Of a stretch of 64,000 bases of DNA, positions 1 to 64,000 are shown piece after piece. The translations under genes and the position numbers were made by a program. The notes beneath the pieces were generated by a model that saw only the letters and a list, made by a program, of their open reading frames with translations, ran no database searches and was not told the DNA's origin. Position 1 is the first letter of the stretch; every line of letters starts with the position of its first letter. Source of the stretch: an uncultured bacterium (GTDB taxonomy: Bacteria; Vulcanimicrobiota; Xenobia; Xenobiales; Xenobiaceae); assembly GCA_934636825.1 (NCBI GenBank), contig CAKUBG010000011.1:6313-70312 (forward strand), in the 5' to 3' direction.

Positions 1-2514
1 CTCGAAAGCATGTTGACCAAGTTCCGCAAAGCTTATGTTTCGGCTTGGGCTTCCGACGTAGATGTGCTGGGCAACAGCTTTAATAGCCAAAATTTCAATA
101 TTGATCCTTCCCATCGCTTTGAGGCAGGTTTTGAGTTAGCTGTGCCTTTTACCAGTAAAGTAGACGATCTTCTGGCAGCTTTGCCAACTTGGCAAAAAGA
201 AAAACGGCGCACAGTATTGCTCACTTCCCAATTTATGCGCCTTAAAGAATTGCTGGAAGAACATGACGTGGCCGGTTTTACTATCAAGCCTTGTCTTTTG
301 AAACCAGGTCAAGTTTTGCTTTTGCAAGGTTATGCCAATGAAGGATTCCGCGTGCAACTTGATGACGGTTGGTTGGAATTTTTAACTGACAAGGAAATTA
401 TGGGGCAACGTTTGCGTCGCCGTTTGAATAAACCGGCTGATAAAAGCGGCAGTGCCCTACGCTTAGAAGAAATAGCTCCCGGCGATTTGGTAGTCCATTT
501 ACAGCATGGTATCGCTCGCTATATTGGCATACAAACTCTTTCTCTCAACAATGTCGAGCACGATATGCTCAAACTTGAATATGCCAAGGGAGATTGCGTC
601 TTTGTACCTGTCGATCAGCTCGACTTAGTACAAAAATATGAAGGCATCGATGGCAAAGAACCAGCTTTGTCTAAAATGAATGGTGCAGATTGGCGCAAAA
701 CAAAAGCTAAAATAAGAGCTTACGCAGCCGAAGCAGCCCAAAAATTATTGCAAATTTATGCTCAAAGAGCTAAAGCGCAAGGTTTTGCCTATCCTTCAGA
801 TACTCCCTGGCAGCACGAAATGGAAGATGCCTTCCCCTATCAGGAAACGCCAGACCAGCTTAGAGCAATACGCGAAGTAAAAGCCGACTTGGAAAGCCCT
901 CGTCCTATGGATCGCCTTATTTGCGGAGACGTAGGCTATGGAAAAACCGAAGTTGCCTTGCGAGCGGCTTTTAAAGTAGTTAATCATGGTAAGCAAGTAG
1001 CTGTTTTGGTACCTACTACAGTTTTAGCTCATCAGCACTTTATGACTTTTACAGAACGCTTAGCTCCTTACCCAATTCATATTAGCTTGCTTTCACGCTT
1101 TAAAACTGCTGCCGAACAAAAACAAACTGTCGAAGCTTTAGCTGAAGGTAAGTGCGATATAGTTATCGGCACCCATCGCTTACTCTCCCAAGATATTAAA
1201 TTTAAAAATCTGGGACTACTGATTATCGACGAAGAGCAGCGCTTTGGCGTGATGCATAAAACCAAGCTTTCCGAATTGAAAGCCGGTATAGATATTATGT
1301 CTATGAGTGCTACGCCTATCCCCCGCACTTTGCAAATGTCTTTCTATGGCATTAGAGAAATGTCAGTTATCGAAACTCCGCCAGAAAATCGTTTGCCTAT
1401 CAAAACTTATCTTTTCGAGCACAATGCCGAATTGATAAAAGCAGCCATCGTACGCGAGTTAAGCCGCCATGGACAAGTATATTTCTTGCACAATCGCGTG
1501 CAAAGTATCGCCAGAGTTGCTGCCGATTTACAAAGGCTCATTCCCCAAGCCCGCATTGCTGTTGGTCACGGCCAAATGGGCGAACAAAAACTAGAAAAAG
1601 TCATGATGGAGTTTTACGAAGGTCAATACGACGTATTAGTTTGCTCAACTATTATTGAGAGCGGCCTAGATGTGCCTAATGTAAATACGATTATTATCGA
1701 CAATGCCCACGCTTTGGGACTGGCTCAACTTTACCAATTGCGTGGCCGCGTAGGACGCAGCGCCAAACAAGGTTATTGCTATTTGCTCTACCCACCAAGC
1801 CGCAAACTTACCGAACAAGCCAAAAAGCGTTTGGAAACTATCCGCGACTTTACCCAACTGGGAGCCGGCTTCCAAGTAGCCAAACGCGATCTGGAAATTC
1901 GCGGTGCAGGCAATATTTTAGGCGCTGAACAATCCGGCCATGTAGCGGCTGTAGGTTTTAGTTTATACTGCCGTATGCTCGGAGACGCTGTAAAAGCGCT
2001 GCGCGATCATAAAGATCCTGAGCAAGAAGCAGCCGGTAATGAGCAAAATGTAGTTATCGATTTGCCGATTTCTACAGGCTTGCCTGATGATTATATTGGC
2101 GATCAGCAACAAAAAGTTGTCCTTTATAAGCGTATAGCTTCAGTAGAAAATAATGAAGAGTTGCAAGATATACGCGAAGAATTGCGCGACCGCTATGGAA
2201 AATTGCCCGAGCTTACCGAGCATTTGCTCAGTTTAGTGCGCATAAAACTAAAGTGTCGAGCTATGCTCATACCTTCAATTAGAGTAAAAGGCGACGTTAT
2301 GTGGTTCGTAGCTCCTTTTATGCGTCAACTGACTCCACGCGAACTGGGCAAATTATCCAACTTGGTAGGTTGGAAAGCTAGTCAAGATCAAATGGCTTTA
2401 CAATTGGATGCTATTTGCGGTCGCGCTGCGGGTAATTTAGATTATCCCAAACCACAAATTTTAATTACCAAAATAGAACAAGTGCTCGCCTATTTAGACG
2501 CTCTGTCTAAATAA
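1..2514 (+). CDS. mfd: Transcription-repair coupling factor Mfd (5'-truncated by window edge)
   Basis: The frame is open from nt 1, so the true start lies upstream. CarD/TRCF-like segment GDLVVHLQHGIARY. SF2 helicase motifs GDVGYGKTEV, IIDEEQRFG, SATPIPRT, QLRGRVGRS. 834 aa are visible versus roughly 1150 aa typical for Mfd. Confidence 0.9.
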   Translation, partial: LESMLTKFRKAYVSAWASDVDVLGNSFNSQNFNIDPSHRFEAGFELAVPFTSKVDDLLAALPTWQKEKRRTVLLTSQFMRLKELLEEHDVAGFTIKPCLLKPGQVLLLQGYANEGFRVQLDDGWLEFLTDKEIMGQRLRRRLNKPADKSGSALRLEEIAPGDLVVHLQHGIARYIGIQTLSLNNVEHDMLKLEYAKGDCVFVPVDQLDLVQKYEGIDGKEPALSKMNGADWRKTKAKIRAYAAEAAQKLLQIYAQRAKAQGFAYPSDTPWQHEMEDAFPYQETPDQLRAIREVKADLESPRPMDRLICGDVGYGKTEVALRAAFKVVNHGKQVAVLVPTTVLAHQHFMTFTERLAPYPIHISLLSRFKTAAEQKQTVEALAEGKCDIVIGTHRLLSQDIKFKNLGLLIIDEEQRFGVMHKTKLSELKAGIDIMSMSATPIPRTLQMSFYGIREMSVIETPPENRLPIKTYLFEHNAELIKAAIVRELSRHGQVYFLHNRVQSIARVAADLQRLIPQARIAVGHGQMGEQKLEKVMMEFYEGQYDVLVCSTIIESGLDVPNVNTIIIDNAHALGLAQLYQLRGRVGRSAKQGYCYLLYPPSRKLTEQAKKRLETIRDFTQLGAGFQVAKRDLEIRGAGNILGAEQSGHVAAVGFSLYCRMLGDAVKALRDHKDPEQEAAGNEQNVVIDLPISTGLPDDYIGDQQQKVVLYKRIASVENNEELQDIREELRDRYGKLPELTEHLLSLVRIKLKCRAMLIPSIRVKGDVMWFVAPFMRQLTPRELGKLSNLVGWKASQDQMALQLDAICGRAAGNLDYPKPQILITKIEQVLAYLDALSK

Positions 2515-2523
2515 AAAAAGAAT

Positions 2524-2560
2524 GTCCGCCCAATTTTCGCTTATCGAAAAAAGGGCGGAC
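2524..2560. terminator. Intrinsic terminator hairpin between convergent mfd and phosphoesterase genes
   Basis: 8-bp GC-rich arms gtccgccc (2524-2531) and gggcggac (2553-2560). On the minus strand a T-run follows (complement of aaaaagaat at 2515-2523). Confidence 0.6.
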
Positions 2561-2607
2561 ACTCTTAAGAAATCCATAATGCTGAATTGCCTTAATTTAT
2601 TTCCAAA

Positions 2608-3825
2608 CTAAGCAGCTTCAGCCTCTTCTTCAGCTTCGGCAGAATCGTCAATAGCTGGATCGCAGCCTTCTAACCCAGTATTGACAAACACTTCTTCAAC
2701 TAATTCCCGGCGCAACTTTTGATCGGAAGTAAGTTTAGACCAGTTGTCTTCACAAGAATAGAAATCGCGCAAATAATATTTATAAGCTTCATCATCTTCA
2801 GCAATTTGCTGGCGGAAATCGATCCAAGTTTGAGGCAAAGTGGGCCCTTCAATAGCCTCTGTACGACAGCCTTTTCCTGGATCGACATAATTTAAATCCC
2901 AACTCAAATTTTCAACTACACCAGTTTTTTTATTAAATTCCCAAGTAGTACGGCGATAGTTGGCATAATATCCATACTTTTGAGCTATTGAGCCAACAAT
3001 AATTATAGGCACAGTTTCGGTATCGCTTATACAAAGAGTGTGCAATTCATTGCGATGAGTGTGGCCGGAAGTAACTATTACATGGCAATTTACATTGGAA
3101 AGAATTTTATGAAAAGTTTTTAACGATTCATCATCCCACATGGATTTGTGGTTGTAAGCATCAGTGCAAGGAGGCACGTGACAAACGATAGCAGCTGTAG
3201 AATTTTCCGGCACTGCCGACAGAGCAGCAGCCAACCAGCTTAAAGTACGCTCGCGCTGACTCTTAAGTTCGGCGGGAGGGCACGAATTTATAGAAGAAAA
3301 AATAAGTGAATTGAGACTAATCCAAGTGACATTTCCCATACGTTCGGGATAAACACCGTTGCCCAATTCGTCTAAATAATATTTATCTCCCATAGCTTTA
3401 CGCCATAAATCCATAGTAGGGCGCATATTTTCCGGATCGGTACTGTAATTTATATAAAAATCGTTATTGCCATAAGCTACCAATACAGGTTTGCCTTCTT
3501 TAACTAAAGGCTCTAAATAAGAAGAACAAAAGTCAGCTACCCTTTTATTGAATTGCAAATTGTCCAATTTTTTATTATCGACTAAGTCGCCGCTTAAAAT
3601 GTAAAAAGAAGCTAAATCATCACGACGACCGGCAGCAAAAGCCTCGTCCCAAACGGAGCGGGGCGTGTGACTGTCTCCCAGATGGATATCCGACCAATGG
3701 ATAAAAGATACACTTTGAGTTTCTGGAATATCGGCTTTTTCGGCAACAGGCTTGGCGTAAGCATTAGCCACAAAAAGCAAAAGCAAAATAGTTAGCAAAC
3801 TTAATACTTTTTTGCTGGAACGCAT
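2608..3825 (-). CDS. Secreted calcineurin-like metallophosphoesterase
   Basis: N-terminal signal peptide MRSSKKVLSLLTILLLLFVANAYA. Ordered phosphoesterase motifs IHWSDIHLGD, SGDLVDN, GNNDF, HVPP, SGHTHRN. Confidence 0.75.
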   Translation of the reverse strand: MRSSKKVLSLLTILLLLFVANAYAKPVAEKADIPETQSVSFIHWSDIHLGDSHTPRSVWDEAFAAGRRDDLASFYILSGDLVDNKKLDNLQFNKRVADFCSSYLEPLVKEGKPVLVAYGNNDFYINYSTDPENMRPTMDLWRKAMGDKYYLDELGNGVYPERMGNVTWISLNSLIFSSINSCPPAELKSQRERTLSWLAAALSAVPENSTAAIVCHVPPCTDAYNHKSMWDDESLKTFHKILSNVNCHVIVTSGHTHRNELHTLCISDTETVPIIIVGSIAQKYGYYANYRRTTWEFNKKTGVVENLSWDLNYVDPGKGCRTEAIEGPTLPQTWIDFRQQIAEDDEAYKYYLRDFYSCEDNWSKLTSDQKLRRELVEEVFVNTGLEGCDPAIDDSAEAEEEAEAA

Positions 3826-3944
3826 ATTGGTAGTTGGCCTTTCACAAAAATTTTTAACTGCAATATTTTAGCAAGTCTTTTGACAACCTTTGTGAAAACC
3901 GAAAAATAAAGTATTCTGCCTATCTTGCGCAAAAAAATAAGTCT

Positions 3945-4676
3945 TTGTATAATTGCGGTGTTTTGAATATTTACGCATTAAGTGATTTACATTTATCTTT
4001 CGGCAATGATAAAGCCATGGACATTTTTGGCGAAAAGTGGCGTTGCCACTGGCAAAAAATTGCCGACAACTGGAACACCCTGGTAAAACAAGACGATATT
4101 GTTTTGGTAGCCGGCGATATTTCTTGGGCTATGCGCCCTCCTGAAGCACAACAAGACCTACATTGGCTTACCGGTTTAAGTGGCAAAAAAGTGCTCATTC
4201 GAGGCAATCACGATTATTGGTGGCAAAGTATTAGCCGTTTGCGCGATACTTACCCTGAGCTTATTTTTGTCCAAAACGATTCTGTCAATATCGATGGGGT
4301 CAGCATTTGCGGTTCACGTGGTTGGGCTTTACCAACTTCTCCAGAATACGACGCCCAAGACGAAAAAATTTTTCAGCGTGAGTTGGCCCGATTGGAGCTT
4401 GGCTTAAAAAGCTTAGATCCACAAGCCAATTTACGCTTAGCTATGATGCACTATCCTCCGCAAGCAGGCGCTATGCAAGTTAGCCAGTTTAGCGCTTTGC
4501 TAGAAAAATACAAAGTAGACGCTTGTGTTTTCGGTCATATCCATAATTATACCAAACCAGGTTTGAGTTACAGTCAAAATGGAGTAAATTATTACTTAAC
4601 TTCAGCCGACTATTTAGACTTTAAACCAGCTCTAATTTGGAATGGCCAAGAGTTAACTCCGCCTGAACTATTTTAG
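3945..4676 (+). CDS. Cytoplasmic metallophosphoesterase (Ser/Thr phosphatase-fold family)
   Basis: Motifs ALSDLHLSFG, AGDISWA, RGNHDYWW, MHYPP, FGHIH. The start is uncertain: the ORF-track start is TTG and a downstream TTG is also possible. Confidence 0.75.
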   Translation: MYNCGVLNIYALSDLHLSFGNDKAMDIFGEKWRCHWQKIADNWNTLVKQDDIVLVAGDISWAMRPPEAQQDLHWLTGLSGKKVLIRGNHDYWWQSISRLRDTYPELIFVQNDSVNIDGVSICGSRGWALPTSPEYDAQDEKIFQRELARLELGLKSLDPQANLRLAMMHYPPQAGAMQVSQFSALLEKYKVDACVFGHIHNYTKPGLSYSQNGVNYYLTSADYLDFKPALIWNGQELTPPELF

Positions 4677-4704
4677 AAAAAAACTATTTACTTTGCAAAA
4701 CAAC

Positions 4705-4748
4705 CCGGCGCACTTACTGTTAAACTTGAGAGCGCCGGTTTTTTTGTT
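4705..4748 (+). terminator. Rho-independent terminator after the phosphoesterase gene
   Basis: Arms ccggcgc (4705-4711) and gcgccgg (4732-4738), followed by tttttttgttttt. Confidence 0.7.
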
Positions 4749-4840
4749 TTTAGGTGAATCGACTCGACAAGGGGAAAAATAGCTCTTAGCCAAAGATCTA
4801 CGTGAGGTTTTTCCTTACCTTTTTAAGGGGGTTTTGTCTT

Positions 4841-5554
4841 ATGTCTTTAAAAAAAATTGCTTGCAAGAGTGCCGCTTGTTTAGGGATTTTAGTTGCAAGT
4901 TTGTGTTTTATCAGCCAAGCTCAAGCCGACCAAGAGCCTCCCTACAAAGTCGGCCAAATAGTGCAAACTATACGCGCCGATCTTGATGGCGACAAGTATT
5001 GCGAAGCTATCAGTCTGAAAGTATTTAAAATCGATCAGGATAATAACGCTTTTGCTAAATTAGTAATAACCGATCGCCATGGAAAAGTGCTGGGCAGAAG
5101 TCCGGAGATAGCTTCTTACAAAGATGCTCGCGCTATGGGATGTTTTGTATGGGCAAGCTCCAAATTAGAAACAGCCGGACAGATAAAAGGTGATAAGCCT
5201 CAAATATTTGTTTCTGTACCACGCACAGATGTTCGTCCAACTGTCTTTGCTATCTGGACTTGGGATAAAGACAAACGCACTCTTACTTATGAATCCAGTC
5301 AATGTTTAATGGGCAAAGACTCCAACAATACGTTCTATTGGAGTAAATTACCTCAGGATTACGGCCCTCGCGCCCGTTGGATCGAAACTTTATCTAATCC
5401 TAGCGGTCAACTTAAACCAAAAGTTATTGTGGGTAAGGTTTTTGAATATAACGAAAATGCCAACCAATGTAAATTTGGCCGCGCTGAGTTTACTATCGAA
5501 AATAAAACTCTAAAACTTAGCCAATGGCTTCCCAACGAAAGTGTCGAAAAGTAA
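4841..5554 (+). CDS. Secreted hypothetical protein
   Basis: ATG at 4841 gives the signal peptide MSLKKIACKSAACLGILVASLCFISQAQA. The upstream GTG extension adds no recognisable sequence. No recognisable catalytic motif. Confidence 0.5.
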   Translation: MSLKKIACKSAACLGILVASLCFISQAQADQEPPYKVGQIVQTIRADLDGDKYCEAISLKVFKIDQDNNAFAKLVITDRHGKVLGRSPEIASYKDARAMGCFVWASSKLETAGQIKGDKPQIFVSVPRTDVRPTVFAIWTWDKDKRTLTYESSQCLMGKDSNNTFYWSKLPQDYGPRARWIETLSNPSGQLKPKVIVGKVFEYNENANQCKFGRAEFTIENKTLKLSQWLPNESVEK

Positions 5555-5566
5555 AAAAACACAACT

Positions 5567-6769
5567 ATGCCACATACAGAGCGCCTTCCTTTAATATTTG
5601 ACCATCATAATCACTTAAGCTTCAGCGCTATGCTTAGTTGCTTTCCTTATGTCGGTCAATACACTTCAAAAGAAGATATGTTGGCTTATCTGCGCTCTTG
5701 TGCCGATCCAGGTAGTGCTTTAACTGTAGTTGTCGGCTTGCGCAATGAGGCTATAAAACTTACCGAAGCCGATTTGCGCTCTTTTCCGCCGATAGTTTTT
5801 CTCAACAATTGTTTGCACGGCTACACTTGCAATGCTAAGGCCGCCGGCATACTCAGAGAAGCCCATATAGAGCCCTACCCAAGCACCGCTAGACAAGCCG
5901 AAAAGGAAATGGCCAAACTATTTTTCTTTTTCTCGGAAAGTCCAGCTCTAGACACGGGTGCCGAGCGTCTAGTTTCGGCCTTTCAGCGGTGCATAAGTGA
6001 TTGGCGCAGCGCCGGACTTTATGGCGCAGAAGATATGATGTATACGCTTCCCTATGCTTGCGACGATAAGCTTAGCTTAAGCTTTAAAGTAAAAACTCGG
6101 CGGCCTTGGCGTGAAAGCGACAGCCAAAGCGATAAAAGGATACGTCTTAAGCTCTTTGCCGACGGTGCTTTAGGAGCTGGCACCGCTGCTATAAGCGAAG
6201 GCTACATTCAAGGTGGCCATCCAGTTCTGATTTACGAAGATAGCGAGCTGGCTAGCATTTTGCAAAGGTGTATAGCTCTGGAGGCAGATACTGCCATACA
6301 TACTATAGGAGACGAAGCTATTGCTCAGGTGCTGCGCGTTTTGCGAACTTATTGTTCTAAGCCGACGGGCTGTCGCTTTAAATTGCGCTTGGAACATTGC
6401 CAATTTATCACTTTAGCCCAAGCTCAAGAGTGCAAACAATTAGGAATAACGCTTTGTATTCAACCTAATTTCAGCGGCGATTCGTTATTCTATGCTGGTA
6501 AACTCAGTTCAGTTTTGTGCCGACGCAACAACCCACTGCGTATGCTTATCGATCAAGTGGGCTTTTTGCCGGGAAAAGACTTGCTTTGGGGGTCAGACGG
6601 TATGCCTTCTGGATTGGCTCCGGCTTTACAAAGCGCCCTCTTCCCTCCTTTTCCGGAGCAAGCTCTCACTATAGAGGAAGTACTAGCCGGTTATAGCGCC
6701 GATCAGAGCTTTGGTTATCAAGAATACATTATCGACGAAAAATGCCAAAGCGTATCGGTTAAGCAGTGA
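5567..6769 (+). CDS. Amidohydrolase-superfamily metal-dependent hydrolase (YtcJ-like)
   Basis: N-terminal DHHNH metal-binding motif, HTIGDEA, RLEHCQ, GSDG; TIM-barrel amidohydrolase pattern. Confidence 0.6.
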   Translation: MPHTERLPLIFDHHNHLSFSAMLSCFPYVGQYTSKEDMLAYLRSCADPGSALTVVVGLRNEAIKLTEADLRSFPPIVFLNNCLHGYTCNAKAAGILREAHIEPYPSTARQAEKEMAKLFFFFSESPALDTGAERLVSAFQRCISDWRSAGLYGAEDMMYTLPYACDDKLSLSFKVKTRRPWRESDSQSDKRIRLKLFADGALGAGTAAISEGYIQGGHPVLIYEDSELASILQRCIALEADTAIHTIGDEAIAQVLRVLRTYCSKPTGCRFKLRLEHCQFITLAQAQECKQLGITLCIQPNFSGDSLFYAGKLSSVLCRRNNPLRMLIDQVGFLPGKDLLWGSDGMPSGLAPALQSALFPPFPEQALTIEEVLAGYSADQSFGYQEYIIDEKCQSVSVKQ

Positions 6770-6863
6770 AAGCTTATTTTAGCTCGAAAGACCGTTCGTC
6801 GCTTTTCTGCAGGTTTTGCAAGGGGCGGCGAGAATTGAGCGGCCTTCTTGGAGATGATTTGCA

Positions 6864-7397
6864 ATGATTAATAACACAGAAATTCTTTATGCAGGCAAAT
6901 TCATAAATTTAGTGCGCGAAGGACGCTGGGAATATGCCCAGCGTAGCAAAAATGTTACCGGCATTGTAGCTATAGTAGCCTGTACTCCCAATGGAGAAGT
7001 GGTACTGGTAGAACAAGAACGTATTCCCTGTCACGGAAGAGTTATTGAATTTCCGGCCGGCTTAGTGGGAGACAAGGCCGGTTGCCATTCCGAAAGTTTG
7101 GAAGAAGCGGCCCAACGCGAACTGGAAGAAGAAACCGGCTATCGAGCCGAAAAGATGGTTTACTTGACTGAGGGTCCGGCTTCAGCTGGCATTACTTCAG
7201 AAATTATCACTTTTTATTTAGCTCAAAATATCAAGAAAGTTGGCCCTGGCGGTGGCGACAGTAGCGAAAAGATCCAAGTGCATTTAGTGCCTCTGGACGA
7301 CGTCGAAGAATGGCTTAAAGTAAAAATGGCTGCCGGTATCCAAGTCGATCTCAAAGTTTTTACAGGTCTGTATTTCTTGTTAAACAAAAAAGCATAA
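6864..7397 (+). CDS. NUDIX hydrolase (ADP-ribose pyrophosphatase-like)
   Basis: Nudix box GLVGDKAGCHSESLEEAAQRELEEETGY matches GX5EX7REUXEEXGU. Confidence 0.8.
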   Translation: MINNTEILYAGKFINLVREGRWEYAQRSKNVTGIVAIVACTPNGEVVLVEQERIPCHGRVIEFPAGLVGDKAGCHSESLEEAAQRELEEETGYRAEKMVYLTEGPASAGITSEIITFYLAQNIKKVGPGGGDSSEKIQVHLVPLDDVEEWLKVKMAAGIQVDLKVFTGLYFLLNKKA

Positions 7398-7430
7398 CTG
7401 AACTTTAGCGGACAGCTTTTACATTATATT

Positions 7431-9206
7431 ATGACTACTTGTCAATCGGCGCAGAGTAAGAAGAGCTTCGCTTGGGGAGTTTTTCCCATAGCATTAGCGG
7501 TTATCGGCTTTGCGCTGCTTCTTTTAATATCACTTTATATTTATAAATCAGGTCATTTTCAAATTGACAGCGTCACTATAGGCGATTTGAATTTGGCCAC
7601 ACAAGCTCCCAAAGTGGGTATGAAATTGGCTGTAGCCGATTCAGCTCCCGAGCTTTGTATCAATTACTCCGGCCTACCTCCTGCCCCCATACAAATTACC
7701 GTAGACGGACAAGAACTCAAAGTCGGCAACGATTGGCTGTTGGGACGAGCTTCGGCTAAGCCAAGTGCTTTAGCTGATGGAGAACATGTTTTCGCCATAA
7801 AATCGGGGCAATTTGACGAACGCTGGCTAGTAGTTATAGATACAATACCTCCCAAAGTGAGTATTTCTCACCCTATAGCCGGTTATAAATCGAATAAAAA
7901 TAAAATCACTTTACAAGGCACTGCCGATCAGCCGGGTGCAGTCGTTACAGCCTCCATAGGTGAACATTCTGTAACCACTCAAGCCAACGAAAAAGGATTT
8001 TTCTGCTTAACTTTAGCTACAAAACGCGGCGTTTGTACCATTAATTGGAATGTTCATGATGAAGCTGGCAACTCAGTTTCCGGCCAACGCAAATTTATTT
8101 GCGACTTTGAGCCTCCTCACGTAGAGCCAGTTATAGAGCAAGCTCCAGTAACTGCAGCTAGTGGTAAGAGTTACGGTCGCATAGATGTTGGTCCCAAAGA
8201 TCCTTACACCATTTTCATAAGCAAAGATCTTACTCTGGATGTAAAAGCTACCGATGCTGATTCTGGAGTGGCCAAATTAGATATTTATGTAGATGGTGAT
8301 TTGCGCCAAAGCGTCAACAATACAGAATTTACTGTAATTAAAGTAGAAGCCGACGGTCAAATGAGCAAAGAAGTGGTCTCGGCTCAGCCTAAGGAAAGTG
8401 ACTCCGATTCGGAAGCGCCTTCCCAGGCTGTTTCTGCCCCCAAAACGCTCAACTACCGTTACAAATTACCTACGCTTTACGAAGGTACTCATTTAGCTGA
8501 AGTAATCGTTTATGACAATTTTGGCTTATCGACTAAACGCGGTATAACCTTCGGATTGAATACTACCGAAAAGTACGGGCAAGCTCCTTTGGGTTTAGGA
8601 GCCGTGGGCGACGATGTTGCGGAGTTGCAACGTCGTTTAGCTTTGCGAGGCTACTTACAAGAAGGCTACGTAAAAGGTAAGTTTGACAAAAAAACCCAAG
8701 AAGCGGTCATGCACTTGCAAGCTGAGGCCAATTTAGGCCAGGATGGTATAGCAGGTGTTTTGGTGACTAGCGCTCTAAGCACCCGTTTATATGTAAACTT
8801 ATCCCAATATTCTCTGGTACTAGTAGACGAAGCAAATAACGCTCGTTACTACCAAATAGCTATAGGAGTTGACGAGCACCCTACTCCTCTGGGAGCCTAC
8901 TTTATTTCCGATATGGCTAAAGATCCCACTTGGTTACCTCCCAATTCCGAATGGGCTAAGGATGCCAAGCAAATTCCTCCTGGCCCTAACAACCCATTGG
9001 GTACGCGTTGGATTGGCTTTGGCGACTCTGTCGGCTTCCACGGTACTCCTTATCCTGATACTGTCGGTACTAAGGCTTCTCACGGTTGTATGCGCATGAC
9101 GATTCCTGATATTGAAGATCTTTATGAGCGTGTCAATGTCGGCACCCAAGTGTGCATATTTAAAGGTGATGAAGATGATCCTATTATCAAACGCTACTGG
9201 CCCTAA
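7431..9206 (+). CDS. Membrane-anchored L,D-transpeptidase (YkuD domain) with peptidoglycan-binding domain and Ig-like repeats
   Basis: N-terminal TM helix. PG-binding-1-like segment GDDVAELQRRLALRGYL...GKFDKKTQEAVMHLQAEANLGQDGIAG. YkuD catalytic motif HGTPYPDTVGTKASHGCMRM. Confidence 0.8.
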   Translation: MTTCQSAQSKKSFAWGVFPIALAVIGFALLLLISLYIYKSGHFQIDSVTIGDLNLATQAPKVGMKLAVADSAPELCINYSGLPPAPIQITVDGQELKVGNDWLLGRASAKPSALADGEHVFAIKSGQFDERWLVVIDTIPPKVSISHPIAGYKSNKNKITLQGTADQPGAVVTASIGEHSVTTQANEKGFFCLTLATKRGVCTINWNVHDEAGNSVSGQRKFICDFEPPHVEPVIEQAPVTAASGKSYGRIDVGPKDPYTIFISKDLTLDVKATDADSGVAKLDIYVDGDLRQSVNNTEFTVIKVEADGQMSKEVVSAQPKESDSDSEAPSQAVSAPKTLNYRYKLPTLYEGTHLAEVIVYDNFGLSTKRGITFGLNTTEKYGQAPLGLGAVGDDVAELQRRLALRGYLQEGYVKGKFDKKTQEAVMHLQAEANLGQDGIAGVLVTSALSTRLYVNLSQYSLVLVDEANNARYYQIAIGVDEHPTPLGAYFISDMAKDPTWLPPNSEWAKDAKQIPPGPNNPLGTRWIGFGDSVGFHGTPYPDTVGTKASHGCMRMTIPDIEDLYERVNVGTQVCIFKGDEDDPIIKRYWP

Positions 9207-9247
9207 ACGATAGAAAACTAATCTATACTAACGTTACACACAAAAAA

Positions 9248-9292
9248 ATAGCGGGTAAGTGAAAGAAAATTTCGCTTACCCGCTATTTTTTA
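9248..9292. terminator. Bidirectional intrinsic terminator
   Basis: Arms agcgggtaag (9250-9259) and cttacccgct (9275-9284), flanked by an A-run upstream and ttttttat downstream. It lies between convergent genes. Confidence 0.65.
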
Positions 9293-9303
9293 TAATTTGC
9301 AAA

Positions 9304-9744
9304 CTAGAAAATCAGAGGGCCAAAAAAAGTGAAGAAAAAGCCTGAAGGCCTGCGTCCAGGCTCATATGTTCCAGCGGAAATTTTATTTCTGCTAGAAGCA
9401 GCTTCGTTATCAGGCATTCCTTTAACTACATAGGCCACTTCGCCTTTGCTTACCATGCCCAACTTTTCTCTGGCCGCATCTTTTACTCCGTCGGCTTGTT
9501 GCAAACGGGTCTTCTTTTTCTCCAAGATGTCGACTTCAGCTTGAACTTGAGCAACATCGCGCTCACATTCTTCCAATTGAGCCAACTTAGTACGATACTC
9601 TTGGCGTTGTTCGGAAATAATCACACACCCATAGTAGACGCCTACAATAAGCAAGACCAACAACACTGCGCCAAACGCACCATTTATAAAAAGAGAAGAC
9701 CTTAAAAAACGTCTAAGTTTCGTTATCAAAACCGCCCCAGCCAT
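9304..9744 (-). CDS. Septum-formation initiator family protein (FtsB/DivIC-like)
   Basis: ATG at 9744 (MAGAVLITK...). Single TM, then a coiled coil and the family-typical ending AREKLGMVSKGEVAYVV. Confidence 0.5.
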   Translation of the reverse strand: MAGAVLITKLRRFLRSSLFINGAFGAVLLVLLIVGVYYGCVIISEQRQEYRTKLAQLEECERDVAQVQAEVDILEKKKTRLQQADGVKDAAREKLGMVSKGEVAYVVKGMPDNEAASSRNKISAGTYEPGRRPSGFFFTFFGPLIF

Positions 9745-9860
9745 TTTGTCGGAAGAAAATACCCCCACCCCCAACAAAAAGAAACCGCAGGAATATTCTA
9801 GCTTGCTTTGAACGTTTTCCTGCTTTTTCAGCTAGGCCTTAAAAAATTGGCCCAAAAAAA

Positions 9861-10862
9861 CTACTTTTTGCTATCGGCTTTGGAAGTAGCAGGCGCAGCT
9901 CCAGACTGTTTTTCCACTTGGTTAAGTCCGGGAGCTTCTCCATCTTTAGGCATAGCACTACTGAATCCGGCTCCGGCCTTAGGTACAACTCTAGGTCTGA
10001 AAACACGACTTTTACGATCAAAAATTCTTAAGTCTTCCATGTCTTCATCCAAAAAGCGCACTGCATAAACCCAAACGGTTCTATCATCGGCCACAATTAC
10101 AGAGCCGTCTTTTATATTCATATAAGCTTGGCCTTCAATACGCCCTTTGCCCAAAACTTCTATATTTTCCGGCAATTTTTCTTTGGGACTAACTACGATA
10201 GAACCTACATAGTTAATTTGAGCTACATCCATGCCATTATCATCATGACGAATATCGGCAACAGAATATTTAAGACGGTGCTCTAAAACTAAAGATTTAC
10301 CGGAAACAGTATCCAAAGGATAGTTAATTACCCAGCGACTATCCCAGGGCTCGCCTATACGTACTCTTTTGTTGGGACGGCCAATCCACAGAGAAGATAA
10401 AAGCTGAGCGGTGTGCGTTTCGTCTACTAAATTTGATTTGCGACCTTTGATAAGCTCGAACCCCTCGATAACGCCCTTAGGACTCAAACGCATAGTAAAA
10501 ATATTCTCCAAGAATGAAGCCGGCTTATTAACTCCGATTTGAGCCAATTTGGCTTCTTTTACTAAATAATTGACTACAGGTTGAGCTCCACCGCGCTCAG
10601 TTTTTTCGATAAAGCTGAGAGCTAAATCGTATACATCAGGCTGAACACTATCATCTATTTCTAAGTTGGGAGTTTCACTTAATCCTCTTATTTCACGCCC
10701 ATTTAAAAGCATAGAAACAACATTGACCACATCGGCTTTGCCTTCTTGAAGTTTTAAAGGCATAGAAATGCCGAAAAGACCTCTGCGCATGTCAGGAATA
10801 AACAATAGAGCCAATATACCGACAATTATTACAGAGCCTATGACAAAGGCTATTCGTTTCAT
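9861..10862 (-). CDS. Membrane-anchored hypothetical protein
   Basis: ATG at 10862 gives MKRIAFVIGSVIIVGILALLFIP (signal anchor). No recognisable domain. Confidence 0.4.
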   Translation of the reverse strand: MKRIAFVIGSVIIVGILALLFIPDMRRGLFGISMPLKLQEGKADVVNVVSMLLNGREIRGLSETPNLEIDDSVQPDVYDLALSFIEKTERGGAQPVVNYLVKEAKLAQIGVNKPASFLENIFTMRLSPKGVIEGFELIKGRKSNLVDETHTAQLLSSLWIGRPNKRVRIGEPWDSRWVINYPLDTVSGKSLVLEHRLKYSVADIRHDDNGMDVAQINYVGSIVVSPKEKLPENIEVLGKGRIEGQAYMNIKDGSVIVADDRTVWVYAVRFLDEDMEDLRIFDRKSRVFRPRVVPKAGAGFSSAMPKDGEAPGLNQVEKQSGAAPATSKADSKK

Positions 10863-11217
10863 AAATATAAATCCCATCAACCAAATTAAACAACAAAATT
10901 GCGTTACCGGATCTGTTATTCCTGCCCGATCAAGTAAACGCTCTCTACTCTGCGCGATAAGTTTCAAAACGAAGAATAAAAGGACTAGATATCACGTAAC
11001 AATACAAAATGTTATTATATAGTTTTTATTTTACTACATTTAGTAGAGGACATTTATAGTTGATACAATAGGTGGGAGTTGATTCTTTGGTTTTAAATTG
11101 ATAGAGTTGAAACGCGTGCTCACGGAAAAAAAACGCGCGACCAGGTGTTTTTAACGTGTTCTTGTTCTGTGTGTAGAGCCTTACTTTGTACAGAAAGTTT
11201 GAGCCATCTGAATATAT

Positions 11218-12243
11218 ATGTTATCTCGTTCTAAGCAGGTTTTGTTTTCTCTGCTACTCTTAGCTGTCGCAGCCATCTGGGGAGCTTCATTTATGGTTAT
11301 GAAGGACGTCCAAGAGATAGTCCCCATGAACTATATTTTGGCTATTCGCTTTGGTGTAGCTGCCGTAGGACTTGCTTATTTTCTCTATCAGGGACGAGAT
11401 AAATTCGGCTGGGAGTTGCTCAAACACGGTTTCCTTGTCGGCACTTTGCTCTACTTTGCCTATGCAGTTCAGTCGTACGGGCTTTTCTTTACTACCGTAA
11501 GTAAAAATGCGGTATATTGTGGACTTAACGTAGTAGTTGTGCCTTTCTTAGCTTGGGCTTTATATCGCGAACGAATTGCTATACCAGTATATGCGGCAGC
11601 CATTCTGGTTTTTATGGGCGTCTATTGTATTGCCGGCCCGATTTCTGTAGACAGCTTTAACTACGGAGATTTGCTCTCTTTATCTAGTGCAGTTTTATTT
11701 GCCGCCCATATTATTGCCGTATCCAGATGTTCTAAAACTTCAGAATTGTTGCCTTTAAGTTGCTTGCAATTCGTTTTTGCCTCTATGTGGGGTTGGGTAT
11801 TTGCCATTTTCGGCAAGCCTTTTCCGGCCGAGCTCACTTGGTCTGAATGGGGAGGTTTGGCTTGGTTGGCCATTATGGCCACTTTGCTGGCTATTACCAT
11901 GATGAATATAGGCATTAAGTATATAAATCCCACAGTTACAGCAGTTATTTTTGCCACAGAATCTCCCTTTGCTTGTATGTGCGGAGTTTTCTTTAAAAAC
12001 GATCCTATGACTAGCCGCATAGCTCTGGGTATAGCTTTGGTTTTTGTAGCTTTAGTCTCTTCTCAATTAGGTGGTCCCTCTTCTGAAAATACCGCTGAAT
12101 CAAAGTCTGAATCAGAGTCTTCACCTGACGATAAACAGACACTTTCCTCCGATACTGCGCAAGATTCTACCCAAACTGATCAAGTTGATAGAAAAGAACT
12201 TACTTTGTCTCCTGTACAAATTTCCGAATTGGATAGGCCCTAG
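11218..12243 (+). CDS. EamA/DMT-family transporter with acidic Ser/Thr-rich C-terminal tail
   Basis: About 10 hydrophobic helices in a two-EamA-repeat pattern. The tail SSENTAESKSESESSPDDKQ... is low complexity. Confidence 0.75.
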   Translation: MLSRSKQVLFSLLLLAVAAIWGASFMVMKDVQEIVPMNYILAIRFGVAAVGLAYFLYQGRDKFGWELLKHGFLVGTLLYFAYAVQSYGLFFTTVSKNAVYCGLNVVVVPFLAWALYRERIAIPVYAAAILVFMGVYCIAGPISVDSFNYGDLLSLSSAVLFAAHIIAVSRCSKTSELLPLSCLQFVFASMWGWVFAIFGKPFPAELTWSEWGGLAWLAIMATLLAITMMNIGIKYINPTVTAVIFATESPFACMCGVFFKNDPMTSRIALGIALVFVALVSSQLGGPSSENTAESKSESESSPDDKQTLSSDTAQDSTQTDQVDRKELTLSPVQISELDRP

Positions 12244-12472
12244 CCAACAGGTCGACATTCTGCCCAAAATTAAGCCTTTGGCAGGGTTTAAGACTTTCTT
12301 TAGCTAAACAGACACGGGTATGTTTCGGCTCGCTTTGCGCTGCGGCCTGAACATATTCTTTTCTAAAAGCGTTGGAAACATAAATGGTTCCGTTCCTTAG
12401 ACAGAGAGCATATAAAAAAGGTCTGCGGCCCGTCTCCAGCGCACTTCCCTTATTTTTAAAGGAGAGGCCGTC

Positions 12473-13699
12473 ATGGCAAAAATTTTAGTATACTCAGAAG
12501 CCAGCCGCAGTCAGATTTATCCTCTCGTTCCCACTTTACTTAAACTGACTGAAAACGGCCACAAAGTAATTGTCAAAACCGGACGTCACTGTGTAGAGAC
12601 CTTGCGCAGAGCTGGTTTGGAAGCCTCTCCTATTTCCGACTATGTAGAATTTTTTCGCTTGGACGACTGGCAATGTGACACATACGAACAATCTCTGAGC
12701 AAGCTTATCGAATACTTGATTCGTCGTTCTCGCTTTGATTTTAACGATTTCGCCGCAGCCCTGCGCTATGACAGCCCGGATCTAGTCATTGTGAATGCCA
12801 GTTGTTTAGGAGCAGCCGCCGGAGCCATGGCTTCCAAAATGCCTGTAGTCAGTTGGAGTGCCGATTTAGTTCCCTTCCCTGCTCAGGGTATTCCTTTATT
12901 TGGCCCCGGCTTACCCTATTCGCAAGGTGCTTTTGGAGCTATCAAAAATTGGGCTCGCTCCGGCTCTATCCAAAAATGTTTCGAATGTGAACTTGATCAT
13001 TTTAATGATTTCCTTTTGAAACTGGGTATTCTTCCCTTGCGAGATATGCAAAATTGGTGTTCACAATTGCCCAATTTCCTTTATTTTACTTCTGAGCCTT
13101 TCGAATATCCGCGTCCCTGGCCAAGCAATGTCAATTTAGTAGGCCCTTGCCATTGGGAGCCCTCTATCGATTCTGAACTAGAGATAGCTAACGATTCTCG
13201 TCAGATCATTTTGGTCAGTTTAGGCTGTTCTTATCAAGATAATGCTTACTTGCTTAAACAAACTGTAGCGGCTATGCCTTCCAATAGCTATCAAGTAGTA
13301 GCTACTACGTGCAGCATTACCTTAGATGAATTTAAAAATATGGATGAGGCTATAGTAACCCGCTTTGCTTCTCATAATAAGATTTTACAGAGAGCTTCTT
13401 GCGCAGTCTGTTGCGGAGGTTTGGGTTTTGTGCAAAAAGCTTTATCTCACGGAGTACCTGTTTGCGTAGTTCCTCAAGTACGCTCCCAGTTGGAAGTAGC
13501 TCAGCGTGTCTTAAATTCTAATGTCGGCACTACTCTTGAAGCTAAAAAAATTACTCCCAGCGCTTTAAATTCAGCTATTCGCAAAGCTATAGACAAACGT
13601 CGTAAAGTGCAAGAAATGGCCGAAGTTTTCAGCGATGCTGAAACTGCTGACAAGTGTGTACATATTATCGAAAACATTTTGGCACAAAGTCAAAAATAA
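12473..13699 (+). CDS. GT1-family UDP-glycosyltransferase (MGT/GtfB-like)
   Basis: C-terminal nucleotide-sugar binding signature CCGGLGFVQKALSHGVPVCVVPQVRSQLEVAQRV. Size and architecture are typical of GT1 MGT enzymes. Confidence 0.6.
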   Translation: MAKILVYSEASRSQIYPLVPTLLKLTENGHKVIVKTGRHCVETLRRAGLEASPISDYVEFFRLDDWQCDTYEQSLSKLIEYLIRRSRFDFNDFAAALRYDSPDLVIVNASCLGAAAGAMASKMPVVSWSADLVPFPAQGIPLFGPGLPYSQGAFGAIKNWARSGSIQKCFECELDHFNDFLLKLGILPLRDMQNWCSQLPNFLYFTSEPFEYPRPWPSNVNLVGPCHWEPSIDSELEIANDSRQIILVSLGCSYQDNAYLLKQTVAAMPSNSYQVVATTCSITLDEFKNMDEAIVTRFASHNKILQRASCAVCCGGLGFVQKALSHGVPVCVVPQVRSQLEVAQRVLNSNVGTTLEAKKITPSALNSAIRKAIDKRRKVQEMAEVFSDAETADKCVHIIENILAQSQK

Positions 13700-13738
13700 A
13701 TAGTTTTTCATAACACAATAAAGAGAATTTGCAATCTA

Positions 13739-14371
13739 ATGGACTTTAAGAATACTAATTGTCAAAACTTTTTAGATATGCTGGCTTCTAAAGCTCCTGT
13801 GCCCGGAGGCGGTGGAGCTTCAGCTCTAGTGGGAGCGTTGGGGACAGCCCTAGGTCACATGACTGGAGCTCTAACTGTAGGCAAAAAGAGATATGCCGAA
13901 TTTGAGCCAGAACTTCAGTCGTTGCAAAAAGAGTTGCAACAGTTGCAACAGGAGCTAATCGATCTCATAGAGGAAGACGCCCGGGCCTTTGAACCGCTGG
14001 CAGCAGCTTACAAACTTCCTAAAGAGACCGAAGAAGAGAAGTTGCACAAAGAAGCGATTATTGAAAAAGCGCTTTACTCAGCCAGTTTGGCTCCTTTGCG
14101 CGTTATGGAAAAATGTGCTCGCGCTATAGAAATATTGGAAATTATGGCTCTCAAAGGCTCACGCTTGGCGATAAGCGATGCTGCTTCAGGCGCTTCTTTT
14201 TGTCGAGCAGCTTTAGAGGCAGCCGCTCTAAATGTTTTTATCAATACAAAAGCTATGACAAATAGGATAAATGCTCAAGAGTTGAACAAACAAGCTGACG
14301 TCATCTTAAACGAATATTTGCCGCGAGCTGAGGCTATTTACAGTCAGATAGCCAAACAACTGAGAAATTAA
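13739..14371 (+). CDS. Cyclodeaminase/cyclohydrolase family protein (FTCD C-terminal-like, methenyl-THF cyclohydrolase)
   Basis: Signature PGGGGASALVGALGTALGHM; all-helical, 210 aa; adjacent to folD. Confidence 0.8.
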   Translation: MDFKNTNCQNFLDMLASKAPVPGGGGASALVGALGTALGHMTGALTVGKKRYAEFEPELQSLQKELQQLQQELIDLIEEDARAFEPLAAAYKLPKETEEEKLHKEAIIEKALYSASLAPLRVMEKCARAIEILEIMALKGSRLAISDAASGASFCRAALEAAALNVFINTKAMTNRINAQELNKQADVILNEYLPRAEAIYSQIAKQLRN

Positions 14372-14384
14372 GCGAGGTCGTTTT

Positions 14385-15254
14385 GTGCCTTTAATTTTAG
14401 ACGGAAAAGTTATTACCCAAGAAATTGCCAAACATTTGCATATAGAATCCCAACAGCTTAAAGACAAAGGCATAGAGCCTATGTTGGCTACCATACGTTT
14501 GGGCGAACGCGAAGATGATATAGCTTATGAAAGAGCCGCTTCTAAACGTTGCCTTTCTGTGGGCATTAAAGTACACAATATCGTATTGTCGGCCAATACC
14601 GAGCAAAAAGCTTTGCTTGAGCAAATAAATATTCTTAATAATGATCCAAAAGTACACGGCATCCTCGTTTTTATGCCTTTGCCCGGTCATATAGACAAAA
14701 ATACGATCTGTGCCGCTTTAGATCCGCGTAAAGACGCCGATGGTATTACACTTACTTCGCAAGTAGGAGTTTATACCGGTCGTCCGCAAATGGGCTTTCC
14801 ACCTTGCACAGCTCAAGCTTGCATGGAAATTATTAAGTATTACGGCTTTAATATCGAAGGCAAAAATGCCGTCGTGTTGGGAAGAAGTCAAATTGTGGGC
14901 AAACCGGCGGCCATGTTGCTTCTGGAAGAAAATGCCACCGTAACTATATGTCATAGTTATAGTAAAGAGGCCTTCGCTTTAGCTAAAAAAGCAGATTTAC
15001 TGATTACGGCTGTTGGCCAACCGAATCTGGTAGACAAGAAATACTTGCATCCGGGACAAATAGTTATAGACGTAGGTACAAGCGTAAATGCACAAGGCAA
15101 ACTTTGTGGCGATGTTTGTTGGCAAGATGCTCAAGTAGTGCAAGCTGTTACGCCAGTTCCCGGCGGCGTAGGGGCCGTTACCAATGTCATTTTGGCTAAA
15201 CATGTTATTCAAGCTGCACAAGCAATTTCAGGTCAAAGCCAAAAACAACTTTAG
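14385..15254 (+). CDS. folD: Bifunctional methylene-THF dehydrogenase / methenyl-THF cyclohydrolase
   Basis: FolD-typical ILDGK N-terminus, DPRKDADG, VLGRSQIVGKPAAMLL, PVPGGVGAVT. Confidence 0.9.
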   Translation: MPLILDGKVITQEIAKHLHIESQQLKDKGIEPMLATIRLGEREDDIAYERAASKRCLSVGIKVHNIVLSANTEQKALLEQINILNNDPKVHGILVFMPLPGHIDKNTICAALDPRKDADGITLTSQVGVYTGRPQMGFPPCTAQACMEIIKYYGFNIEGKNAVVLGRSQIVGKPAAMLLLEENATVTICHSYSKEAFALAKKADLLITAVGQPNLVDKKYLHPGQIVIDVGTSVNAQGKLCGDVCWQDAQVVQAVTPVPGGVGAVTNVILAKHVIQAAQAISGQSQKQL

Positions 15255-15292
15255 CTGAAGCTCGAAAGCAGTAGTTTAATTATACTTGCCAA

Positions 15293-15338
15293 TAGCTGAG
15301 TGAGTTGTCGTTTTTCTCCAAGGCGGCTCACTCAGCTA
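15293..15338. terminator. Hairpin between convergent folD and the AIM24-like gene
   Basis: 12-nt perfect arms tagctgagtgag (15293-15304) and ctcactcagcta (15327-15338), followed by ttttatttt. The right arm overlaps the stop codon of the minus-strand gene. Confidence 0.55.
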
Positions 15339-16232
15339 TTTTATTTTGGGATACATATACTCTTCATCGCCATGAACAGCCACAAAACCGCCGCCGGTAA
15401 ACACTATTTGCATAATATCTACCACACCGCGATTCATTAAATTCATACGACTGACGTCGGCTTGCACTTTCAACTCGGCTCTACCACTCCAAGCCAAAGC
15501 CTTTATAGGCAAGCAAGTGAGCGGATTAGTGACTGTACAAGGCAAGGCAATCGGCCAACCGCAAGAGCAGAAAGCTACCCAACCGTGCCCTTCCAGGCGC
15601 AGAGAGTACATACCACCCACAGTTAGGCCGACCGCATTGCCGATCATTTGTACTTTGTGTTCTAAGCTGTCCTCAAAAGCCAAAACGGCCGTCCCTTGCA
15701 AATTGATCACTTCATTATCTAAATAGACAAAAAAGATTCTGTGGGCGCCATTGGCTAAATATATTTGACCTCGCCCCTGAGCTACACCAAAAACCGAAGT
15801 TTCACCGGTAAAAGCCTTATACAAAAATAAGCTTAAGCTTTCATTTAGCAGCTCCGGATCTCTGGCAAATTTTATTTGTCCACAATGAGCAGCTACATTA
15901 ACCGGACGCAACCAAATTAAGCCGTCAACTTCGGCTTGCATCATCGATTCGTTGAGCAAACGAAAGGGACAAGCAGACACCGGGCGCTTGGCTCTTTCTC
16001 GGGCCAATTCTGCCAAGTACGGATTCTGAAGTGTATTTTCGTGCTCGGCTGAATTGGCTTCGAGCTTGTCCGCTGCCTCAAGCTCAGAATCAGTTTCTCC
16101 AGCTAAAAGTTGCGACTCGGCAATAAGCACCGAACCGCTCTTTATGCGAGTGCAAGCAAAAAAACTGCGCACACTCTCAAACCGATACGGCAATGAGGCT
16201 GAAGATGTCGGACAAGCTCGAAAGTCATTCAT
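15336..16232 (-). CDS. AIM24/DUF124-like family protein
   Basis: ATG at 16232 (MNDFRAC...) lies 3 nt after the prfC stop codon (16238-16240); the longer ORF would overlap prfC. The C-terminal half has the beta-rich G-x-G-rich pattern (GRGQIYLANG, LEGHGWVAF, FTGGGFVAVHG) typical of AIM24-family proteins. Confidence 0.5.
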   Translation of the reverse strand: MNDFRACPTSSASLPYRFESVRSFFACTRIKSGSVLIAESQLLAGETDSELEAADKLEANSAEHENTLQNPYLAELARERAKRPVSACPFRLLNESMMQAEVDGLIWLRPVNVAAHCGQIKFARDPELLNESLSLFLYKAFTGETSVFGVAQGRGQIYLANGAHRIFFVYLDNEVINLQGTAVLAFEDSLEHKVQMIGNAVGLTVGGMYSLRLEGHGWVAFCSCGWPIALPCTVTNPLTCLPIKALAWSGRAELKVQADVSRMNLMNRGVVDIMQIVFTGGGFVAVHGDEEYMYPKIK

Positions 16233-16237
16233 GACAA

Positions 16238-17899
16238 TTAGCGAGGACTCACAGACAGGAATTGCAGCTTGGGATTTCTTTCTGCCGTGTAGTCCAAGTC
16301 CCACTCAGAAGGGAAAAGACAAACTAAACGGTCGTTGCCATCAGCTACTTTTAAAGCTAAACGCGAAGGCTCAAAAGTTTCCAAATCTTCGGGAGTACCG
16401 ACTACCCATCTGGCTAAACGGAAAGACATAGGTTCAAATCTAGCATCTACACCGTAATCAGTTTTCAAACGATGAGCCACAACTTCAAATTGCAGCTGAC
16501 CGACAGCACCCATAATAGGCATACGGGTACTCTCCTCCGGCGGCCAGAAAATTTGAATAGCGCCCTCACGCTGCAGCAAATCTAAAGCTTTATTGAATTG
16601 TTTGCGTCGCGAAGGATCGTCTACAATCACACGACAGAAGTGTTCCGGCGGGAATAAAGGAATAGGATCGTAATGAACGTCCTCTCCCTCAACTAAAGTA
16701 TCTCCCAAAACAAGTTCGCCGGAGTTAACTAAACCGACAACATCTCCGGGGAAAGCTTCATCAACAGTTTCGCGCTCTTGGGCAAATAAACGCTGAGGAT
16801 AAGTTAAGCGAATAACTTCACCAGTGCGAGCGCAATGTACTTTCATGCCACGCTCAAAACGGCCGGTACAAATGCGCAGAAAGGCTACACGATCACGGTG
16901 ACGAGGGTTCATATCAGCCTGAATCTTGAAAACAAAACCGGAAAAAGAGGGCGTCTCCGGAGGGATCAAACCTTTATCGCTATTGCGAGCCGGCGGAGAG
17001 GGAACCATATCGATAAACTGATCTAAGAAAAGCTGCACGCCGAAATTGGTTAAAGCACTACCAAAGAAGACCGGAGTGATTTCACCGCGATAGAAAGCTT
17101 CTTTATCAAATTCTTCGCCAGCCAATTGCAAAAGTTCAATTTCTTCGCTGAAATTTTGGAAAATATCGGAAGGAACTAAAGAAGCCACTTCCTCGGAATG
17201 GGGATCAACTATTTTAACTTCAGCTTTGCGGGCACCATGATCGCGTCTTTCAAAAAGATGCAAACGACCGGTAGAAGGTTCAAATACGCCCTTAAAGTGT
17301 TCTCCACTACCCAAAGGCCAGTTCATAGGCACAGTATGAACGTTGAGCACTCGCTCAATTTCTCCAGTAAGTTCCAAAGGATCCAAACTGGGACGGTCGA
17401 GCTTGTTAATAAAAGTCACCATAGGAATGTGGCGGCGCTTACATACTTCGAAAAGCTTGAGAGTTTGGGCCTCAATACCTTTTGCGGCATCAAGAACCAT
17501 AATCACACTATCCACAGCCAAAAGAGTACGGTAGGTATCTTCACTGAAGTCTTGGTGACCGGGAGTATCCAGCAAATTGAGCAAGCAACCATTATATTCA
17601 AAGCTCAAAACCGTAGAACTTACGGAAATACCACGCTGCTTTTCGATTTCCATAAAGTCGGAAGCGGCACTGTTCTGCGAGCGACGGGCTCTAACAACGC
17701 CGGCCAAATTGACGGCGCCTCCGTAAAGGAGCAATTTTTCCGTAAGAGTGGTCTTACCAGCGTCAGGGTGAGAAATAATAGCAAAAGTACGTCTTCTGCG
17801 AATTTCTTTTTCTATGCGTTCATCGACAGCAAGCGCATTGGTAGCAGCAACTTGTCCATTGTCGACAACTTCGGCATTTATTTGTGTGTTGTCGTCCAT
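16238..17899 (-). CDS. prfC: Peptide chain release factor 3
   Basis: RRRTFAIISHPDAGKTTLTEKLLLYGG (G1), DTPGHQDF (G3), NKLDR (G4); full-length RF3 architecture, 553 aa. Confidence 0.9.
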   Translation of the reverse strand: MDDNTQINAEVVDNGQVAATNALAVDERIEKEIRRRRTFAIISHPDAGKTTLTEKLLLYGGAVNLAGVVRARRSQNSAASDFMEIEKQRGISVSSTVLSFEYNGCLLNLLDTPGHQDFSEDTYRTLLAVDSVIMVLDAAKGIEAQTLKLFEVCKRRHIPMVTFINKLDRPSLDPLELTGEIERVLNVHTVPMNWPLGSGEHFKGVFEPSTGRLHLFERRDHGARKAEVKIVDPHSEEVASLVPSDIFQNFSEEIELLQLAGEEFDKEAFYRGEITPVFFGSALTNFGVQLFLDQFIDMVPSPPARNSDKGLIPPETPSFSGFVFKIQADMNPRHRDRVAFLRICTGRFERGMKVHCARTGEVIRLTYPQRLFAQERETVDEAFPGDVVGLVNSGELVLGDTLVEGEDVHYDPIPLFPPEHFCRVIVDDPSRRKQFNKALDLLQREGAIQIFWPPEESTRMPIMGAVGQLQFEVVAHRLKTDYGVDARFEPMSFRLARWVVGTPEDLETFEPSRLALKVADGNDRLVCLFPSEWDLDYTAERNPKLQFLSVSPR

Positions 17900-18037
17900 A
17901 TTTTCCTCATTTTTAGCAGCGCCTAAAAGCGCTTCACTACTTTATTATATATCAGTAATTTTTGGCAAAGCCCCTAGCAACGAAGGAAGCCGTCCCCAGC
18001 TCTAAGCTGACGACGGCTCCCAATTAAGGCTTAAATT

Positions 18038-19255
18038 TTAGAATTTGCCCACCAAATCGTAAACGGGCAAGAATACAGCCAGCAAGACATAACCTACGAC
18101 CAGACCCATGAAGAAGATCATGATAGGCTCGAGCATGGAAGTGAGAGCTTCTAATACGTGTTCAACTTCCAAATCGTAGAAATCGGCCAACTTGTCGAGC
18201 AAAGTGGGTAAGTTACCGGTCTCTTCACCTACAGCAATCATTTGATAAAGCATAGGCGGGAAAATTTTATATTTCTTAATAGGTTCGGAAAGGCGCATAC
18301 CTTGCTTCAAACCCATTTGTACTTCCAAAAGGATATCACCGATAACGGAGTTACCTACTGCCTTACTGACAATTTCCAAAGAGTGAACTACAGGAACACC
18401 GCTGGCGATCAAGGTGCCTAAAGTACGGCAGAAGCGAGAAAGAGCCACTTTTTGAATAACCGGGCCAATCAAGGGCATGTCCAACATCATACCGTCAAGA
18501 GCGCGTTTGCCTTTCTCAGTACGGACGTATTGACCGACAAAGTAGGAAACCAAACCAATAACTGCCAAAGTGCTGACAACCACGAAAGGATTGGTGGCCA
18601 TTTTGGTAATCCAAATAAGGCTGCGAGTAATGGCAGGAAGCTGAACATCGATACCTTCAAACAGAGCTACGAAGGTAGGGAATACGTAGTTGACCAGTAC
18701 AAAAGTGACCAAACAGCAAGCACCAAATACTACCAAAGGATAGGTGGTGGCTGAAGATACCTTGGCGCGTAAACGAACTTCACGCTCAAGCAAGTTGGCC
18801 AAACGCTCCATAATATCGCCCATAGAGCCGGACATTTCTCCAGCTCGAACCATGGCTATGTAAAGCTGATCGAAGACCAAAGGATGCTTACTCATAGATT
18901 TGGCCAACGTATAACCCATGCGGATATCGTCATGGACTTCACGCACAGCACGACTCAGCGGCCCGTTGAGAGTTTGACGGCCTAAACCATCTAAACTTCG
19001 CACAGTGGAAATACCGGAGTTAAAGAGTACAGCAAACTGCCTAGTAAAAATAGCCAGAGCATACAAATCGGCTCTCTCAAAACGAGCAGTTAAATCTTTA
19101 ATGATACGAGTGGGGTCGCGACGCTCTTTGATAGTCGTTACGGTATAACGAATATTACGCAAGTCGCGAATCACGGCTTGCTTGTCGGGAGCCTCTACAG
19201 TTCCGTCGACACTTCGTCCTCTTGAGTCTACTGCAGTATAATCAAAAACCGGCAT
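18038..19255 (-). CDS. pilC: Type II secretion system F / type IV pilus platform protein (PilC/GspF family)
   Basis: ATG at 19255 gives MPVFDYTAVDSRGR, typical of PilC. Two T2SSF repeats and three TM segments. Confidence 0.85.
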   Translation of the reverse strand: MPVFDYTAVDSRGRSVDGTVEAPDKQAVIRDLRNIRYTVTTIKERRDPTRIIKDLTARFERADLYALAIFTRQFAVLFNSGISTVRSLDGLGRQTLNGPLSRAVREVHDDIRMGYTLAKSMSKHPLVFDQLYIAMVRAGEMSGSMGDIMERLANLLEREVRLRAKVSSATTYPLVVFGACCLVTFVLVNYVFPTFVALFEGIDVQLPAITRSLIWITKMATNPFVVVSTLAVIGLVSYFVGQYVRTEKGKRALDGMMLDMPLIGPVIQKVALSRFCRTLGTLIASGVPVVHSLEIVSKAVGNSVIGDILLEVQMGLKQGMRLSEPIKKYKIFPPMLYQMIAVGEETGNLPTLLDKLADFYDLEVEHVLEALTSMLEPIMIFFMGLVVGYVLLAVFLPVYDLVGKF

Positions 19256-19517
19256 AGCGCTGATTATTCTCCAATTCTCCGGCACCGACTGAACTCAAAA
19301 AATCGGCACCAACTCTACTCTCTTGCTAAAAAGGCTACTCTTTCTTCTACATACCTGCCTTTTCCCCTAGTAGCACCGACACAAAATTAGTCCCCTATAT
19401 TTCTTTCTGAAGTTAGAAAAAAACCGAACTAAAAAAACAGCCAAAAATTCGATAAGTATCCACCGAATAGCACCTTTAGCAGGGCCACCAACATCTAAAG
19501 CGAACAGGTTCGGCACT

Positions 19518-20792
19518 ATGAGATTAGATAAATCTGAGAGAGTTTACTCTCAACTTACTTCCATTATTCCCGGCGGCGTCAACAGTCCGTTCCGCGGTTT
19601 TAACCAAGTCGGAGGCTTCCCTCCCATTATTGCCAAAGGCGTAGGCAGCCAAGTTTACGATATTGACGGCAATTGCTACTTAGATCTTTGCTGTGGTTGG
19701 GGCCCCTTGCTTTTCGGCCATTGCCATCCCCACATTGTTGAAGCCGTTAAGAGCGCTGCTGAACGCGGCACCCTCTTCGGCGCCTCCACTGAAGGCGAAT
19801 TGAAGTTGGCCCAGATGGTTCGCGAAGCCTATCCTTCTATGGAAATGTTGCGCTTTGTCAATTCCGGCGCCGAAGCTGTCAACTCTGCTTTGCGTGTGGC
19901 CCGCTCCGTTACTCGCCGCCCACGTATCATGAAATTTGAAGGTTGCTACCATGGCCATGTCGAGTGTTTAGACTCAGTCGGCATTGAAGCCGAAGAAAAC
20001 GGTGGCCCTTTAGCTTTAGGTGCCTCTCCCGGAGCTGCCGCCGAAACTGTAGTTGCCGATTTTAACGATTTAGAAAAAGTAAAAGCTTTATTTGAGCAAT
20101 ATCCAGGCGAAATTGCCGCTGCCATCTTAGAGCCGGTGACCGGCTCCATGGGAGTCATCGCTCCCGAACCCGGCTTCCTTGAAGGTGTACGCGATCTTTG
20201 CCACGCTCACGGAGCCCTCTTCATTTTAGACGAAGTTCTTACCGGCTTCCGCTTAGCTAAAGGCGGCGCCCAGGAACGCTTCCACATTGCTGCCGACCTC
20301 ACTTGCTTGGGCAAAGCCATTTCCGGTGGCTTAGCTATGGGCGCTTACGGCGGCAAAGCTGAATATATGAAGAGCGTTTCTCCTACCGGCCCGATTTATC
20401 AAGCCGGCACCTATTGCGGCAACCCCATCAGTGTTTATGGCGCTATCGCCGAATTGGAGTTGGCCTTCCAGCCAGGAGTTTATGAGCGTTTGGAAACTCT
20501 CTCCAACCGTTTAGTCAATGGCCTTAAAGAAGTAGGCGGTATGCTGGTGCAAAGCGTAGGCTCTATGTTCTTTATCGCTTTTGGCCCCAAGCAAGTGCGC
20601 AACTACCAAGATAGCACCCAATTCGATTATGAGACCTTCGCCAAATTCTTCCACGCTATGTTGGACGAAGGTATCTACCTCCCGCCATCAACAACCGACG
20701 CCGCTTGTATTTCTGCCGTTCACACTGAAGCAGAAATTGACCGCGTAATCGAAACGGCCGACCGTGTGATGAAAAAACTCAAATTAAAGTAA
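19518..20792 (+). CDS. hemL: Glutamate-1-semialdehyde 2,1-aminomutase
   Basis: GGVNSPFRGF, class-III aminotransferase fold, PLP lysine context DLTCLGKAISGG. Confidence 0.92.
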   Translation: MRLDKSERVYSQLTSIIPGGVNSPFRGFNQVGGFPPIIAKGVGSQVYDIDGNCYLDLCCGWGPLLFGHCHPHIVEAVKSAAERGTLFGASTEGELKLAQMVREAYPSMEMLRFVNSGAEAVNSALRVARSVTRRPRIMKFEGCYHGHVECLDSVGIEAEENGGPLALGASPGAAAETVVADFNDLEKVKALFEQYPGEIAAAILEPVTGSMGVIAPEPGFLEGVRDLCHAHGALFILDEVLTGFRLAKGGAQERFHIAADLTCLGKAISGGLAMGAYGGKAEYMKSVSPTGPIYQAGTYCGNPISVYGAIAELELAFQPGVYERLETLSNRLVNGLKEVGGMLVQSVGSMFFIAFGPKQVRNYQDSTQFDYETFAKFFHAMLDEGIYLPPSTTDAACISAVHTEAEIDRVIETADRVMKKLKLK

Positions 20793-20812
20793 TTCACACT
20801 TGAGAAAATACG

Positions 20813-20870
20813 CAGCCCTCTCACCCGACTAAAGTCATATCGACTAAAGCTGAGCAAGAGGGCTGTTTTG
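20813..20870 (+). terminator. Possible terminator after hemL (large loop)
   Basis: Arms cagccctct (20813-20821) and agagggctg (20857-20865), followed by ttttg. The 35-nt loop weakens the call. Confidence 0.4.
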
Positions 20871-20883
20871 AAAGGAGCATTTT

Positions 20884-21201
20884 ATGGCTAACGGCTTTTT
20901 TAGCGCCACCGGTGATATTATGAAAGGTTTAGCCGACGCAGCTGCTAGGAAGCGCGACGAATTGGTCAGCTCGGCCGAAACCAGATTAAAGATAGAACGA
21001 CTTAAATCAGAAGTACGTACCTTACGCCAAGAGAAAGACGGCCTTTTAAACGCTCTGGCTCTTAAAGTTTATGAAAGCTACGTCAAAGGTGAAGTGAAAG
21101 ACCCGGGTTTGCAAGCAACTTGTCAAAATATCCAGCTTAAACAATGGGAAATAGATGAAAAATGGGCGGAGATTAATCGTGTCAAATCAAGCAATACCTA
21201 A
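20884..21201 (+). CDS. Small coiled-coil hypothetical protein
   Basis: 105-aa ORF with RBS aaaggag upstream. Heptad-like charged sequence; no known motif. Confidence 0.35.
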   Translation: MANGFFSATGDIMKGLADAAARKRDELVSSAETRLKIERLKSEVRTLRQEKDGLLNALALKVYESYVKGEVKDPGLQATCQNIQLKQWEIDEKWAEINRVKSSNT

Positions 21202-21826
21202 ATTACTTTTAGCAACCGGCAATGCTCATAAAGCTGCAGAAATGAAAGCTATTTTAGCCGGTTGGCCCATAGAATTAGTAAGTTTAAGCGAAATAGATCC
21301 TAAACATACCATTACCGAACCGGAGGAAACCGGCAATACCTATTTAGAAAATGCGCTCATTAAAGCCAAACACTACGGACAGGCTGCCCATATGGCCTGT
21401 TTGGCAGACGATTCAGGCTTGGAAATAGACGCTTTAGAGGGAGCGCCGGGGCTCTTTTCTCATCGTTTTTTAAGTCAGTGCCAAAGCCAAGCGGAAAAAA
21501 ATGAAAAAGTTTTAGAAATTTTACGTGACGAGCCTTTGGAAAAGCGTCATGCTCAGTTTCGCTGCCTGTGCGTTATTGACGGTTTGGACAAATTAGGTTT
21601 AGTCTCTCCTGCTGACGAATATATTAAGGCCGAAGCGCTATGTCCCGGCCATATTGCTTTTGAAGCTTACGGTCGCGGCGGCTTTGGTTATGATCCTATT
21701 TTTATGCCTGATTTAGGAAACGGTCGTCACATGGCCGAGCTTAGTGAAAAAGAAAAAAACGACATAAGCCATCGCGGTCAGGCTGTGCGCCAAGCTGTGC
21801 GTATACTGCTTGACAAACTGGCCTAA
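21155..21826 (+). CDS. rdgB: Non-canonical purine NTP pyrophosphatase (RdgB/HAM1)
   Basis: LLLATGNAHKAAEM, EETGNTYLENALIKA, DDSGLEIDAL, GFGYDPIF, SHRGQA. The start may be GTG at 21179, which would reduce the overlap with the upstream ORF. Confidence 0.85.
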   Translation: MKNGRRLIVSNQAIPKLLLATGNAHKAAEMKAILAGWPIELVSLSEIDPKHTITEPEETGNTYLENALIKAKHYGQAAHMACLADDSGLEIDALEGAPGLFSHRFLSQCQSQAEKNEKVLEILRDEPLEKRHAQFRCLCVIDGLDKLGLVSPADEYIKAEALCPGHIAFEAYGRGGFGYDPIFMPDLGNGRHMAELSEKEKNDISHRGQAVRQAVRILLDKLA

Positions 21827-21853
21827 TCTATCAAGGCTGTTTCTTTTTCAACC

Positions 21854-23164
21854 TTATTTAACAATCTGGCGCATGATAAAGCGCACTGGATAGTTGGAAG
21901 CTCCTTCCGGAAGCGTTAGGAGGCGTACGACTGCGCTCTGTCCGGCAGGCACAGAAAATGAAGCAGCCTTATATTCACTGAAAGGCTCAGCTTCTTTAGT
22001 CAAAGAGCGATCGTTATATTGGTTGCCGAAACGGAAATAGGCTAAATCCGGCACTTGTTCGCTTAACCAAGCGGTAGGCTCTATTATTTGATTATAAAAA
22101 TCAGTTTGCTCCAAAACAGTAGCTGTGGCCTTTCCTCCTCTGGGGTTGATCACAAGTTCAAAATCGGCTGCGCTTGCAGTTGGGTTAATAAGCAAAAATT
22201 GCAAAGCATAAACGACTCCATAATCGCCTCTAAGTTCTGGGCCAACTATTATATTGGGCTGTCTGAGCGCTCCCACAGCGGCGCGGACTTCGGAAGCTTT
22301 GTCATCTTCGACAATAACCGCCTTATTGATAAATTGATCGGCGCAAGCGTAGATGCCGCGAGCGTGAACATCCTTGGGATTGGAAAGTAAATTAAAACTC
22401 AGCATCTCCTGAGGATCTTCCAAAGCATTCAAATAGAAACTTACTTCGCCACCTTCCAAAAGAGTAAATTGAGTTGTACCGCTAAGCACCTGGCAATAGG
22501 GCAATTTTTGACAAAAAACTGTTATACTTTGCTCGGGATCTATTTCCAAAAGGCGACCGCAGCCAGCAGCTAAACAGCGTAAAAATTGCTCATTATTTTT
22601 ATGTCCAGCCTGAAAATAATCTCTATCCGGGCCACCTTCACCCTCAATTAGCATAATTGTAGCTTTTTGGCGTCGTGAATTGTTACGCAAATCTAAACGA
22701 AGCCACAATTGATTATCCTCTTTGCCACCTTCATGATAATATTGAAAACGCAAAGGCTTAAAGGGAATAAGTCCTCCTTTAAATAACAAACCGCGCTCTT
22801 TAACACGCTCAGGATGATCGGAAAAAGACAAAATCTCAGTTTTGAGATTTGGATAAGCAACATTTTTAATCAGCAAACCGTTGGATAGGCAAATTTGCTG
22901 GCCCGGATAAAGCTCGGGCAAAGTTTCCTCAATGGAAAATCCCAAGCGTTTAGCCGTAGCTTGCAAATAGGCACTATTGGCAGGATTACCAAAGACTGTT
23001 AAAATGTTTTTTTTCCCTTTTTGGGCAGCTTCAGAAGTATCAGTTTTAATAGAAAAATTTTGCCCTTCGCTCTGAGTTTGAGCTTCGACTGAATAAGGCA
23101 TAAACATAAACAAACTTAGCCAAAATCCCAACCCTACTAAAAAGAAATAATATTTAAATCGCAT
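21854..23164 (-). CDS. Secreted hypothetical protein (436 aa)
   Basis: Signal peptide MRFKYYFFLVGLGFWLSLFMFMPYSVEA. Last gene of a three-gene minus-strand operon. No recognisable domain. Confidence 0.45.
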   Translation of the reverse strand: MRFKYYFFLVGLGFWLSLFMFMPYSVEAQTQSEGQNFSIKTDTSEAAQKGKKNILTVFGNPANSAYLQATAKRLGFSIEETLPELYPGQQICLSNGLLIKNVAYPNLKTEILSFSDHPERVKERGLLFKGGLIPFKPLRFQYYHEGGKEDNQLWLRLDLRNNSRRQKATIMLIEGEGGPDRDYFQAGHKNNEQFLRCLAAGCGRLLEIDPEQSITVFCQKLPYCQVLSGTTQFTLLEGGEVSFYLNALEDPQEMLSFNLLSNPKDVHARGIYACADQFINKAVIVEDDKASEVRAAVGALRQPNIIVGPELRGDYGVVYALQFLLINPTASAADFELVINPRGGKATATVLEQTDFYNQIIEPTAWLSEQVPDLAYFRFGNQYNDRSLTKEAEPFSEYKAASFSVPAGQSAVVRLLTLPEGASNYPVRFIMRQIVK

Positions 23165-23184
23165 ATATTTTTACCCTAAAAAAA

Positions 23185-24060
23185 CTAGTCATCCTCAGCA
23201 AACAGTTCTTCTATACTGCTGGGAGAGCGGTGAGTATAAATTAAAGAGAGCATTTTCCCCTTAGTGCGACAATTGGGTAAGTCTAAGTTTTCGCTGCCCA
23301 AAGCATTGTCGAGATAAGTTTTTAAAGGTATAACCAGTTCGGTATTTTCGGTAATAATTTGATAAATGATAGGGTGGCTGCCTGAGGAAAAAATACGCAC
23401 CGGTTGCTTGCCTTCTAAGTTAGCAATAACCAATTCTATACTGCCACTAGAATTGATGCGCGGATAAACACTAACAAATAAAGGATTATCGGAATCGTCA
23501 CTTTCGCAGACAACTTCTTCCAAAATGCGCAAAAATTCTTGCTCTTTGCTATTAAAATTGAATAAATATGAAGCGTGGCGCGAATCTTTAGCCAACTGGG
23601 GTAAAGTTGAACCCGGTTTATACACAGTATCGTACAAAGGCAAAGCATAAGGATAAGATACCCAGCGGCGCGTGCCTATATATTGAGTGCGATCGAAGCG
23701 CTCGCTGCCTATTACTCTATCCAACCAACCTTTAAAATCGTTAGCAAATTGAGTGCGTGCGGTCATAAAAGCACAAGAACAAGACAAACCACTTATACAA
23801 TTAAGTTTTACTTTTTGGCACACACCATTCATAGTAACATGTAATACTACCGGAGAAGCCGGATTGTAGCGTGGCTGCAATTCAAATTCAAGCTGATTTT
23901 GATGCAAAAATTCAACTAAATATTCTTCGGTAACTGTAAGACTGTAAATAGGTTCTTGTACGTAACGAAATAAAGTAGGTTTGCTTTCCAGCGATTTCCA
24001 GGTCAGATGTTCGACCATACGCCGCTTGCGTCTTAGAAGCTCTTGTCCTGATTCAAGCAT
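23185..24060 (-). CDS. Hypothetical cytoplasmic protein (291 aa)
   Basis: Long ORF separated by 20 nt from the downstream gene. No signal peptide and no known motif. Confidence 0.4.
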   Translation of the reverse strand: MLESGQELLRRKRRMVEHLTWKSLESKPTLFRYVQEPIYSLTVTEEYLVEFLHQNQLEFELQPRYNPASPVVLHVTMNGVCQKVKLNCISGLSCSCAFMTARTQFANDFKGWLDRVIGSERFDRTQYIGTRRWVSYPYALPLYDTVYKPGSTLPQLAKDSRHASYLFNFNSKEQEFLRILEEVVCESDDSDNPLFVSVYPRINSSGSIELVIANLEGKQPVRIFSSGSHPIIYQIITENTELVIPLKTYLDNALGSENLDLPNCRTKGKMLSLIYTHRSPSSIEELFAEDD

Positions 24061-24106
24061 AAATTTTTCTTTCCTTAAAAAGACAAATTTGCCTTCTCAC
24101 TAACTT

Positions 24107-24709
24107 TTAGCGATCTGTCACAGTCGAAGAAGTTTCCCATTGTAAAGTGTTGAGCGCTTTAGAGCCTCGGCGAACTTCCAAACGGAAACTATGATTGCCA
24201 GGACTTAGGTTAGCAGGATAATAAATAAAACCGGGATGTTTAATTTGGGCGCTATTTACGGCCCGACCGTCTACATAAAGCTTTAGGCAATCGTAAATAG
24301 ACAGAGCTTCCGTAGCATAGAATCTAGCGAATACAGGTTCTCCTCCCTTACATTCGACTTGGGGGCCGTATTCCAAAAAAGCAAAACCGCAAGTAGGCTT
24401 ATGAACGATTGAAACGGGATCTAAATGGAGTTCAGTTACTAAGCCCAGTTTATTAAGATGCGCACAACCTAACATTTTTGCATATTTTTTATCTAGCTTA
24501 CTTTCCGATAGCGATATATTTTGCACAGTTATTTTTGCGTGGGGGGCCAAAGTCAAATTGTTGGCACCCAATAAAATATCGCCATAACGATAATCGTAAA
24601 AAGTTCCGCCAACTATAACTTGCTCTTGAGATTTAGCTGAGCCACTGCTCGCCAAACCTAAGCAAAAACATACAAAAAACAAAAGCCAAAGGCAAACTTT
24701 ATTACGCAT
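24107..24709 (-). CDS. Secreted hypothetical protein (200 aa)
   Basis: Signal peptide MRNKVCLWLLFFVCFCLGLASSGSA. The beta-rich C-terminal part (YVDGRAVNS...LSPGNHSFRLEV) resembles Ig-like modules. Confidence 0.45.
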   Translation of the reverse strand: MRNKVCLWLLFFVCFCLGLASSGSAKSQEQVIVGGTFYDYRYGDILLGANNLTLAPHAKITVQNISLSESKLDKKYAKMLGCAHLNKLGLVTELHLDPVSIVHKPTCGFAFLEYGPQVECKGGEPVFARFYATEALSIYDCLKLYVDGRAVNSAQIKHPGFIYYPANLSPGNHSFRLEVRRGSKALNTLQWETSSTVTDR

Positions 24710-24812
24710 AATGTCTCTTAAAACAAGAAAGCGGTTTAATCGGCCGCGAAACTAAGATCGCCGGTCTGAAAACCGCTTTAATACAATCAAAATTAAAAGC
24801 TGCAAGCTTATA

Positions 24813-25490
24813 CTATTCGTAGCGTAAAAGAGCGACGGTAGTTTCCACAGGCAGAGTTTCTTGGGAAACATCCATAGACATACTAGCCATATCTTCTACT
24901 CTGTCCATACGTACTACAAAATCATCTAAGGTATTGGAGCACATATTTAAGTTGGCAATTTTGTCAGTCTTGTAGTGCATAGGTAAAACAATATTGGGCT
25001 GCAATTGGTTGATAACCAAGCCTGCTTCAGCTGGACCCAAAGTAGTGTTTCCACCGACAGGAATAAAGAGTACGTCAGCTTTGCTAATTTGCCCTACCTG
25101 AGTTTCGGTTAAGATATGACCCAAATCGCCTAAATGTACGAAGTGGATCCCTTCCCAATAAAAATGCCAAACTGTATTGGGACCGCGACGGCGACCGTTG
25201 AAATTGTCGTGATAGGTAGGAACACCATAAAAAGTCAGATGTTCCTGAGTACGAACAACATTAAGTTCATTTTCCATAAGATAGGGAGAAGTTGGCTTAA
25301 CCAACATAGGGTTGCCACCGACTCGGTAAGAAGCGTTGTGATCCCGATGTTCGTGCGACATCACTACAATATCAGCATCTATGGAAGGAAACTGATAAGG
25401 AATATTACTGGAATAAGGATCAAAAACGAGGGCAGTACCCTTGGAGGAACGGATATAAAAACTAGAATGACCTAAATATCTGATAAACAT
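24813..25490 (-). CDS. MBL-fold metallo-hydrolase (UPF0173-like)
   Basis: HxHxDH motif as SHEHRDH, plus downstream His/Asp ligands (HLGDLGH, MHYKTD). Confidence 0.8.
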   Translation of the reverse strand: MFIRYLGHSSFYIRSSKGTALVFDPYSSNIPYQFPSIDADIVVMSHEHRDHNASYRVGGNPMLVKPTSPYLMENELNVVRTQEHLTFYGVPTYHDNFNGRRRGPNTVWHFYWEGIHFVHLGDLGHILTETQVGQISKADVLFIPVGGNTTLGPAEAGLVINQLQPNIVLPMHYKTDKIANLNMCSNTLDDFVVRMDRVEDMASMSMDVSQETLPVETTVALLRYE

Positions 25491-25524
25491 ATGGAAAACT
25501 ATTCGCTTTTTATTTTACGCTTTG

Positions 25525-25779
25525 CTACTTAGAGGGAGTTTCAACCGGAGCGACCATGAGAACCAACTCTTTGTTGACCGCAATAAACTCCAAAGTATCC
25601 ACAGGCTGACCGCTCACTGGATCAAAGAGAGTGGCGTTGGTAAGAGGAATAAAGCCTCGCTCGCGATTTATTTCATCGAGCAATCTTCCACCCGGTACCA
25701 CGTGCATGTCGCCTTCAAGACGATAAGAAGTAGTTAGAACAATTACGGGAACTTTTTCTTTTACGGTCTTTACCGCCAT
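25525..25779 (-). CDS. Small hypothetical protein (84 aa)
   Basis: ATG at 25779 (MAVKTVKEK...). Lies 35 nt upstream of the MBL hydrolase gene on the same strand. Confidence 0.35.
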   Translation of the reverse strand: MAVKTVKEKVPVIVLTTSYRLEGDMHVVPGGRLLDEINRERGFIPLTNATLFDPVSGQPVDTLEFIAVNKELVLMVAPVETPSK

Positions 25780-26017
25780 AATAACCCTCCTGACTGACGC
25801 CGCAGCACCAAGACGCATCCTTATAAAAACTTACGCAGCCATCTTCTGAGTCGCGATCTAGCCACTAGGGACAGACGCAACCACAGCACTGAAGCCAATG
25901 GTGATTAGCCATATGTAAATTTCTTCCTGCCTTGCCTTGAGTAACAGCATTTAGCAAAACAGCGAAAAGTGCCTCAAAAGCGGGATTTTAAGCAAGGTCA
26001 GAGAATTGAGCGGGACT

Positions 26018-26347
26018 ATGTTCGATCAGCTTGATAATTGTGCCGCAGCCGCTAAAATAAAGTCTTTTGGCCCTTTCGATATGCGCCCCATGTTCGGTGG
26101 CTTTGCCCTATTTAAGGATGGCACCTATTTTGGTATTGCCTCCCAAGGCTCTCTTTTTTTTCGCGTCAATGATTGCACGCGCCAAAAATATATAGCGGAA
26201 GGCTCACATCCTCTAGTATCCGGAGGACGTTATACTTTTGCCAATACTTATCGAGTTCCGCATTCAGCTCTAGAAAATGAACGTGAGCTTTTAGCTTTAG
26301 CCCAAGAAGCCTGGGAAATCGCTCGTTATCAAGCGGGACAGCTTTAA
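26018..26347 (+). CDS. TfoX N-terminal domain protein
   Basis: MRPMFGGFALFKDGTYFGI...LFFRV is the TfoX_N signature. Only the N-domain is present (about 110 aa). Confidence 0.6.
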   Translation: MFDQLDNCAAAAKIKSFGPFDMRPMFGGFALFKDGTYFGIASQGSLFFRVNDCTRQKYIAEGSHPLVSGGRYTFANTYRVPHSALENERELLALAQEAWEIARYQAGQL

Positions 26348-26414
26348 ATGTCCGCAGAGTTTTTTGCCTATTTGGCACAGACAATTCGGCAGGACGGCAA
26401 GTTTTAGGCACGAA

Positions 26415-26431
26415 TTGGCACGGCTATTGCT
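26415..26431 (+). promoter_or_regulatory. Candidate sigma-54 (-24/-12) promoter upstream of the nucleoside transporter
   Basis: ttggcacggctattgct matches YTGGCACGrNNNTTGCW at every specified position (GG 26417-26418, GC 26429-26430). It lies 44 nt upstream of the ATG at 26475. Confidence 0.4.
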
Positions 26432-26474
26432 GTAAACAGCGGCAGCTATTTTTCCCTTTCAATGAGGTGTTCAT

Positions 26475-27773
26475 ATGGAGAGATTTACCGGATTGCTCGG
26501 TATGCTATTCATCCTAGGCATTGCATGGGCGTTCTCCACCAATCGCAAAAAAATCAACTACAAAACCGTAGGTATTGGTTTAGGGTTGCAAGTAGTCTTA
26601 GGATTATTCGTATTAAAGACAGAGATCGGCCACAATATTTTTGCTTTCTTGGGGCACCTCGTCAATAAGCTTCTTGAGTTTACCAACGAAGGTTCACACT
26701 TCGTTTTCGGTGCTCTCGTACCCGCTAGCAGCAACGAACAAGGCGCTCTGGGTATGATCTTTGCCTTCCAGGTACTTCCGGCTATTATTTTCGTCGGTTC
26801 TTTAGCTTCTATTGCTTACTACTTAGGCATTATGCAATTCATTATCAGAGTTGTAGCTAAGTTGGTAGTAAAATTTATGAACACCTCTGGCGCCGAGAGC
26901 CTTTATGCTATCGGCACTGTATTTGTAGGCCAGAGTGAAGCTCCCCTTTTGGTTCGTCCCTACTTAGAGAAGATGACCCGCTCCGAGCTTAACACCATTA
27001 TGACCGGCGGTATGGCTACCATTGCCGGCTCCGTGCTCTTCGCCTATGTAGGTATGCTCGGTCCCGAATGGGCTCCCCACATCATCACCGCTTCTATTAT
27101 GGGCGCTCCTGCCGGCTTAGTTCTTTCCAAGATTCTCTGCCCCGAAGAAGGCGAGCCAGAGACTTCTGGCGTCGTCGAATTAAAAACCGAATGCAAAGAA
27201 AAATCCATTATTGAAGCTGCTTCTAAAGGCGCCATCGACGGTATGCACTTAGCTTTCATCGTCGGTACCGTACTTATTGCCTTTATTGCTATTATCGCTA
27301 CCGTTAACGGTGTATTGGGTTATTTCGGCCACGCTTGCGACGTCGTCGCTGGCTGGTTCGGTCAGACTTTCCTTTATGCTGACAAAATTTCCATCCAGAG
27401 CATTTTGGGTATCATTCTTTGGCCCGTGGCTTGGTTAATCGGTGCCCCCTCTTCCGACGCTCAGATCGTAGCTTCCTTGATCGGTGAGAAACTCGTATTG
27501 AACGAGTTCGTAGCCTATTCCGACCTTTTGAACCACATGACCGTCGGCGACAAAGCTGCCGTTTTGCAAGAACTCACCCAAAAGGGTAAACTCATTGCCA
27601 CTTTCGCTCTCTGCGGTTTTGCCAACTTCTCCTCTATCGGTATTAACGTCGGATGCATCGGCGGTTTGGCTCCCAGTCGTCAGTCCGAATTGGCCAAACT
27701 CGGCATCAGAGCCATGTTTGGTGGCGCCATGGCTTCCATGATGACCGCTTGCTTAGCCGGTATTCTCATGTAA
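26475..27773 (+). CDS. nupC: NupC/CNT-family concentrative nucleoside transporter
   Basis: Typical start MERFTGLLGMLFILGIAWAFSTNRK, then GSHFVFG, VFVGQSEAPLLVRPY, TGGMATIAGSVL. RBS gaggtg lies 6 nt upstream. Confidence 0.88.
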   Translation: MERFTGLLGMLFILGIAWAFSTNRKKINYKTVGIGLGLQVVLGLFVLKTEIGHNIFAFLGHLVNKLLEFTNEGSHFVFGALVPASSNEQGALGMIFAFQVLPAIIFVGSLASIAYYLGIMQFIIRVVAKLVVKFMNTSGAESLYAIGTVFVGQSEAPLLVRPYLEKMTRSELNTIMTGGMATIAGSVLFAYVGMLGPEWAPHIITASIMGAPAGLVLSKILCPEEGEPETSGVVELKTECKEKSIIEAASKGAIDGMHLAFIVGTVLIAFIAIIATVNGVLGYFGHACDVVAGWFGQTFLYADKISIQSILGIILWPVAWLIGAPSSDAQIVASLIGEKLVLNEFVAYSDLLNHMTVGDKAAVLQELTQKGKLIATFALCGFANFSSIGINVGCIGGLAPSRQSELAKLGIRAMFGGAMASMMTACLAGILM

Positions 27774-27803
27774 AGTTTTGGCTACTTTCGCCAACAAATA
27801 AAA

Positions 27804-27835
27804 AGCGACTCTCCACGGAGAGCCGCTTTTTTTTG
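27804..27835 (+). terminator. Rho-independent terminator after nupC
   Basis: Arms gcgactctcc and ggagagccgc (one mismatch), followed by tttttttt. Confidence 0.6.
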
Positions 27836-27865
27836 TATTATCTTTTTGTATTATCCCCAAATGCT

Positions 27866-28651
27866 TTAACTTTCTTGTCCAACTAGACGCCTAATAGATA
27901 ATTCTATGTATTCCTTGGCATTGTCAATTCCAATGTATCGTCTTGAAAGTTTCTTAGCTGCAACTCCAGTTGTTGAACTACCACAAAAAGGATCTAAAAC
28001 CAACGCTCCTTCATCGGTAGATGCGAGGATAATTCTTTCAAGAAGATATAATGGTTTCTGTGTAGGATGTTTTCCATAACTTTTTTCTTTTATTGAAGTC
28101 AGGGAGCCTCTCCAAACATCCTTCATCTGTTTTCCAGAGTTCATTTCTTTCATTAAAGCGTAATTAAAATAATGCTTTGCAGTTTTTTCATTCTTCTGCG
28201 CCCAAAGAATCGTCTCCGTGCTATGCGTGAAGCAGCGACATGCTAAATTAGGTGGAGGGTTTGTTTTTTGCCAAGTTATATTGTTAATAATTTTGAAGCC
28301 TTCTTGTTCAAGAGCGACACCAATACTGTAGATATTGTGGAGTGTTCCACTTATCCATATGCTTCCATTAGTAGTCAATGCCGCTTTGCACAGCCTAATC
28401 CAACTACGATTGAATTTATGCTTTTCTTCAAATGATATTGCTTTATCCCAATCACCTTTGTTTACAGAAACCATACGACCTGCATAGCATGTAATTCCAC
28501 CACTACTTAAAAAGTATGGCGGATCAGCGAATATCATATCCACCGTTCCAGGTTTAACTTTCTCGAGAACGGAAAATGCATTCCCAAGTATTAGCATTTC
28601 AGTCTCTGTTTTATAAGCACAATTTATATTTTCAGAGAATATATTTTCCAT
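27866..28651 (-). CDS. Beta-class N6-adenine/N4-cytosine DNA methyltransferase (DpnA/MboIB-like second methylase)
   Basis: Motif IV IFADPPYF near the N-terminus and motif I DPFCGSSTTG near the C-terminus (beta-class order). Lies in an AT-rich region. Confidence 0.85.
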   Translation of the reverse strand: MENIFSENINCAYKTETEMLILGNAFSVLEKVKPGTVDMIFADPPYFLSSGGITCYAGRMVSVNKGDWDKAISFEEKHKFNRSWIRLCKAALTTNGSIWISGTLHNIYSIGVALEQEGFKIINNITWQKTNPPPNLACRCFTHSTETILWAQKNEKTAKHYFNYALMKEMNSGKQMKDVWRGSLTSIKEKSYGKHPTQKPLYLLERIILASTDEGALVLDPFCGSSTTGVAAKKLSRRYIGIDNAKEYIELSIRRLVGQES

Positions 28652-28662
28652 CAGATGTTACA

Positions 28663-29520
28663 CTAGTAGTTTGTAATAATAACTTCTTTTCCAACACGCT
28701 TTGATGCATCTCTGTTGATAGCTCGCCTAACATCTATAACTTTAATTTTGAATCCTTCGTACAGCTGATAAACAAGAGCCACATTATGATTACTCATCAT
28801 TACTTTAACTCCAATAGCATCTAGTCTTCTAAACAATGACGCTAATCTGCAATGATCGTCATATCCAAAACCATCTTTGGCATAATCAGTAAAATTAGCC
28901 GTTTCACTAATAGGAATGTATGGCGGATCGAAATATACAAAATCACTAGCGTGTACATCAGCACACGCTGCTTCAAAATCTCCACGGCGAATTTCTATTT
29001 CATATTTATTCAAATAATACCCGATACTGCGTAGATTTTCTTCACTCATAGAAGTCCCACCAACTTTGTTATTGTAGGGGACATTGAATATTCCGTGTGA
29101 ATTTACTCTATATAGCCCGTTAAAACAATGTTTATTTATCCATATAGTAAGAGCTGCGCACTCTGCATCAAGAACATGCTCAACTATTTTTTTGTTATAC
29201 GACTCTCTCATTAGTAAATAATAGTTTTTGTCGCATTCTACAGAATCAAAACTGGATAATATTTTTATTACAGCTTCTGCATCAAATTTGAGTTGACGAT
29301 AAACATTAAGCAATTGTTCATTTATATCATTAATTACTGCTCTTTCTGGCTGTACATCTAGTAAAAGAGCACCTCCACCAATAAATGGTTCAAAATATCT
29401 ATTATACGATTCAGGTATACACTCTTCTAACTTTCCAAGAAGCTGTCTTTTTCCACCTGCCCACTTTACAAATGGACTTATTTTTAATTTATTCACATGA
29501 CACCTCATACAAATTGCCAT
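28663..29520 (-). CDS. Dam-family (alpha-class) site-specific DNA adenine methyltransferase, predicted GATC
   Basis: PFVKWAGGKRQLL, FEPFIGGGAL (motif I), then YFDPPYIP (motif IV), the canonical Dam/DpnM order. The start may be the internal Met (MRCHV...). Confidence 0.88.
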   Translation of the reverse strand: MAICMRCHVNKLKISPFVKWAGGKRQLLGKLEECIPESYNRYFEPFIGGGALLLDVQPERAVINDINEQLLNVYRQLKFDAEAVIKILSSFDSVECDKNYYLLMRESYNKKIVEHVLDAECAALTIWINKHCFNGLYRVNSHGIFNVPYNNKVGGTSMSEENLRSIGYYLNKYEIEIRRGDFEAACADVHASDFVYFDPPYIPISETANFTDYAKDGFGYDDHCRLASLFRRLDAIGVKVMMSNHNVALVYQLYEGFKIKVIDVRRAINRDASKRVGKEVIITNY

Positions 29521-29613
29521 TTACGCGCTTTGATTATTAGCATTTTGTTATTGAATTACCACAATAGAAAGTAAAAAAGCTACAACTATTCTATTCTGGT
29601 AATAATTATGTTG

Positions 29614-30267
29614 CTATAGACTCATATGCCGGATATCATAGACAAATTGTCTCTGAAAATAAAATGCGTGATTCTTATTAGAAACATATCTACCATATAC
29701 TTCGGAATAAATCGGATGATACGGTCTAGAGTCTTTGCTGCGTACCTGAAGATGCCTACCGTTAGATGTATGAATAAAGCCATCTGAACTTTGTTCAATA
29801 TGATGTCTAAGTTGCTCACAAACAGAATAATAATCATTTTCCCAAATATTTTTTAAGTCGCCATATCGTGGTGAATTTAGATCAATATGTATACTAGGAA
29901 GATACATCCAGCTCTCAGGTTCTCCGTCTTTGCATACCGGGACGTAAAGTATATTTTTAATTTTTTCATAAAGATGCGTTTGCTCGAATGGTCGTTTTTG
30001 GATCAATTCATCTATGACACTACTAATCTGAGTGATAAATACAGTTTCTCTCGGATTTCCAGCTGCATCGCACTTATTTGTCTTCAGTTCACCATCATCA
30101 AAATCCAAGTTATTACTTGATAAACGCATTCCCAGCGATAACTCTAAAAGCTGACCTGTCTTTCCTTTATTAATCTTTATTGTGTTCATGTCTATTGGTG
30201 AAAACAGTTCGCCAAAGCGGATGCCTGCAAGTTTATTAAGCCTTATATGCGCTTCTGCAAGTTTCAT
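29614..30267 (-). CDS. MutH/Sau3AI-family endonuclease (predicted GATC-specific restriction or nicking enzyme)
   Basis: NKGKTGQLLELSLG aligns by eye with MutH DKGWIGVLLEIWLG. The catalytic D...E-x-K appears as DFDDGELKT, compared with MutH DFAALGVELKT. Size of 217 aa is similar to MutH. It is directly upstream of two methylases. Confidence 0.75.
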   Translation of the reverse strand: MKLAEAHIRLNKLAGIRFGELFSPIDMNTIKINKGKTGQLLELSLGMRLSSNNLDFDDGELKTNKCDAAGNPRETVFITQISSVIDELIQKRPFEQTHLYEKIKNILYVPVCKDGEPESWMYLPSIHIDLNSPRYGDLKNIWENDYYSVCEQLRHHIEQSSDGFIHTSNGRHLQVRSKDSRPYHPIYSEVYGRYVSNKNHAFYFQRQFVYDIRHMSL

Positions 30268-30689
30268 ATTTCTCTCCTTTACTTAACAAAACACAATTTT
30301 ACGAATCGTATTTGCTCCCCAATAATTCTAATACAAGTCAAGTCCAAAACTGTGTGTAAATTACATCATTTAAGACAGTATTCTCACGCAACTAAAGACT
30401 GCTGCTACTCTCCATATTTTTCTTTTTATTAAAGGTATTTACATTTTTCTGCCTACTTAAGCAGCAAAAATACAGGAATGAAACATTAACTTAACTAAAA
30501 ACAGCTAAAAAATTAACAAACCAGTTTTAGAATGGGAGTGAGTTTATAAAAATATCGATTTCATTAGGGGGTGTTGTACTGCGTATTCTCGGCTCTATAC
30601 AGTTGAGCATATTGCAGTAATTGTTTAAGCGACCTATTTGCGGTAATATTGTAGTGTGTTCCGAGGGGTTTGTCGCCAATTTCGGGGGG

Positions 30690-31997
30690 ATGGAGAAAGA
30701 GCCTGTTATACTGATGCGTAATTCTGAATCTTCAGCAGAACAGAAAAATGCCACTGCTTCTACGCAGGAAAATGGCAAGCTTCTTCATTTTGCTCAATAT
30801 CGCAATCCGGCCAGTTTTCGTCAGTATTGCGATTTAGCCGGAACTTTACAAGGTCAAGGTAGATACGAAGAGGCCAAATCGGCTTGGAACAAAGCCATTG
30901 AATTAGATCCGGAAAACATCAATATTCGCATAGACTTTGGCGTGGCCCTAGCTGAAACTGACGATATAGAAGGCGCTCTGTGCCAATTTGAAACAGCAGT
31001 AAAATTAGATCCCAACAATATTGACGCCAATTATCTTTTGGGCATGGCCCATTTTCATCTCGAGCACTTCGATTTGGCTTTAAAGTATTGGAAACGTTGC
31101 TTATCCGACAAAACTGGCCAATTGGAAGACGAGACCAGCTTGCGCATGTGTTTAGCCGAAGCCTATCGCGCTTTAGGACGTCCACACAAAGCCATTTTCC
31201 AGCTTAACAATATTTTAGAAAAAAATCCTGCCGACATAGACGCTTATAATTTGTTAGGTATGATTTTGCTGGAAATAGGTGAAAAAGCTTTCGCCATGGA
31301 TGTATTAAAGCGAGCTGTCGCTTGCAATCCTGATTTTTATCGTTCTCACTTAAATTTAGGCGTAGTCTATTTCGATTGTGGCGCTATCGATTTTGCCATT
31401 CACGAATTTAAAAGAGCTTGCCAATGTAATCCTAAAGATACCGATTCTTTTTACAATTTAGGGCGAGCCCTCACTATTAAGGGTGAGCTTTTACAAGCGT
31501 GCCAAGCTTTGGAAAAATCGCTGGAGCTTTCACCCAATCAACTTGATTGCCTAGATTTCTTGGGCAATTTAGAATTGTTACGCGGAGATTTTCAAGCAGC
31601 TTGCGGCCATTTTAATAAAATTTTAGCTCTAGATCCCAACAATATAGAAGCCCTTTGCTCTATAGCAGAATCAGAACATCGCCAATACAACTACCAAGAA
31701 GCCGAAGCCTATTTGCAACAAGCCTACAAATTAGCTCCAGAAAACCCTTTAGTGCACTACTCTTTAGCTTTGCTTTATCGCGATCAGAGCAAAAAGTTAG
31801 ATAAAGCAGTAAAACATATGCGCAAAGCTGTCGATTTACAGCAAAATAATCCTGAGTATCAACTACTTTATGGTGATATTTTGGCGCAAACTGATAAAGA
31901 AAGCAAAGCCAAAGACGCTTGGGAAAAAGCTATTGAATTAGATCCTTCTCTGGCCGACGACGTCCGTTCTCGCTTAAAAAAGTTTGACAAAAGCTAA
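30690..31997 (+). CDS. TPR-repeat protein
   Basis: ATG at 30690 preceded by gggggg. At least 9 recognisable 34-aa TPR units (for example AKSAWNKAIELDPENI, ALCQFETAVKLDPNNI, AKDAWEKAIELDPS). Confidence 0.8.
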   Translation: MEKEPVILMRNSESSAEQKNATASTQENGKLLHFAQYRNPASFRQYCDLAGTLQGQGRYEEAKSAWNKAIELDPENINIRIDFGVALAETDDIEGALCQFETAVKLDPNNIDANYLLGMAHFHLEHFDLALKYWKRCLSDKTGQLEDETSLRMCLAEAYRALGRPHKAIFQLNNILEKNPADIDAYNLLGMILLEIGEKAFAMDVLKRAVACNPDFYRSHLNLGVVYFDCGAIDFAIHEFKRACQCNPKDTDSFYNLGRALTIKGELLQACQALEKSLELSPNQLDCLDFLGNLELLRGDFQAACGHFNKILALDPNNIEALCSIAESEHRQYNYQEAEAYLQQAYKLAPENPLVHYSLALLYRDQSKKLDKAVKHMRKAVDLQQNNPEYQLLYGDILAQTDKESKAKDAWEKAIELDPSLADDVRSRLKKFDKS

Positions 31998-32127
31998 AAT
32001 TTCACCAACTTAAGTGCTTATATTTTTATTACGGCCATCAAGCCTTTATAGGCAGGCTAAAAAGTCAGCCAAGCGGAATAGCGGAGGGCTTAATTGAGTT
32101 CTTTTTAGTCTGGAAAGATTTAAATTT

Positions 32128-33813
32128 ATGAATATTTCACTTTTAGGCGATAGCAAATTGCTTTTTATTATGGCTTTAGCTGCTATTGTCTCTATGCTGA
32201 CTACTCTAAATACAGCTGCCCGTCCGGCCGCTATTCGCACCAAGCAAGTAGCTTTGTCTTTAGCCGTGTCAGCTGTATTCTTCATGTTTACGCGTTTTGC
32301 TAACCTTTTTTATTTGCCAATTTTGGGCAAATATGTTGACAGAGCTGTGCAAAGCGGCAACGTAAACATGTTGTACGAACAAATCCAATGGGTCGTACTC
32401 AGCTCAGCTTTGGGCGCTTTACTTTCTTGGTTGTTATTGCCAACTTTTACAGCCATCTACGAACGTGGTATTGCCAGTATAACGGTGCGCGGCTCCATGT
32501 TAAAAATGCTCTTGGCTCTTCCCTCTCTGCGCGGAATAAAAGCTTTATTTGGCTGTTTGCGCTCTCCTTTAGAACTCAAAACTTGGGCTTGTCCAAATTG
32601 TGCTACTTCAACTGATGAAGCGACTGAAGAGCCTTTCGCTTTACCCTGGGATTTGCTCAGTTGGAATATTTTTGCTACCGCTGTTTGGACAGTTGGCGCC
32701 TTGGCTGCTTTGCAAGTCAGCGCTCTTTATCCAGATCTGGCAGCCACCGCCGTGCTTCTTTCCGGTTTAGTCAACTCATTTGCGGCCATTGCTTTTAGTC
32801 TTTTTGTCGATCCCAAAGCGGCCGTTATTACCGACCAAGCAGTATCAGGCCAACGTCCAGCCAATCATGTCTTGCAACTTACTTTCCATCTGGGACTAGG
32901 AAACTTTGTAGGCGGTTTGCTCGGCTTATTCACCTTTCCGTTAGCTATCAAAATTATTAGCTTAGCTACCGAAAGACTGGGCCACGCCAAAATGGATGAA
33001 AACATGTGGCTGGTCATTGGCCTTAATGTAGTTGTCACTTGCTTAATGTGCACTTCTTTAAGTTCACGTATTTCTGCCGTAATTACCAAAAACGTAGCTA
33101 CGGCACTAGCTATTTACAATGTTTTCTTCTTAATTACTCGTTTGACAACCCAAGTATACGCCCCTATTTTAGGTTCGGTAAGAGACTCAGTGGTAAAAGG
33201 AGCCGCTTCGGCTGCCGAGCTATTGCCTCTCTTCCGCTGGGTAATTGGCGGAGCCACTTTAGGTACCGTCATAGGTTGGTTACTCATGCCCACTTTTGTA
33301 GCCATTTACAATACAGCTATAAAAGCTTTAGAGCGAAGAGGCGGCTCTATGGCTACTTTGCTTAAAGACTTAGCTAAACCAAAATATTGGAGCAAAGTAT
33401 GGCAATGCTGGCGTAAGCCTTCCAATTTTGGAGTTTTACTTAGCGATCTTAAAATATTGCCCAAGAGCTTTTTATTAGCCAATGTTTTTGTTATCGGTAT
33501 TCATGTTATTGGTGTTTTAGCTGCCATTCAAGCCGGCGCAGAACTGACAGGCCACTTGGCCCGTACCGCAACTTTGCTCTCTTCAGTAATTAACGGCGCA
33601 GCCACTATTTTGGGCAGCGTTATTGTCGATCCAACTGCGGCAAAAATTACCGATGAAGCTGTAAATGGAAAACGCTCTTTACACGAAGTCGAAGCTATGG
33701 CAGTATTTCTTTGCTTTGGTTCGATTTTAGGTACCGTACTTTCTCAATTACTTTTTATCCCTAGTGTAAAAATTATTATTCTGGGAGCTAAAATTTTAGG
33801 AGCTATATTCTAA
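32128..33813 (+). CDS. amj: Tandem-duplicated Amj-like (DUF2837, alternate lipid II flippase family) membrane protein
   Basis: The two halves are mutually similar: FTRFANLFYLPILGKYVD / ITRLTTQVYAPILGSVRD; WLLLPTFTAIY / WLLMPTFVAIY; LFVDPKAAVITDQAVSGQR / VIVDPTAAKITDEAVNGKR. These blocks match my recollection of conserved blocks of B. subtilis Amj. Confidence 0.6.
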   Translation: MNISLLGDSKLLFIMALAAIVSMLTTLNTAARPAAIRTKQVALSLAVSAVFFMFTRFANLFYLPILGKYVDRAVQSGNVNMLYEQIQWVVLSSALGALLSWLLLPTFTAIYERGIASITVRGSMLKMLLALPSLRGIKALFGCLRSPLELKTWACPNCATSTDEATEEPFALPWDLLSWNIFATAVWTVGALAALQVSALYPDLAATAVLLSGLVNSFAAIAFSLFVDPKAAVITDQAVSGQRPANHVLQLTFHLGLGNFVGGLLGLFTFPLAIKIISLATERLGHAKMDENMWLVIGLNVVVTCLMCTSLSSRISAVITKNVATALAIYNVFFLITRLTTQVYAPILGSVRDSVVKGAASAAELLPLFRWVIGGATLGTVIGWLLMPTFVAIYNTAIKALERRGGSMATLLKDLAKPKYWSKVWQCWRKPSNFGVLLSDLKILPKSFLLANVFVIGIHVIGVLAAIQAGAELTGHLARTATLLSSVINGAATILGSVIVDPTAAKITDEAVNGKRSLHEVEAMAVFLCFGSILGTVLSQLLFIPSVKIIILGAKILGAIF

Positions 33814-33831
33814 AAATTTGCGGAGTAAAAA

Positions 33832-34290
33832 ATGAGCGAAAAAATTACCAACGTCATGCGTATTTTAAAGCAGAAGAAAATACCTTTTGTCGAGCATACT
33901 TACGCAGCCGATCCCACTAAAACTGCTGAAGACATTGCTCAAGAAGTAGGTCTGCCTCCCGAGCGCGTTTTTAAAACCTTGGTAACGATAGGGCGCAGTA
34001 AAAACCATTACGTTTTTGTCATACCTTCTTATGGCCATCTAGACTTAAAAAAAGCCGCAGCAATAGTAAAAGAAAAATCTATAGAAATGATCCCTCAAAA
34101 AGAACTTCTGCCCCTTACAGGCTACGTTCACGGAGGTTGCTCACCTATAGGCATGAAAAAAGCTTTTCCTACTTTTATAGATGAAAGCTGTCTGCAATTT
34201 GACACTATTGCTATTAGCGCTGGTAAAGTAGGTTTTCAAGTAGAATTGGATATAAAGTTACTCAATTTTCCGACAGCTTCACTAATATAG
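33832..34290 (+). CDS. ybaK: Cys-tRNA(Pro)/Cys-tRNA(Cys) deacylase (YbaK/EbsC family)
   Basis: FKTLV, HLDLKK...A, TGYVHGGCSPIG; YbaK-size protein of 152 aa. Confidence 0.75.
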   Translation: MSEKITNVMRILKQKKIPFVEHTYAADPTKTAEDIAQEVGLPPERVFKTLVTIGRSKNHYVFVIPSYGHLDLKKAAAIVKEKSIEMIPQKELLPLTGYVHGGCSPIGMKKAFPTFIDESCLQFDTIAISAGKVGFQVELDIKLLNFPTASLI

Positions 34291-34336
34291 ATTTTTCTAA
34301 AAATCGAAAAAAAAACGGTTGTTACACATAAAAAAA

Positions 34337-34366
34337 GGCGCTCCACAAAATGGACGCCTTTCTCAT
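34337..34366 (+). terminator. Possible terminator after ybaK
   Basis: ggcgctcca / tggacgcc arms (one bulge), followed by tttctcattt. Confidence 0.4.
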
Positions 34367-34403
34367 TTGCTCTTTCACGAGCAGTTCTTTATATTAACGG
34401 CAA

Positions 34404-35054
34404 CTATTTGGCAATTGCTTTCAGCCAAGCAGAAACTTTTTCTTGAGCTTGATTGAGCTCGCCATCATAAATAGCCAAACCTTCAGTAATTGAAGCTTTA
34501 TGAGCAGCCTTACGCAAATCGTCAATACCGGTCATACCACTGCCACCGTGAGTACTAAATGGAGCGATAGTTTTACCCTCTAAATTGGCTTGCTCGGTAA
34601 AAGTAAGTACGGCCATAGGGCAAGTTCCCCACCAACAAGGATAACCGATATAAACCGTATCATACTGGCTAAGATCGGGCATTTGACCTTTTAATTTAGG
34701 TCGTTCATTGGCAGCCTTTTCTTTTTTAGCTTCGTCAGTACAAGCACGATATTCGCTAGGATAAACTTTCTCCGTCTCAATACGGAATAAATCGGCGCCA
34801 GTCTCTTTGGCAATTTCTTCGGCTACTTGCTTAGTATTGCCGCTATAGGAGAAGTAAACAACTATAGCTCGCTTATCTTTACTTTGATTAGCCTGAGCCA
34901 CAGTTTTTACTTCAGCAGTATGAACAGCTGCTTTGTCATTTTGATTGGAAACGGACGAATTAGAAGCGCCATTATTAGCAGCATTGCTGCTACAAGCCGA
35001 CAGACTAAGTAAAACAAAAAGAGCAATTAAAATGTGTAAAAGCGAATTTTTCAA
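34404..35054 (-). CDS. Flavodoxin-like lipoprotein
   Basis: Lipobox LSLSAC. Flavodoxin_4-type motif VVYFSYSGNTKQVAEEIA and a WWG segment. Confidence 0.7.
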   Translation of the reverse strand: MKNSLLHILIALFVLLSLSACSSNAANNGASNSSVSNQNDKAAVHTAEVKTVAQANQSKDKRAIVVYFSYSGNTKQVAEEIAKETGADLFRIETEKVYPSEYRACTDEAKKEKAANERPKLKGQMPDLSQYDTVYIGYPCWWGTCPMAVLTFTEQANLEGKTIAPFSTHGGSGMTGIDDLRKAAHKASITEGLAIYDGELNQAQEKVSAWLKAIAK

Positions 35055-35096
35055 GAGCTTTACCTCGTCGTAATAAAAAATACATCAAAAAAGTGA

Positions 35097-35132
35097 AAAA
35101 CGCTTTGCGGCTCAAGCTTCGCAAAGCGTTTT
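35097..35132. terminator. Strong bidirectional terminator hairpin
   Basis: 13-nt perfect arms aaaacgctttgcg (35097-35109) and cgcaaagcgtttt (35120-35132). Located downstream of the minus-strand 136-aa gene. Confidence 0.7.
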
Positions 35133-35237
35133 TGGCTTGTGTTCAGGAGCCGCCTTAAGCTTACAACCTAAAGCGCACTTTAGGTCAAGCTCCAAGAAAC
35201 ACTTTTACTCTTTACCTTTGTCTTTAGCAGCATCTAG

Positions 35238-35648
35238 CTATTCCAATTCAATTAGACCATCAACTATTTTTTTAATAAAGCGCTCCGGTACATCTTTACC
35301 AGAAAAGCTATAATAGGAACCTTTGCGCCAAGAGGAAATCCAATCAGCTCTGAAAGCAACTCCCTCTTCCGAATCTTTGGGATAAACTTCAGCTGTGCCT
35401 TTTCCATAAAGGATATTACTGAACTGGACTTGCTTTTCTCCGGGAAAGACGTCGCCTACTCCACCGTTGCAACCGAAAATTTTTACTTCTCCGCCCATAC
35501 CGTTGGAATAAGTTAATACGTAAGAAGCTCCTAAAGGCGACATATAATCCACATCAACATTGACAAGCTGCAAATCATCATCCATGCCGCAATAATAAAA
35601 AACGGGAAAAGGTAAAGCTTTCAGCTGGTTCATTTGCTGCTCGTTCAT
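35238..35648 (-). CDS. Hypothetical protein (136 aa)
   Basis: ORF with an ATG start and its own terminator. No recognisable motif. Confidence 0.35.
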   Translation of the reverse strand: MNEQQMNQLKALPFPVFYYCGMDDDLQLVNVDVDYMSPLGASYVLTYSNGMGGEVKIFGCNGGVGDVFPGEKQVQFSNILYGKGTAEVYPKDSEEGVAFRADWISSWRKGSYYSFSGKDVPERFIKKIVDGLIELE

Positions 35649-35798
35649 ATTATATTTAAGACCTTTCTAGTTAAAAAAATACTAAAAGAGCTGATCCGAA
35701 GCCGCCCCCAACCTCGATGACAGTGTTTTTTTTCGTCTACCCCAAGCAAAAGCCTGCTCTATCAAACTAAGCTTAAAAACCGCAGCTCAATTAGCTAA

Positions 35799-38078
35799 TT
35801 AGCTATCTACACGCTTAACATCTTCACAAGCTATAGGCAAACATTCACCGGGACGGCTCTTAAAGCGCACCCATAATTTGCCGGAAGCTATAAAAGATAC
35901 GGTGCCCAAACCATTAACTTTATGCTCAACGGTACAACCAGCAGGGAAATTGATAGCAATTTCGCGGCGACGGAATTTGCGCACTTGAGGAGGCATAATG
36001 GTGATTTGTCTGACTCTTTCTGTAGAAGTTACGCGCTGCTCCTTGAGCTCTTCGCTGCCGGCGCGGAAAGGACGCCCTGAAGACAATTTTTGCGCTACAG
36101 CTTTGGCTTTCCAACCATTGCTACTTTTAACTTCAATTTGCTTTAAGGGCATTTCATAGATAAAACGCGACAACTCTGAATCTTGGTCGCCACGATGGCA
36201 AGCTGCCGTAAGATACAGCATATCTTTAGCTCTAGTTAAGCCGACATAGCAAAGGCGTCGCTCTTCTTCCACTCCTTTGTCTCCGTCGACTAAAGATCGG
36301 TGGTGAGGCAAAAATCCATCTTCCATACCAACTAAGAAAACAACCGGAAATTCCAATCCTTTGGAAGTATGGATAGTCATTAAGACTAAACTGTCTTGCT
36401 TGTCGGCGCTTTCATCAAATTCATCACGACCAGAAATTAAAGATATTTCGTTTAAAAAAGCCCGCAACGGCAACTCACCTTCGTAATTGGGGCTATGGCG
36501 TTCTTTTTGAAAGCGTCTATCAAAATCAGTCAATACTTCCAAAAGTTCTTGTAAGTTTTCTCCCCGCTCTTGATCTTCTTCCGAATCGCTGGAGAGCAAC
36601 TTTTCCTTATAGCCCGTTTCTTCTAAAACAACTCTTACTAATTCAGCCAAAGAACAATCAGGGCTTAGGGCTTGCTTTTTCAATTCTTCCAAACGATCAT
36701 ATAATTTTCGACAGCGCCCTACATAGGAAGCAGCTACTGCAGCCTGATCTGCTAATCCTAAAGCATGCATAATGGGAATGCCGTTATGAGCAGCATAAGC
36801 AACTATTTTAGCGAAAGTACTTTCTCCCAAACCACGCGTATTTTTAATAATTCGCTCTAAAGCCACCGAGTCGCTGGGATTGCCCAAAACATAAAGATAA
36901 GCCAAAATATCACGAATTTCTTTACGATCATAGAAACGGCGTCCGCCGACAATTTGGTAGCTTATACCCTCTTCACGCAACAATATTTCTTCAAAGTTGC
37001 GGCTTTGAAAATTGGATCTATATAAAATGGCAATATCGGAATAGCGATAACCACATTGTTGTACCAAACATTTGCAAGCTTGCACTACAAAGAGAGCTTC
37101 ACTGCGTGAGTCGTCAGTAATATACACATATGGCAAAGTACCGTCGGTGCGATTGCTCCATAAATTTTTTACTTTGCGATCAGAATTGTGGCTGACAACT
37201 AAGTTGGCAACATCTAAAATTTGCTGCGTAGAGCGATAATTTTGTTCCAACTTGATAACTTTGGCGTCGTGAAAATCTTTTTCAAAGCGCAAGATAATAG
37301 AAATATCGGCTCCGCGAAAACCGTAAATGCTTTGATCATCGTCACCTACGGCACAGAAGTTTCTATCCTCATTTAAAAGCAAACGCAATAATTCATATTG
37401 TATAGGATTTACATCCTGAAATTCGTCTACCAAAATATAACGCAAATGACGGCGATATTTTTCACAAACGTCTGGATTATTGGAGAATAATTCGACTGTA
37501 TAAACCAAAATATCGTCAAAATCAAGAGAATCGTTTTCACGCAAACGACGATTGTAAGCTTGATAAATGGGAATAAGTAAACGCTCTTGAGCTAAAAGAG
37601 GGCTTAAATCTTCAGGCTTGCGGCGAGCATTTTTGCAAGCGCTAATGGCACTGAGCAAATCGCGCGGAGAGTGCTTTTGACCATCGATATTAAGTTCTTT
37701 TAAGATGTCGCGCATTAAGGCTATTTGCGCTTCGGTATCGTAAATGGAAAAGCTGGAGCTGACGTCAAGATATTTGGCCTCTCTCCGCAACCAACGAGCG
37801 CAAACAGAATGGAAAGTGCCAACATTGGAAAAAAAGCCGCTGCCGCAAAGCCCTTCAATGCGCTCAACCATTTCACGCGCAGCTTTATTAGTAAAAGTTA
37901 CAGCTAAAATTTGTGAGCGCTGGGCCAACCCAGATTGTAAAATCCAAGCGATGCGCTTAGTTAATACGGTAGTTTTGCCGCTACCAGCCCCGGCTAAAAT
38001 AAGCAAAGGGCCCTCGGTAGTAGTGACAGCCTCAGCTTGCTGCGGATTCAGTCCTGTCAGAATAGACTCCATAGTCAC
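35799..38078 (-). CDS. UvrD/PcrA/Rep-family SF1 DNA helicase
   Basis: GPLLILAGAGSGKTTVL (Walker A), ILVDEFQDVN, YRSTQQIL, TIHTSKGLEFPVVF, VGLTRAKD; C-terminal Tudor-like extension. Confidence 0.9.
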   Translation of the reverse strand: MTMESILTGLNPQQAEAVTTTEGPLLILAGAGSGKTTVLTKRIAWILQSGLAQRSQILAVTFTNKAAREMVERIEGLCGSGFFSNVGTFHSVCARWLRREAKYLDVSSSFSIYDTEAQIALMRDILKELNIDGQKHSPRDLLSAISACKNARRKPEDLSPLLAQERLLIPIYQAYNRRLRENDSLDFDDILVYTVELFSNNPDVCEKYRRHLRYILVDEFQDVNPIQYELLRLLLNEDRNFCAVGDDDQSIYGFRGADISIILRFEKDFHDAKVIKLEQNYRSTQQILDVANLVVSHNSDRKVKNLWSNRTDGTLPYVYITDDSRSEALFVVQACKCLVQQCGYRYSDIAILYRSNFQSRNFEEILLREEGISYQIVGGRRFYDRKEIRDILAYLYVLGNPSDSVALERIIKNTRGLGESTFAKIVAYAAHNGIPIMHALGLADQAAVAASYVGRCRKLYDRLEELKKQALSPDCSLAELVRVVLEETGYKEKLLSSDSEEDQERGENLQELLEVLTDFDRRFQKERHSPNYEGELPLRAFLNEISLISGRDEFDESADKQDSLVLMTIHTSKGLEFPVVFLVGMEDGFLPHHRSLVDGDKGVEEERRLCYVGLTRAKDMLYLTAACHRGDQDSELSRFIYEMPLKQIEVKSSNGWKAKAVAQKLSSGRPFRAGSEELKEQRVTSTERVRQITIMPPQVRKFRRREIAINFPAGCTVEHKVNGLGTVSFIASGKLWVRFKSRPGECLPIACEDVKRVDS

Positions 38079-38095
38079 AGAAAGTCACCCCTTTA

Positions 38096-40948
38096 TCAAT
38101 CGTGCAAATGGACTTTATAGCCGAAACGACGTTGCAAAACGTTAAGCAAAGCTGGCATAAATATAGCCGAGCTTAATAAATTGGCTCCTACGCCCAGAGT
38201 CATCACCAAGCCCAAAGTAGCTACGCCCTGATGGTTGGCAATAATCATAGTTGCAAAACCAATCATAGTAGTTAAAGCTGATAATGTGATGGAAGGGCCG
38301 GTTGAATGGCTAAAAATGCCAGCCCCACCTTCTTCAGAAACTCGGTGAATAATGTGAATGCCAAAGACTAAACCAATTCCCAAAATTAGAGGCAAAGCTA
38401 AAAAGTTGGCGCTATTGAAATCGCAATGCAATATTCCCATCATGCCAACCATCCAGACAATACCTAGCACTTTAGGCAATAAAGCTAATAAAGCTACGCC
38501 CAGTTTGCGGAAATGGATAAAAAGCAATACCCAAATGGCACATAGAGCCCAAGTACCAGCTTTTTCGTTGGATTCACGCAACTCCTGACAATCGTAATAG
38601 CTCATAATAGGCATGCCAACCACTTTGGGATCGACGCTTTGAACTTCGCGCACAAAACGTTCTTGGGCTGGACGTTCCCAAATATTTTCTTTGGGGAAAA
38701 TGCGCACTTGAATAAGTCCAGTGCGGCCTATTTCACGATTTCTCAAATCGTCCGGAATATCATTTACAGTTAAAGGCGGCGTATCTTTTTGCACATGCAA
38801 AAACTTTATAATATCGGCCAAACTTTGGTAAAAATTGTCTTCAAAAGCATTCAAGCCTTCTTCAATAGGGCCAGGTCCCATAGAAGACATTATCGAAAAA
38901 AGTTTATCAATTTTTATTTCTAAACGTTTGGCTGCTTGGCTAACTTCCGAAGAAGAGCTTCTTTGCAACTTGTGCAAAACTGAGCGCATTTCTTGGTCAC
39001 TACTTTCGATCGAATTGCCCAAAGAACGAAAAGAAGTTATGCGACTTTGCTCAGGATCGCGATAAATTGTGCCAGGCACGGGAATAGACGAAACATCTTC
39101 AGCTATTTCCTTTAAATAAGGATACTTTTCCTTGTAATTTACAGGAATCATCATAGCCACAGTTTCTACGTCGGAAACGGTAGGCAATTGGGAAAACTTT
39201 TCGGCTAATCGACAAGCCGTAGGCACATCTTCAGCCAAGGAAATACCGCAAAGAAGTGAATGCTCACTAGCATTTATTAAGTGCATTTCGGTGCGTACAG
39301 ATTGTAAGCCCTTAGCTTGCAAATTGAGCAAGTTGTAGTCGTAGCTGACATTTTTGCCATACCAAAGGGCAACCAAAGTGATTACCAAACCAACAATCAC
39401 TACGCCCTCGGAGCGATTGAGCAACCACTTTTCTACATTGGCCAAAAAGGCAAAACGAGAGATACCTTTTGCTTCATAAACTTTATTTTTATCTTCAGTT
39501 AGGAAAATAAGTGAAGGTAAAATAAGCATCATGGACAGGTAACAAAGCAAAATGCCACTACCGGCAATAATGCCCAATTCGGCAATACCAGTAAAGTCGG
39601 TGAAAGCCAATACATAAAAGGCCAAAGCCGTACTTACGGCGCCAGTTAAGTTTTCGTAGCCAGCGCCACGCATAGTTGCTTGCATAGCGGCTAAAATATC
39701 GGCTGTTTTGGCCCTTTCTTCATCATAGCGATAGAGAAAATGGATACCAAAGTCGATACCTAATCCCATTAAAATGGTAGTAAAAGTTACCGTAAGTAAG
39801 TTCAAGTGGCCGATAGCCAACGTAGTAAAAGCCATAGTCCAGCCAATACCTACTATTAAGCCCAAAACGGCCATCAAAGGCTTAAAAATTTCTCGGAAAG
39901 CCCAAATAAAAATAATGGCAATCAGAACTAAAGAAAGAATAGCCGACTGAGTAGAATCGGCTGTGGAAGAATCAGCTTCATCAACATTGAGAACTAATTC
40001 ACCAGTTAGACCGACTAATACGTCGGTGTGCGAGCGCTCCAATACTTCCAAAATTTCTCTGATACGGCTGACCGCCCTATTTATGGAAACATCTTGGCCC
40101 TCATTGTCGCGATAAACTGGACGACAAAGCAAAGCATAAAATCGACCGTTGGCAATGGTATTGTACTGGAGGATCTTATCCTGGGAAAACATACTGCTAA
40201 TGGCAGATTCATTTTCGCTGCCTTCTTGGCCCAATTGCTCGAGCATAATATCAGCCCAAGGAGAGACGAATTGGCCTCTTCCTCTAGTTTCCATACTCTG
40301 AGTAAAAAGATCGAGAAAACGCTCAGCTGTAGGCAATACTCCTTTTAGCTTATCTGGATTCAGTTCACTAGAATTGCCCATTTCACGAGAAAGCTGAGGA
40401 GCTTTTTGCATAAGATCAGCTAAGCCACCAGAAGAGGCCAAGGCTTTTAGTCCAGGACCATAATCTTTTAATTGCTGGGCTATTTCACGCAATTGCTGCG
40501 GTTCCAGATAATGCAAAGCATAATTGCGCAAAAAAGTGACGTCTACTTTTTCAAAGACATCCTTAAAAATATCAGGCTCTTCCCGCAAACGCTGAGCCAA
40601 GTCATCAACAAAGGCTTGACGCTCGGCGGCAGTTCCATCTTCCACAATCACGACAATATCTTCAGAGCGCGGGAAATCGTTAGTGTAACGATCTTGTTCA
40701 GCTTGTAATCCGGCTGAACGCTTAATTAAGTTGGCTTGATCGGCATCAAAAGCAAGGTATTTGGCCGTATAAGCCATACCTAGAAGACAACTTACAATAC
40801 CTACAATTATAATCAGACGTGGAAAATGGAAAGAAAACTCGGCCAACTTGCCCAACATTTTATAAGTAAATGCTTCTTTGTTGACAGAGCCTTGAGACGC
40901 CGCCTTTTCTTCTGCAGCTAACGCTTTATCGGAGCCTTTTAAATCCAT
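38096..40948 (-). CDS. MMPL/RND-superfamily exporter (HpnN-like architecture)
   Basis: 950 aa with two blocks of about 6 TM helices, each preceded by a large extracytoplasmic loop. Its stop codon is separated from the helicase start by 17 nt. Confidence 0.8.
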   Translation of the reverse strand: MDLKGSDKALAAEEKAASQGSVNKEAFTYKMLGKLAEFSFHFPRLIIIVGIVSCLLGMAYTAKYLAFDADQANLIKRSAGLQAEQDRYTNDFPRSEDIVVIVEDGTAAERQAFVDDLAQRLREEPDIFKDVFEKVDVTFLRNYALHYLEPQQLREIAQQLKDYGPGLKALASSGGLADLMQKAPQLSREMGNSSELNPDKLKGVLPTAERFLDLFTQSMETRGRGQFVSPWADIMLEQLGQEGSENESAISSMFSQDKILQYNTIANGRFYALLCRPVYRDNEGQDVSINRAVSRIREILEVLERSHTDVLVGLTGELVLNVDEADSSTADSTQSAILSLVLIAIIFIWAFREIFKPLMAVLGLIVGIGWTMAFTTLAIGHLNLLTVTFTTILMGLGIDFGIHFLYRYDEERAKTADILAAMQATMRGAGYENLTGAVSTALAFYVLAFTDFTGIAELGIIAGSGILLCYLSMMLILPSLIFLTEDKNKVYEAKGISRFAFLANVEKWLLNRSEGVVIVGLVITLVALWYGKNVSYDYNLLNLQAKGLQSVRTEMHLINASEHSLLCGISLAEDVPTACRLAEKFSQLPTVSDVETVAMMIPVNYKEKYPYLKEIAEDVSSIPVPGTIYRDPEQSRITSFRSLGNSIESSDQEMRSVLHKLQRSSSSEVSQAAKRLEIKIDKLFSIMSSMGPGPIEEGLNAFEDNFYQSLADIIKFLHVQKDTPPLTVNDIPDDLRNREIGRTGLIQVRIFPKENIWERPAQERFVREVQSVDPKVVGMPIMSYYDCQELRESNEKAGTWALCAIWVLLFIHFRKLGVALLALLPKVLGIVWMVGMMGILHCDFNSANFLALPLILGIGLVFGIHIIHRVSEEGGAGIFSHSTGPSITLSALTTMIGFATMIIANHQGVATLGLVMTLGVGANLLSSAIFMPALLNVLQRRFGYKVHLHD

Positions 40949-40951
40949 AAT

Positions 40952-42037
40952 TTAGAGGGTATCCAACCAATGGGCGTTTTCTAAAACCGCCCCTATCGAA
41001 TGCAAGTTTCTAACATTGAAAATATGCTGAGCGCTGAGCTTCCAACGACCACAGCAAGCAGCATGTACGGCATCGGCCACCGAAACGGCGCAATGTTGCA
41101 TAACGCTAGCGTCACGATAGCAATCGATCATACACTCTGTACAACCGTCGCGTATAATCTGGCTGCCATTAAATTCACAGACATGGCACATAGGACGACG
41201 CCAGTTGCAGCAACGCCATAATTGCAATTCCCAGTCTAAATAGAATTGCTTAAAGCCTCCCAAGCAAACAAACTCTTGTGGCTCTTTGTTGAGATAGCGA
41301 TGCATATCCATCATGGAGGCAGTGGGATTGAGCACTCGATAAGACTTCTTCAGAGCAATAACTTCATCAATCAGATGGTGCATTTCTTCCGGAGTATAAT
41401 TTACTAAATCGGAATCTTTGCAACCAAGGTAGTTTGAGTCTAAGTTGATTAAAGGGAAAGAGAAAGTGACCGCTTCAAATCCCATACGATCCAAAGTACG
41501 GGGCAGTTCTTTAAGATCGCCCAAAATTTTGCTTAAAGTGACTGAAGCTACGCGTCCCACCTTATGTTGGGCAAAGATACGGTTGGCCTCCGTAATACGT
41601 TCGGTAACACCAGGCAAACCGCGATTCTTTTCACTGACAGATGGATCGACCGAATCAACCGAGATTATGACTTCTTTTAAGCCATTCCCGATTAAAGAAT
41701 TGACTTTATCGGTAGATAAAGTAGATCCATTGGTCACAATCAAACTATCCATGCCCAAATCGCGGCAATGAGCCATAAATTCTTCCAAATTGGGATTTAA
41801 AGTAGGCTCTCCACCGGTAAAAATTAAAAAACGTACTCCATTGCGGTATAGACAATCGATAGCATTCAAACCGGCTGACAACTTAACCAAAGTTTTCGGA
41901 TTCTTATCATTTTTGGCTTGTTCTCTGGAGAAATTGCAAAACTCACATTTAGCGTTGCAAGCATTGGTAATGGCAAACTGACAAGTAGAGGGGCCACCAT
42001 CTAAAAATACTTGACTGATAATCTCTTTCCAATTCAC
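40952..42037 (-). CDS. Radical SAM enzyme with Cys-rich (SPASM-like) C-terminal region
   Basis: CNAKCEFCNF fits CxxxCxxC, with a GGEP-type motif FTGGEPTL. The C-terminal cysteine cluster is CLGG...RCCNW...CHVCEF...CTECMIDC. A 3-nt gap separates it from the MMPL gene. Confidence 0.8.
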   Translation of the reverse strand: MNWKEIISQVFLDGGPSTCQFAITNACNAKCEFCNFSREQAKNDKNPKTLVKLSAGLNAIDCLYRNGVRFLIFTGGEPTLNPNLEEFMAHCRDLGMDSLIVTNGSTLSTDKVNSLIGNGLKEVIISVDSVDPSVSEKNRGLPGVTERITEANRIFAQHKVGRVASVTLSKILGDLKELPRTLDRMGFEAVTFSFPLINLDSNYLGCKDSDLVNYTPEEMHHLIDEVIALKKSYRVLNPTASMMDMHRYLNKEPQEFVCLGGFKQFYLDWELQLWRCCNWRRPMCHVCEFNGSQIIRDGCTECMIDCYRDASVMQHCAVSVADAVHAACCGRWKLSAQHIFNVRNLHSIGAVLENAHWLDTL

Positions 42038-42118
42038 TGATTATTCCTCCGCCGATCTTTGTGTAAAATCGGTCTGCATTTTTCTCATAAAGGCATACAA
42101 TACAGGCGGTCAGCCGTA

Positions 42119-42487
42119 CTAAGAAAGCACAACCACCACTATGCCGCAAAAAATTATCAAAGTCCCCGCCCAGCGCAAAGGCGAAACGTGCTCTTGTAAA
42201 TATATTTTGGCCAAAAAAGCGTTGATTATATAATTTAAAGCCGTTAAAGGCAGAAGCAAAGAAAGATCGGCCATAGAGAGCATAGCTAACCACAAGAAGA
42301 AAGACACGGTTAAAAGGCCTGCTCCTATTAAGACATTGCCATTGGTGATAACGGCACAAACTACACGCCAAATATCACGCAAGCTATGGATTGAAGAATC
42401 TACAGAGCGCATTCCTTTCGACACAAAAATATCCGCAACAGCCGTAACGCTGACGCCGGTTAAAATAAGAAGTAAAACTTTCAACAT
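42119..42487 (-). CDS. Small single-EamA-domain membrane protein (ArnE/ArnF-like 4-TM fold)
   Basis: ATG at 42487 (MLKVLLLILTG...). About 122 aa with four hydrophobic helices. Confidence 0.55.
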   Translation of the reverse strand: MLKVLLLILTGVSVTAVADIFVSKGMRSVDSSIHSLRDIWRVVCAVITNGNVLIGAGLLTVSFFLWLAMLSMADLSLLLPLTALNYIINAFLAKIYLQEHVSPLRWAGTLIIFCGIVVVVLS

Positions 42488-42698
42488 GATCGCGCTCCCT
42501 TCGCTCCCGATACTTTTTCCGCCTTCTGAAAGCACAAGCGGCGCAATTCTGTACTTATGCTGGGCGGCCTACCATTTTTCAGCAACAAGAAAGTAACATT
42601 TTTTCCAGCATTAAGGGCCTAGACAGGTATTTCCCCAGCTTTTAAAGAAGAGTTTATAGATCATAAAGTTTACACTTGACGAAGGGAAAAAATTAGCT

Positions 42699-43955
42699 TT
42701 GCGCAAGCTCGTATTATTGCTTTCGGCTCTTGTCTTGGCGGTCGGGCTAAACTATACCGGTTTTACCGAAAATGCCATAGCTCAAGAAAATTCTTCTAAT
42801 AACTCTCTAATTCTGATTCAGTCTGAAATTGCCGGCACGGAAGTTTTCGGCAGCGGCGTCATTGTACTGACCGGCCGTGAAAATTGTCAGGCCGTAACCA
42901 GCTACGAAGCCATTAAGGGAGCTTCCAGAATTACGGCTTTAGCTGCCGGCTATTCCCCAGTGCCCGCGAAGATTCTGCGTTTTGCTCCGGACGCCAATTT
43001 GGCTTTGCTGGAAATTCCTATTCCGGCTCTGCCAGCGGCCAAACTCGGAGACAGTGAAGTTGTAAAAAATGATACTCCTGTAGCCATTTCTTACGCTTCT
43101 CCGGTTTTGAGCGGCAACGTAGCCACTTCTTTCGACGGCGGCAAACGCGGCGGCACAGTCATTGACGTCATCAATCGTCCCGGCGGTTCAGTCATGCGTC
43201 TCAAATTGTCAGGGCCTTTGCAAGACGACACCAGCGGTGCTCCTGTTTATTTACCCAATACCAATGAGCTGATAGCGATTTCCCTTTCTATAGAAGCGGC
43301 TTCCGGTCATAATGATATGCGCTTTGCAATTCCTATTGCCATGGCTGGTGCTCTCTCTCCCAATATTAAATCTTCTTCAGACTCTATTGCCAATATCAGA
43401 GTATTGGATGGCGAAGACGCTCCCGTCCTTGAAGGCGGAAATGATAAAGGCGCCAATGACGAAGAAGGAAGCCCTTTAATTCCCATTATCGTAGGTGTAG
43501 TCGTAGTTGTAGTATTAGGTGGTGTTGCCTACTTTGTTTTGGGAGGCAAAAAGAACAAAGCTGTCGAGCCTTTCTCAGTCTTGCCTATTTTACCTGAAGA
43601 TACTCCTATGGCTTTTGTTACTGCCGAAGGTAGTATTCTCCCCTTCACTAAAGATTCAGTTATCGTCGGACGTTCCGAAAGCAGCGATTGGTGTTTCCCT
43701 GAATCCAGCGTTTCCGGACGTCACGCCCGCATTCGTAAGAGCCGCGACGGCTCCAGCTACGAATTGGAAGATTTAGGCAGCAGCTACGGCACTTTCATTC
43801 GTGGTCGACGTGTAGGCCGCAGCGACGTTATCCATCCCGGAGACATAATCCGTTTTGGAGACGTAACCCAAATAAAACTTCTTACCAGAGCTGAATCTCA
43901 AGCGAAAAATGCTCTTAACGCAGCTAAGCTTGAAGGAGAAGATGAAGATCAATAA
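42699..43955 (+). CDS. Exported trypsin-like (probably non-catalytic) domain / TM / cytoplasmic FHA-domain protein
   Basis: Signal peptide. Trypsin_2-like GSGVIV, DANLALLEI, DDTSGAPVY, but the expected His position reads AVTSYEAI. TM segment IIVGVVVVVVLGGVAYFVLGG. FHA motif GRSESSD...VSGRHARI...DLGSSYGTFIRG. Confidence 0.7.
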   Translation: MRKLVLLLSALVLAVGLNYTGFTENAIAQENSSNNSLILIQSEIAGTEVFGSGVIVLTGRENCQAVTSYEAIKGASRITALAAGYSPVPAKILRFAPDANLALLEIPIPALPAAKLGDSEVVKNDTPVAISYASPVLSGNVATSFDGGKRGGTVIDVINRPGGSVMRLKLSGPLQDDTSGAPVYLPNTNELIAISLSIEAASGHNDMRFAIPIAMAGALSPNIKSSSDSIANIRVLDGEDAPVLEGGNDKGANDEEGSPLIPIIVGVVVVVVLGGVAYFVLGGKKNKAVEPFSVLPILPEDTPMAFVTAEGSILPFTKDSVIVGRSESSDWCFPESSVSGRHARIRKSRDGSSYELEDLGSSYGTFIRGRRVGRSDVIHPGDIIRFGDVTQIKLLTRAESQAKNALNAAKLEGEDEDQ

Positions 43956-43998
43956 GGAATAGGCGCTGCCCCCAAGGGGCGGCCATCCTGCAATCCAA

Positions 43999-44035
43999 AG
44001 CCTCAAGGGGGAACCCCTTTGAGGCTAATTTTTTT
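43999..44035 (+). terminator. Rho-independent terminator
   Basis: Arms agcctcaagggg (43999-44010) and cccctttgaggct (44014-44026), followed by aattttttt. Confidence 0.7.
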
Positions 44036-44052
44036 AAGGAGAGTTTTATCAC

Positions 44053-45291
44053 ATGGATGTAAATTTGACCAAATATGATGTGTTTTTGGCCATCGCCGGT
44101 CGCACTAAGCCCATAAATAAAGAAGCTTTAGTTAAAACTATGTGGCTTGATGAGAGCTCTTCTTTAGAAGCAATTTTGAACGAATTGCTAAAAGAACAAC
44201 TGATTCGCACTGTTCCTGACGGCTATACTAAAGGGGTCAGCTCCAAAGGACAAACATTGTTAGAGCTTTTGCTTTTAGCTATAGCTTATGAGTATGATTA
44301 CAATCTTTATTTGTCAGAGCCTATTCAAGATCTCTTAAAAGCTGTTTATAAACTCAATGCCTTTACAGAACGCGATTTGGAATCTTTGCCCGATTGGCGC
44401 TGCTATCTACATCATTTGATAAAGGATCAAATGATTTTATTTATTAGCTATGATCCACCCTCAATGCGTTTAGCTCGTACTCTCTTCTTTGACTTAATTT
44501 GCAATTATTTTGACATTTCGCCTAAAACTAAATTCTTTGATACCAAAATCGATCTCAATAAGGTCATTATTTCCAAATTGACGGCTAAAAGATTAAAAGA
44601 CCGAGCCAGCATAGGTCTGGGAGCCCGCTTTATTTTTGGTTCAACTAATGACAAACCTCAAAAAGTTGGCCTTTCCAAAATGCAAAGGCTGCTGGCTTAT
44701 GATATTGTACCTGAGCAAGCAGATGTCTTTGATAAGAAAGCCAAAGCTGATTTTGCCGAAGCTAAAAAATCTTTAGAGCGCAATTCTATACTTTTGAAAC
44801 GTCACCTAACTATCGATACTATCAAAGAATATCATAAATTGGCTATGGCCAGCTCAGGTGTTTCCGATATATATCGCAAGTTCGATGTAGAAATAAAAGC
44901 TAACCCCTACTTTAAAACAGCAACCTGGAAAAAAATTCCTCAAATGATGGATAAGCTTATGGATGATTACAACACTATTTTAAAATCATCCAAAACGGTA
45001 TTTGACGCTTTTAATTTGGCTGCTTTTTTCTATAACGAGTTGATTCACATTCATCCTTTCGAAGACGGAAATAGTCGCACGGCTTTCCTGTGTTTATTAC
45101 ATATTCTCAACTTATTTAATACAAGAATTACTTCTATACCAGCCAGTTTCGATTATAGTTTTATTCAAGCGACAAAAGGGCAAAGAAAGCGCAATGATCG
45201 TGATTTAGTCGAATTACTCAAAGAAATTTACGTAGTTATTCTAAATCAGGAAGAACTTAAACTTATGACTGAATTGGCTGCCGGTTGTTAG
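44053..45291 (+). CDS. Fic-domain protein with N-terminal winged-helix-like region
   Basis: Fic motif HPFEDGNSRTAF, compared with the consensus HPFx[DE]GN[GK]R. The gene is visibly more AT-rich than its neighbours. Confidence 0.8.
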   Translation: MDVNLTKYDVFLAIAGRTKPINKEALVKTMWLDESSSLEAILNELLKEQLIRTVPDGYTKGVSSKGQTLLELLLLAIAYEYDYNLYLSEPIQDLLKAVYKLNAFTERDLESLPDWRCYLHHLIKDQMILFISYDPPSMRLARTLFFDLICNYFDISPKTKFFDTKIDLNKVIISKLTAKRLKDRASIGLGARFIFGSTNDKPQKVGLSKMQRLLAYDIVPEQADVFDKKAKADFAEAKKSLERNSILLKRHLTIDTIKEYHKLAMASSGVSDIYRKFDVEIKANPYFKTATWKKIPQMMDKLMDDYNTILKSSKTVFDAFNLAAFFYNELIHIHPFEDGNSRTAFLCLLHILNLFNTRITSIPASFDYSFIQATKGQRKRNDRDLVELLKEIYVVILNQEELKLMTELAAGC

Positions 45292-45301
45292 CGTTTGCGA
45301 T

Positions 45302-46204
45302 ATGGCCAGATATCAAGTAGGAGAAATTATAGATAAACTTTATCGCGTGACCGACTATCTTGGTGAAGGGGCGCAAAGTTATGTGTATTCTGTCAGCGAT
45401 GCCAAACGTCCCAGGGCCCATTGGGCCCTAAAGCAGTTGCGTCTGGAAGATATTCCCGCTGACGAACAAGATGCTGCCAGTGAAATGTTTGCCAGAGAAA
45501 GCTTTATTCTCAAGCAATTACATCACCCAGCCTTGCCAAAACTTATCGATTACAGATCTCCTGCAGGCGCAGCTCCCTATATAGTGATGGAATGCATTAA
45601 AGGCCAGCCTTTAGACGAAGTCTTAACTAAACGCACTAATCCTTTGCGCTTGGAAGAGGCTTTGCCTATAGCTTTACAATTGACGCATTTATTGCACGCT
45701 CTTCATAGCCAAACTCCGCCTATTATTTACAGAGATTTGAAACCTTCAAATCTTATCTTGTCAGATAGCGGTATGATTCGTCTAATAGATTTTGGCATCG
45801 CTCGTTTTCGCAGCGCCGATTCTCTTAAAGACACCCAAGAGCTAGGTACTCCGGGATATTGTGCTCCCGAACAATATAGAGGTTACTCTTCGGTTCAAAG
45901 CGATCTTTATTCTTTGGGCGTAGTTATTTACTACATGCTGACTTTCAAAGATCCCCAAAGTATGAATTTCAATTTTCCCCGTCTTGATACCATTATCCCT
46001 AAGGCCCCTACTGCACTTGTAGATTTATTGGCATCTTGCTTGAGTATAGATGTCAACCAAAGACCCAAAACGGCTCAAGAAGTACGTCGCATACTTTTCA
46101 AAGTGTTGCAAAATTACCAAGCCATGCCTATTAGCAAAGGTACTCAGCCTTTGGAGCCCGGCTTGCAAAATCTCAGTCACCATTTATCTATGCTAGAATT
46201 TTAG
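45302..46204 (+). CDS. Hanks-type Ser/Thr protein kinase (catalytic domain only)
   Basis: G-loop GEGAQSYVY, WALKQL Lys, catalytic loop YRDLKPSNLIL, DFGIAR, GTPGYCAPEQ. No TM or sensor domain. A 10-nt gap follows the Fic gene. Confidence 0.9.
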   Translation: MARYQVGEIIDKLYRVTDYLGEGAQSYVYSVSDAKRPRAHWALKQLRLEDIPADEQDAASEMFARESFILKQLHHPALPKLIDYRSPAGAAPYIVMECIKGQPLDEVLTKRTNPLRLEEALPIALQLTHLLHALHSQTPPIIYRDLKPSNLILSDSGMIRLIDFGIARFRSADSLKDTQELGTPGYCAPEQYRGYSSVQSDLYSLGVVIYYMLTFKDPQSMNFNFPRLDTIIPKAPTALVDLLASCLSIDVNQRPKTAQEVRRILFKVLQNYQAMPISKGTQPLEPGLQNLSHHLSMLEF

Positions 46205-46235
46205 TTAAAGCGACAGATTATACTCCCAAATTAAA

Positions 46236-46272
46236 TAAAGCTAAACTAACTGTGATGGTTGGTTTAGCTTTA
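46236..46272. terminator. Bidirectional hairpin between the convergent kinase gene and the 306-aa gene
   Basis: 11-nt arms taaagctaaac (46236-46246) and gtttagcttta (46262-46272). AT-rich flanks. Confidence 0.5.
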
Positions 46273-46298
46273 TTTAATAGAAAAAGTTTTGGAAACAA

Positions 46299-47219
46299 TT
46301 ATAAAGGCAAGAATAGTCTGTACTTAGAAGAGAACTTTTCTCTCTGACTTCTAATAATATTGGAAGCTTCTTTGCCATCACCCAAAGCAACAGAGCAACT
46401 GCCTAAAGGATGTGTTTCATCGGCAGACCACACTACTACAGCTCCGGAAGGCAAATCTTTGAGTTGTTCGGGAGCAGAATCGGTACATTCCACAAATTTA
46501 TCCGATTTAGCCAGAAAATCAGCCAATTCAGCCGCAGTCTTGCCTCCCACTTCAACACCTTTGGCGCTTAAAGCCTGACCTACAGGCTTAAAGTCGAAGA
46601 AACCAGGTTGATTAGCTTTCTTCTTAATTTCCTCACCTAATTCGTTGCCGAAATCTGTCGCTGTAAATCCATCTTTGGCTGAAGAAGAAACTTTCTTAGC
46701 CTGAGGAGCAGAATTCTCTTCAGCGCTGCTTTCTTTTTCCGGAATAGGCTCGAAGTAATAGCGACCGATACTTTCAATTTGTTCGTAAGCATCGGGATAG
46801 TAAAAATGCAAAAAGATCAGACGAGCCTCTTGCAACCCTTTCAAAAGTTGGTTTTCGTCCTGAATTTTTTTCTTTTGTTCAGGAGTACCACGATCCATAA
46901 TTTTCAAGATACTGGTAAATGAGCGCACCTCGGGAGCCAAAGAAGACAGCTCAGCAATAGGTTCATCAACTTCTTCATAACACTTATTGACATAACTCGT
47001 ATAAGCGTTGAAATCTGAATTTATATAGGCACTGACCATGCCTACAGTAGCTGCCGTAACTCCACTATTGTGACCTTTGCGATCGGCCGGATTAGTCAGT
47101 GAACCGGAAAGAGTTGACGAAACAGCCAACAAACCATCAAATATAGCCGCCGGAGTATTATATACATTTACTCCTATCAGCGACGCTACAGATCCTAAAC
47201 TGAATTGACCAAAGCCCAT
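46299..47219 (-). CDS. Hypothetical protein (306 aa)
   Basis: Gly/Ser/hydrophobic N-terminus, a central Ser/Glu/Lys-rich linker, and a C-terminal globular region (GAVVVWSADETHPLGSCSVALGDGKE). Last gene of the rlmD-clp-FHA transcription direction. Confidence 0.4.
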   Translation of the reverse strand: MGFGQFSLGSVASLIGVNVYNTPAAIFDGLLAVSSTLSGSLTNPADRKGHNSGVTAATVGMVSAYINSDFNAYTSYVNKCYEEVDEPIAELSSLAPEVRSFTSILKIMDRGTPEQKKKIQDENQLLKGLQEARLIFLHFYYPDAYEQIESIGRYYFEPIPEKESSAEENSAPQAKKVSSSAKDGFTATDFGNELGEEIKKKANQPGFFDFKPVGQALSAKGVEVGGKTAAELADFLAKSDKFVECTDSAPEQLKDLPSGAVVVWSADETHPLGSCSVALGDGKEASNIIRSQREKFSSKYRLFLPL

Positions 47220-47310
47220 TTATCTTAACTATCCCTTAGCTATGCAAACAGAATTAACTTCTGATCGGCGCTGTTTAGACAAGCTAAACAGAAGCCCTCT
47301 ATGAGGCTGC

Positions 47311-47598
47311 TTAACTCCAACTTATATGAAGCCAAGTTCTGCCTATAATAAACTCCTGACCGTTTTTTAAAGCGACGCTGCCATAGAGCCGCTCTCCATC
47401 AACAAAAGTTCCATTAGTAGAGCCCTTGTCTTCTAGAATAACTCCTCCGGCAGTAGGTTCCAAGACAGCGTGGTGGCGACTAACAAAGCGATCCACACTC
47501 AAAGCGACATCACCTTCGCGGCCAATTTGCACTCGCTTGTTAAATTGGAAGACGTATCCATCTAACGGTCCGCCCAACACTTCAAGCATTATTCTCAT
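47311..47598 (-). CDS. Stand-alone FHA-domain protein
   Basis: Canonical pThr-binding residues: GREGD, SRHHAVL, GSTNGTFVDG. ATG at 47598 lies 2 nt after the clp stop. The ORF-track TTG at 47610 would overlap that stop by 10 nt. Confidence 0.8.
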   Translation of the reverse strand: MRIMLEVLGGPLDGYVFQFNKRVQIGREGDVALSVDRFVSRHHAVLEPTAGGVILEDKGSTNGTFVDGERLYGSVALKNGQEFIIGRTWLHISWS

Positions 47599-47600
47599 AC

Positions 47601-50600
47601 TTATTGCCAATTGCCCCTTTCATTATTGTCAACGTTCGGCTCTAATCTACGGCTAAAAGGGCCAGGAGAACCGGGCTGGGGCGGACGCGGTACCACTCCC
47701 TGAGGCGCTGTCGGAGTGCCATTGTAGCTTCCCTGCGACCAATTGCCCATAGAATCTGGAGCAGCAGGAGGAGCCTGGGGGCGAGGCGGCCTAGGCGCAG
47801 GACGGACTCCGGCAGGAGGCGTTTGCGGACGAGGAGCTCCTACACCTGGCCTCTGGCCAGCCACCGCAGGGCGAGCTCCAGTAGGTGCAGGCTGAGCATT
47901 GCCAGGAGCTACAGGGCGCCTACCTACGCTAGAACTGTATCCTGAAGGCATACCTTCAGGGATTTCACCACGAGCAGGTTGTTCCTGACGCGCTTCAGCA
48001 TAATCGTTCCGTCCCTGCTGCTGAGGATAGCCGCCTTGCTGCTGAGAGTGGCCACCTTGCTGTTGAGGGTAGCCACCCTGTTGTTGAGGATAGCCGCCTT
48101 GCTGCTGAGGGTAGCCACCCTGTTGTTGAGGATAGCCGCCCTGCTGTTGAGAGTAGCCACCTTGTTGTTGAGGATAGCCACCTTGCTGTTGGGGGTAACC
48201 ACCTTGCTGTTGGGGGTAACCACCCTGTTGCTGAGGATAGCCACCTTGCTGTTGGGGATAACCACCCTGTTGTTGAGGATAGCCACCTTGCTGTTGGGGG
48301 TAACCACCCTGTTGTTGAGGATAGCCGCCCTGCTGTTGAGGATAGCCACCTTGCTGTTGAGGATAGCCACCTTGCTGCTGAGAGTAGCCACCCTGTTGCT
48401 GAGGATAGCCGCCTTGCTGTTGAGGATAGCCACCTTGCTGTTGGGGATAACCGCTTGGCTGCTGAGAATAACCGCTCTGCTGCTGAGAGTAACCTCCTGG
48501 CGCACCAGAATAAGCAGAAGATCCGGATTCAATTTCTTGACGACGAGGCGACTCAGTTGTGGAAGGCGAATTATCGCCCCCAAAAGTATCACCCAAAGCG
48601 CGGTTGTCCAAAGAGAAATTTACCTTTTCCTCGTTTTCATCCATATCGGCCCAAATAACAGTATTTGGCGGCACTTTATGGCGCAAAACGTATTCGGCAA
48701 ACGGTCTGGTAAGCCAAGTGTCGATAGCTCTATTTAAAGGACGGGCACCATATTCCGGATGATAGCCTTTATCGAGTAAGAAGTTGATAACAGCTTTAGT
48801 AACATGAAGATCTACTTGGCGGCTCTCACGAATGCGCTTTATACATTTGGATAAGTTTATATCAACGATACCTTGCAAATCTTCGCGCTTGAGAGTTTTG
48901 AAAACGATAATTTCATCGATACGGTTTAAAAACTCCAGACGGAAATGACCGCGCAATGCTGCTTGGTAAACTTCAGGCATGTCGTCTAATTGGCCGACGT
49001 ATCCTCTGTCAGTAGGCAAAATATTAGCCAAAGGATTTTCCATCTTGGCTAAAGCGCCCATTTCCTCGTCTCCGGTAGCCTTTTCCAAAGCGGCACCGGC
49101 TGCCGCCACTTGAGCTGAAGCCATATCCAAAGCTTTACGTGAGCCCAAGTTGGAAGTCATGATAATAATGGAATTGGTAAAGTTGACGGTACGACCTCTG
49201 GCGTCAGTTAAGCGTCCATCATCGAAAACTTGCAAAAATAAGTCAAAAACGTCGGGGTGTGCCTTTTCGACTTCATCGAGCAAAATAACGCAGAATGGCT
49301 TAGTGCGCACAGCTTTAGTCAGCTGGCCCTCACCTTCGTAACCGACGTATCCTGGAGGAGCACCTATTAAGCGAGCGATAGAATGCTTGTCGTGAAATTC
49401 TGACATGTCCAAACGGATCATATCGCGCTCTGAACCGAAAAGAAATTCAGCCAAAGTTTTGGCCAACTCGGTTTTACCGACACCGCTGGGCCCTAAGAAA
49501 AGGAAAACGCCACTGGGTCTAGTAGGCGAAGAAAAACCTACACGTACTACACGTATAGTGCTGGCCACCGCAGCAACAGCATGATCTTGACCAACTACAC
49601 GCCCACGCAATAGGTTTTCCATATCCAATAAACGAGCTTCTTCTTCGTTGGCTATGCGGGAAATAGGCACGCCCGTCCAATCAGCAACAACCTCGGCGAT
49701 AACCTCTTCGGTAACTTCTTGCATTCCTTGTTGTTGACAATTACCGCGAGTTTTGATGCGAGCCGCCGCTTCGTCTATTAAGTCTATGGCTTTATCTGGC
49801 AAATTTCGATCAGGCAAAAATCTTACGGACAACTTGACAGCCGCCAACAAAGCTTCGTCTGTAAATTGCACATGGTGATGTTGCTCGTATCTTCCCCGCA
49901 AGCCTTTCAAAATTTCCAGAGCATCTTCTTCAGAAGGCTCACTGACGAATACTTGTTGGAAGCGACGCTCCAAAGCAGGATCGGCCTCAATATGACGGCG
50001 ATATTCGTCAATAGTGGTAGCGCCCATAACAGCCAAATCTCCACGAGCTAAAGCCGGCTTGAGGATATTGCCAGCATCCATGCCTCCACTACCACCAGCG
50101 CCGACAATTTGATGTATTTCATCAATAAACAGAATAATAGATCTGTCTTTGCTAACTTCTTCGATAACTTGCTGTAAGCGCTTTTCAAATTCGCCACGAT
50201 GGCCAGTGCCAGCAACAAGCGCACTCAGGCTCAATTCGATTAAATGGTGGTCTTTTAAAACGTCCGGCACGGTACCATCGGCCAGACGCTGAGCCAAGCC
50301 GTAAGCTACCGAAGTTTTACCAACACCTGCCTCACCGACCAATACCGGATTAGACTTGGTTTTGCGCGTTAAAATTTCCAAAACGCGACGAACTTCATCG
50401 TTGCGACCAATAACTGGATCCATCTTCTTTTGACGAGCCAATTCAGTTAAATCGCGTCCGTATTCTAAAAGCTGCTTATGTTCACGAGCGAATTTCCGCC
50501 CATCGGCAGTCATATTCTTATCACCGCCACGACTGAAAAAGCCACCGCCCCCACCCGAAGACTTAGGAGCCTCAGGACGACGCACACCACGTATAGAATC

Positions 50601-51017
50601 GCGCAAAGCTAAAAGATCTACATCACGCGAAATTAAAAAGCGGCAAGGTACGCTGCGCCCTTCGCGCAAAATTGCGGTAATAACGTGCTTAGGCTCAACT
50701 CTGAGAGCTTGCTCCGATTCTGCTTCTTCCGGAACCATCGTTTTCATGAGACGAGAATAACGCGGAGTTTCGGGCAATTTTTCCGAAATATCCCACATAG
50801 GTTCGTCGTCAGAAGAAGGCACAAATTCCAAAATGCCCTCTTCGAGCTCAGAAAGAGGCACGCCGACATCTTCTAAAGCTTCTGCCAAGGAACGATCCAA
50901 CTGGCAAGCAGCAGCAAAGAAGTGCTCAATACCGAGGTAGTAGTGTTTCCAAGAACGAGAGAGCTGATTGGCTCTGGCAATAACTCGTTCGGTAGCTTCG
51001 CTGTTATTTATGGCCAT
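47601..51017 (-). CDS. ClpB-like two-ring AAA+ ATPase lacking the M-domain, with a Q/G/Y heptad-repeat and Pro-rich C-terminal extension
   Basis: Clp_N repeats. D1 has GEAGVGKT and ILFIDEIH; D2 has GPSGVGKT and [10 protein letters not shown], plus MTSNLGS and [11 protein letters not shown]. The D1-D2 linker is only about 20 aa ([39 protein letters not shown]). The last roughly 330 aa are low complexity. Confidence 0.88.
48015..48497 (-). repeat. 23 in-frame tandem copies of a 21-nt unit encoding GGYPQQQ
   Basis: On the plus strand the unit reads ctgttgttgaggatagccacc and variants. 483 nt equals 23 x 21. Units differ mainly at synonymous positions. Protein variants are [21 protein letters not shown] and GGHSQQQ. 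Confidence 0.95.
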
Positions 51018-51018
51018 A

Positions 51019-52446
51019 CTATTTCCGAATAATGTGAGCTACACACTCAACGTGGTAAGTTTGAGGGAACATATCGATAGGCTGCACTTCTAAAACTGTG
51101 TAGCCTTTTTCAGTAAGAATCCCCAAATCGCGAGCTAAGGTAGAGGGATTGCAAGACACATAAGCTATACGCGGAATGCGCATTTTGGCGATAGTCTCCA
51201 AGACTACAGGATCGCATCCTTTGCGAGGAGGATCCAATACAGCGGCACTAAAACTGGTGCGACGCTGCAACAGAGAGCCTTTACTACACAATCCCGGCAA
51301 AACTTTTTCTACAGTACCATCCATAAAAGTCGTATTTGTCAAACCGTTAAGATCGGAATTGACTACGGCGTCTTCAATGGCTTCTTGACATTCATCAATA
51401 CCAAACACGCGTTTAGCCTGACGAGCCATATATAAGGCCAGAGAGCCTACACCACAATAGGCGTCTAAAATTGTATCTCGAGGCTGAATTTGTAAGAACT
51501 GATCTAATTGAGAGTAGATCGTCTCCAAACCTTCTATATTAACTTGGAAGAAAGAATTAGCGGAAATATTAAACTTTAAGCCTGCTACTTCCTCGACAAT
51601 ATGGTCGCTGCCCCACAAAACAGAATTGCGAGTACCTAAAATAACGTTGGTACGATGCGGATTCAAATTTAAGACCACACCACAGAGAGAACGTACACGC
51701 TTGCGTACAATATCCACAAATTCTCTCACTTTGGGCAAACGAGGCTGACTGGAGACAATAACCAGAAGAGTTTGGTTAGAATAGTAACCATGACGAGCTA
51801 CCAAATAACGAATGGCACCGCTACCGTCTTCGCTATTATAAACTGGCCATTGTAAGCGTTCTATGGCCTCGCGGCAAGCATTCATCAACTCATTGTTTAC
51901 TTCATGTTGAATGGCACAATTTTCTACTCTGACAATTGAGTGAGTGCCTTTAGCATAGTAGCCTACATAAGGGTGGAAACGCGGCACATCGTTTTCTTCT
52001 TTTTGATCGACGCGCAAAAGATAAGGCTTAGCTCCCACAACCATTTGCGTCTTAGAGCGATAGTTCCAAGGACGAGTCATTCGCTTGCAAGGACGCACCT
52101 TTACACCGTCAAGGCCGGCTATGTGACGCAGAGCATCTTGCACCATCTTCGTTTTAAACTCGAGCTGAGAATCATAATTTACATGTTGCAAATGGCAACC
52201 ACCACACTCGCTATAAACGGGACAACGAGGCTGAATACGACGCATAGAAGGAACAATAATCCTGTGAATGCGGGCTCGGCCATAGTTTTTCTTTAACTCG
52301 GTAATTTGGGCTTCCACCTTATCCCCGGGGGATGCACCGGGAATAAAAAGTACGAAGTTACCTACTCTTCCCACGGCTTCTCCGCCTACTGCAAAATCAT
52401 TGATAGTCAGCTCTACTCGCTGACCGACAGATAAAGAATCGGCCAT
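51019..52446 (-). CDS. 23S rRNA (uracil-C5)-methyltransferase, RlmD/RumA family
   Basis: N-terminal TRAM domain, Fe-S cysteines [17 protein letters not shown] motif [15 protein letters not shown], and catalytic Cys context YVSCNP. Confidence 0.8.
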
Positions 52447-52601
52447 AAAAAAACTCCTTGAAGTATTCCCCCAACCGCCGTCAAGAAAAACGCCCCCACT
52501 TTTTCTCGGCAGGAAGTCAAAATCTAAAGAGAAACACCCCTAAAACGTTCAATTAGAGAGCGCTTTTTTCCTACTCAACCACAATAACCAAGGAGAAGAG
52601 C

Positions 52602-52817
52602 TTGAACAAAAAGCATTTATCGGTAAATCTGCAATCTGCCCAGTCATACCTGGAAGAAGCCTTGGAAAAATTTGACGAAATGATCGATTTTTTACAAAAT
52701 TTAAGCGAAGAAGAACTGGAGATGTCTGCTCCTAGTGGCACGCTATCGCAAATAGAGCGAGCTCAAGCTCTGACTTCTCAAGCCATCTCCGCTTTAGATA
52801 AAATAAAATTGCACTGA
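52602..52817 (+). CDS. Small hypothetical protein (71 aa)
   Basis: TTG start with aaggagaag RBS upstream. Helical acidic sequence with no motif. Confidence 0.3.
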   Translation: MNKKHLSVNLQSAQSYLEEALEKFDEMIDFLQNLSEEELEMSAPSGTLSQIERAQALTSQAISALDKIKLH

Positions 52818-52900
52818 AAACGCATGCAAACAGTTGCAAAGCTGGCCGAGTTTGCGGCCCTGTCTTTGCTAATAAGCGTAAGCGAGGTGTACAAAAAATT

Positions 52901-53200
52901 ATGCCTTTTAATTTAGGCCCGGGGGAACTTATATTTTTGGCGGCAGCAGCCTTATTGCTTTTCGGTCCGCAAAAACTCCCGGAAATAGGACGCGCTTTGG
53001 GGGAAGCCTTAGGATCTTTAAAAAAAGCCTACAACAGTGCGGCTAGTTTGGAAGATATTCCCTCACGTTCTCCTCAGTCCGGCAAGCAGACTCACTGTGC
53101 AAATCCGCATATAAATCAAGATCAGCTTCAGCCCAATTTGGAAGTAGTCACTTTTTCTGAAGCAGCCGACTTGAGTCCAAAGTCTGATATAAAACCTTAG
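52901..53200 (+). CDS. tatA: Twin-arginine translocase subunit TatA/TatE
   Basis: LGPGELIFLAAAALLLFGPQKLPEIGRALGEALGSLKKA is the TatA TM plus amphipathic-helix signature. Confidence 0.8.
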   Translation: MPFNLGPGELIFLAAAALLLFGPQKLPEIGRALGEALGSLKKAYNSAASLEDIPSRSPQSGKQTHCANPHINQDQLQPNLEVVTFSEAADLSPKSDIKP

Positions 53201-53319
53201 CCTGATACAAAAAACTTGCAACTGGCTATACAACATTAGAAATATAAAGAGCTTGTTTCCCAATCGCTCAAAGTCGATAAAAGAAGCAAGCTCTTTTTTT
53301 TAGCGGTAAATATGGTCGT

Positions 53320-53850
53320 CTAATTTAATTGAGGCGACTTTTTAGCCTTATAGATAAACAGCGGAGGCAAATCTAAAGAGCGAATCTTCCAGCCCGCTCT
53401 GGTCTTTTCAAATTCCCATATCCAAGGCGGAGCATCGGGATATTTAGAATCGGAGACCTTAATAATCGCCGAATCACCGGAAACACGCTCGTCAACAACT
53501 ACTCTGGTTACATAGACGCTCTTGGTGGAAGCCATAGAATAATATCGTTCCATGCCTTCCTCGAAACCTTTGAGATTTACTCTCATTTTGGCATCTACCC
53601 CCAAAGCGGCATAGGCTTCCTTATATTTCCTAGCTTTGACATTGTCGAGAAATTCGCTAGCTATCACAAAAGGACGACGACTTATATCCGGAGGTGGAAC
53701 GAACTTTTCATCAGTTTTTTGGTTGATGGGAACTTCCGGCGCCGAACAAGCCTCAGCCAAGCACAGAACAGGAATCAGCAGTATCAGTAGGACAAACTTT
53801 TTGCAAGCTGACCAATTTTTCAATTTTCGCAATTTAAGTCCAAACACCAA
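53320..53850 (-). CDS. Exported hypothetical protein
   Basis: N-terminal hydrophobic signal ending LCLAEACSAPE (possible lipobox). No known domain. Confidence 0.4.
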   Translation of the reverse strand: MVFGLKLRKLKNWSACKKFVLLILLIPVLCLAEACSAPEVPINQKTDEKFVPPPDISRRPFVIASEFLDNVKARKYKEAYAALGVDAKMRVNLKGFEEGMERYYSMASTKSVYVTRVVVDERVSGDSAIIKVSDSKYPDAPPWIWEFEKTRAGWKIRSLDLPPLFIYKAKKSPQLN

Positions 53851-53897
53851 TATAGCTTTCCTCGCTTCCTGTCTGTACCTATAATTGATAAAAATAT

Positions 53898-55574
53898 CTA
53901 CAAATGGACAATCTCGGCATAGCTGATATAAAGTCCGGCTTTAACTATGCGCACAACAACTTCTTTGCCTACGCGATCGGAGGCATTGGCTACTTCAATC
54001 AAACAACCATCAATTATAGCTAAAGCAGAATTGCTATTGTCTGAGATATGACCGTCCAAAAGCAAAACTCTGGCTTGTTGACCGCAAGCAAGAGGCGTAA
54101 AGTCCAGAGAAGAGGCTTTTTCTGCACAAGTCACATTAAAATGCTCCGGATGAATACTGTCTGAAGCTTGCACGACAATTGTAGAATCGGTTTCTTGTGC
54201 TATTTGCTCAACCTCAACACCGTTGGGGCCAACAAATTGATAGGCAGCCGCCGGAGACAAAGTAACGACAGCGGCTTCAGGCTTAATAACTCCACTCATT
54301 TCCCTGAGCAAATTGCGACGGGCCCGTAAAGCTACTGACTTGGGAGAGAGCACCTTACCGCGACCGTGGCAAATAGGACAAACATCACGCATAATGCCAT
54401 CCAAATCTTTGCCCTCTCGCTTACGGGTGATTTGCACTAAGCCCAACTCAGTCATACTGACCAAGTGAGTGCGAGTGCGATCCTTCTTGAGCTCATCACC
54501 TAAAGTTTCCAAAATTTTGCGCTGATCTTCGGAGCTGTCCATGTCAATAAAGTCGACGATAATGATGCCGGCCATATCGCGCAAACGCAACTGACGACAA
54601 ATTTCCTTACAAGCTTCCAAATTGGTGCGCAGAATAGTTTCGGCTAAATTGTTTTTACCGATAAACTTGCCGGTATTAACATCGATAACCCACAGAGCTT
54701 CAGTGCGATCGACTATCAAATAACCGCCGGAAGAAAGCCAAACACGCCTTGACAAAGCATTGTCAATTTCTTGCTCAATTTTGTACATATCGAATAAAGG
54801 ATAAGTATCGGTGTACAAATGGACTTTATCCAAGAGCTCAGGAGCGGTATGTTCCAAACGCTCACGCATATTTAGATATTCTTGGCGGTTGTCGATAACC
54901 AAACGATCGACTTCTTCAGTAAAGAGATCGCGTAAGATCTTATCTACCAAATCCAGTTCTTGATGAACTAAAGCTGGAGCATGACAAGTTTTGGCTTTAT
55001 TTTGAACTTTGTTCCATACTTTAACCAAATAGTCTAAGTCCATCTTGAGTTCGTCACGGTCGTGACCTTCGGCAGCCGTGCGCACTACAACTCCCATGCC
55101 TTCGGGGCGAAGTTCATCGGCAATGTGACGCAAACGATTGCGCTCTTCTTCGGTAGAAATACGACGGGAAACGCCTACATATTGAGCCGAAGGGAACAAA
55201 ACCAAGTAGCGACCGGGCAAAGTTATATAGGAAGTAATACGAGCACCTTTAGTGCCAATAGCTTCTTTGACTACTTGCACCAAAGTTTCCTGATTGGGAC
55301 GTACAATTTCAGCGATAGTAGGTTTGGTAAAACCGTTTTCACCTTCGCTCAAACCGGCCACAGCATCGTTAGCACATAAGAAAGCGTTGCGTTCCAAACC
55401 TATGTCAACAAAAGCAGCATTCATGCCTGGCAAAACGTCGGAGACTCTACCCTTAAAGATGCTGCCAACCTGGCGCTCTTCACGGGCTATAAGGATCTCC
55501 ATGGGGCGTCCATCTTCAAGTACGACAGCTCTCCCCTCGCGGTCGTCGATTGATATTAAAATTTCTTTATACAT
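53898..55574 (-). CDS. Ribonuclease G/E family endoribonuclease
   Basis: ATG at 55574 (MYKEILISID...). S1 domain GSIFKGRVSDVLPGMNAAFVDIG, then catalytic-core blocks VIDVNTGKF, AGIIIVDFIDM, and Zn-link CPICHGRG. Confidence 0.85.
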   Translation of the reverse strand: MYKEILISIDDREGRAVVLEDGRPMEILIAREERQVGSIFKGRVSDVLPGMNAAFVDIGLERNAFLCANDAVAGLSEGENGFTKPTIAEIVRPNQETLVQVVKEAIGTKGARITSYITLPGRYLVLFPSAQYVGVSRRISTEEERNRLRHIADELRPEGMGVVVRTAAEGHDRDELKMDLDYLVKVWNKVQNKAKTCHAPALVHQELDLVDKILRDLFTEEVDRLVIDNRQEYLNMRERLEHTAPELLDKVHLYTDTYPLFDMYKIEQEIDNALSRRVWLSSGGYLIVDRTEALWVIDVNTGKFIGKNNLAETILRTNLEACKEICRQLRLRDMAGIIIVDFIDMDSSEDQRKILETLGDELKKDRTRTHLVSMTELGLVQITRKREGKDLDGIMRDVCPICHGRGKVLSPKSVALRARRNLLREMSGVIKPEAAVVTLSPAAAYQFVGPNGVEVEQIAQETDSTIVVQASDSIHPEHFNVTCAEKASSLDFTPLACGQQARVLLLDGHISDNSNSALAIIDGCLIEVANASDRVGKEVVVRIVKAGLYISYAEIVHL

Positions 55575-55882
55575 AAAATAAATAAACCTTACTGTAGTGG
55601 GGCCACGCTGCCCCCAGACCGCCGGAAAAGCCATACTCAAGCGCCTTCAAGACAACCGAAGCAAGAGGCTAGAAATCCGTACACGGCAAAACTTAGAGAT
55701 ACGAAAAACTGGGATTTTTACTTTTCACGTTAAGCAAGTTACTTCCTGCCTAACGACTATTGGCAGCGAATTTGTGAACCTACCAAAAAAGCATAGACGG
55801 TTTTTAAGTTCGTATCGGTAATAACCACAATGGAAGCTCATGAAAAACGCACGGGAAAGTATAGTGAAAAATTGCTTAGTTA

Positions 55883-55911
55883 TTGACGAAGAATTGCATA
55901 AAGTATATAAT
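55883..55911 (+). promoter_or_regulatory. Sigma-70-type promoter for ffh
   Basis: TTGACG (55883-55888), a 17-nt spacer, then TATAAT (55906-55911). About 135 nt upstream of the ffh ATG. Confidence 0.55.
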
Positions 55912-56048
55912 ATGTCACATTGTTCAGAAGCTTGCATTTTTCGTATCGATATAGTGCGGGATGTAAGTCAAACTGAACGAACAATAAGCGAGACAGTCCA
56001 AGCAATCGCAAAACACCGGAAAAAAAAGTGAGGCAGGCTCATTAGGTT

Positions 56049-57386
56049 ATGTTTGAATCTCTTTCAGAGCGGCTTAATGACATTTTCAAAAAGATATCAG
56101 GCCGCGGAAAGCTTTCAGAAGAAGACGTAAACGAAGCTCTGCGGGAAGTGCGTCGCGCCCTCCTGGAAGCTGACGTGAGTCTTCCTGTAGTAAAAGAGTT
56201 TATCTCCAACATACGTGAGCGTGCAGTCGGTGAAGAGCTCATTAAGAGCATGACTCCGGCTCAACAAGTGATCAGATATGTACGCGACGAGCTCATTTCT
56301 CTCATGGGCGGCGAAGCGGCTAAGCTCACTTTTGCCTCGAAAGCTCCGACCGTTTTTATGGTTTGTGGTCTCAACGGTGCTGGTAAAACTACCAGCGCTG
56401 CCAAGTTGGCCTCTTACTTGAGAGGTTCCGGCCATCATCCTCTACTGGCTGCCACCGACGTATACAGACCAGCAGCTATTCAACAGCTCGAGGTCTTGGC
56501 TAAACAGATCAGCGTTCCCGTTTTCAAATTGGAAGGTTGCCAGGATCCGGTAGAAATTACTTCCGAAGCTGTAGCCAAAGCCAAAGATTTAGGCAGAGAC
56601 GTGGTCATTATTGACACCGCCGGCCGCTTGAATATTGACAGTGAGCTGATGGAAGAGCTTAAGAAACAGCGCGATGCCGTCTCTCCAGATGAGATTTTGT
56701 TAGTAGTCGATGCCATGACTGGTCAGGACGCTGTCAATGTTGCTCGAGATTTTAACGATCTTTTGGGCATTACCGGTGTGATTATGACCAAACTGGACGG
56801 AGACGCCCGCGGCGGTGCAGCTATTTCCGTGCGTAAAGTTACCGGTGCTCCTCTCAAATTTGTGGGTACCAGTGAGCGTCTCAGTGGCTTGGAGCCCTTC
56901 CACCCCGACCGTATGGCCGGTCGCATTTTGGGTATGGGTGATGTTCTCAGCCTTATAGAAAAAGCCGAACAGACTCTGGATAAAGAAAAAGCTCAAGAGC
57001 TTTCCGAAAGACTTAAACAGAACAAATTCGACTTAAACGATCTCTTAGATCAGATGCAGCAGATTCGCCGCATGGGACCTATTAAAGATATTATTAAAAT
57101 GCTGCCCGGAGTGGGCCGTGCTTTGGATGATATTCCCATCGGCGAGAAGGAAATCAGACGCGTCGAGTCTATTATTCTTTCTATGACCCCCAAAGAGAGG
57201 CGCAATCCCGAGATTCTTGACGCCTCCCGCAAACGTCGTATAGCCAAAGGCTCAGGTAGCGACGTAGCTGCCGTCAATGCTATTCTCAAGCAATACAACG
57301 AGCTGAGAAAGTTCATGAAGAGCATAGGCGGTTTGGCTAAGGGTAAGAAAGGCAGGAAGCTAGGCTTCTTTAGGCTTCCTTTCTAA
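56049..57386 (+). CDS. ffh: Signal recognition particle protein Ffh
   Basis: MFESLSERL start, GLNGAGKTTSAAKLA, DTAGRL, TKLDGDARGGAA, and a Met-rich M-domain. Confidence 0.93.
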   Translation: MFESLSERLNDIFKKISGRGKLSEEDVNEALREVRRALLEADVSLPVVKEFISNIRERAVGEELIKSMTPAQQVIRYVRDELISLMGGEAAKLTFASKAPTVFMVCGLNGAGKTTSAAKLASYLRGSGHHPLLAATDVYRPAAIQQLEVLAKQISVPVFKLEGCQDPVEITSEAVAKAKDLGRDVVIIDTAGRLNIDSELMEELKKQRDAVSPDEILLVVDAMTGQDAVNVARDFNDLLGITGVIMTKLDGDARGGAAISVRKVTGAPLKFVGTSERLSGLEPFHPDRMAGRILGMGDVLSLIEKAEQTLDKEKAQELSERLKQNKFDLNDLLDQMQQIRRMGPIKDIIKMLPGVGRALDDIPIGEKEIRRVESIILSMTPKERRNPEILDASRKRRIAKGSGSDVAAVNAILKQYNELRKFMKSIGGLAKGKKGRKLGFFRLPF

Positions 57387-57547
57387 GACTGCCTCTAAGG
57401 CCGGTTCCTTCTCTGCCGGTCTTACGCAGCACAAGTTTTAGCGCTTCAGCAAAAGCGCCCATAAGGTTTCTGTCGAAATAGTCTTTCACTTCGGAAAAGA
57501 TAATTCGGCGGGTTTAAGAGCGAAAATTCTTCGCCGAGCACAGACTC

Positions 57548-57575
57548 TTGACTTCCGCCGGGAGAGTGCTGAAAT
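57548..57575 (+). promoter_or_regulatory. Possible sigma-70 promoter for the rpsP operon
   Basis: TTGACT (57548-57553), a 16-nt spacer, then TGAAAT (57570-57575). The -10 element matches only 4 of 6 positions. Confidence 0.3.
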
Positions 57576-57626
57576 TTCACTAACAATTGCTAATAGCAGA
57601 TAATCACCACAGGAGGCACCCCATCA

Positions 57627-57944
57627 ATGGTACGCATTAGACTTCGTAGAGTAGGACGCAAGAAACAGGCTAGCTACCGCATCGTAGCTGCTGACGCTAG
57701 ATGTCCCCGCGACGGTCGTTTCATTGAGATTCTTGGGCACTACAACCCTCGCACCAATCCCCCCACAGTCGTTATGAAATCCGACCGCGTCAAGGCCTGG
57801 CTCTCTAACGGCGCCCAGCCTACCGACTCCGTCCGCGGCTTGCTCGTAAGCAGCGGTTTGTGGAAGGAATTCTACGGTACCGATTACGTTTATCCCGCTC
57901 CTAAGGCTGCAGAGGCTAAGGAAGAAGCTGCTCCCGAAGCCTAG
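57627..57944 (+). CDS. rpsP: 30S ribosomal protein S16
   Basis: MVRIRLRRVGRKKQASYRIVAADARCPRDGRFIEILGHYNP is the canonical S16 N-terminus. RBS aggagg. Confidence 0.92.
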   Translation: MVRIRLRRVGRKKQASYRIVAADARCPRDGRFIEILGHYNPRTNPPTVVMKSDRVKAWLSNGAQPTDSVRGLLVSSGLWKEFYGTDYVYPAPKAAEAKEEAAPEA

Positions 57945-58004
57945 TATTTTCCCCACTCCTTTTACTGCAAAGTAAGAGTTTTTGTTGAGGAGAGGAGAGT
58001 CGCC

Positions 58005-58232
58005 ATGAAAGGCTTGCTGGAGTATCTGGCCCGCCAACTCGTCGATTGTCCCGATCAGGTTGAAGTCCGTGAGCTTCAAGGAGAGCGCTCAACTATTTTA
58101 GAGTTGAGAGTTGCTCCGGAAGATATGGGCAAGGTTATAGGTCGGCAGGGTAAAACCGCCCAAGCGATCCGTACGCTGGTAAAAGCTGCAGGAACTCGTG
58201 AAGGCAAACGGGTTATGGTGGAAATAATCTAG
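58005..58232 (+). CDS. KH-domain RNA-binding protein (YlqC/UPF0109)
   Basis: MKGLLEYLARQLVDCPDQVEV...GKVIGRQGKTAQAIRTLV contains the KH GxxG motif. It occupies the conserved position between rpsP and rimM. Confidence 0.8.
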   Translation: MKGLLEYLARQLVDCPDQVEVRELQGERSTILELRVAPEDMGKVIGRQGKTAQAIRTLVKAAGTREGKRVMVEII

Positions 58233-58240
58233 TTGGTAAA

Positions 58241-58276
58241 ACCGGCGCCATAATACTTGTGCCGCCGGTTTTTTTT
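58241..58276 (+). terminator. Intra-operon terminator/attenuator hairpin between the KH gene and rimM
   Basis: Arms accggcg (58241-58247) and cgccggt (58263-69), extendable by aaa/ttt, followed by tttttttt. Confidence 0.55.
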
Positions 58277-58294
58277 CTTTTCTAGTAGGTAAAT

Positions 58295-58834
58295 ATGCAA
58301 GAACAGCAGACCAAGGGCCTTAGGCCCCAAGAATTCGTGGCCATTGCCTCTGTTTTGACTTCTTTTGGAGTACGCGGCGAAATAAAAGCTCGTATCTTAA
58401 CTGATTTTCCGGAACGCTTCAAAAAAACTAAAGAAGTTTACTTAGTTGCCAAAAACGGAGAGTACAGCCGTCACACTTTACAAAATTCGCGCTTTCACCA
58501 AAATTATATTTTGTTAAAGCTTAGCGGTATCGATTCTCCAGAAGAGATAGCTCGCTACCGTGATTGGTCAATAAGTGTGACTCCTGACAATTTAGTTCCC
58601 TTGGAAGAAGGCGAATATTGGCACTTCCAGTTGAAGGGACTGAAAGTTGTTGATCAGCATGGTGCATATCGAGGCCGTGTCTTCGATATTTACTCTTATC
58701 CCGGTTGCGATCAATACGCCGTACGTGATGAAGAGGGCCATGAGCTCGTAATACCGGCTGTAGAGCGTTTTATCAAGAAAGTAGATTTAGATAACGGCTG
58801 CCTTATGGTTGAACTCCCCGAAGAGGAAGCTTAA
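58295..58834 (+). CDS. rimM: 16S rRNA processing protein RimM
   Basis: FVAIASVLTSFGVRGEIKARILTDFPERF plus a C-terminal PRC-barrel region. Conserved position upstream of trmD. Confidence 0.85.
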   Translation: MQEQQTKGLRPQEFVAIASVLTSFGVRGEIKARILTDFPERFKKTKEVYLVAKNGEYSRHTLQNSRFHQNYILLKLSGIDSPEEIARYRDWSISVTPDNLVPLEEGEYWHFQLKGLKVVDQHGAYRGRVFDIYSYPGCDQYAVRDEEGHELVIPAVERFIKKVDLDNGCLMVELPEEEA

Positions 58835-59569
58835 ATGCGCCTGGATATTATCACCCTTTTTCCTGAGATGTTTGCTCCGCTGTATACTAGCATTCCCGCT
58901 CGCGCCCAGAAACGTGGTTTAGTAGAGCTGGGATTGGTTGATTTGCGTGCTTACGGAACAGGACGTCACTTTCAAACAGATGATGTTCCTTACGGAGGCG
59001 GCAGCGGTATGGTCATGCAACCCGAGCCTTTGGGGCGAGCTATAGATGACATTCCTAAATCAGCCGAGGGAGCTCATATAATTTATCTCTCCCCTCAAGG
59101 ACAGAGATTGACTCAGAAAAAAGTCGAAGAACTGACCAATTTTCATAAACATATTATTATGATTTGCGGCCACTACGAAGGCATAGACGAGCGTATTTTA
59201 CAAAAGTATGTAGACGAAGAGATTTCCTTGGGAGACTTTGTTATTTCTGGTGGCGAGTTGGCCTCTATGGTGGTGGCCGATGCCATTATAAGACTGGTTC
59301 CTGGGGTGATAGATGCCGATTCAGCCAAAAACGAATCGTTTAGCACCGGAATCTTAGATTACCCTTATTACACCAGGCCTCTAAATTACCAAGGCATGGA
59401 AGTTCCTTCGGTACTTACCAGTGGAGATCATAAAAAGATTGCCAAATGGAGACGTCAGCAAGCTCTTTTAAATACAGCTCGAAAACGTCCCGATTTGCTG
59501 GAAGGTCATAAGCTGACTCAGGAAGAGCAAGAATTTTTGGCCCACTCTTTACCAAAGGAGTCTACCTAA
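58835..59569 (+). CDS. trmD: tRNA (guanine37-N1)-methyltransferase
   Basis: MRLDIITLFPEMF, DDVPYGGGSGMVM, CGHYEGIDERI, SLGDFVISGGELA. The ATG directly abuts the rimM stop. Confidence 0.92.
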   Translation: MRLDIITLFPEMFAPLYTSIPARAQKRGLVELGLVDLRAYGTGRHFQTDDVPYGGGSGMVMQPEPLGRAIDDIPKSAEGAHIIYLSPQGQRLTQKKVEELTNFHKHIIMICGHYEGIDERILQKYVDEEISLGDFVISGGELASMVVADAIIRLVPGVIDADSAKNESFSTGILDYPYYTRPLNYQGMEVPSVLTSGDHKKIAKWRRQQALLNTARKRPDLLEGHKLTQEEQEFLAHSLPKEST

Positions 59570-59589
59570 CTTAACTGTTCTTAATTATT

Positions 59590-60225
59590 AAAAATACCGT
59601 GTGACGCACGGAAATTTACGCTTGTGGAGAGTGCGTAGGCGCTGTTGCTCCTTAGAACAACAATGCTGCTCTCGTAGAAACAAGAAGCCCCCGCCTATGT
59701 GTAAGGGAGCGCGTTCATTCTAAGTGGGCTTCTGATAAGCCCGCCAAAAAGTAGGCAGTTTTAGCCCATTTTTTTGACACTTTCCCTATTTTCACACAGG
59801 GAGAGCGTGTATAAGCGGAGTTACAAAAGGAGGAAATTTCCTTTTTGGCTCCGGTCTGCTGCCTCCACAGTTTAGCCTGTCCAAAAGGGCTTATCTATTG
59901 ATTTTTTTAGCCCCGTCTGGTAAAATATTCGAGTTCTGCTGTAGGCTGTTTTTAGGTCAGCTTAAGCCTGCCGTATTGGTGCGGATAAGGTTGGCAGGAC
60001 GTATTTAGTCAGCGTTGAACCCGCTCGGCGAGTACCGTGAGACACACGGGAATCTACGCTTGAGTAGAGCGGCTGTCAGTTTTCCTCCGCGAGAGAAGAG
60101 GAAACGTTGCCGTTCGTTGAGCCAGTAATTCCCCTGGTTTCAGCCGTGGGGAGTGTCAATTGTGAGCAGGCTATAGCCAACAGGGATAGTATCCCCCAGA
60201 GGCAAGCAAGATTCGTTAAGAGAAG
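59590..60225 (+). promoter_or_regulatory. ORF-free, hairpin-rich spacer: candidate extended rplS leader and/or unclassified structured RNA
   Basis: No ORF of 60 aa or more lies within 59570-60075 on either strand. A 37-nt direct repeat occurs at 59595-59631 and 60033-60069 (31/37 identical). Several 5-7-bp hairpins are present. GC content is similar to coding DNA rather than AT-rich spacer. Confidence 0.3.
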
Positions 60226-60235
60226 GATATCCACC

Positions 60236-60586
60236 ATGGATCTGATCAAGAGTATTGAGCGCGAGCAAATGAAAAAAGAATTTCCCAGCTTTGGCCCTGG
60301 CGACACCGTAAAGGCTTGGTTGAAGGTTATCGAAGGCGGAAAAGAGCGCTTCCAGGCTTTCGAAGGCGTTTGCATCAAGAGAGGCAACTCCGGTCTTAAA
60401 GAGAGTTTCACTCTTCGCAAAATTTCCGGCGGTGTAGGCGTAGAGAGAACCATTTTGGTGCACAGCCCCCGCTTAGACAGAGTAGAAGTTATTCGTCACG
60501 GCGCCGTACGCCGCGCTCGTTTGTTCTACCTCCGCGACCTCGTTGGTAAGAAGGCTCGCGTAAAAGAGAGACGTGTAAACCGCTAA
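60236..60586 (+). CDS. rplS: 50S ribosomal protein L19
   Basis: L19 similarity begins at [25 protein letters not shown], with ATG at 60236 and RBS agaagga 8 nt upstream. The 43-codon upstream extension in the ORF track has no L19 similarity. Confidence 0.9.
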
Positions 60587-60633
60587 TTCCCCCACATTCT
60601 GGTAGGGATTGCCAAGTTTTGCCAACATCAATG

Positions 60634-60682
60634 CCGCAGAGAGTGGAGAGAGTTTTCCCGCCGTTCGCTGCGGTATTTTTTT
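60634..60682 (+). terminator. Probable terminator after rplS
   Basis: ccgcag (60634-60639) pairs with ctgcgg (60668-60673), followed by tattttttt. The loop is large. Confidence 0.45.
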
Positions 60683-60810
60683 GTGAAGTAAAGCTCCATC
60701 GTCAAGTCAAGAAACACTCTGCATAGCTGAAAAATTAGCCGCAGGGTGTTTTTATTTTGGGTGCGAAGCTGTACTTCTCAAGTAGTCAAATATGAGTGAA
60801 GGTTTTTCCC

Positions 60811-61416
60811 ATGAAAGAAGGGCTGTTACTTTCTATACTTTACTTTTTAGTTGCTATCAGAATAGCGATTACTGTATTTAATAAGAAAATATCTGCCACT
60901 TGGAAAAGTGTAATAAAAGAATATCTTGATTCTTTTATAGTAGCCGGTGTTGTCGCTTTGTTGCTTATCTCTTATGTAGTTCGCAGCTTCTATATTCCCT
61001 CAGAATCGATGCTGCCAACTCTTAAAGTGAATGACTACATTTTAGTCAACCGCTTTATCTACAAAATGGCCCTTCCCTCTCGCGGCGAAATTATCGTTTT
61101 CCATCCTCCCCATGTGAAAGATCCCGCCAATACCGATTTCATTAAACGCGTAGTTGCTTTAGAAAATGATGTGGTAGAAGTAGCTGACGGAGTTCTCTAC
61201 TTAAACGGTATCCCTATGGATGAGCCTTTTATAAAAGAACCTATCGATGCAGATTTCCCCGCTTACCGTGTCCCTAAAGGCCATGTCTTTGTTATGGGAG
61301 ACAATCGCAATAATTCAGACGATTCCAGATATTGGGGCCCGCTACCCTTAGAAAATATTGTCGGTAAGGCCTTCGTTATTTTTTCTCCACTTTCTCGTAT
61401 AGGTTGGCTTAAATAA
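60811..61416 (+). CDS. lepB: Signal peptidase I
   Basis: IPSESMLPTL (catalytic Ser), DFIKRVVAL (Lys), GDNRNNSDDSRYWG. ATG at 60811; the ORF-track GTG lies 5 codons upstream. Confidence 0.85.
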   Translation: MKEGLLLSILYFLVAIRIAITVFNKKISATWKSVIKEYLDSFIVAGVVALLLISYVVRSFYIPSESMLPTLKVNDYILVNRFIYKMALPSRGEIIVFHPPHVKDPANTDFIKRVVALENDVVEVADGVLYLNGIPMDEPFIKEPIDADFPAYRVPKGHVFVMGDNRNNSDDSRYWGPLPLENIVGKAFVIFSPLSRIGWLK

Positions 61417-61469
61417 TCACAACTACATCTGCGTGCTAAAAGACAAGGTATCAAGGAGAGGATTTTTCC

Positions 61470-62393
61470 ATGGAAGAAAATGCTTCCACACAAAAACAAA
61501 GAGGTTTTTCCTGGTTTCCCGGCCATATGCGCAAAGCGCTGCGTCAGTTGGAAGAGAGCCTGAATTTGGCTGATATTGTTCTTTTGGTAATGGATGCCCG
61601 CATACCGGCATCTTCTCGCCAGCCAGATTTGGAAGAGATATTGCAGCGCAAGCACAAAGAACTGATCTTTGTTTTAAATAAAACAGACTTAGCTGAAGAA
61701 GCGGAAACAAAAAAATGGTTAGCTTGGTTTAAAGCCAACAACTTGGCCGCTGTAGCTATGCGTTCTACCGCAGGCAAAGGAGCCGGCCCTTTGGAAGGAG
61801 CCATTGCTCGTTTGCGTCGCGGCGTAGAAGAAAAACGCTCTGCTAAAGGTTTGCGCCCTCGCGATCCGCGTTTGGTAGTCGCTGGCATACCCAATGTAGG
61901 CAAATCGTCTTTGTTAAACAGACTAGCAGGCGCCAACCGTGCCAAAACCGGAGCCAAGCCGGGAGTAACTAGAGGCAGCCAGTGGGTAGCTGTACCCAGC
62001 CATTGGCAAATATTAGACTCTCCAGGTATCCTCTATCCTCGCATAGATACTGTTGAAACTTTAACGGCCTTAGCGGCAGCTAGTTGTGTACGTCACGATG
62101 CTATTCCTCTGGAAATGGTAGGCGGCTTGCTGTTGGAGCGCTTGTGGAATAAGCGCAAGATAAAAAACTTAGTTCCGGATAATTTGGCTAAAAAATGGGA
62201 AGTCCAAGAACGCCTTTTACCGGAGCAAATGCTTATAGATCTGGCGCAAGCCAAAAACTTCTCCTTAAATAGCCAAGAAGCAGATTTGCCACGTTGCGCT
62301 CGTTTTGTGCTAAAGGCTTTTGCTCAAGGCGAAGTTGGCCCCATCACTTTGGAGGCCGCTCCTCCGCTCCCTTCTTTAAGTGAGCAAGCTTAG
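61470..62393 (+). CDS. rbgA: Ribosome biogenesis GTPase A (YlqF/RbgA), circularly permuted
   Basis: Permuted G-motif order: NKTDL (G4), then GIPNVGKSSLLN (G1), then DSPG (G3). FPGHM near the N-terminus. Confidence 0.85.
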   Translation: MEENASTQKQRGFSWFPGHMRKALRQLEESLNLADIVLLVMDARIPASSRQPDLEEILQRKHKELIFVLNKTDLAEEAETKKWLAWFKANNLAAVAMRSTAGKGAGPLEGAIARLRRGVEEKRSAKGLRPRDPRLVVAGIPNVGKSSLLNRLAGANRAKTGAKPGVTRGSQWVAVPSHWQILDSPGILYPRIDTVETLTALAAASCVRHDAIPLEMVGGLLLERLWNKRKIKNLVPDNLAKKWEVQERLLPEQMLIDLAQAKNFSLNSQEADLPRCARFVLKAFAQGEVGPITLEAAPPLPSLSEQA

Positions 62394-62505
62394 ATATGGT
62401 AGTTATTACCACAAATTTTTAAACTTATAGGTCGGGTCGCTTTTTTTCAAAAGGAGCGGCCCTTTTCCATATTTTTCAGGCCAATACAGTTAGAAAGGAA
62501 TAGCT

Positions 62506-63264
62506 ATGCCTCGCATTTCCCTACATTCTGTTCTTCAGACTCTGCCTGTAGGCTCTTCTTATGAAGAGAGTCTCAAAATTATGCCTCAGGCTGAAAAATG
62601 GCTCACTAAAGAGAAAAAACGCCTTGAGCAAATGTATGCTTTTCAAGAAAGTTTTTGGCCTATAAATAGCGGAGCTGGCTGTGATGAAGTGGGACGCGGC
62701 CCTTTAGCAGGCCCTTTAGTGGCTGCAGCCGTTATCATCCCTAAACATACTTGGATTCCCGGCCTAAACGACTCCAAAAAACTCAGCGAAGAAGTGCGCG
62801 AATTGTTAGTTCCTTGGATAAAAAAATTGACCAATTGGTCTATTTGTGAGATTTCTTTAGCAGAATTAGATGAAATAAACAATATTAACAGCAGCTCACT
62901 CTTAGCTATGCACCGCTCTTTAGACAAACTCAACCCCAAAGCCGAGTTTGTTTTTATTGATGGTCGCTCAGAAATGCCTAATTGTCCTGTGCCACAAGCA
63001 GCTCTTATCAAAGGTGACTCCCGTATTCCGGCCATTGCCGCCGCTTCTATTATTGCTAAAGTTTATCGAGATCACTTACTAGACGAAGCCCACAACCAAT
63101 GGCCACAATATCAATTTAAAGAGAATAAAGGTTACGGCACTGCTGCTCATATGCAAGCTTTGCATAAATTCGGCCCTTGTCCTTACCACCGACGCAGTTT
63201 TGCTCCCATTAAGCAACTTCTAGAGTCATCTCAAGCTCTTCCCGAACAAGCCGTTCTATTTTAA
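62506..63264 (+). CDS. rnhB: Ribonuclease HII
   Basis: GCDEVGRGPLAGPLVAAAV, DSKKLS, IDG, KGDS...AAASIIAKV, GYG. The N-terminal roughly 45 aa may be an over-extension. Confidence 0.88.
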   Translation: MPRISLHSVLQTLPVGSSYEESLKIMPQAEKWLTKEKKRLEQMYAFQESFWPINSGAGCDEVGRGPLAGPLVAAAVIIPKHTWIPGLNDSKKLSEEVRELLVPWIKKLTNWSICEISLAELDEINNINSSSLLAMHRSLDKLNPKAEFVFIDGRSEMPNCPVPQAALIKGDSRIPAIAAASIIAKVYRDHLLDEAHNQWPQYQFKENKGYGTAAHMQALHKFGPCPYHRRSFAPIKQLLESSQALPEQAVLF

Positions 63265-63290
63265 AAAGTATAACAAAAAATAGCCCTTCC

Positions 63291-63319
63291 TTCCCAAGTT
63301 TCTGTAGCTATGGTATAAT
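63291..63319 (+). promoter_or_regulatory. Possible extended -10 promoter for the recombinase gene
   Basis: TTCCCA, a 17-nt spacer ending in TGG, then TATAAT (63314-63319). Confidence 0.35.
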
Positions 63320-63361
63320 TTTAGAGCTTTTTGCAGCTGCTAAAGTGAGGATTTTGTGAAT

Positions 63362-64000
63362 ATGACTGAGCAAACCGGCCAAGCTTCTGAGCGTTCAAAA
63401 TCGTCTCAAGCTAGTTTAGAAAAAGCGCGCAACTGGTATATAGATGATTTTGTGCGCTACATTACCGTAGAACGCAACTTAGCTAAACGCACCGTTATTG
63501 AATATCACGACGATCTAGCCATATTCTTAAAATATTTTCAGCCTCTCTTCGAAGATGGTCTCACTTTAGGGTCAATCGACATAAATACTATTAGTGACTT
63601 TTTAGCCGATTTAAAGCTCAACCACAACTACGAAGCTTCCAGTTTAAATCGCAAAATTGCCTGTTTAAAAAGCTATTTCAGCTTCTTAGAATTGTATGGC
63701 TATATCCCCGATTCACCTATGGACAAGTTCAAAAGCGTCAAAGAAGGACGCGTCTTGCCTAAAGTGCTCAGTCAAGATGACGTAAGCAAAATTTTAGCTT
63801 ATGCCCACAGTCAATCTGATCCGGGTGGAGATTGGAAAGCCTACCGCAATACAGCCATTTTGGAGTTATTTTACGCTACAGGCATGCGCTTAGCCGAGCT
63901 TACCAGCTTAAATTTGTCTGATCTTAATTTTGATGACTATTCGATACGTATTACCGGTAAAGGTAACAAACAGCGTATTGTCTTTATGAATCAAAGCTCT
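63362..64000 (+). CDS. XerC/XerD-family tyrosine recombinase (3'-truncated by window edge)
   Basis: My own translation gives MTEQTGQASERSK...FVRYITVERNLAKRTVIEYHDDL (phage-integrase SAM-like N-domain) and then RNTAILELFYATGMRLAELTSL...ITGKGNKQRIV, which holds the first catalytic Arg and Lys region. The frame is open to nt 64000. An in-frame GTG at 63356 is also possible as the start. Confidence 0.8.
   Translation, partial: MTEQTGQASERSKSSQASLEKARNWYIDDFVRYITVERNLAKRTVIEYHDDLAIFLKYFQPLFEDGLTLGSIDINTISDFLADLKLNHNYEASSLNRKIACLKSYFSFLELYGYIPDSPMDKFKSVKEGRVLPKVLSQDDVSKILAYAHSQSDPGGDWKAYRNTAILELFYATGMRLAELTSLNLSDLNFDDYSIRITGKGNKQRIVFMNQSS

Follow-up and report, generated by a model that had tools for sequence, protein, structure and literature searches.

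FhaB/FipA of mycobacteria are membrane-anchored FHA partners of the Hanks kinases PknA and PknB, and A. tumefaciens possesses a PpkA-pTssL-Fha pathway. The P. aeruginosa H1-T6SS unites the kinase PpkA, Fha1, and ClpV1 in one threonine phosphorylation pathway and provides a precedent for control of a Clp protein by a kinase (PMC3953482). A second precedent is the PrkA-ReoM-ClpCP system of Listeria and Bacillus, which controls MurA: a Hanks kinase sets the targets of ClpC, and a small accessory protein regulated by phosphorylation acts as intermediary (PMC7286690). This protein, ReoM, resembles IreB and is a phosphorylation substrate, not an FHA reader; the system needs ClpP. We know of no conserved gene linkage between this system and clpC. 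The ClpC proteins of Bacillus and Mycobacterium follow an adaptor and phospho-degron logic with McsB (phosphoarginine) and MecA as partners, and PMC13345244 describes phosphoarginine as sending proteins to ClpC1P1P2. The idea of a dedicated phospho-mark reader coupled to an unfoldase is shared by the locus described here, in which the candidate partner of a Clp-like ATPase is an FHA domain, i.e. a phosphothreonine reader. The locus lies in a window of 64,000 nucleotides (the whole stretch of DNA that was analyzed) from a primate/human-gut "Candidatus Bruticola"-like bacterium (Xenobia, in the little-known phylum Eremiobacterota/Vulcanimicrobiota).

Arrangement of the locus

The six genes named for this 8.3-kb region in a sequence-only reading were all present as open reading frames at the positions given there and with the domains ascribed to them. 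They are given below with their subfeatures and with rlmD, the first gene of the ATPase operon.

42,699-43,955, plus strand: TryFHA, 418 aa; signal peptide, exported HtrA-like pseudo-protease domain (Trypsin_2), one transmembrane helix, cytoplasmic FHA domain
43,999-44,026, plus strand: terminator-like hairpin between TryFHA and fic (consensus scan); 12-bp stem with 7 GC pairs, T-run
44,053-45,291, plus strand: Fic protein, 412 aa
45,302-46,204, plus strand: soluble Hanks-type Ser/Thr kinase, 300 aa; Pkinase domain only
46,299-47,219, minus strand: 306-aa protein without Pfam match; N-terminal helical region and C-terminal Tae3/CHAP-like papain-fold amidase domain (about aa 185-305)
47,311-47,610, minus strand: small FHA gene as TTG-extended open reading frame; FHA only
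47,311-47,598, minus strand: stand-alone FHA protein, 95 aa
47,601-51,017, minus strand: Clp-like ATPase, 1138 aa; Clp_N, AAA, AAA_lid_9, AAA_2, ClpB_D2-small, Q/G/Y-rich tail
48,576-51,017, minus strand: ATPase core, aa 1-814; Clp_N domain and two AAA+ rings, Walker A/B motifs intact
47,601-48,575, minus strand: disordered C-terminal ATPase tail, about 325 aa; repeat array followed by a Pro/Arg/Gly-rich end
51,019-52,446, minus strand: rlmD, 23S rRNA m5U1939 methyltransferase; TRAM and methyltransferase domains

The region consists of three separately inherited units that are juxtaposed in a lineage-specific manner and does not form one module. Unit A is the operon of rlmD, the Clp-like ATPase, and the 95-aa FHA protein. 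Unit B, a family-level operon, encodes the pseudo-HtrA-TM-FHA protein, the Fic protein, and the soluble Hanks kinase. Unit C is the catalytically dead Tae3/CHAP-like protein of 306 aa. The clustering is partly non-random: examination of gene neighborhoods bore out the adjacency of ATPase and FHA genes (10/10 lineages) and that of TryFHA and kinase genes (3/3), whereas the two operons occurred together only in the species group of the window. GC content at the locus was unremarkable.

The sequence-only reading had combined all six genes into a self-contained module, in which the protease-like domain senses an envelope signal, kinase and FHA proteins relay it, and the ATPase and/or the 306-aa protein is controlled. 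In its favor, units A and B adjoined each other wherever a contig of the window's species spanned both operons, TryFHA and an ATPase orthologue appeared on one 70,397-bp contig of a 91%-identical Bruticola MAG, and the unit B kinase is the nearest one to the small FHA gene. However, unit B was not located beside the ATPase-FHA pair in any of the nine other lineages that carry the pair, and in two relatives, L182 and L183, it was present without the pair. Conversely, no kinase, Fic, or TryFHA gene was detected within 10 kb of the pair in five lineages. In strain L009 of the same species, prophage tail genes occupied the place of the kinase operon. The two operons are convergent, and each is tied to a different conserved flank: unit B to genes for EamA, radical SAM, MMPL, and UvrD proteins, the pair to the housekeeping genes rlmD, tatA, rng, and ffh. 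Self-containment was thus not upheld, and a single six-gene module appears rather unlikely.

The Clp-like ATPase and the adjoining FHA protein

A PDB search with the ATPase returned ClpB (635 bits) and ClpC (625 bits), and the protein stayed under the NCBIfam equivalog cut-offs for ClpB, ClpA, and TssH. With canonical ClpC it shares the family, the domain order Clp_N, D1 ring, D2 ring, D2-small, and an identity of about 40-43%. An alignment of 17 clade members with 5 canonical ClpC proteins revealed differences. The UVR/M-domain was absent, GYVGQLD stood in the place of the (L/I/V)GF ClpP loop, and the D1 pore loop read GHRGEFE, i.e. Tyr was replaced by His. The D2 pore loop, GYVGYE, was intact, and by their motifs both rings look intact. 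Judged from its sequence, the core is a non-canonical class I Clp/Hsp100 ATPase. Eremiobacterota MAG L025 encodes a canonical ClpC, in which KYRGEFE, the UVR M-domain, and the ClpP loop (IGF) are all present. Because canonical ClpC thus exists separately in the phylum of the window, the ATPase clade is classified as a paralogue of ClpC. The ATPase may work as an unfoldase or remodeler; its independence of ClpP is suggested only by loss of the ClpP-docking tripeptide.

The ATPase tail contains a (GGYPQQQ)n array at 48,016-48,470 with a 21-nt period and 21.7 copies (TRF). Between 12 and 23 heptad-like units were counted across strains of the same species, and tails were variable or absent among other clade members. 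In the ATPase subclade, G-x-x-GQLD is conserved at the position of the ClpP loop and might serve as an alternative docking element.

The stand-alone FHA protein (Pfam FHA, 58.3 bits) had been described as either separated from the ATPase gene by 2 nt or overlapping it by 10 nt. Its start is most likely the ATG at 47,598, 2 nt past the TAA of the ATPase gene, because all orthologues and public gene calls begin there. The phosphothreonine-binding residues GR, SRxH, and STNG were invariant in six aligned sequences, those of the window protein and five orthologues. In 10/10 lineages the ATPase gene was followed by an orthologue of the FHA gene (94-96 aa, 45-69% identity); ATPase identity in these lineages ranged from 49 to 100%, and the two genes overlapped by up to 17 nt or were separated by up to 13 nt. 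FHA divergence kept pace with ATPase divergence across lineages. These ten lineages are a sample and not a phylum-wide census; two large collection scans yielded generic Clp genes only. An FHA gene was found at none of 160 control loci (80 genomic ClpC loci and 80 metagenomic Clp loci). The ATPase and the stand-alone FHA protein are therefore a real conserved pair, as had been proposed.

Conserved synteny alone is weak proof of interaction, because rlmD adjoins the ATPase gene almost as tightly. The rlmD assignment was clear (NCBIfam TIGR00479, 437.8 bits versus a cut-off of 183.55), its stop lies 1 nt ahead of the ATPase start, and it was found directly upstream in 9/10 lineages, although it has no obvious functional tie and is probably unrelated to the ATPase in function. 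Likewise, no conserved Thr was found in the ATPase as a candidate FHA ligand in the alignment of 17 clade members and 5 ClpC proteins. Both observations would fit genes that are neighbors by inherited operon structure only and function independently, the FHA protein serving other kinase pathways. Against this stand the persistence of the pair in L179, where rlmD is absent and all other neighbors have changed, the close packing of the two genes in every lineage (overlapping or no more than 13 nt apart), the complete variability of everything downstream of the FHA gene, the nature of the FHA protein as a bare domain without an effector part, and the lack of FHA genes at the 160 other Clp loci. 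Mere operon inheritance is accordingly regarded as improbable, and the two proteins probably act as partners.

A link of the pair to a kinase was borne out in part. In the distant lineages L017 and L018, the next gene on the same strand begins 11-22 nt past the FHA gene and encodes a kinase-TPR protein, and a Hanks kinase was located within 10 kb of the pair in four of the nine clade lineages with DNA; the remaining five were kinase-free over this distance. Control flanks, which stem from other phyla with a possibly lower kinase density, held one Hanks kinase in 2.25 Mb. This recurrence of kinases beside the pair could also be claimed for the six-gene module, but the kinases of L017 and L018 differ in architecture, being fused to TPR, and are only about 32% identical to the window kinase. 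Because the ATPase-FHA pair is conserved and a Hanks kinase joins it in some lineages, a phospho-regulated unfoldase is a reasonable reading.

The kinase operon and the 306-aa protein

Unit B was restricted to gut Xenobiaceae. TryFHA (Trypsin_2, 38.4 bits; FHA, 66.2 bits) belongs to a narrow family of 11 full-length clusters with at least 49% identity. Alignment to MucD, Deg1, and DegQ showed that the catalytic His is replaced by Glu and the Asp by Asn, while Ser is kept. The supposed sensing protease is thus a pseudo-protease, and it has no link to the ATPase outside the genus. In the Fic protein (Pfam Fic, 55.2 bits), the motif reads HPFEDGNSRTAF and is non-canonical, with Ser for Gly8 and Phe for the second Arg; the orthologue of L182, 53% identical, shares this motif. 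The Fic domain is preceded by 250 uncharacterized N-terminal residues, and the inhibitory (S/T)xxxE(G/N) motif is absent from the protein. The kinase (Pkinase, 134.7 bits) comprises a kinase domain only, with the motifs GEGAQS, ALK, YRDLKPSN, DFG, and APE. Its orthologues after TryFHA(-Fic) were 65% (L182) and 52% (L183) identical; the fic gene is missing from the L183 version. The putative hairpin behind TryFHA suggests that this gene can be transcribed apart from fic and the kinase gene; it is a pattern match only, the total of terminator-like sites not exceeding shuffle expectation.

Among NCBIfam models, FhaB/FipA matched the two FHA domains of the window best (65.6 and 51.9 bits, below the cut-off of 125). 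As in that system, unit B encodes a TM-anchored FHA protein near a Ser/Thr kinase. Unlike FhaB/FipA, the unit B protein bears an exported dead HtrA-like domain, its kinase is soluble and devoid of PASTA and transmembrane segments, and a fic gene intervenes.

The 306-aa protein had been considered an orphan. Instead, its C-terminal 120 aa fall in a family of 326 representative clusters (326 matches in a representative search) with a Tae3-like fold; CHAP was weakly matched by 32 of 38 family members. In the AlphaFold model, mean pLDDT was at least 85 per 10-residue block from residue 181, and the top Foldseek match of this domain was Tae3 (PDB 4HZ9; TM 0.70, probability 1.00). The wider family retains a Cys/His dyad that aligns with C23/H81 of Tae3. 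Neither the Cys nor the His of this dyad is preserved in the protein described here or in those closely related to it; other residues occupy both catalytic positions, so the 306-aa protein is a pseudo-amidase. The protein further differs from Tae3 by an additional N-terminal helical region of about 180 aa and by the absence of an immunity gene and a T6SS. In L183, where the ATPase/FHA pair is missing, an orthologue with 64% identity adjoins the unit B kinase, and outside this genus the protein was unlinked to the ATPase.

Secretion, defense, and a proposed mechanism

Hanks kinase, FHA protein, and Clp-family double-ring ATPase are the three component types of the P. aeruginosa H1-T6SS pathway (PMC3953482), and the closest fold of the 306-aa protein is that of a T6SS amidase effector. 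A split accessory locus (ClpV/TssH, Fha/TagH, PpkA) for a T6SS elsewhere in the genome would account for both. Yet the ATPase was rejected as TssH (690.5 versus a cut-off of 884.95), for which it scored no better than for ClpB (819) or ClpA, and the FHA proteins were rejected as TagH (26-30 bits versus 120). The TagH model spans 420 positions, whereas the small FHA protein of the window has 95 aa, consists of the domain alone, and is coupled translationally to the ATPase. In agreement with the sequence-only reading, Pfam scans covering all other open reading frames of 150 aa or more detected no TssB/C, Hcp, VgrG, TssM, or PP2C phosphatase in the window, nor were such genes among the listed Pfam annotations within ±10 kb of the loci of nine relatives. 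The context is one of housekeeping genes, the Tae3-like domain is catalytically dead, and many proteins unrelated to T6SS likewise have CHAP or NlpC/P60 folds. To our knowledge, no T6SS has been described in this phylum. The likeness to T6SS regulators is superficial, the locus is not a type VI secretion remnant, and a split accessory locus is scarcely credible.

An anti-phage defense island of kinase, Fic, and AAA+ effectors is very improbable as well. PADLOC gave domain-level matches to PD-T4-6/mad6 (kinase), SoFic/PDC-S04 (Fic), and PDC-M37B/DolB (AAA+), and a prophage adjoins the locus in L009. These matches reflect generic domain similarity, and neither of the two FHA proteins nor the 306-aa protein received a PADLOC match. 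Unlike mobile islands, unit A is inherited vertically throughout a phylum within core-genome surroundings, and the GC content does not stand out.

We consider it fairly probable that unit A encodes an unfoldase controlled from a kinase through phosphothreonine and FHA, with unit B as a genus-level neighbor only. Unit B is most likely an envelope-signaling module. The exported dead protease domain of TryFHA would act as a ligand-binding sensor, the soluble kinase, once phosphorylated, would dock onto the cytoplasmic FHA domain of the same protein, and Fic would add a second modification; the pseudo-amidase of unit C may bind peptidoglycan fragments. The ATPase would act as a ClpP-independent unfoldase or remodeler, and the single-domain FHA protein would be its dedicated partner, reading phosphothreonine produced by a Hanks kinase. 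In some lineages this kinase may be the product of the kinase-TPR gene directly after the FHA gene; in this genome the unit B kinase is the nearest candidate, and a kinase encoded elsewhere could serve. Phosphothreonine may be read on the substrate, the FHA protein then being an adaptor for a degron-like mark, or alternatively on the ATPase or another partner, where it would work as an on/off switch.

Gene content and setting of the locus

ORF and domain scans bore out the coordinates and domains of all six genes that the sequence-only reading had described in this region. They are listed together with the adjoining rlmD.

Genes of the locus

42699-43955, + strand: TryFHA, 418 aa; signal peptide, Trypsin_2 domain, one transmembrane helix, FHA domain
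44053-45291, + strand: Fic protein, 412 aa; Fic domain C-terminal
45302-46204, + strand: Hanks kinase, 300 aa; kinase domain only
46299-47219, - strand: 306-aa protein; no Pfam or NCBIfam match
47311-47610, - strand: stand-alone FHA protein; FHA domain only
47601-51017, - strand: Clp-like ATPase, 1138 aa; Clp_N, two AAA+ modules, D2-small domain, low-complexity tail of about 325 aa
51019-52446, - strand: rlmD, ending 1 nt ahead of the ATPase start

The true start of the FHA gene is most likely the ATG at 47598, 2 nt past the TAA of the ATPase gene, giving a protein of 95 aa, because the same start is found in all orthologues and public gene calls. In the following, rlmD, the ATPase gene, and the small FHA gene are termed unit A, the TryFHA, Fic, and kinase genes unit B, and the gene for the 306-aa protein unit C. 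The exact small FHA protein was present on 16 metagenomic contigs, human-gut (Hadza) assemblies among them, and gene order was the same on every one of these contigs that spanned the region. The nearest named homologues of the ATPase were from 'Candidatus Bruticola sp.' (91% identity), followed by Vulcanimicrobiota, Eremiobacterota, and Xenobia MAGs. Housekeeping genes flank the locus, with the uvrD, MMPL, radical SAM, and EamA genes at one end and rlmD, tatA, rng, ffh, and rpsP at the opposite end. No element was found in tRNA and Rfam scans of the window.

Several sizeable ORFs of the window (436, 291, 368, 250, and 176 aa) had no Pfam match; they lie at 21854-24060 (-), 9861-10967 (-), 4802-5554 (+), and 53320-53850 (-). 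The stretch with the lowest GC content of the window (0.35), 27866-30267 (-), encodes two DNA methyltransferases of the N6_N4_Mtase and D12/Dam classes beside a weak MutH-like match (E 6.5e-06, 26.4 bits) and looks like a DpnII/Sau3AI-type GATC restriction-modification cassette.

The Clp-like ATPase and the small FHA protein

Conservation was assessed in a small sample of 10 lineages, i.e. the neighborhoods of the window and of nine further members of the ATPase clade. A gene of 94-96 aa encoding an FHA domain only directly followed the ATPase gene in all 10, with spacings between a 17-nt overlap and a 13-nt gap, and the proposed combination of a Clp-like ATPase and a stand-alone FHA protein thus proved to be a real pair. 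The small FHA orthologues were 45-69% identical to that of the window, tracking the divergence of the ATPases. The window protein matched PF00498 with 58.3 bits (cut-off, 20.7), and the phosphothreonine (pThr) pocket residues GR...SRxH...STNG were invariant in six FHA orthologues; with both the domain and the pocket in place, the small protein is predicted to be an FHA-domain pThr reader. Synteny alone is no proof of function, because rlmD keeps its place next to the ATPase almost as strictly, lying immediately ahead of it in 9/10 lineages and missing in one relative's locus, L179. Genes 3' of the FHA gene were otherwise unrelated among lineages (alpha/beta-hydrolase-like lipoprotein, kinase-TPR, DUF1800, and secreted low-complexity proteins), and no homology was found between the 306-aa protein and the post-FHA genes of other lineages.

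Two scans brought only generic Clp loci, which were therefore used solely as negative controls. The first set comprised 80 ordinary ClpC loci from GTDB genomes, obtained with full-length alignment patterns that were generic (RLIGxPPGY and DMSEYHDK), the N-domain alignment containing no stretch of sufficient conservation; the second consisted of generic ClpB-type loci from a metagenome scan with a 41-aa clade-specific segment. No FHA domain was detectable at 160 control Clp loci with the orthologue profile, which picks up even the unrelated FHA domain of TryFHA.

Two further features were observed around the pair. At the locus of the clade member P0098, a gene for another Clp-family ATPase (835 aa) comes after the FHA gene, and then one for an unannotated protein of 662 aa, close in length to the 659-aa kinase-TPR proteins of two other relatives' loci, L017 and L018. 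Basal lineages share a conserved gene directly upstream of rlmD that encodes a small protein (132-162 aa) of unknown function (L017:8002-8490, L018:8129-8566, and the P0098 and P0092 loci); there is no counterpart at this position in the window.

The Pfam domains Clp_N, AAA, AAA_lid_9, AAA_2 (211 bits), and ClpB_D2-small place the ATPase among the class-I Clp/Hsp100 AAA+ proteins. Alignment with canonical ClpC showed intact Walker A/B pairs in both AAA+ modules and an intact D2 pore loop, GYVGYE. In a PDB comparison, the ATPase was equally similar to the solved structures of ClpB and of ClpC. The hallmark of ClpB disaggregases is a long coiled-coil M-domain between D1 and D2. This M-domain is deleted in the ATPase, D1 and D2 being joined by a short linker that even ClpC exceeds by about 55 residues, and the ClpB model TIGR03346 was matched in three separate stretches with 819 bits, below the cut-off of 1232.1; both findings exclude a ClpB disaggregase. 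The score against the ClpA equivalog model (701.3 bits) was also below the cut-off (993). ClpC possesses a UVR-type M-domain (PF02151) that binds MecA-type adaptors. The precomputed Pfam lists give PF02151 for nearly all canonical ClpC listed and for none of the clade members P0001-P0100; as the alignment, too, revealed no UVR-type M-domain in the ATPase, identity with ClpC was rejected. The ClpP partners ClpC, ClpA, and ClpX carry an (I/L/V)-G-(F/L) docking loop in D2. In place of the LGF/IGF of canonical ClpC, the clade has G(Y/F/M)(V/A)GQLD (GYVGQLD in the window), and its basal members have nothing at the aligned position, which leaves the ATPase without this mark of ClpP partners. We infer from these sequence features that it may be a ClpP-independent unfoldase or remodeler.

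The D1 pore loop of the clade reads (G/K)HRGEFE versus canonical KYRGEFE, the Tyr being kept only by the two most basal members. The homologues form a discrete clade of about 100 clusters with 49-100% identity, all without PF02151; past it, identity falls to 43% or less, and nearly all matches listed there are canonical UVR-bearing ClpC. Because an Eremiobacterota MAG encodes a canonical ClpC with KYRGEFE, UVR M-domain, and IGF loop (control locus L025), the FHA-linked ATPase is a paralogue and not the ClpC of the phylum. Alignment revealed no ATPase Thr conserved across the clade as a ligand for the FHA domain. The tail (47601-48575) contains a 21-nt tandem array at 48016-48470 (-) with 21.7 copies and 81% matches that encodes (GGYPQQQ)n. 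Among contigs of the same species the heptad-like units number 12 to 23, a count that may be affected by the collapse of repeats in short-read assembly; elsewhere in the clade the tail is of a different, P/G/S-rich kind or missing. We take the Q/G/Y-rich composition to resemble that of the yeast Sup35 oligopeptide repeats (PQGGYQQYN), here on an Hsp104/ClpB-family ATPase.

The neighboring operon, the 306-aa protein, and the link to kinases

Full-length TryFHA homologues constitute a narrow family of 11 clusters reaching down to 49% identity. In the relative's locus L182 (TryFHA identity, 55%), UvrD, MMPL, radical SAM, and EamA genes are followed by those for TryFHA, Fic, and kinase and then by DivIC. 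In L183 (51%), MMPL and EamA precede TryFHA and kinase without Fic, and an orthologue of the 306-aa gene follows on the opposite strand, ahead of GroEL/ES. The ATPase and small FHA genes are absent from both loci, and in five clade lineages no kinase and no unit B gene lies within 10 kb of the pair. In one strain of the species that the window comes from (locus L009), the 306-aa gene is followed by P2-like prophage tail genes at the position of the window's kinase operon (L009:2116-10765; Phage_GPD, GPW_gp25, Baseplate_J, Tail_P2_I, Collar fibre, and Phage_tail_X), which points to a prophage or tailocin in the intergenic region between the convergent genes. As unit B occurs without unit A, the pair occurs without unit B, and prophage tail genes stand in its place at L009, units A and B adjoin by a genus-level accident of gene order, and the single 8.3-kb module proposed earlier dissolves into separate units.

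Alignments to MucD, Deg1, and DegQ showed that in the HtrA-like domain of TryFHA His is changed to Glu and Asp to Asn, with Ser retained. Lacking the His-Asp-Ser triad, TryFHA is not an HtrA/DegP serine protease; no PDZ domain is present. Its TSYEA and ANLALLE motifs recur in the L182 and L183 orthologues. The Asn of the FHA 'S-x-N-G' loop is usually conserved; in the FHA domain of TryFHA (43650-43955) it is Tyr (GSSYGT), and the same two orthologues have canonical STNGT. The Fic fold was recognized with 55.2 bits (Pfam cut-off, 24). Canonical AMPylating Fic enzymes carry the motif HxFx(D/E)GNGRxxR, from which the protein departs (HPFEDGNSRTAF, with Gly8 replaced by Ser and the second Arg by Phe, as retained in the L182 orthologue), and it was not assigned to them; no inhibitory helix motif was found in it. 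The Hanks kinase matched Pkinase with 134.7 bits (cut-off, 31.7) and has all catalytic motifs, GEGAQS, ALK, YRDLKPSN, DFG, and APE being kept in three orthologues. A terminator-like hairpin, a strong pattern match, lies between TryFHA and fic-kinase.

The 306-aa protein, previously considered an orphan, belongs to a C-terminal family: an exhaustive HMMER search matched 326 representative clusters, nearly all over the last ~120 residues only. The family has a conserved Cys (GGWCyKyV) and a conserved His (GHPHGHISIALGDG), 32/38 members weakly matched Pfam CHAP, and in a PDB profile search the dyad aligned onto C23/H81 of the T6SS amidase Tae3 (PDB 4HZ9). Single-sequence AlphaFold prediction gave a pLDDT of 38.7; the alignment-based (A4) prediction reached a mean pLDDT of at least 85 in every 10-residue block from residue 181, and the best fold match of the model was Tae3 (TM 0.70, probability 1.00), followed by Ssp1, NlpC/P60, and Tse1. 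The dyad positions of the window protein are Phe/Asp-type and Ser, and the dyad is replaced in its closest relatives too, as in P0168 and P0169. An active CHAP/Tae3-type amidase was thus rejected despite the shared fold, and with both catalytic residues replaced the protein is a pseudo-amidase with an N-terminal helical region. Its gene adjoins unit B in two distant lineages (window and L183) and unit A only in this species.

Kinases near the pair were searched with a profile from the kinases at hand within 10 kb in the 9 clade lineages with DNA. A Hanks kinase was found in 4/9; the same profile detected a single kinase across control flanks totaling 2.25 Mb, a rough baseline because the controls are from other phyla. 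In both L017 and L018, a gene with Pkinase and TPR domains begins on the same strand 11-22 nt past the FHA gene and is followed by one for a response-regulator/HATPase_c_2 (RsbW-like) protein (L017:12720-15761, L018:12676-15744), and a second kinase is encoded upstream. The 659-aa kinase-TPR protein carries these domains although the public precomputed Pfam table gave none, so that '-' in such tables is not readable as absence. The relative's locus L181 has a response-regulator/sigma-54/kinase fusion 7 kb upstream. The recurrent, independent placement of kinases and the invariant pThr pocket are the main support for a putative pathway from kinase via pThr and FHA to the ATPase. Of the phospho-regulated unfoldase envisaged earlier, the pair, with a kinase adjoining in some lineages, was retained, and the kinase operon of the window was separated from it.

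Comparison with known systems and meaning

With 690.5 bits against the TssH model TIGR03345, the ATPase stayed below the cut-off of 884.95 and below its own ClpB and ClpA scores. Together with the lack of T6SS core genes nearby, this excludes TssH/ClpV. Pfam scans of window ORFs of at least 150 aa agreed with the sequence-only reading in finding no T6SS core gene (TssB/C, Hcp, VgrG, TssM, and others) and no PP2C, and the flanks with Pfam annotation in 9 related lineages had no T6SS core genes either. The T6SS analogy was dropped on model scores and gene content. Both FHA proteins scored below the curated cut-offs of TagH (TIGR03354, 120.25) and FhaB-FipA (NF049868, 125) and were assigned to neither: the small FHA protein reached 26.4 and 65.6 bits, TryFHA 30.5 and 51.9 bits, respectively. 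PADLOC returned only generic kinase, Fic, and AAA domain matches, and TryFHA, the small FHA protein, and the 306-aa protein had no match; as no specific several-component model was matched, a known anti-phage defense system was rejected.

Two calcineurin-like metallophosphoesterases (Pfam Metallophos) are encoded 40 kb from the locus, at 2608-3825 (-) and 3945-4676 (+). The Metallophos superfamily includes PPP-type Ser/Thr phosphatases, and they are therefore the only conceivable phosphatase candidates in the window.

In the best-supported account, unit A would provide a Clp unfoldase of non-canonical type that has its own pThr-reading partner and is fed by Hanks kinases, and unit B, perhaps together with unit C, would be a separate envelope-signaling operon that by chance lies beside it in Bruticola. 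Unit B may or may not supply the kinase for unit A. In the literature found, no FHA-ClpC or FHA-AAA+ pairing outside T6SS was described. Adaptors choose the targets of Clp/Hsp100 machines, and to our knowledge phosphoarginine is the only phospho-mark that feeds a bacterial Clp unfoldase directly. A more far-reaching idea, which we consider rather unlikely, is that the pair is a phosphothreonine-directed unfoldase system, confined to Eremiobacterota, as the pThr counterpart of the phosphoarginine-ClpC pathway. The bare FHA protein would then be an adaptor that recognizes the marks set by Hanks kinases on proteins, or on the ATPase itself, and would pass marked proteins to a ClpP-independent, M-domain-less Clp machine; the Sup35-like (GGYPQQQ)n tail gained in the gut lineage could drive the formation of condensates or assemblies. 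Comparable known cases are PpkA-Fha1-ClpV1 (PMC3953482), PrkA-ReoM-ClpCP (PMC7286690), and pArg-ClpC (PMC13345244).

Recognition of the 8.3-kb 'cluster' as a chance-like juxtaposition of separate units averts a wrong T6SS-style annotation. A Clp paralogue that has lost the adaptor-binding M-domain and the ClpP loop and is always accompanied by a pThr reader and often by a Hanks kinase would be a new route from Ser/Thr signaling to protein remodeling. It would also assign a specific function, open to experiment, to a gene pair conserved in a barely studied phylum with human- and primate-gut members.
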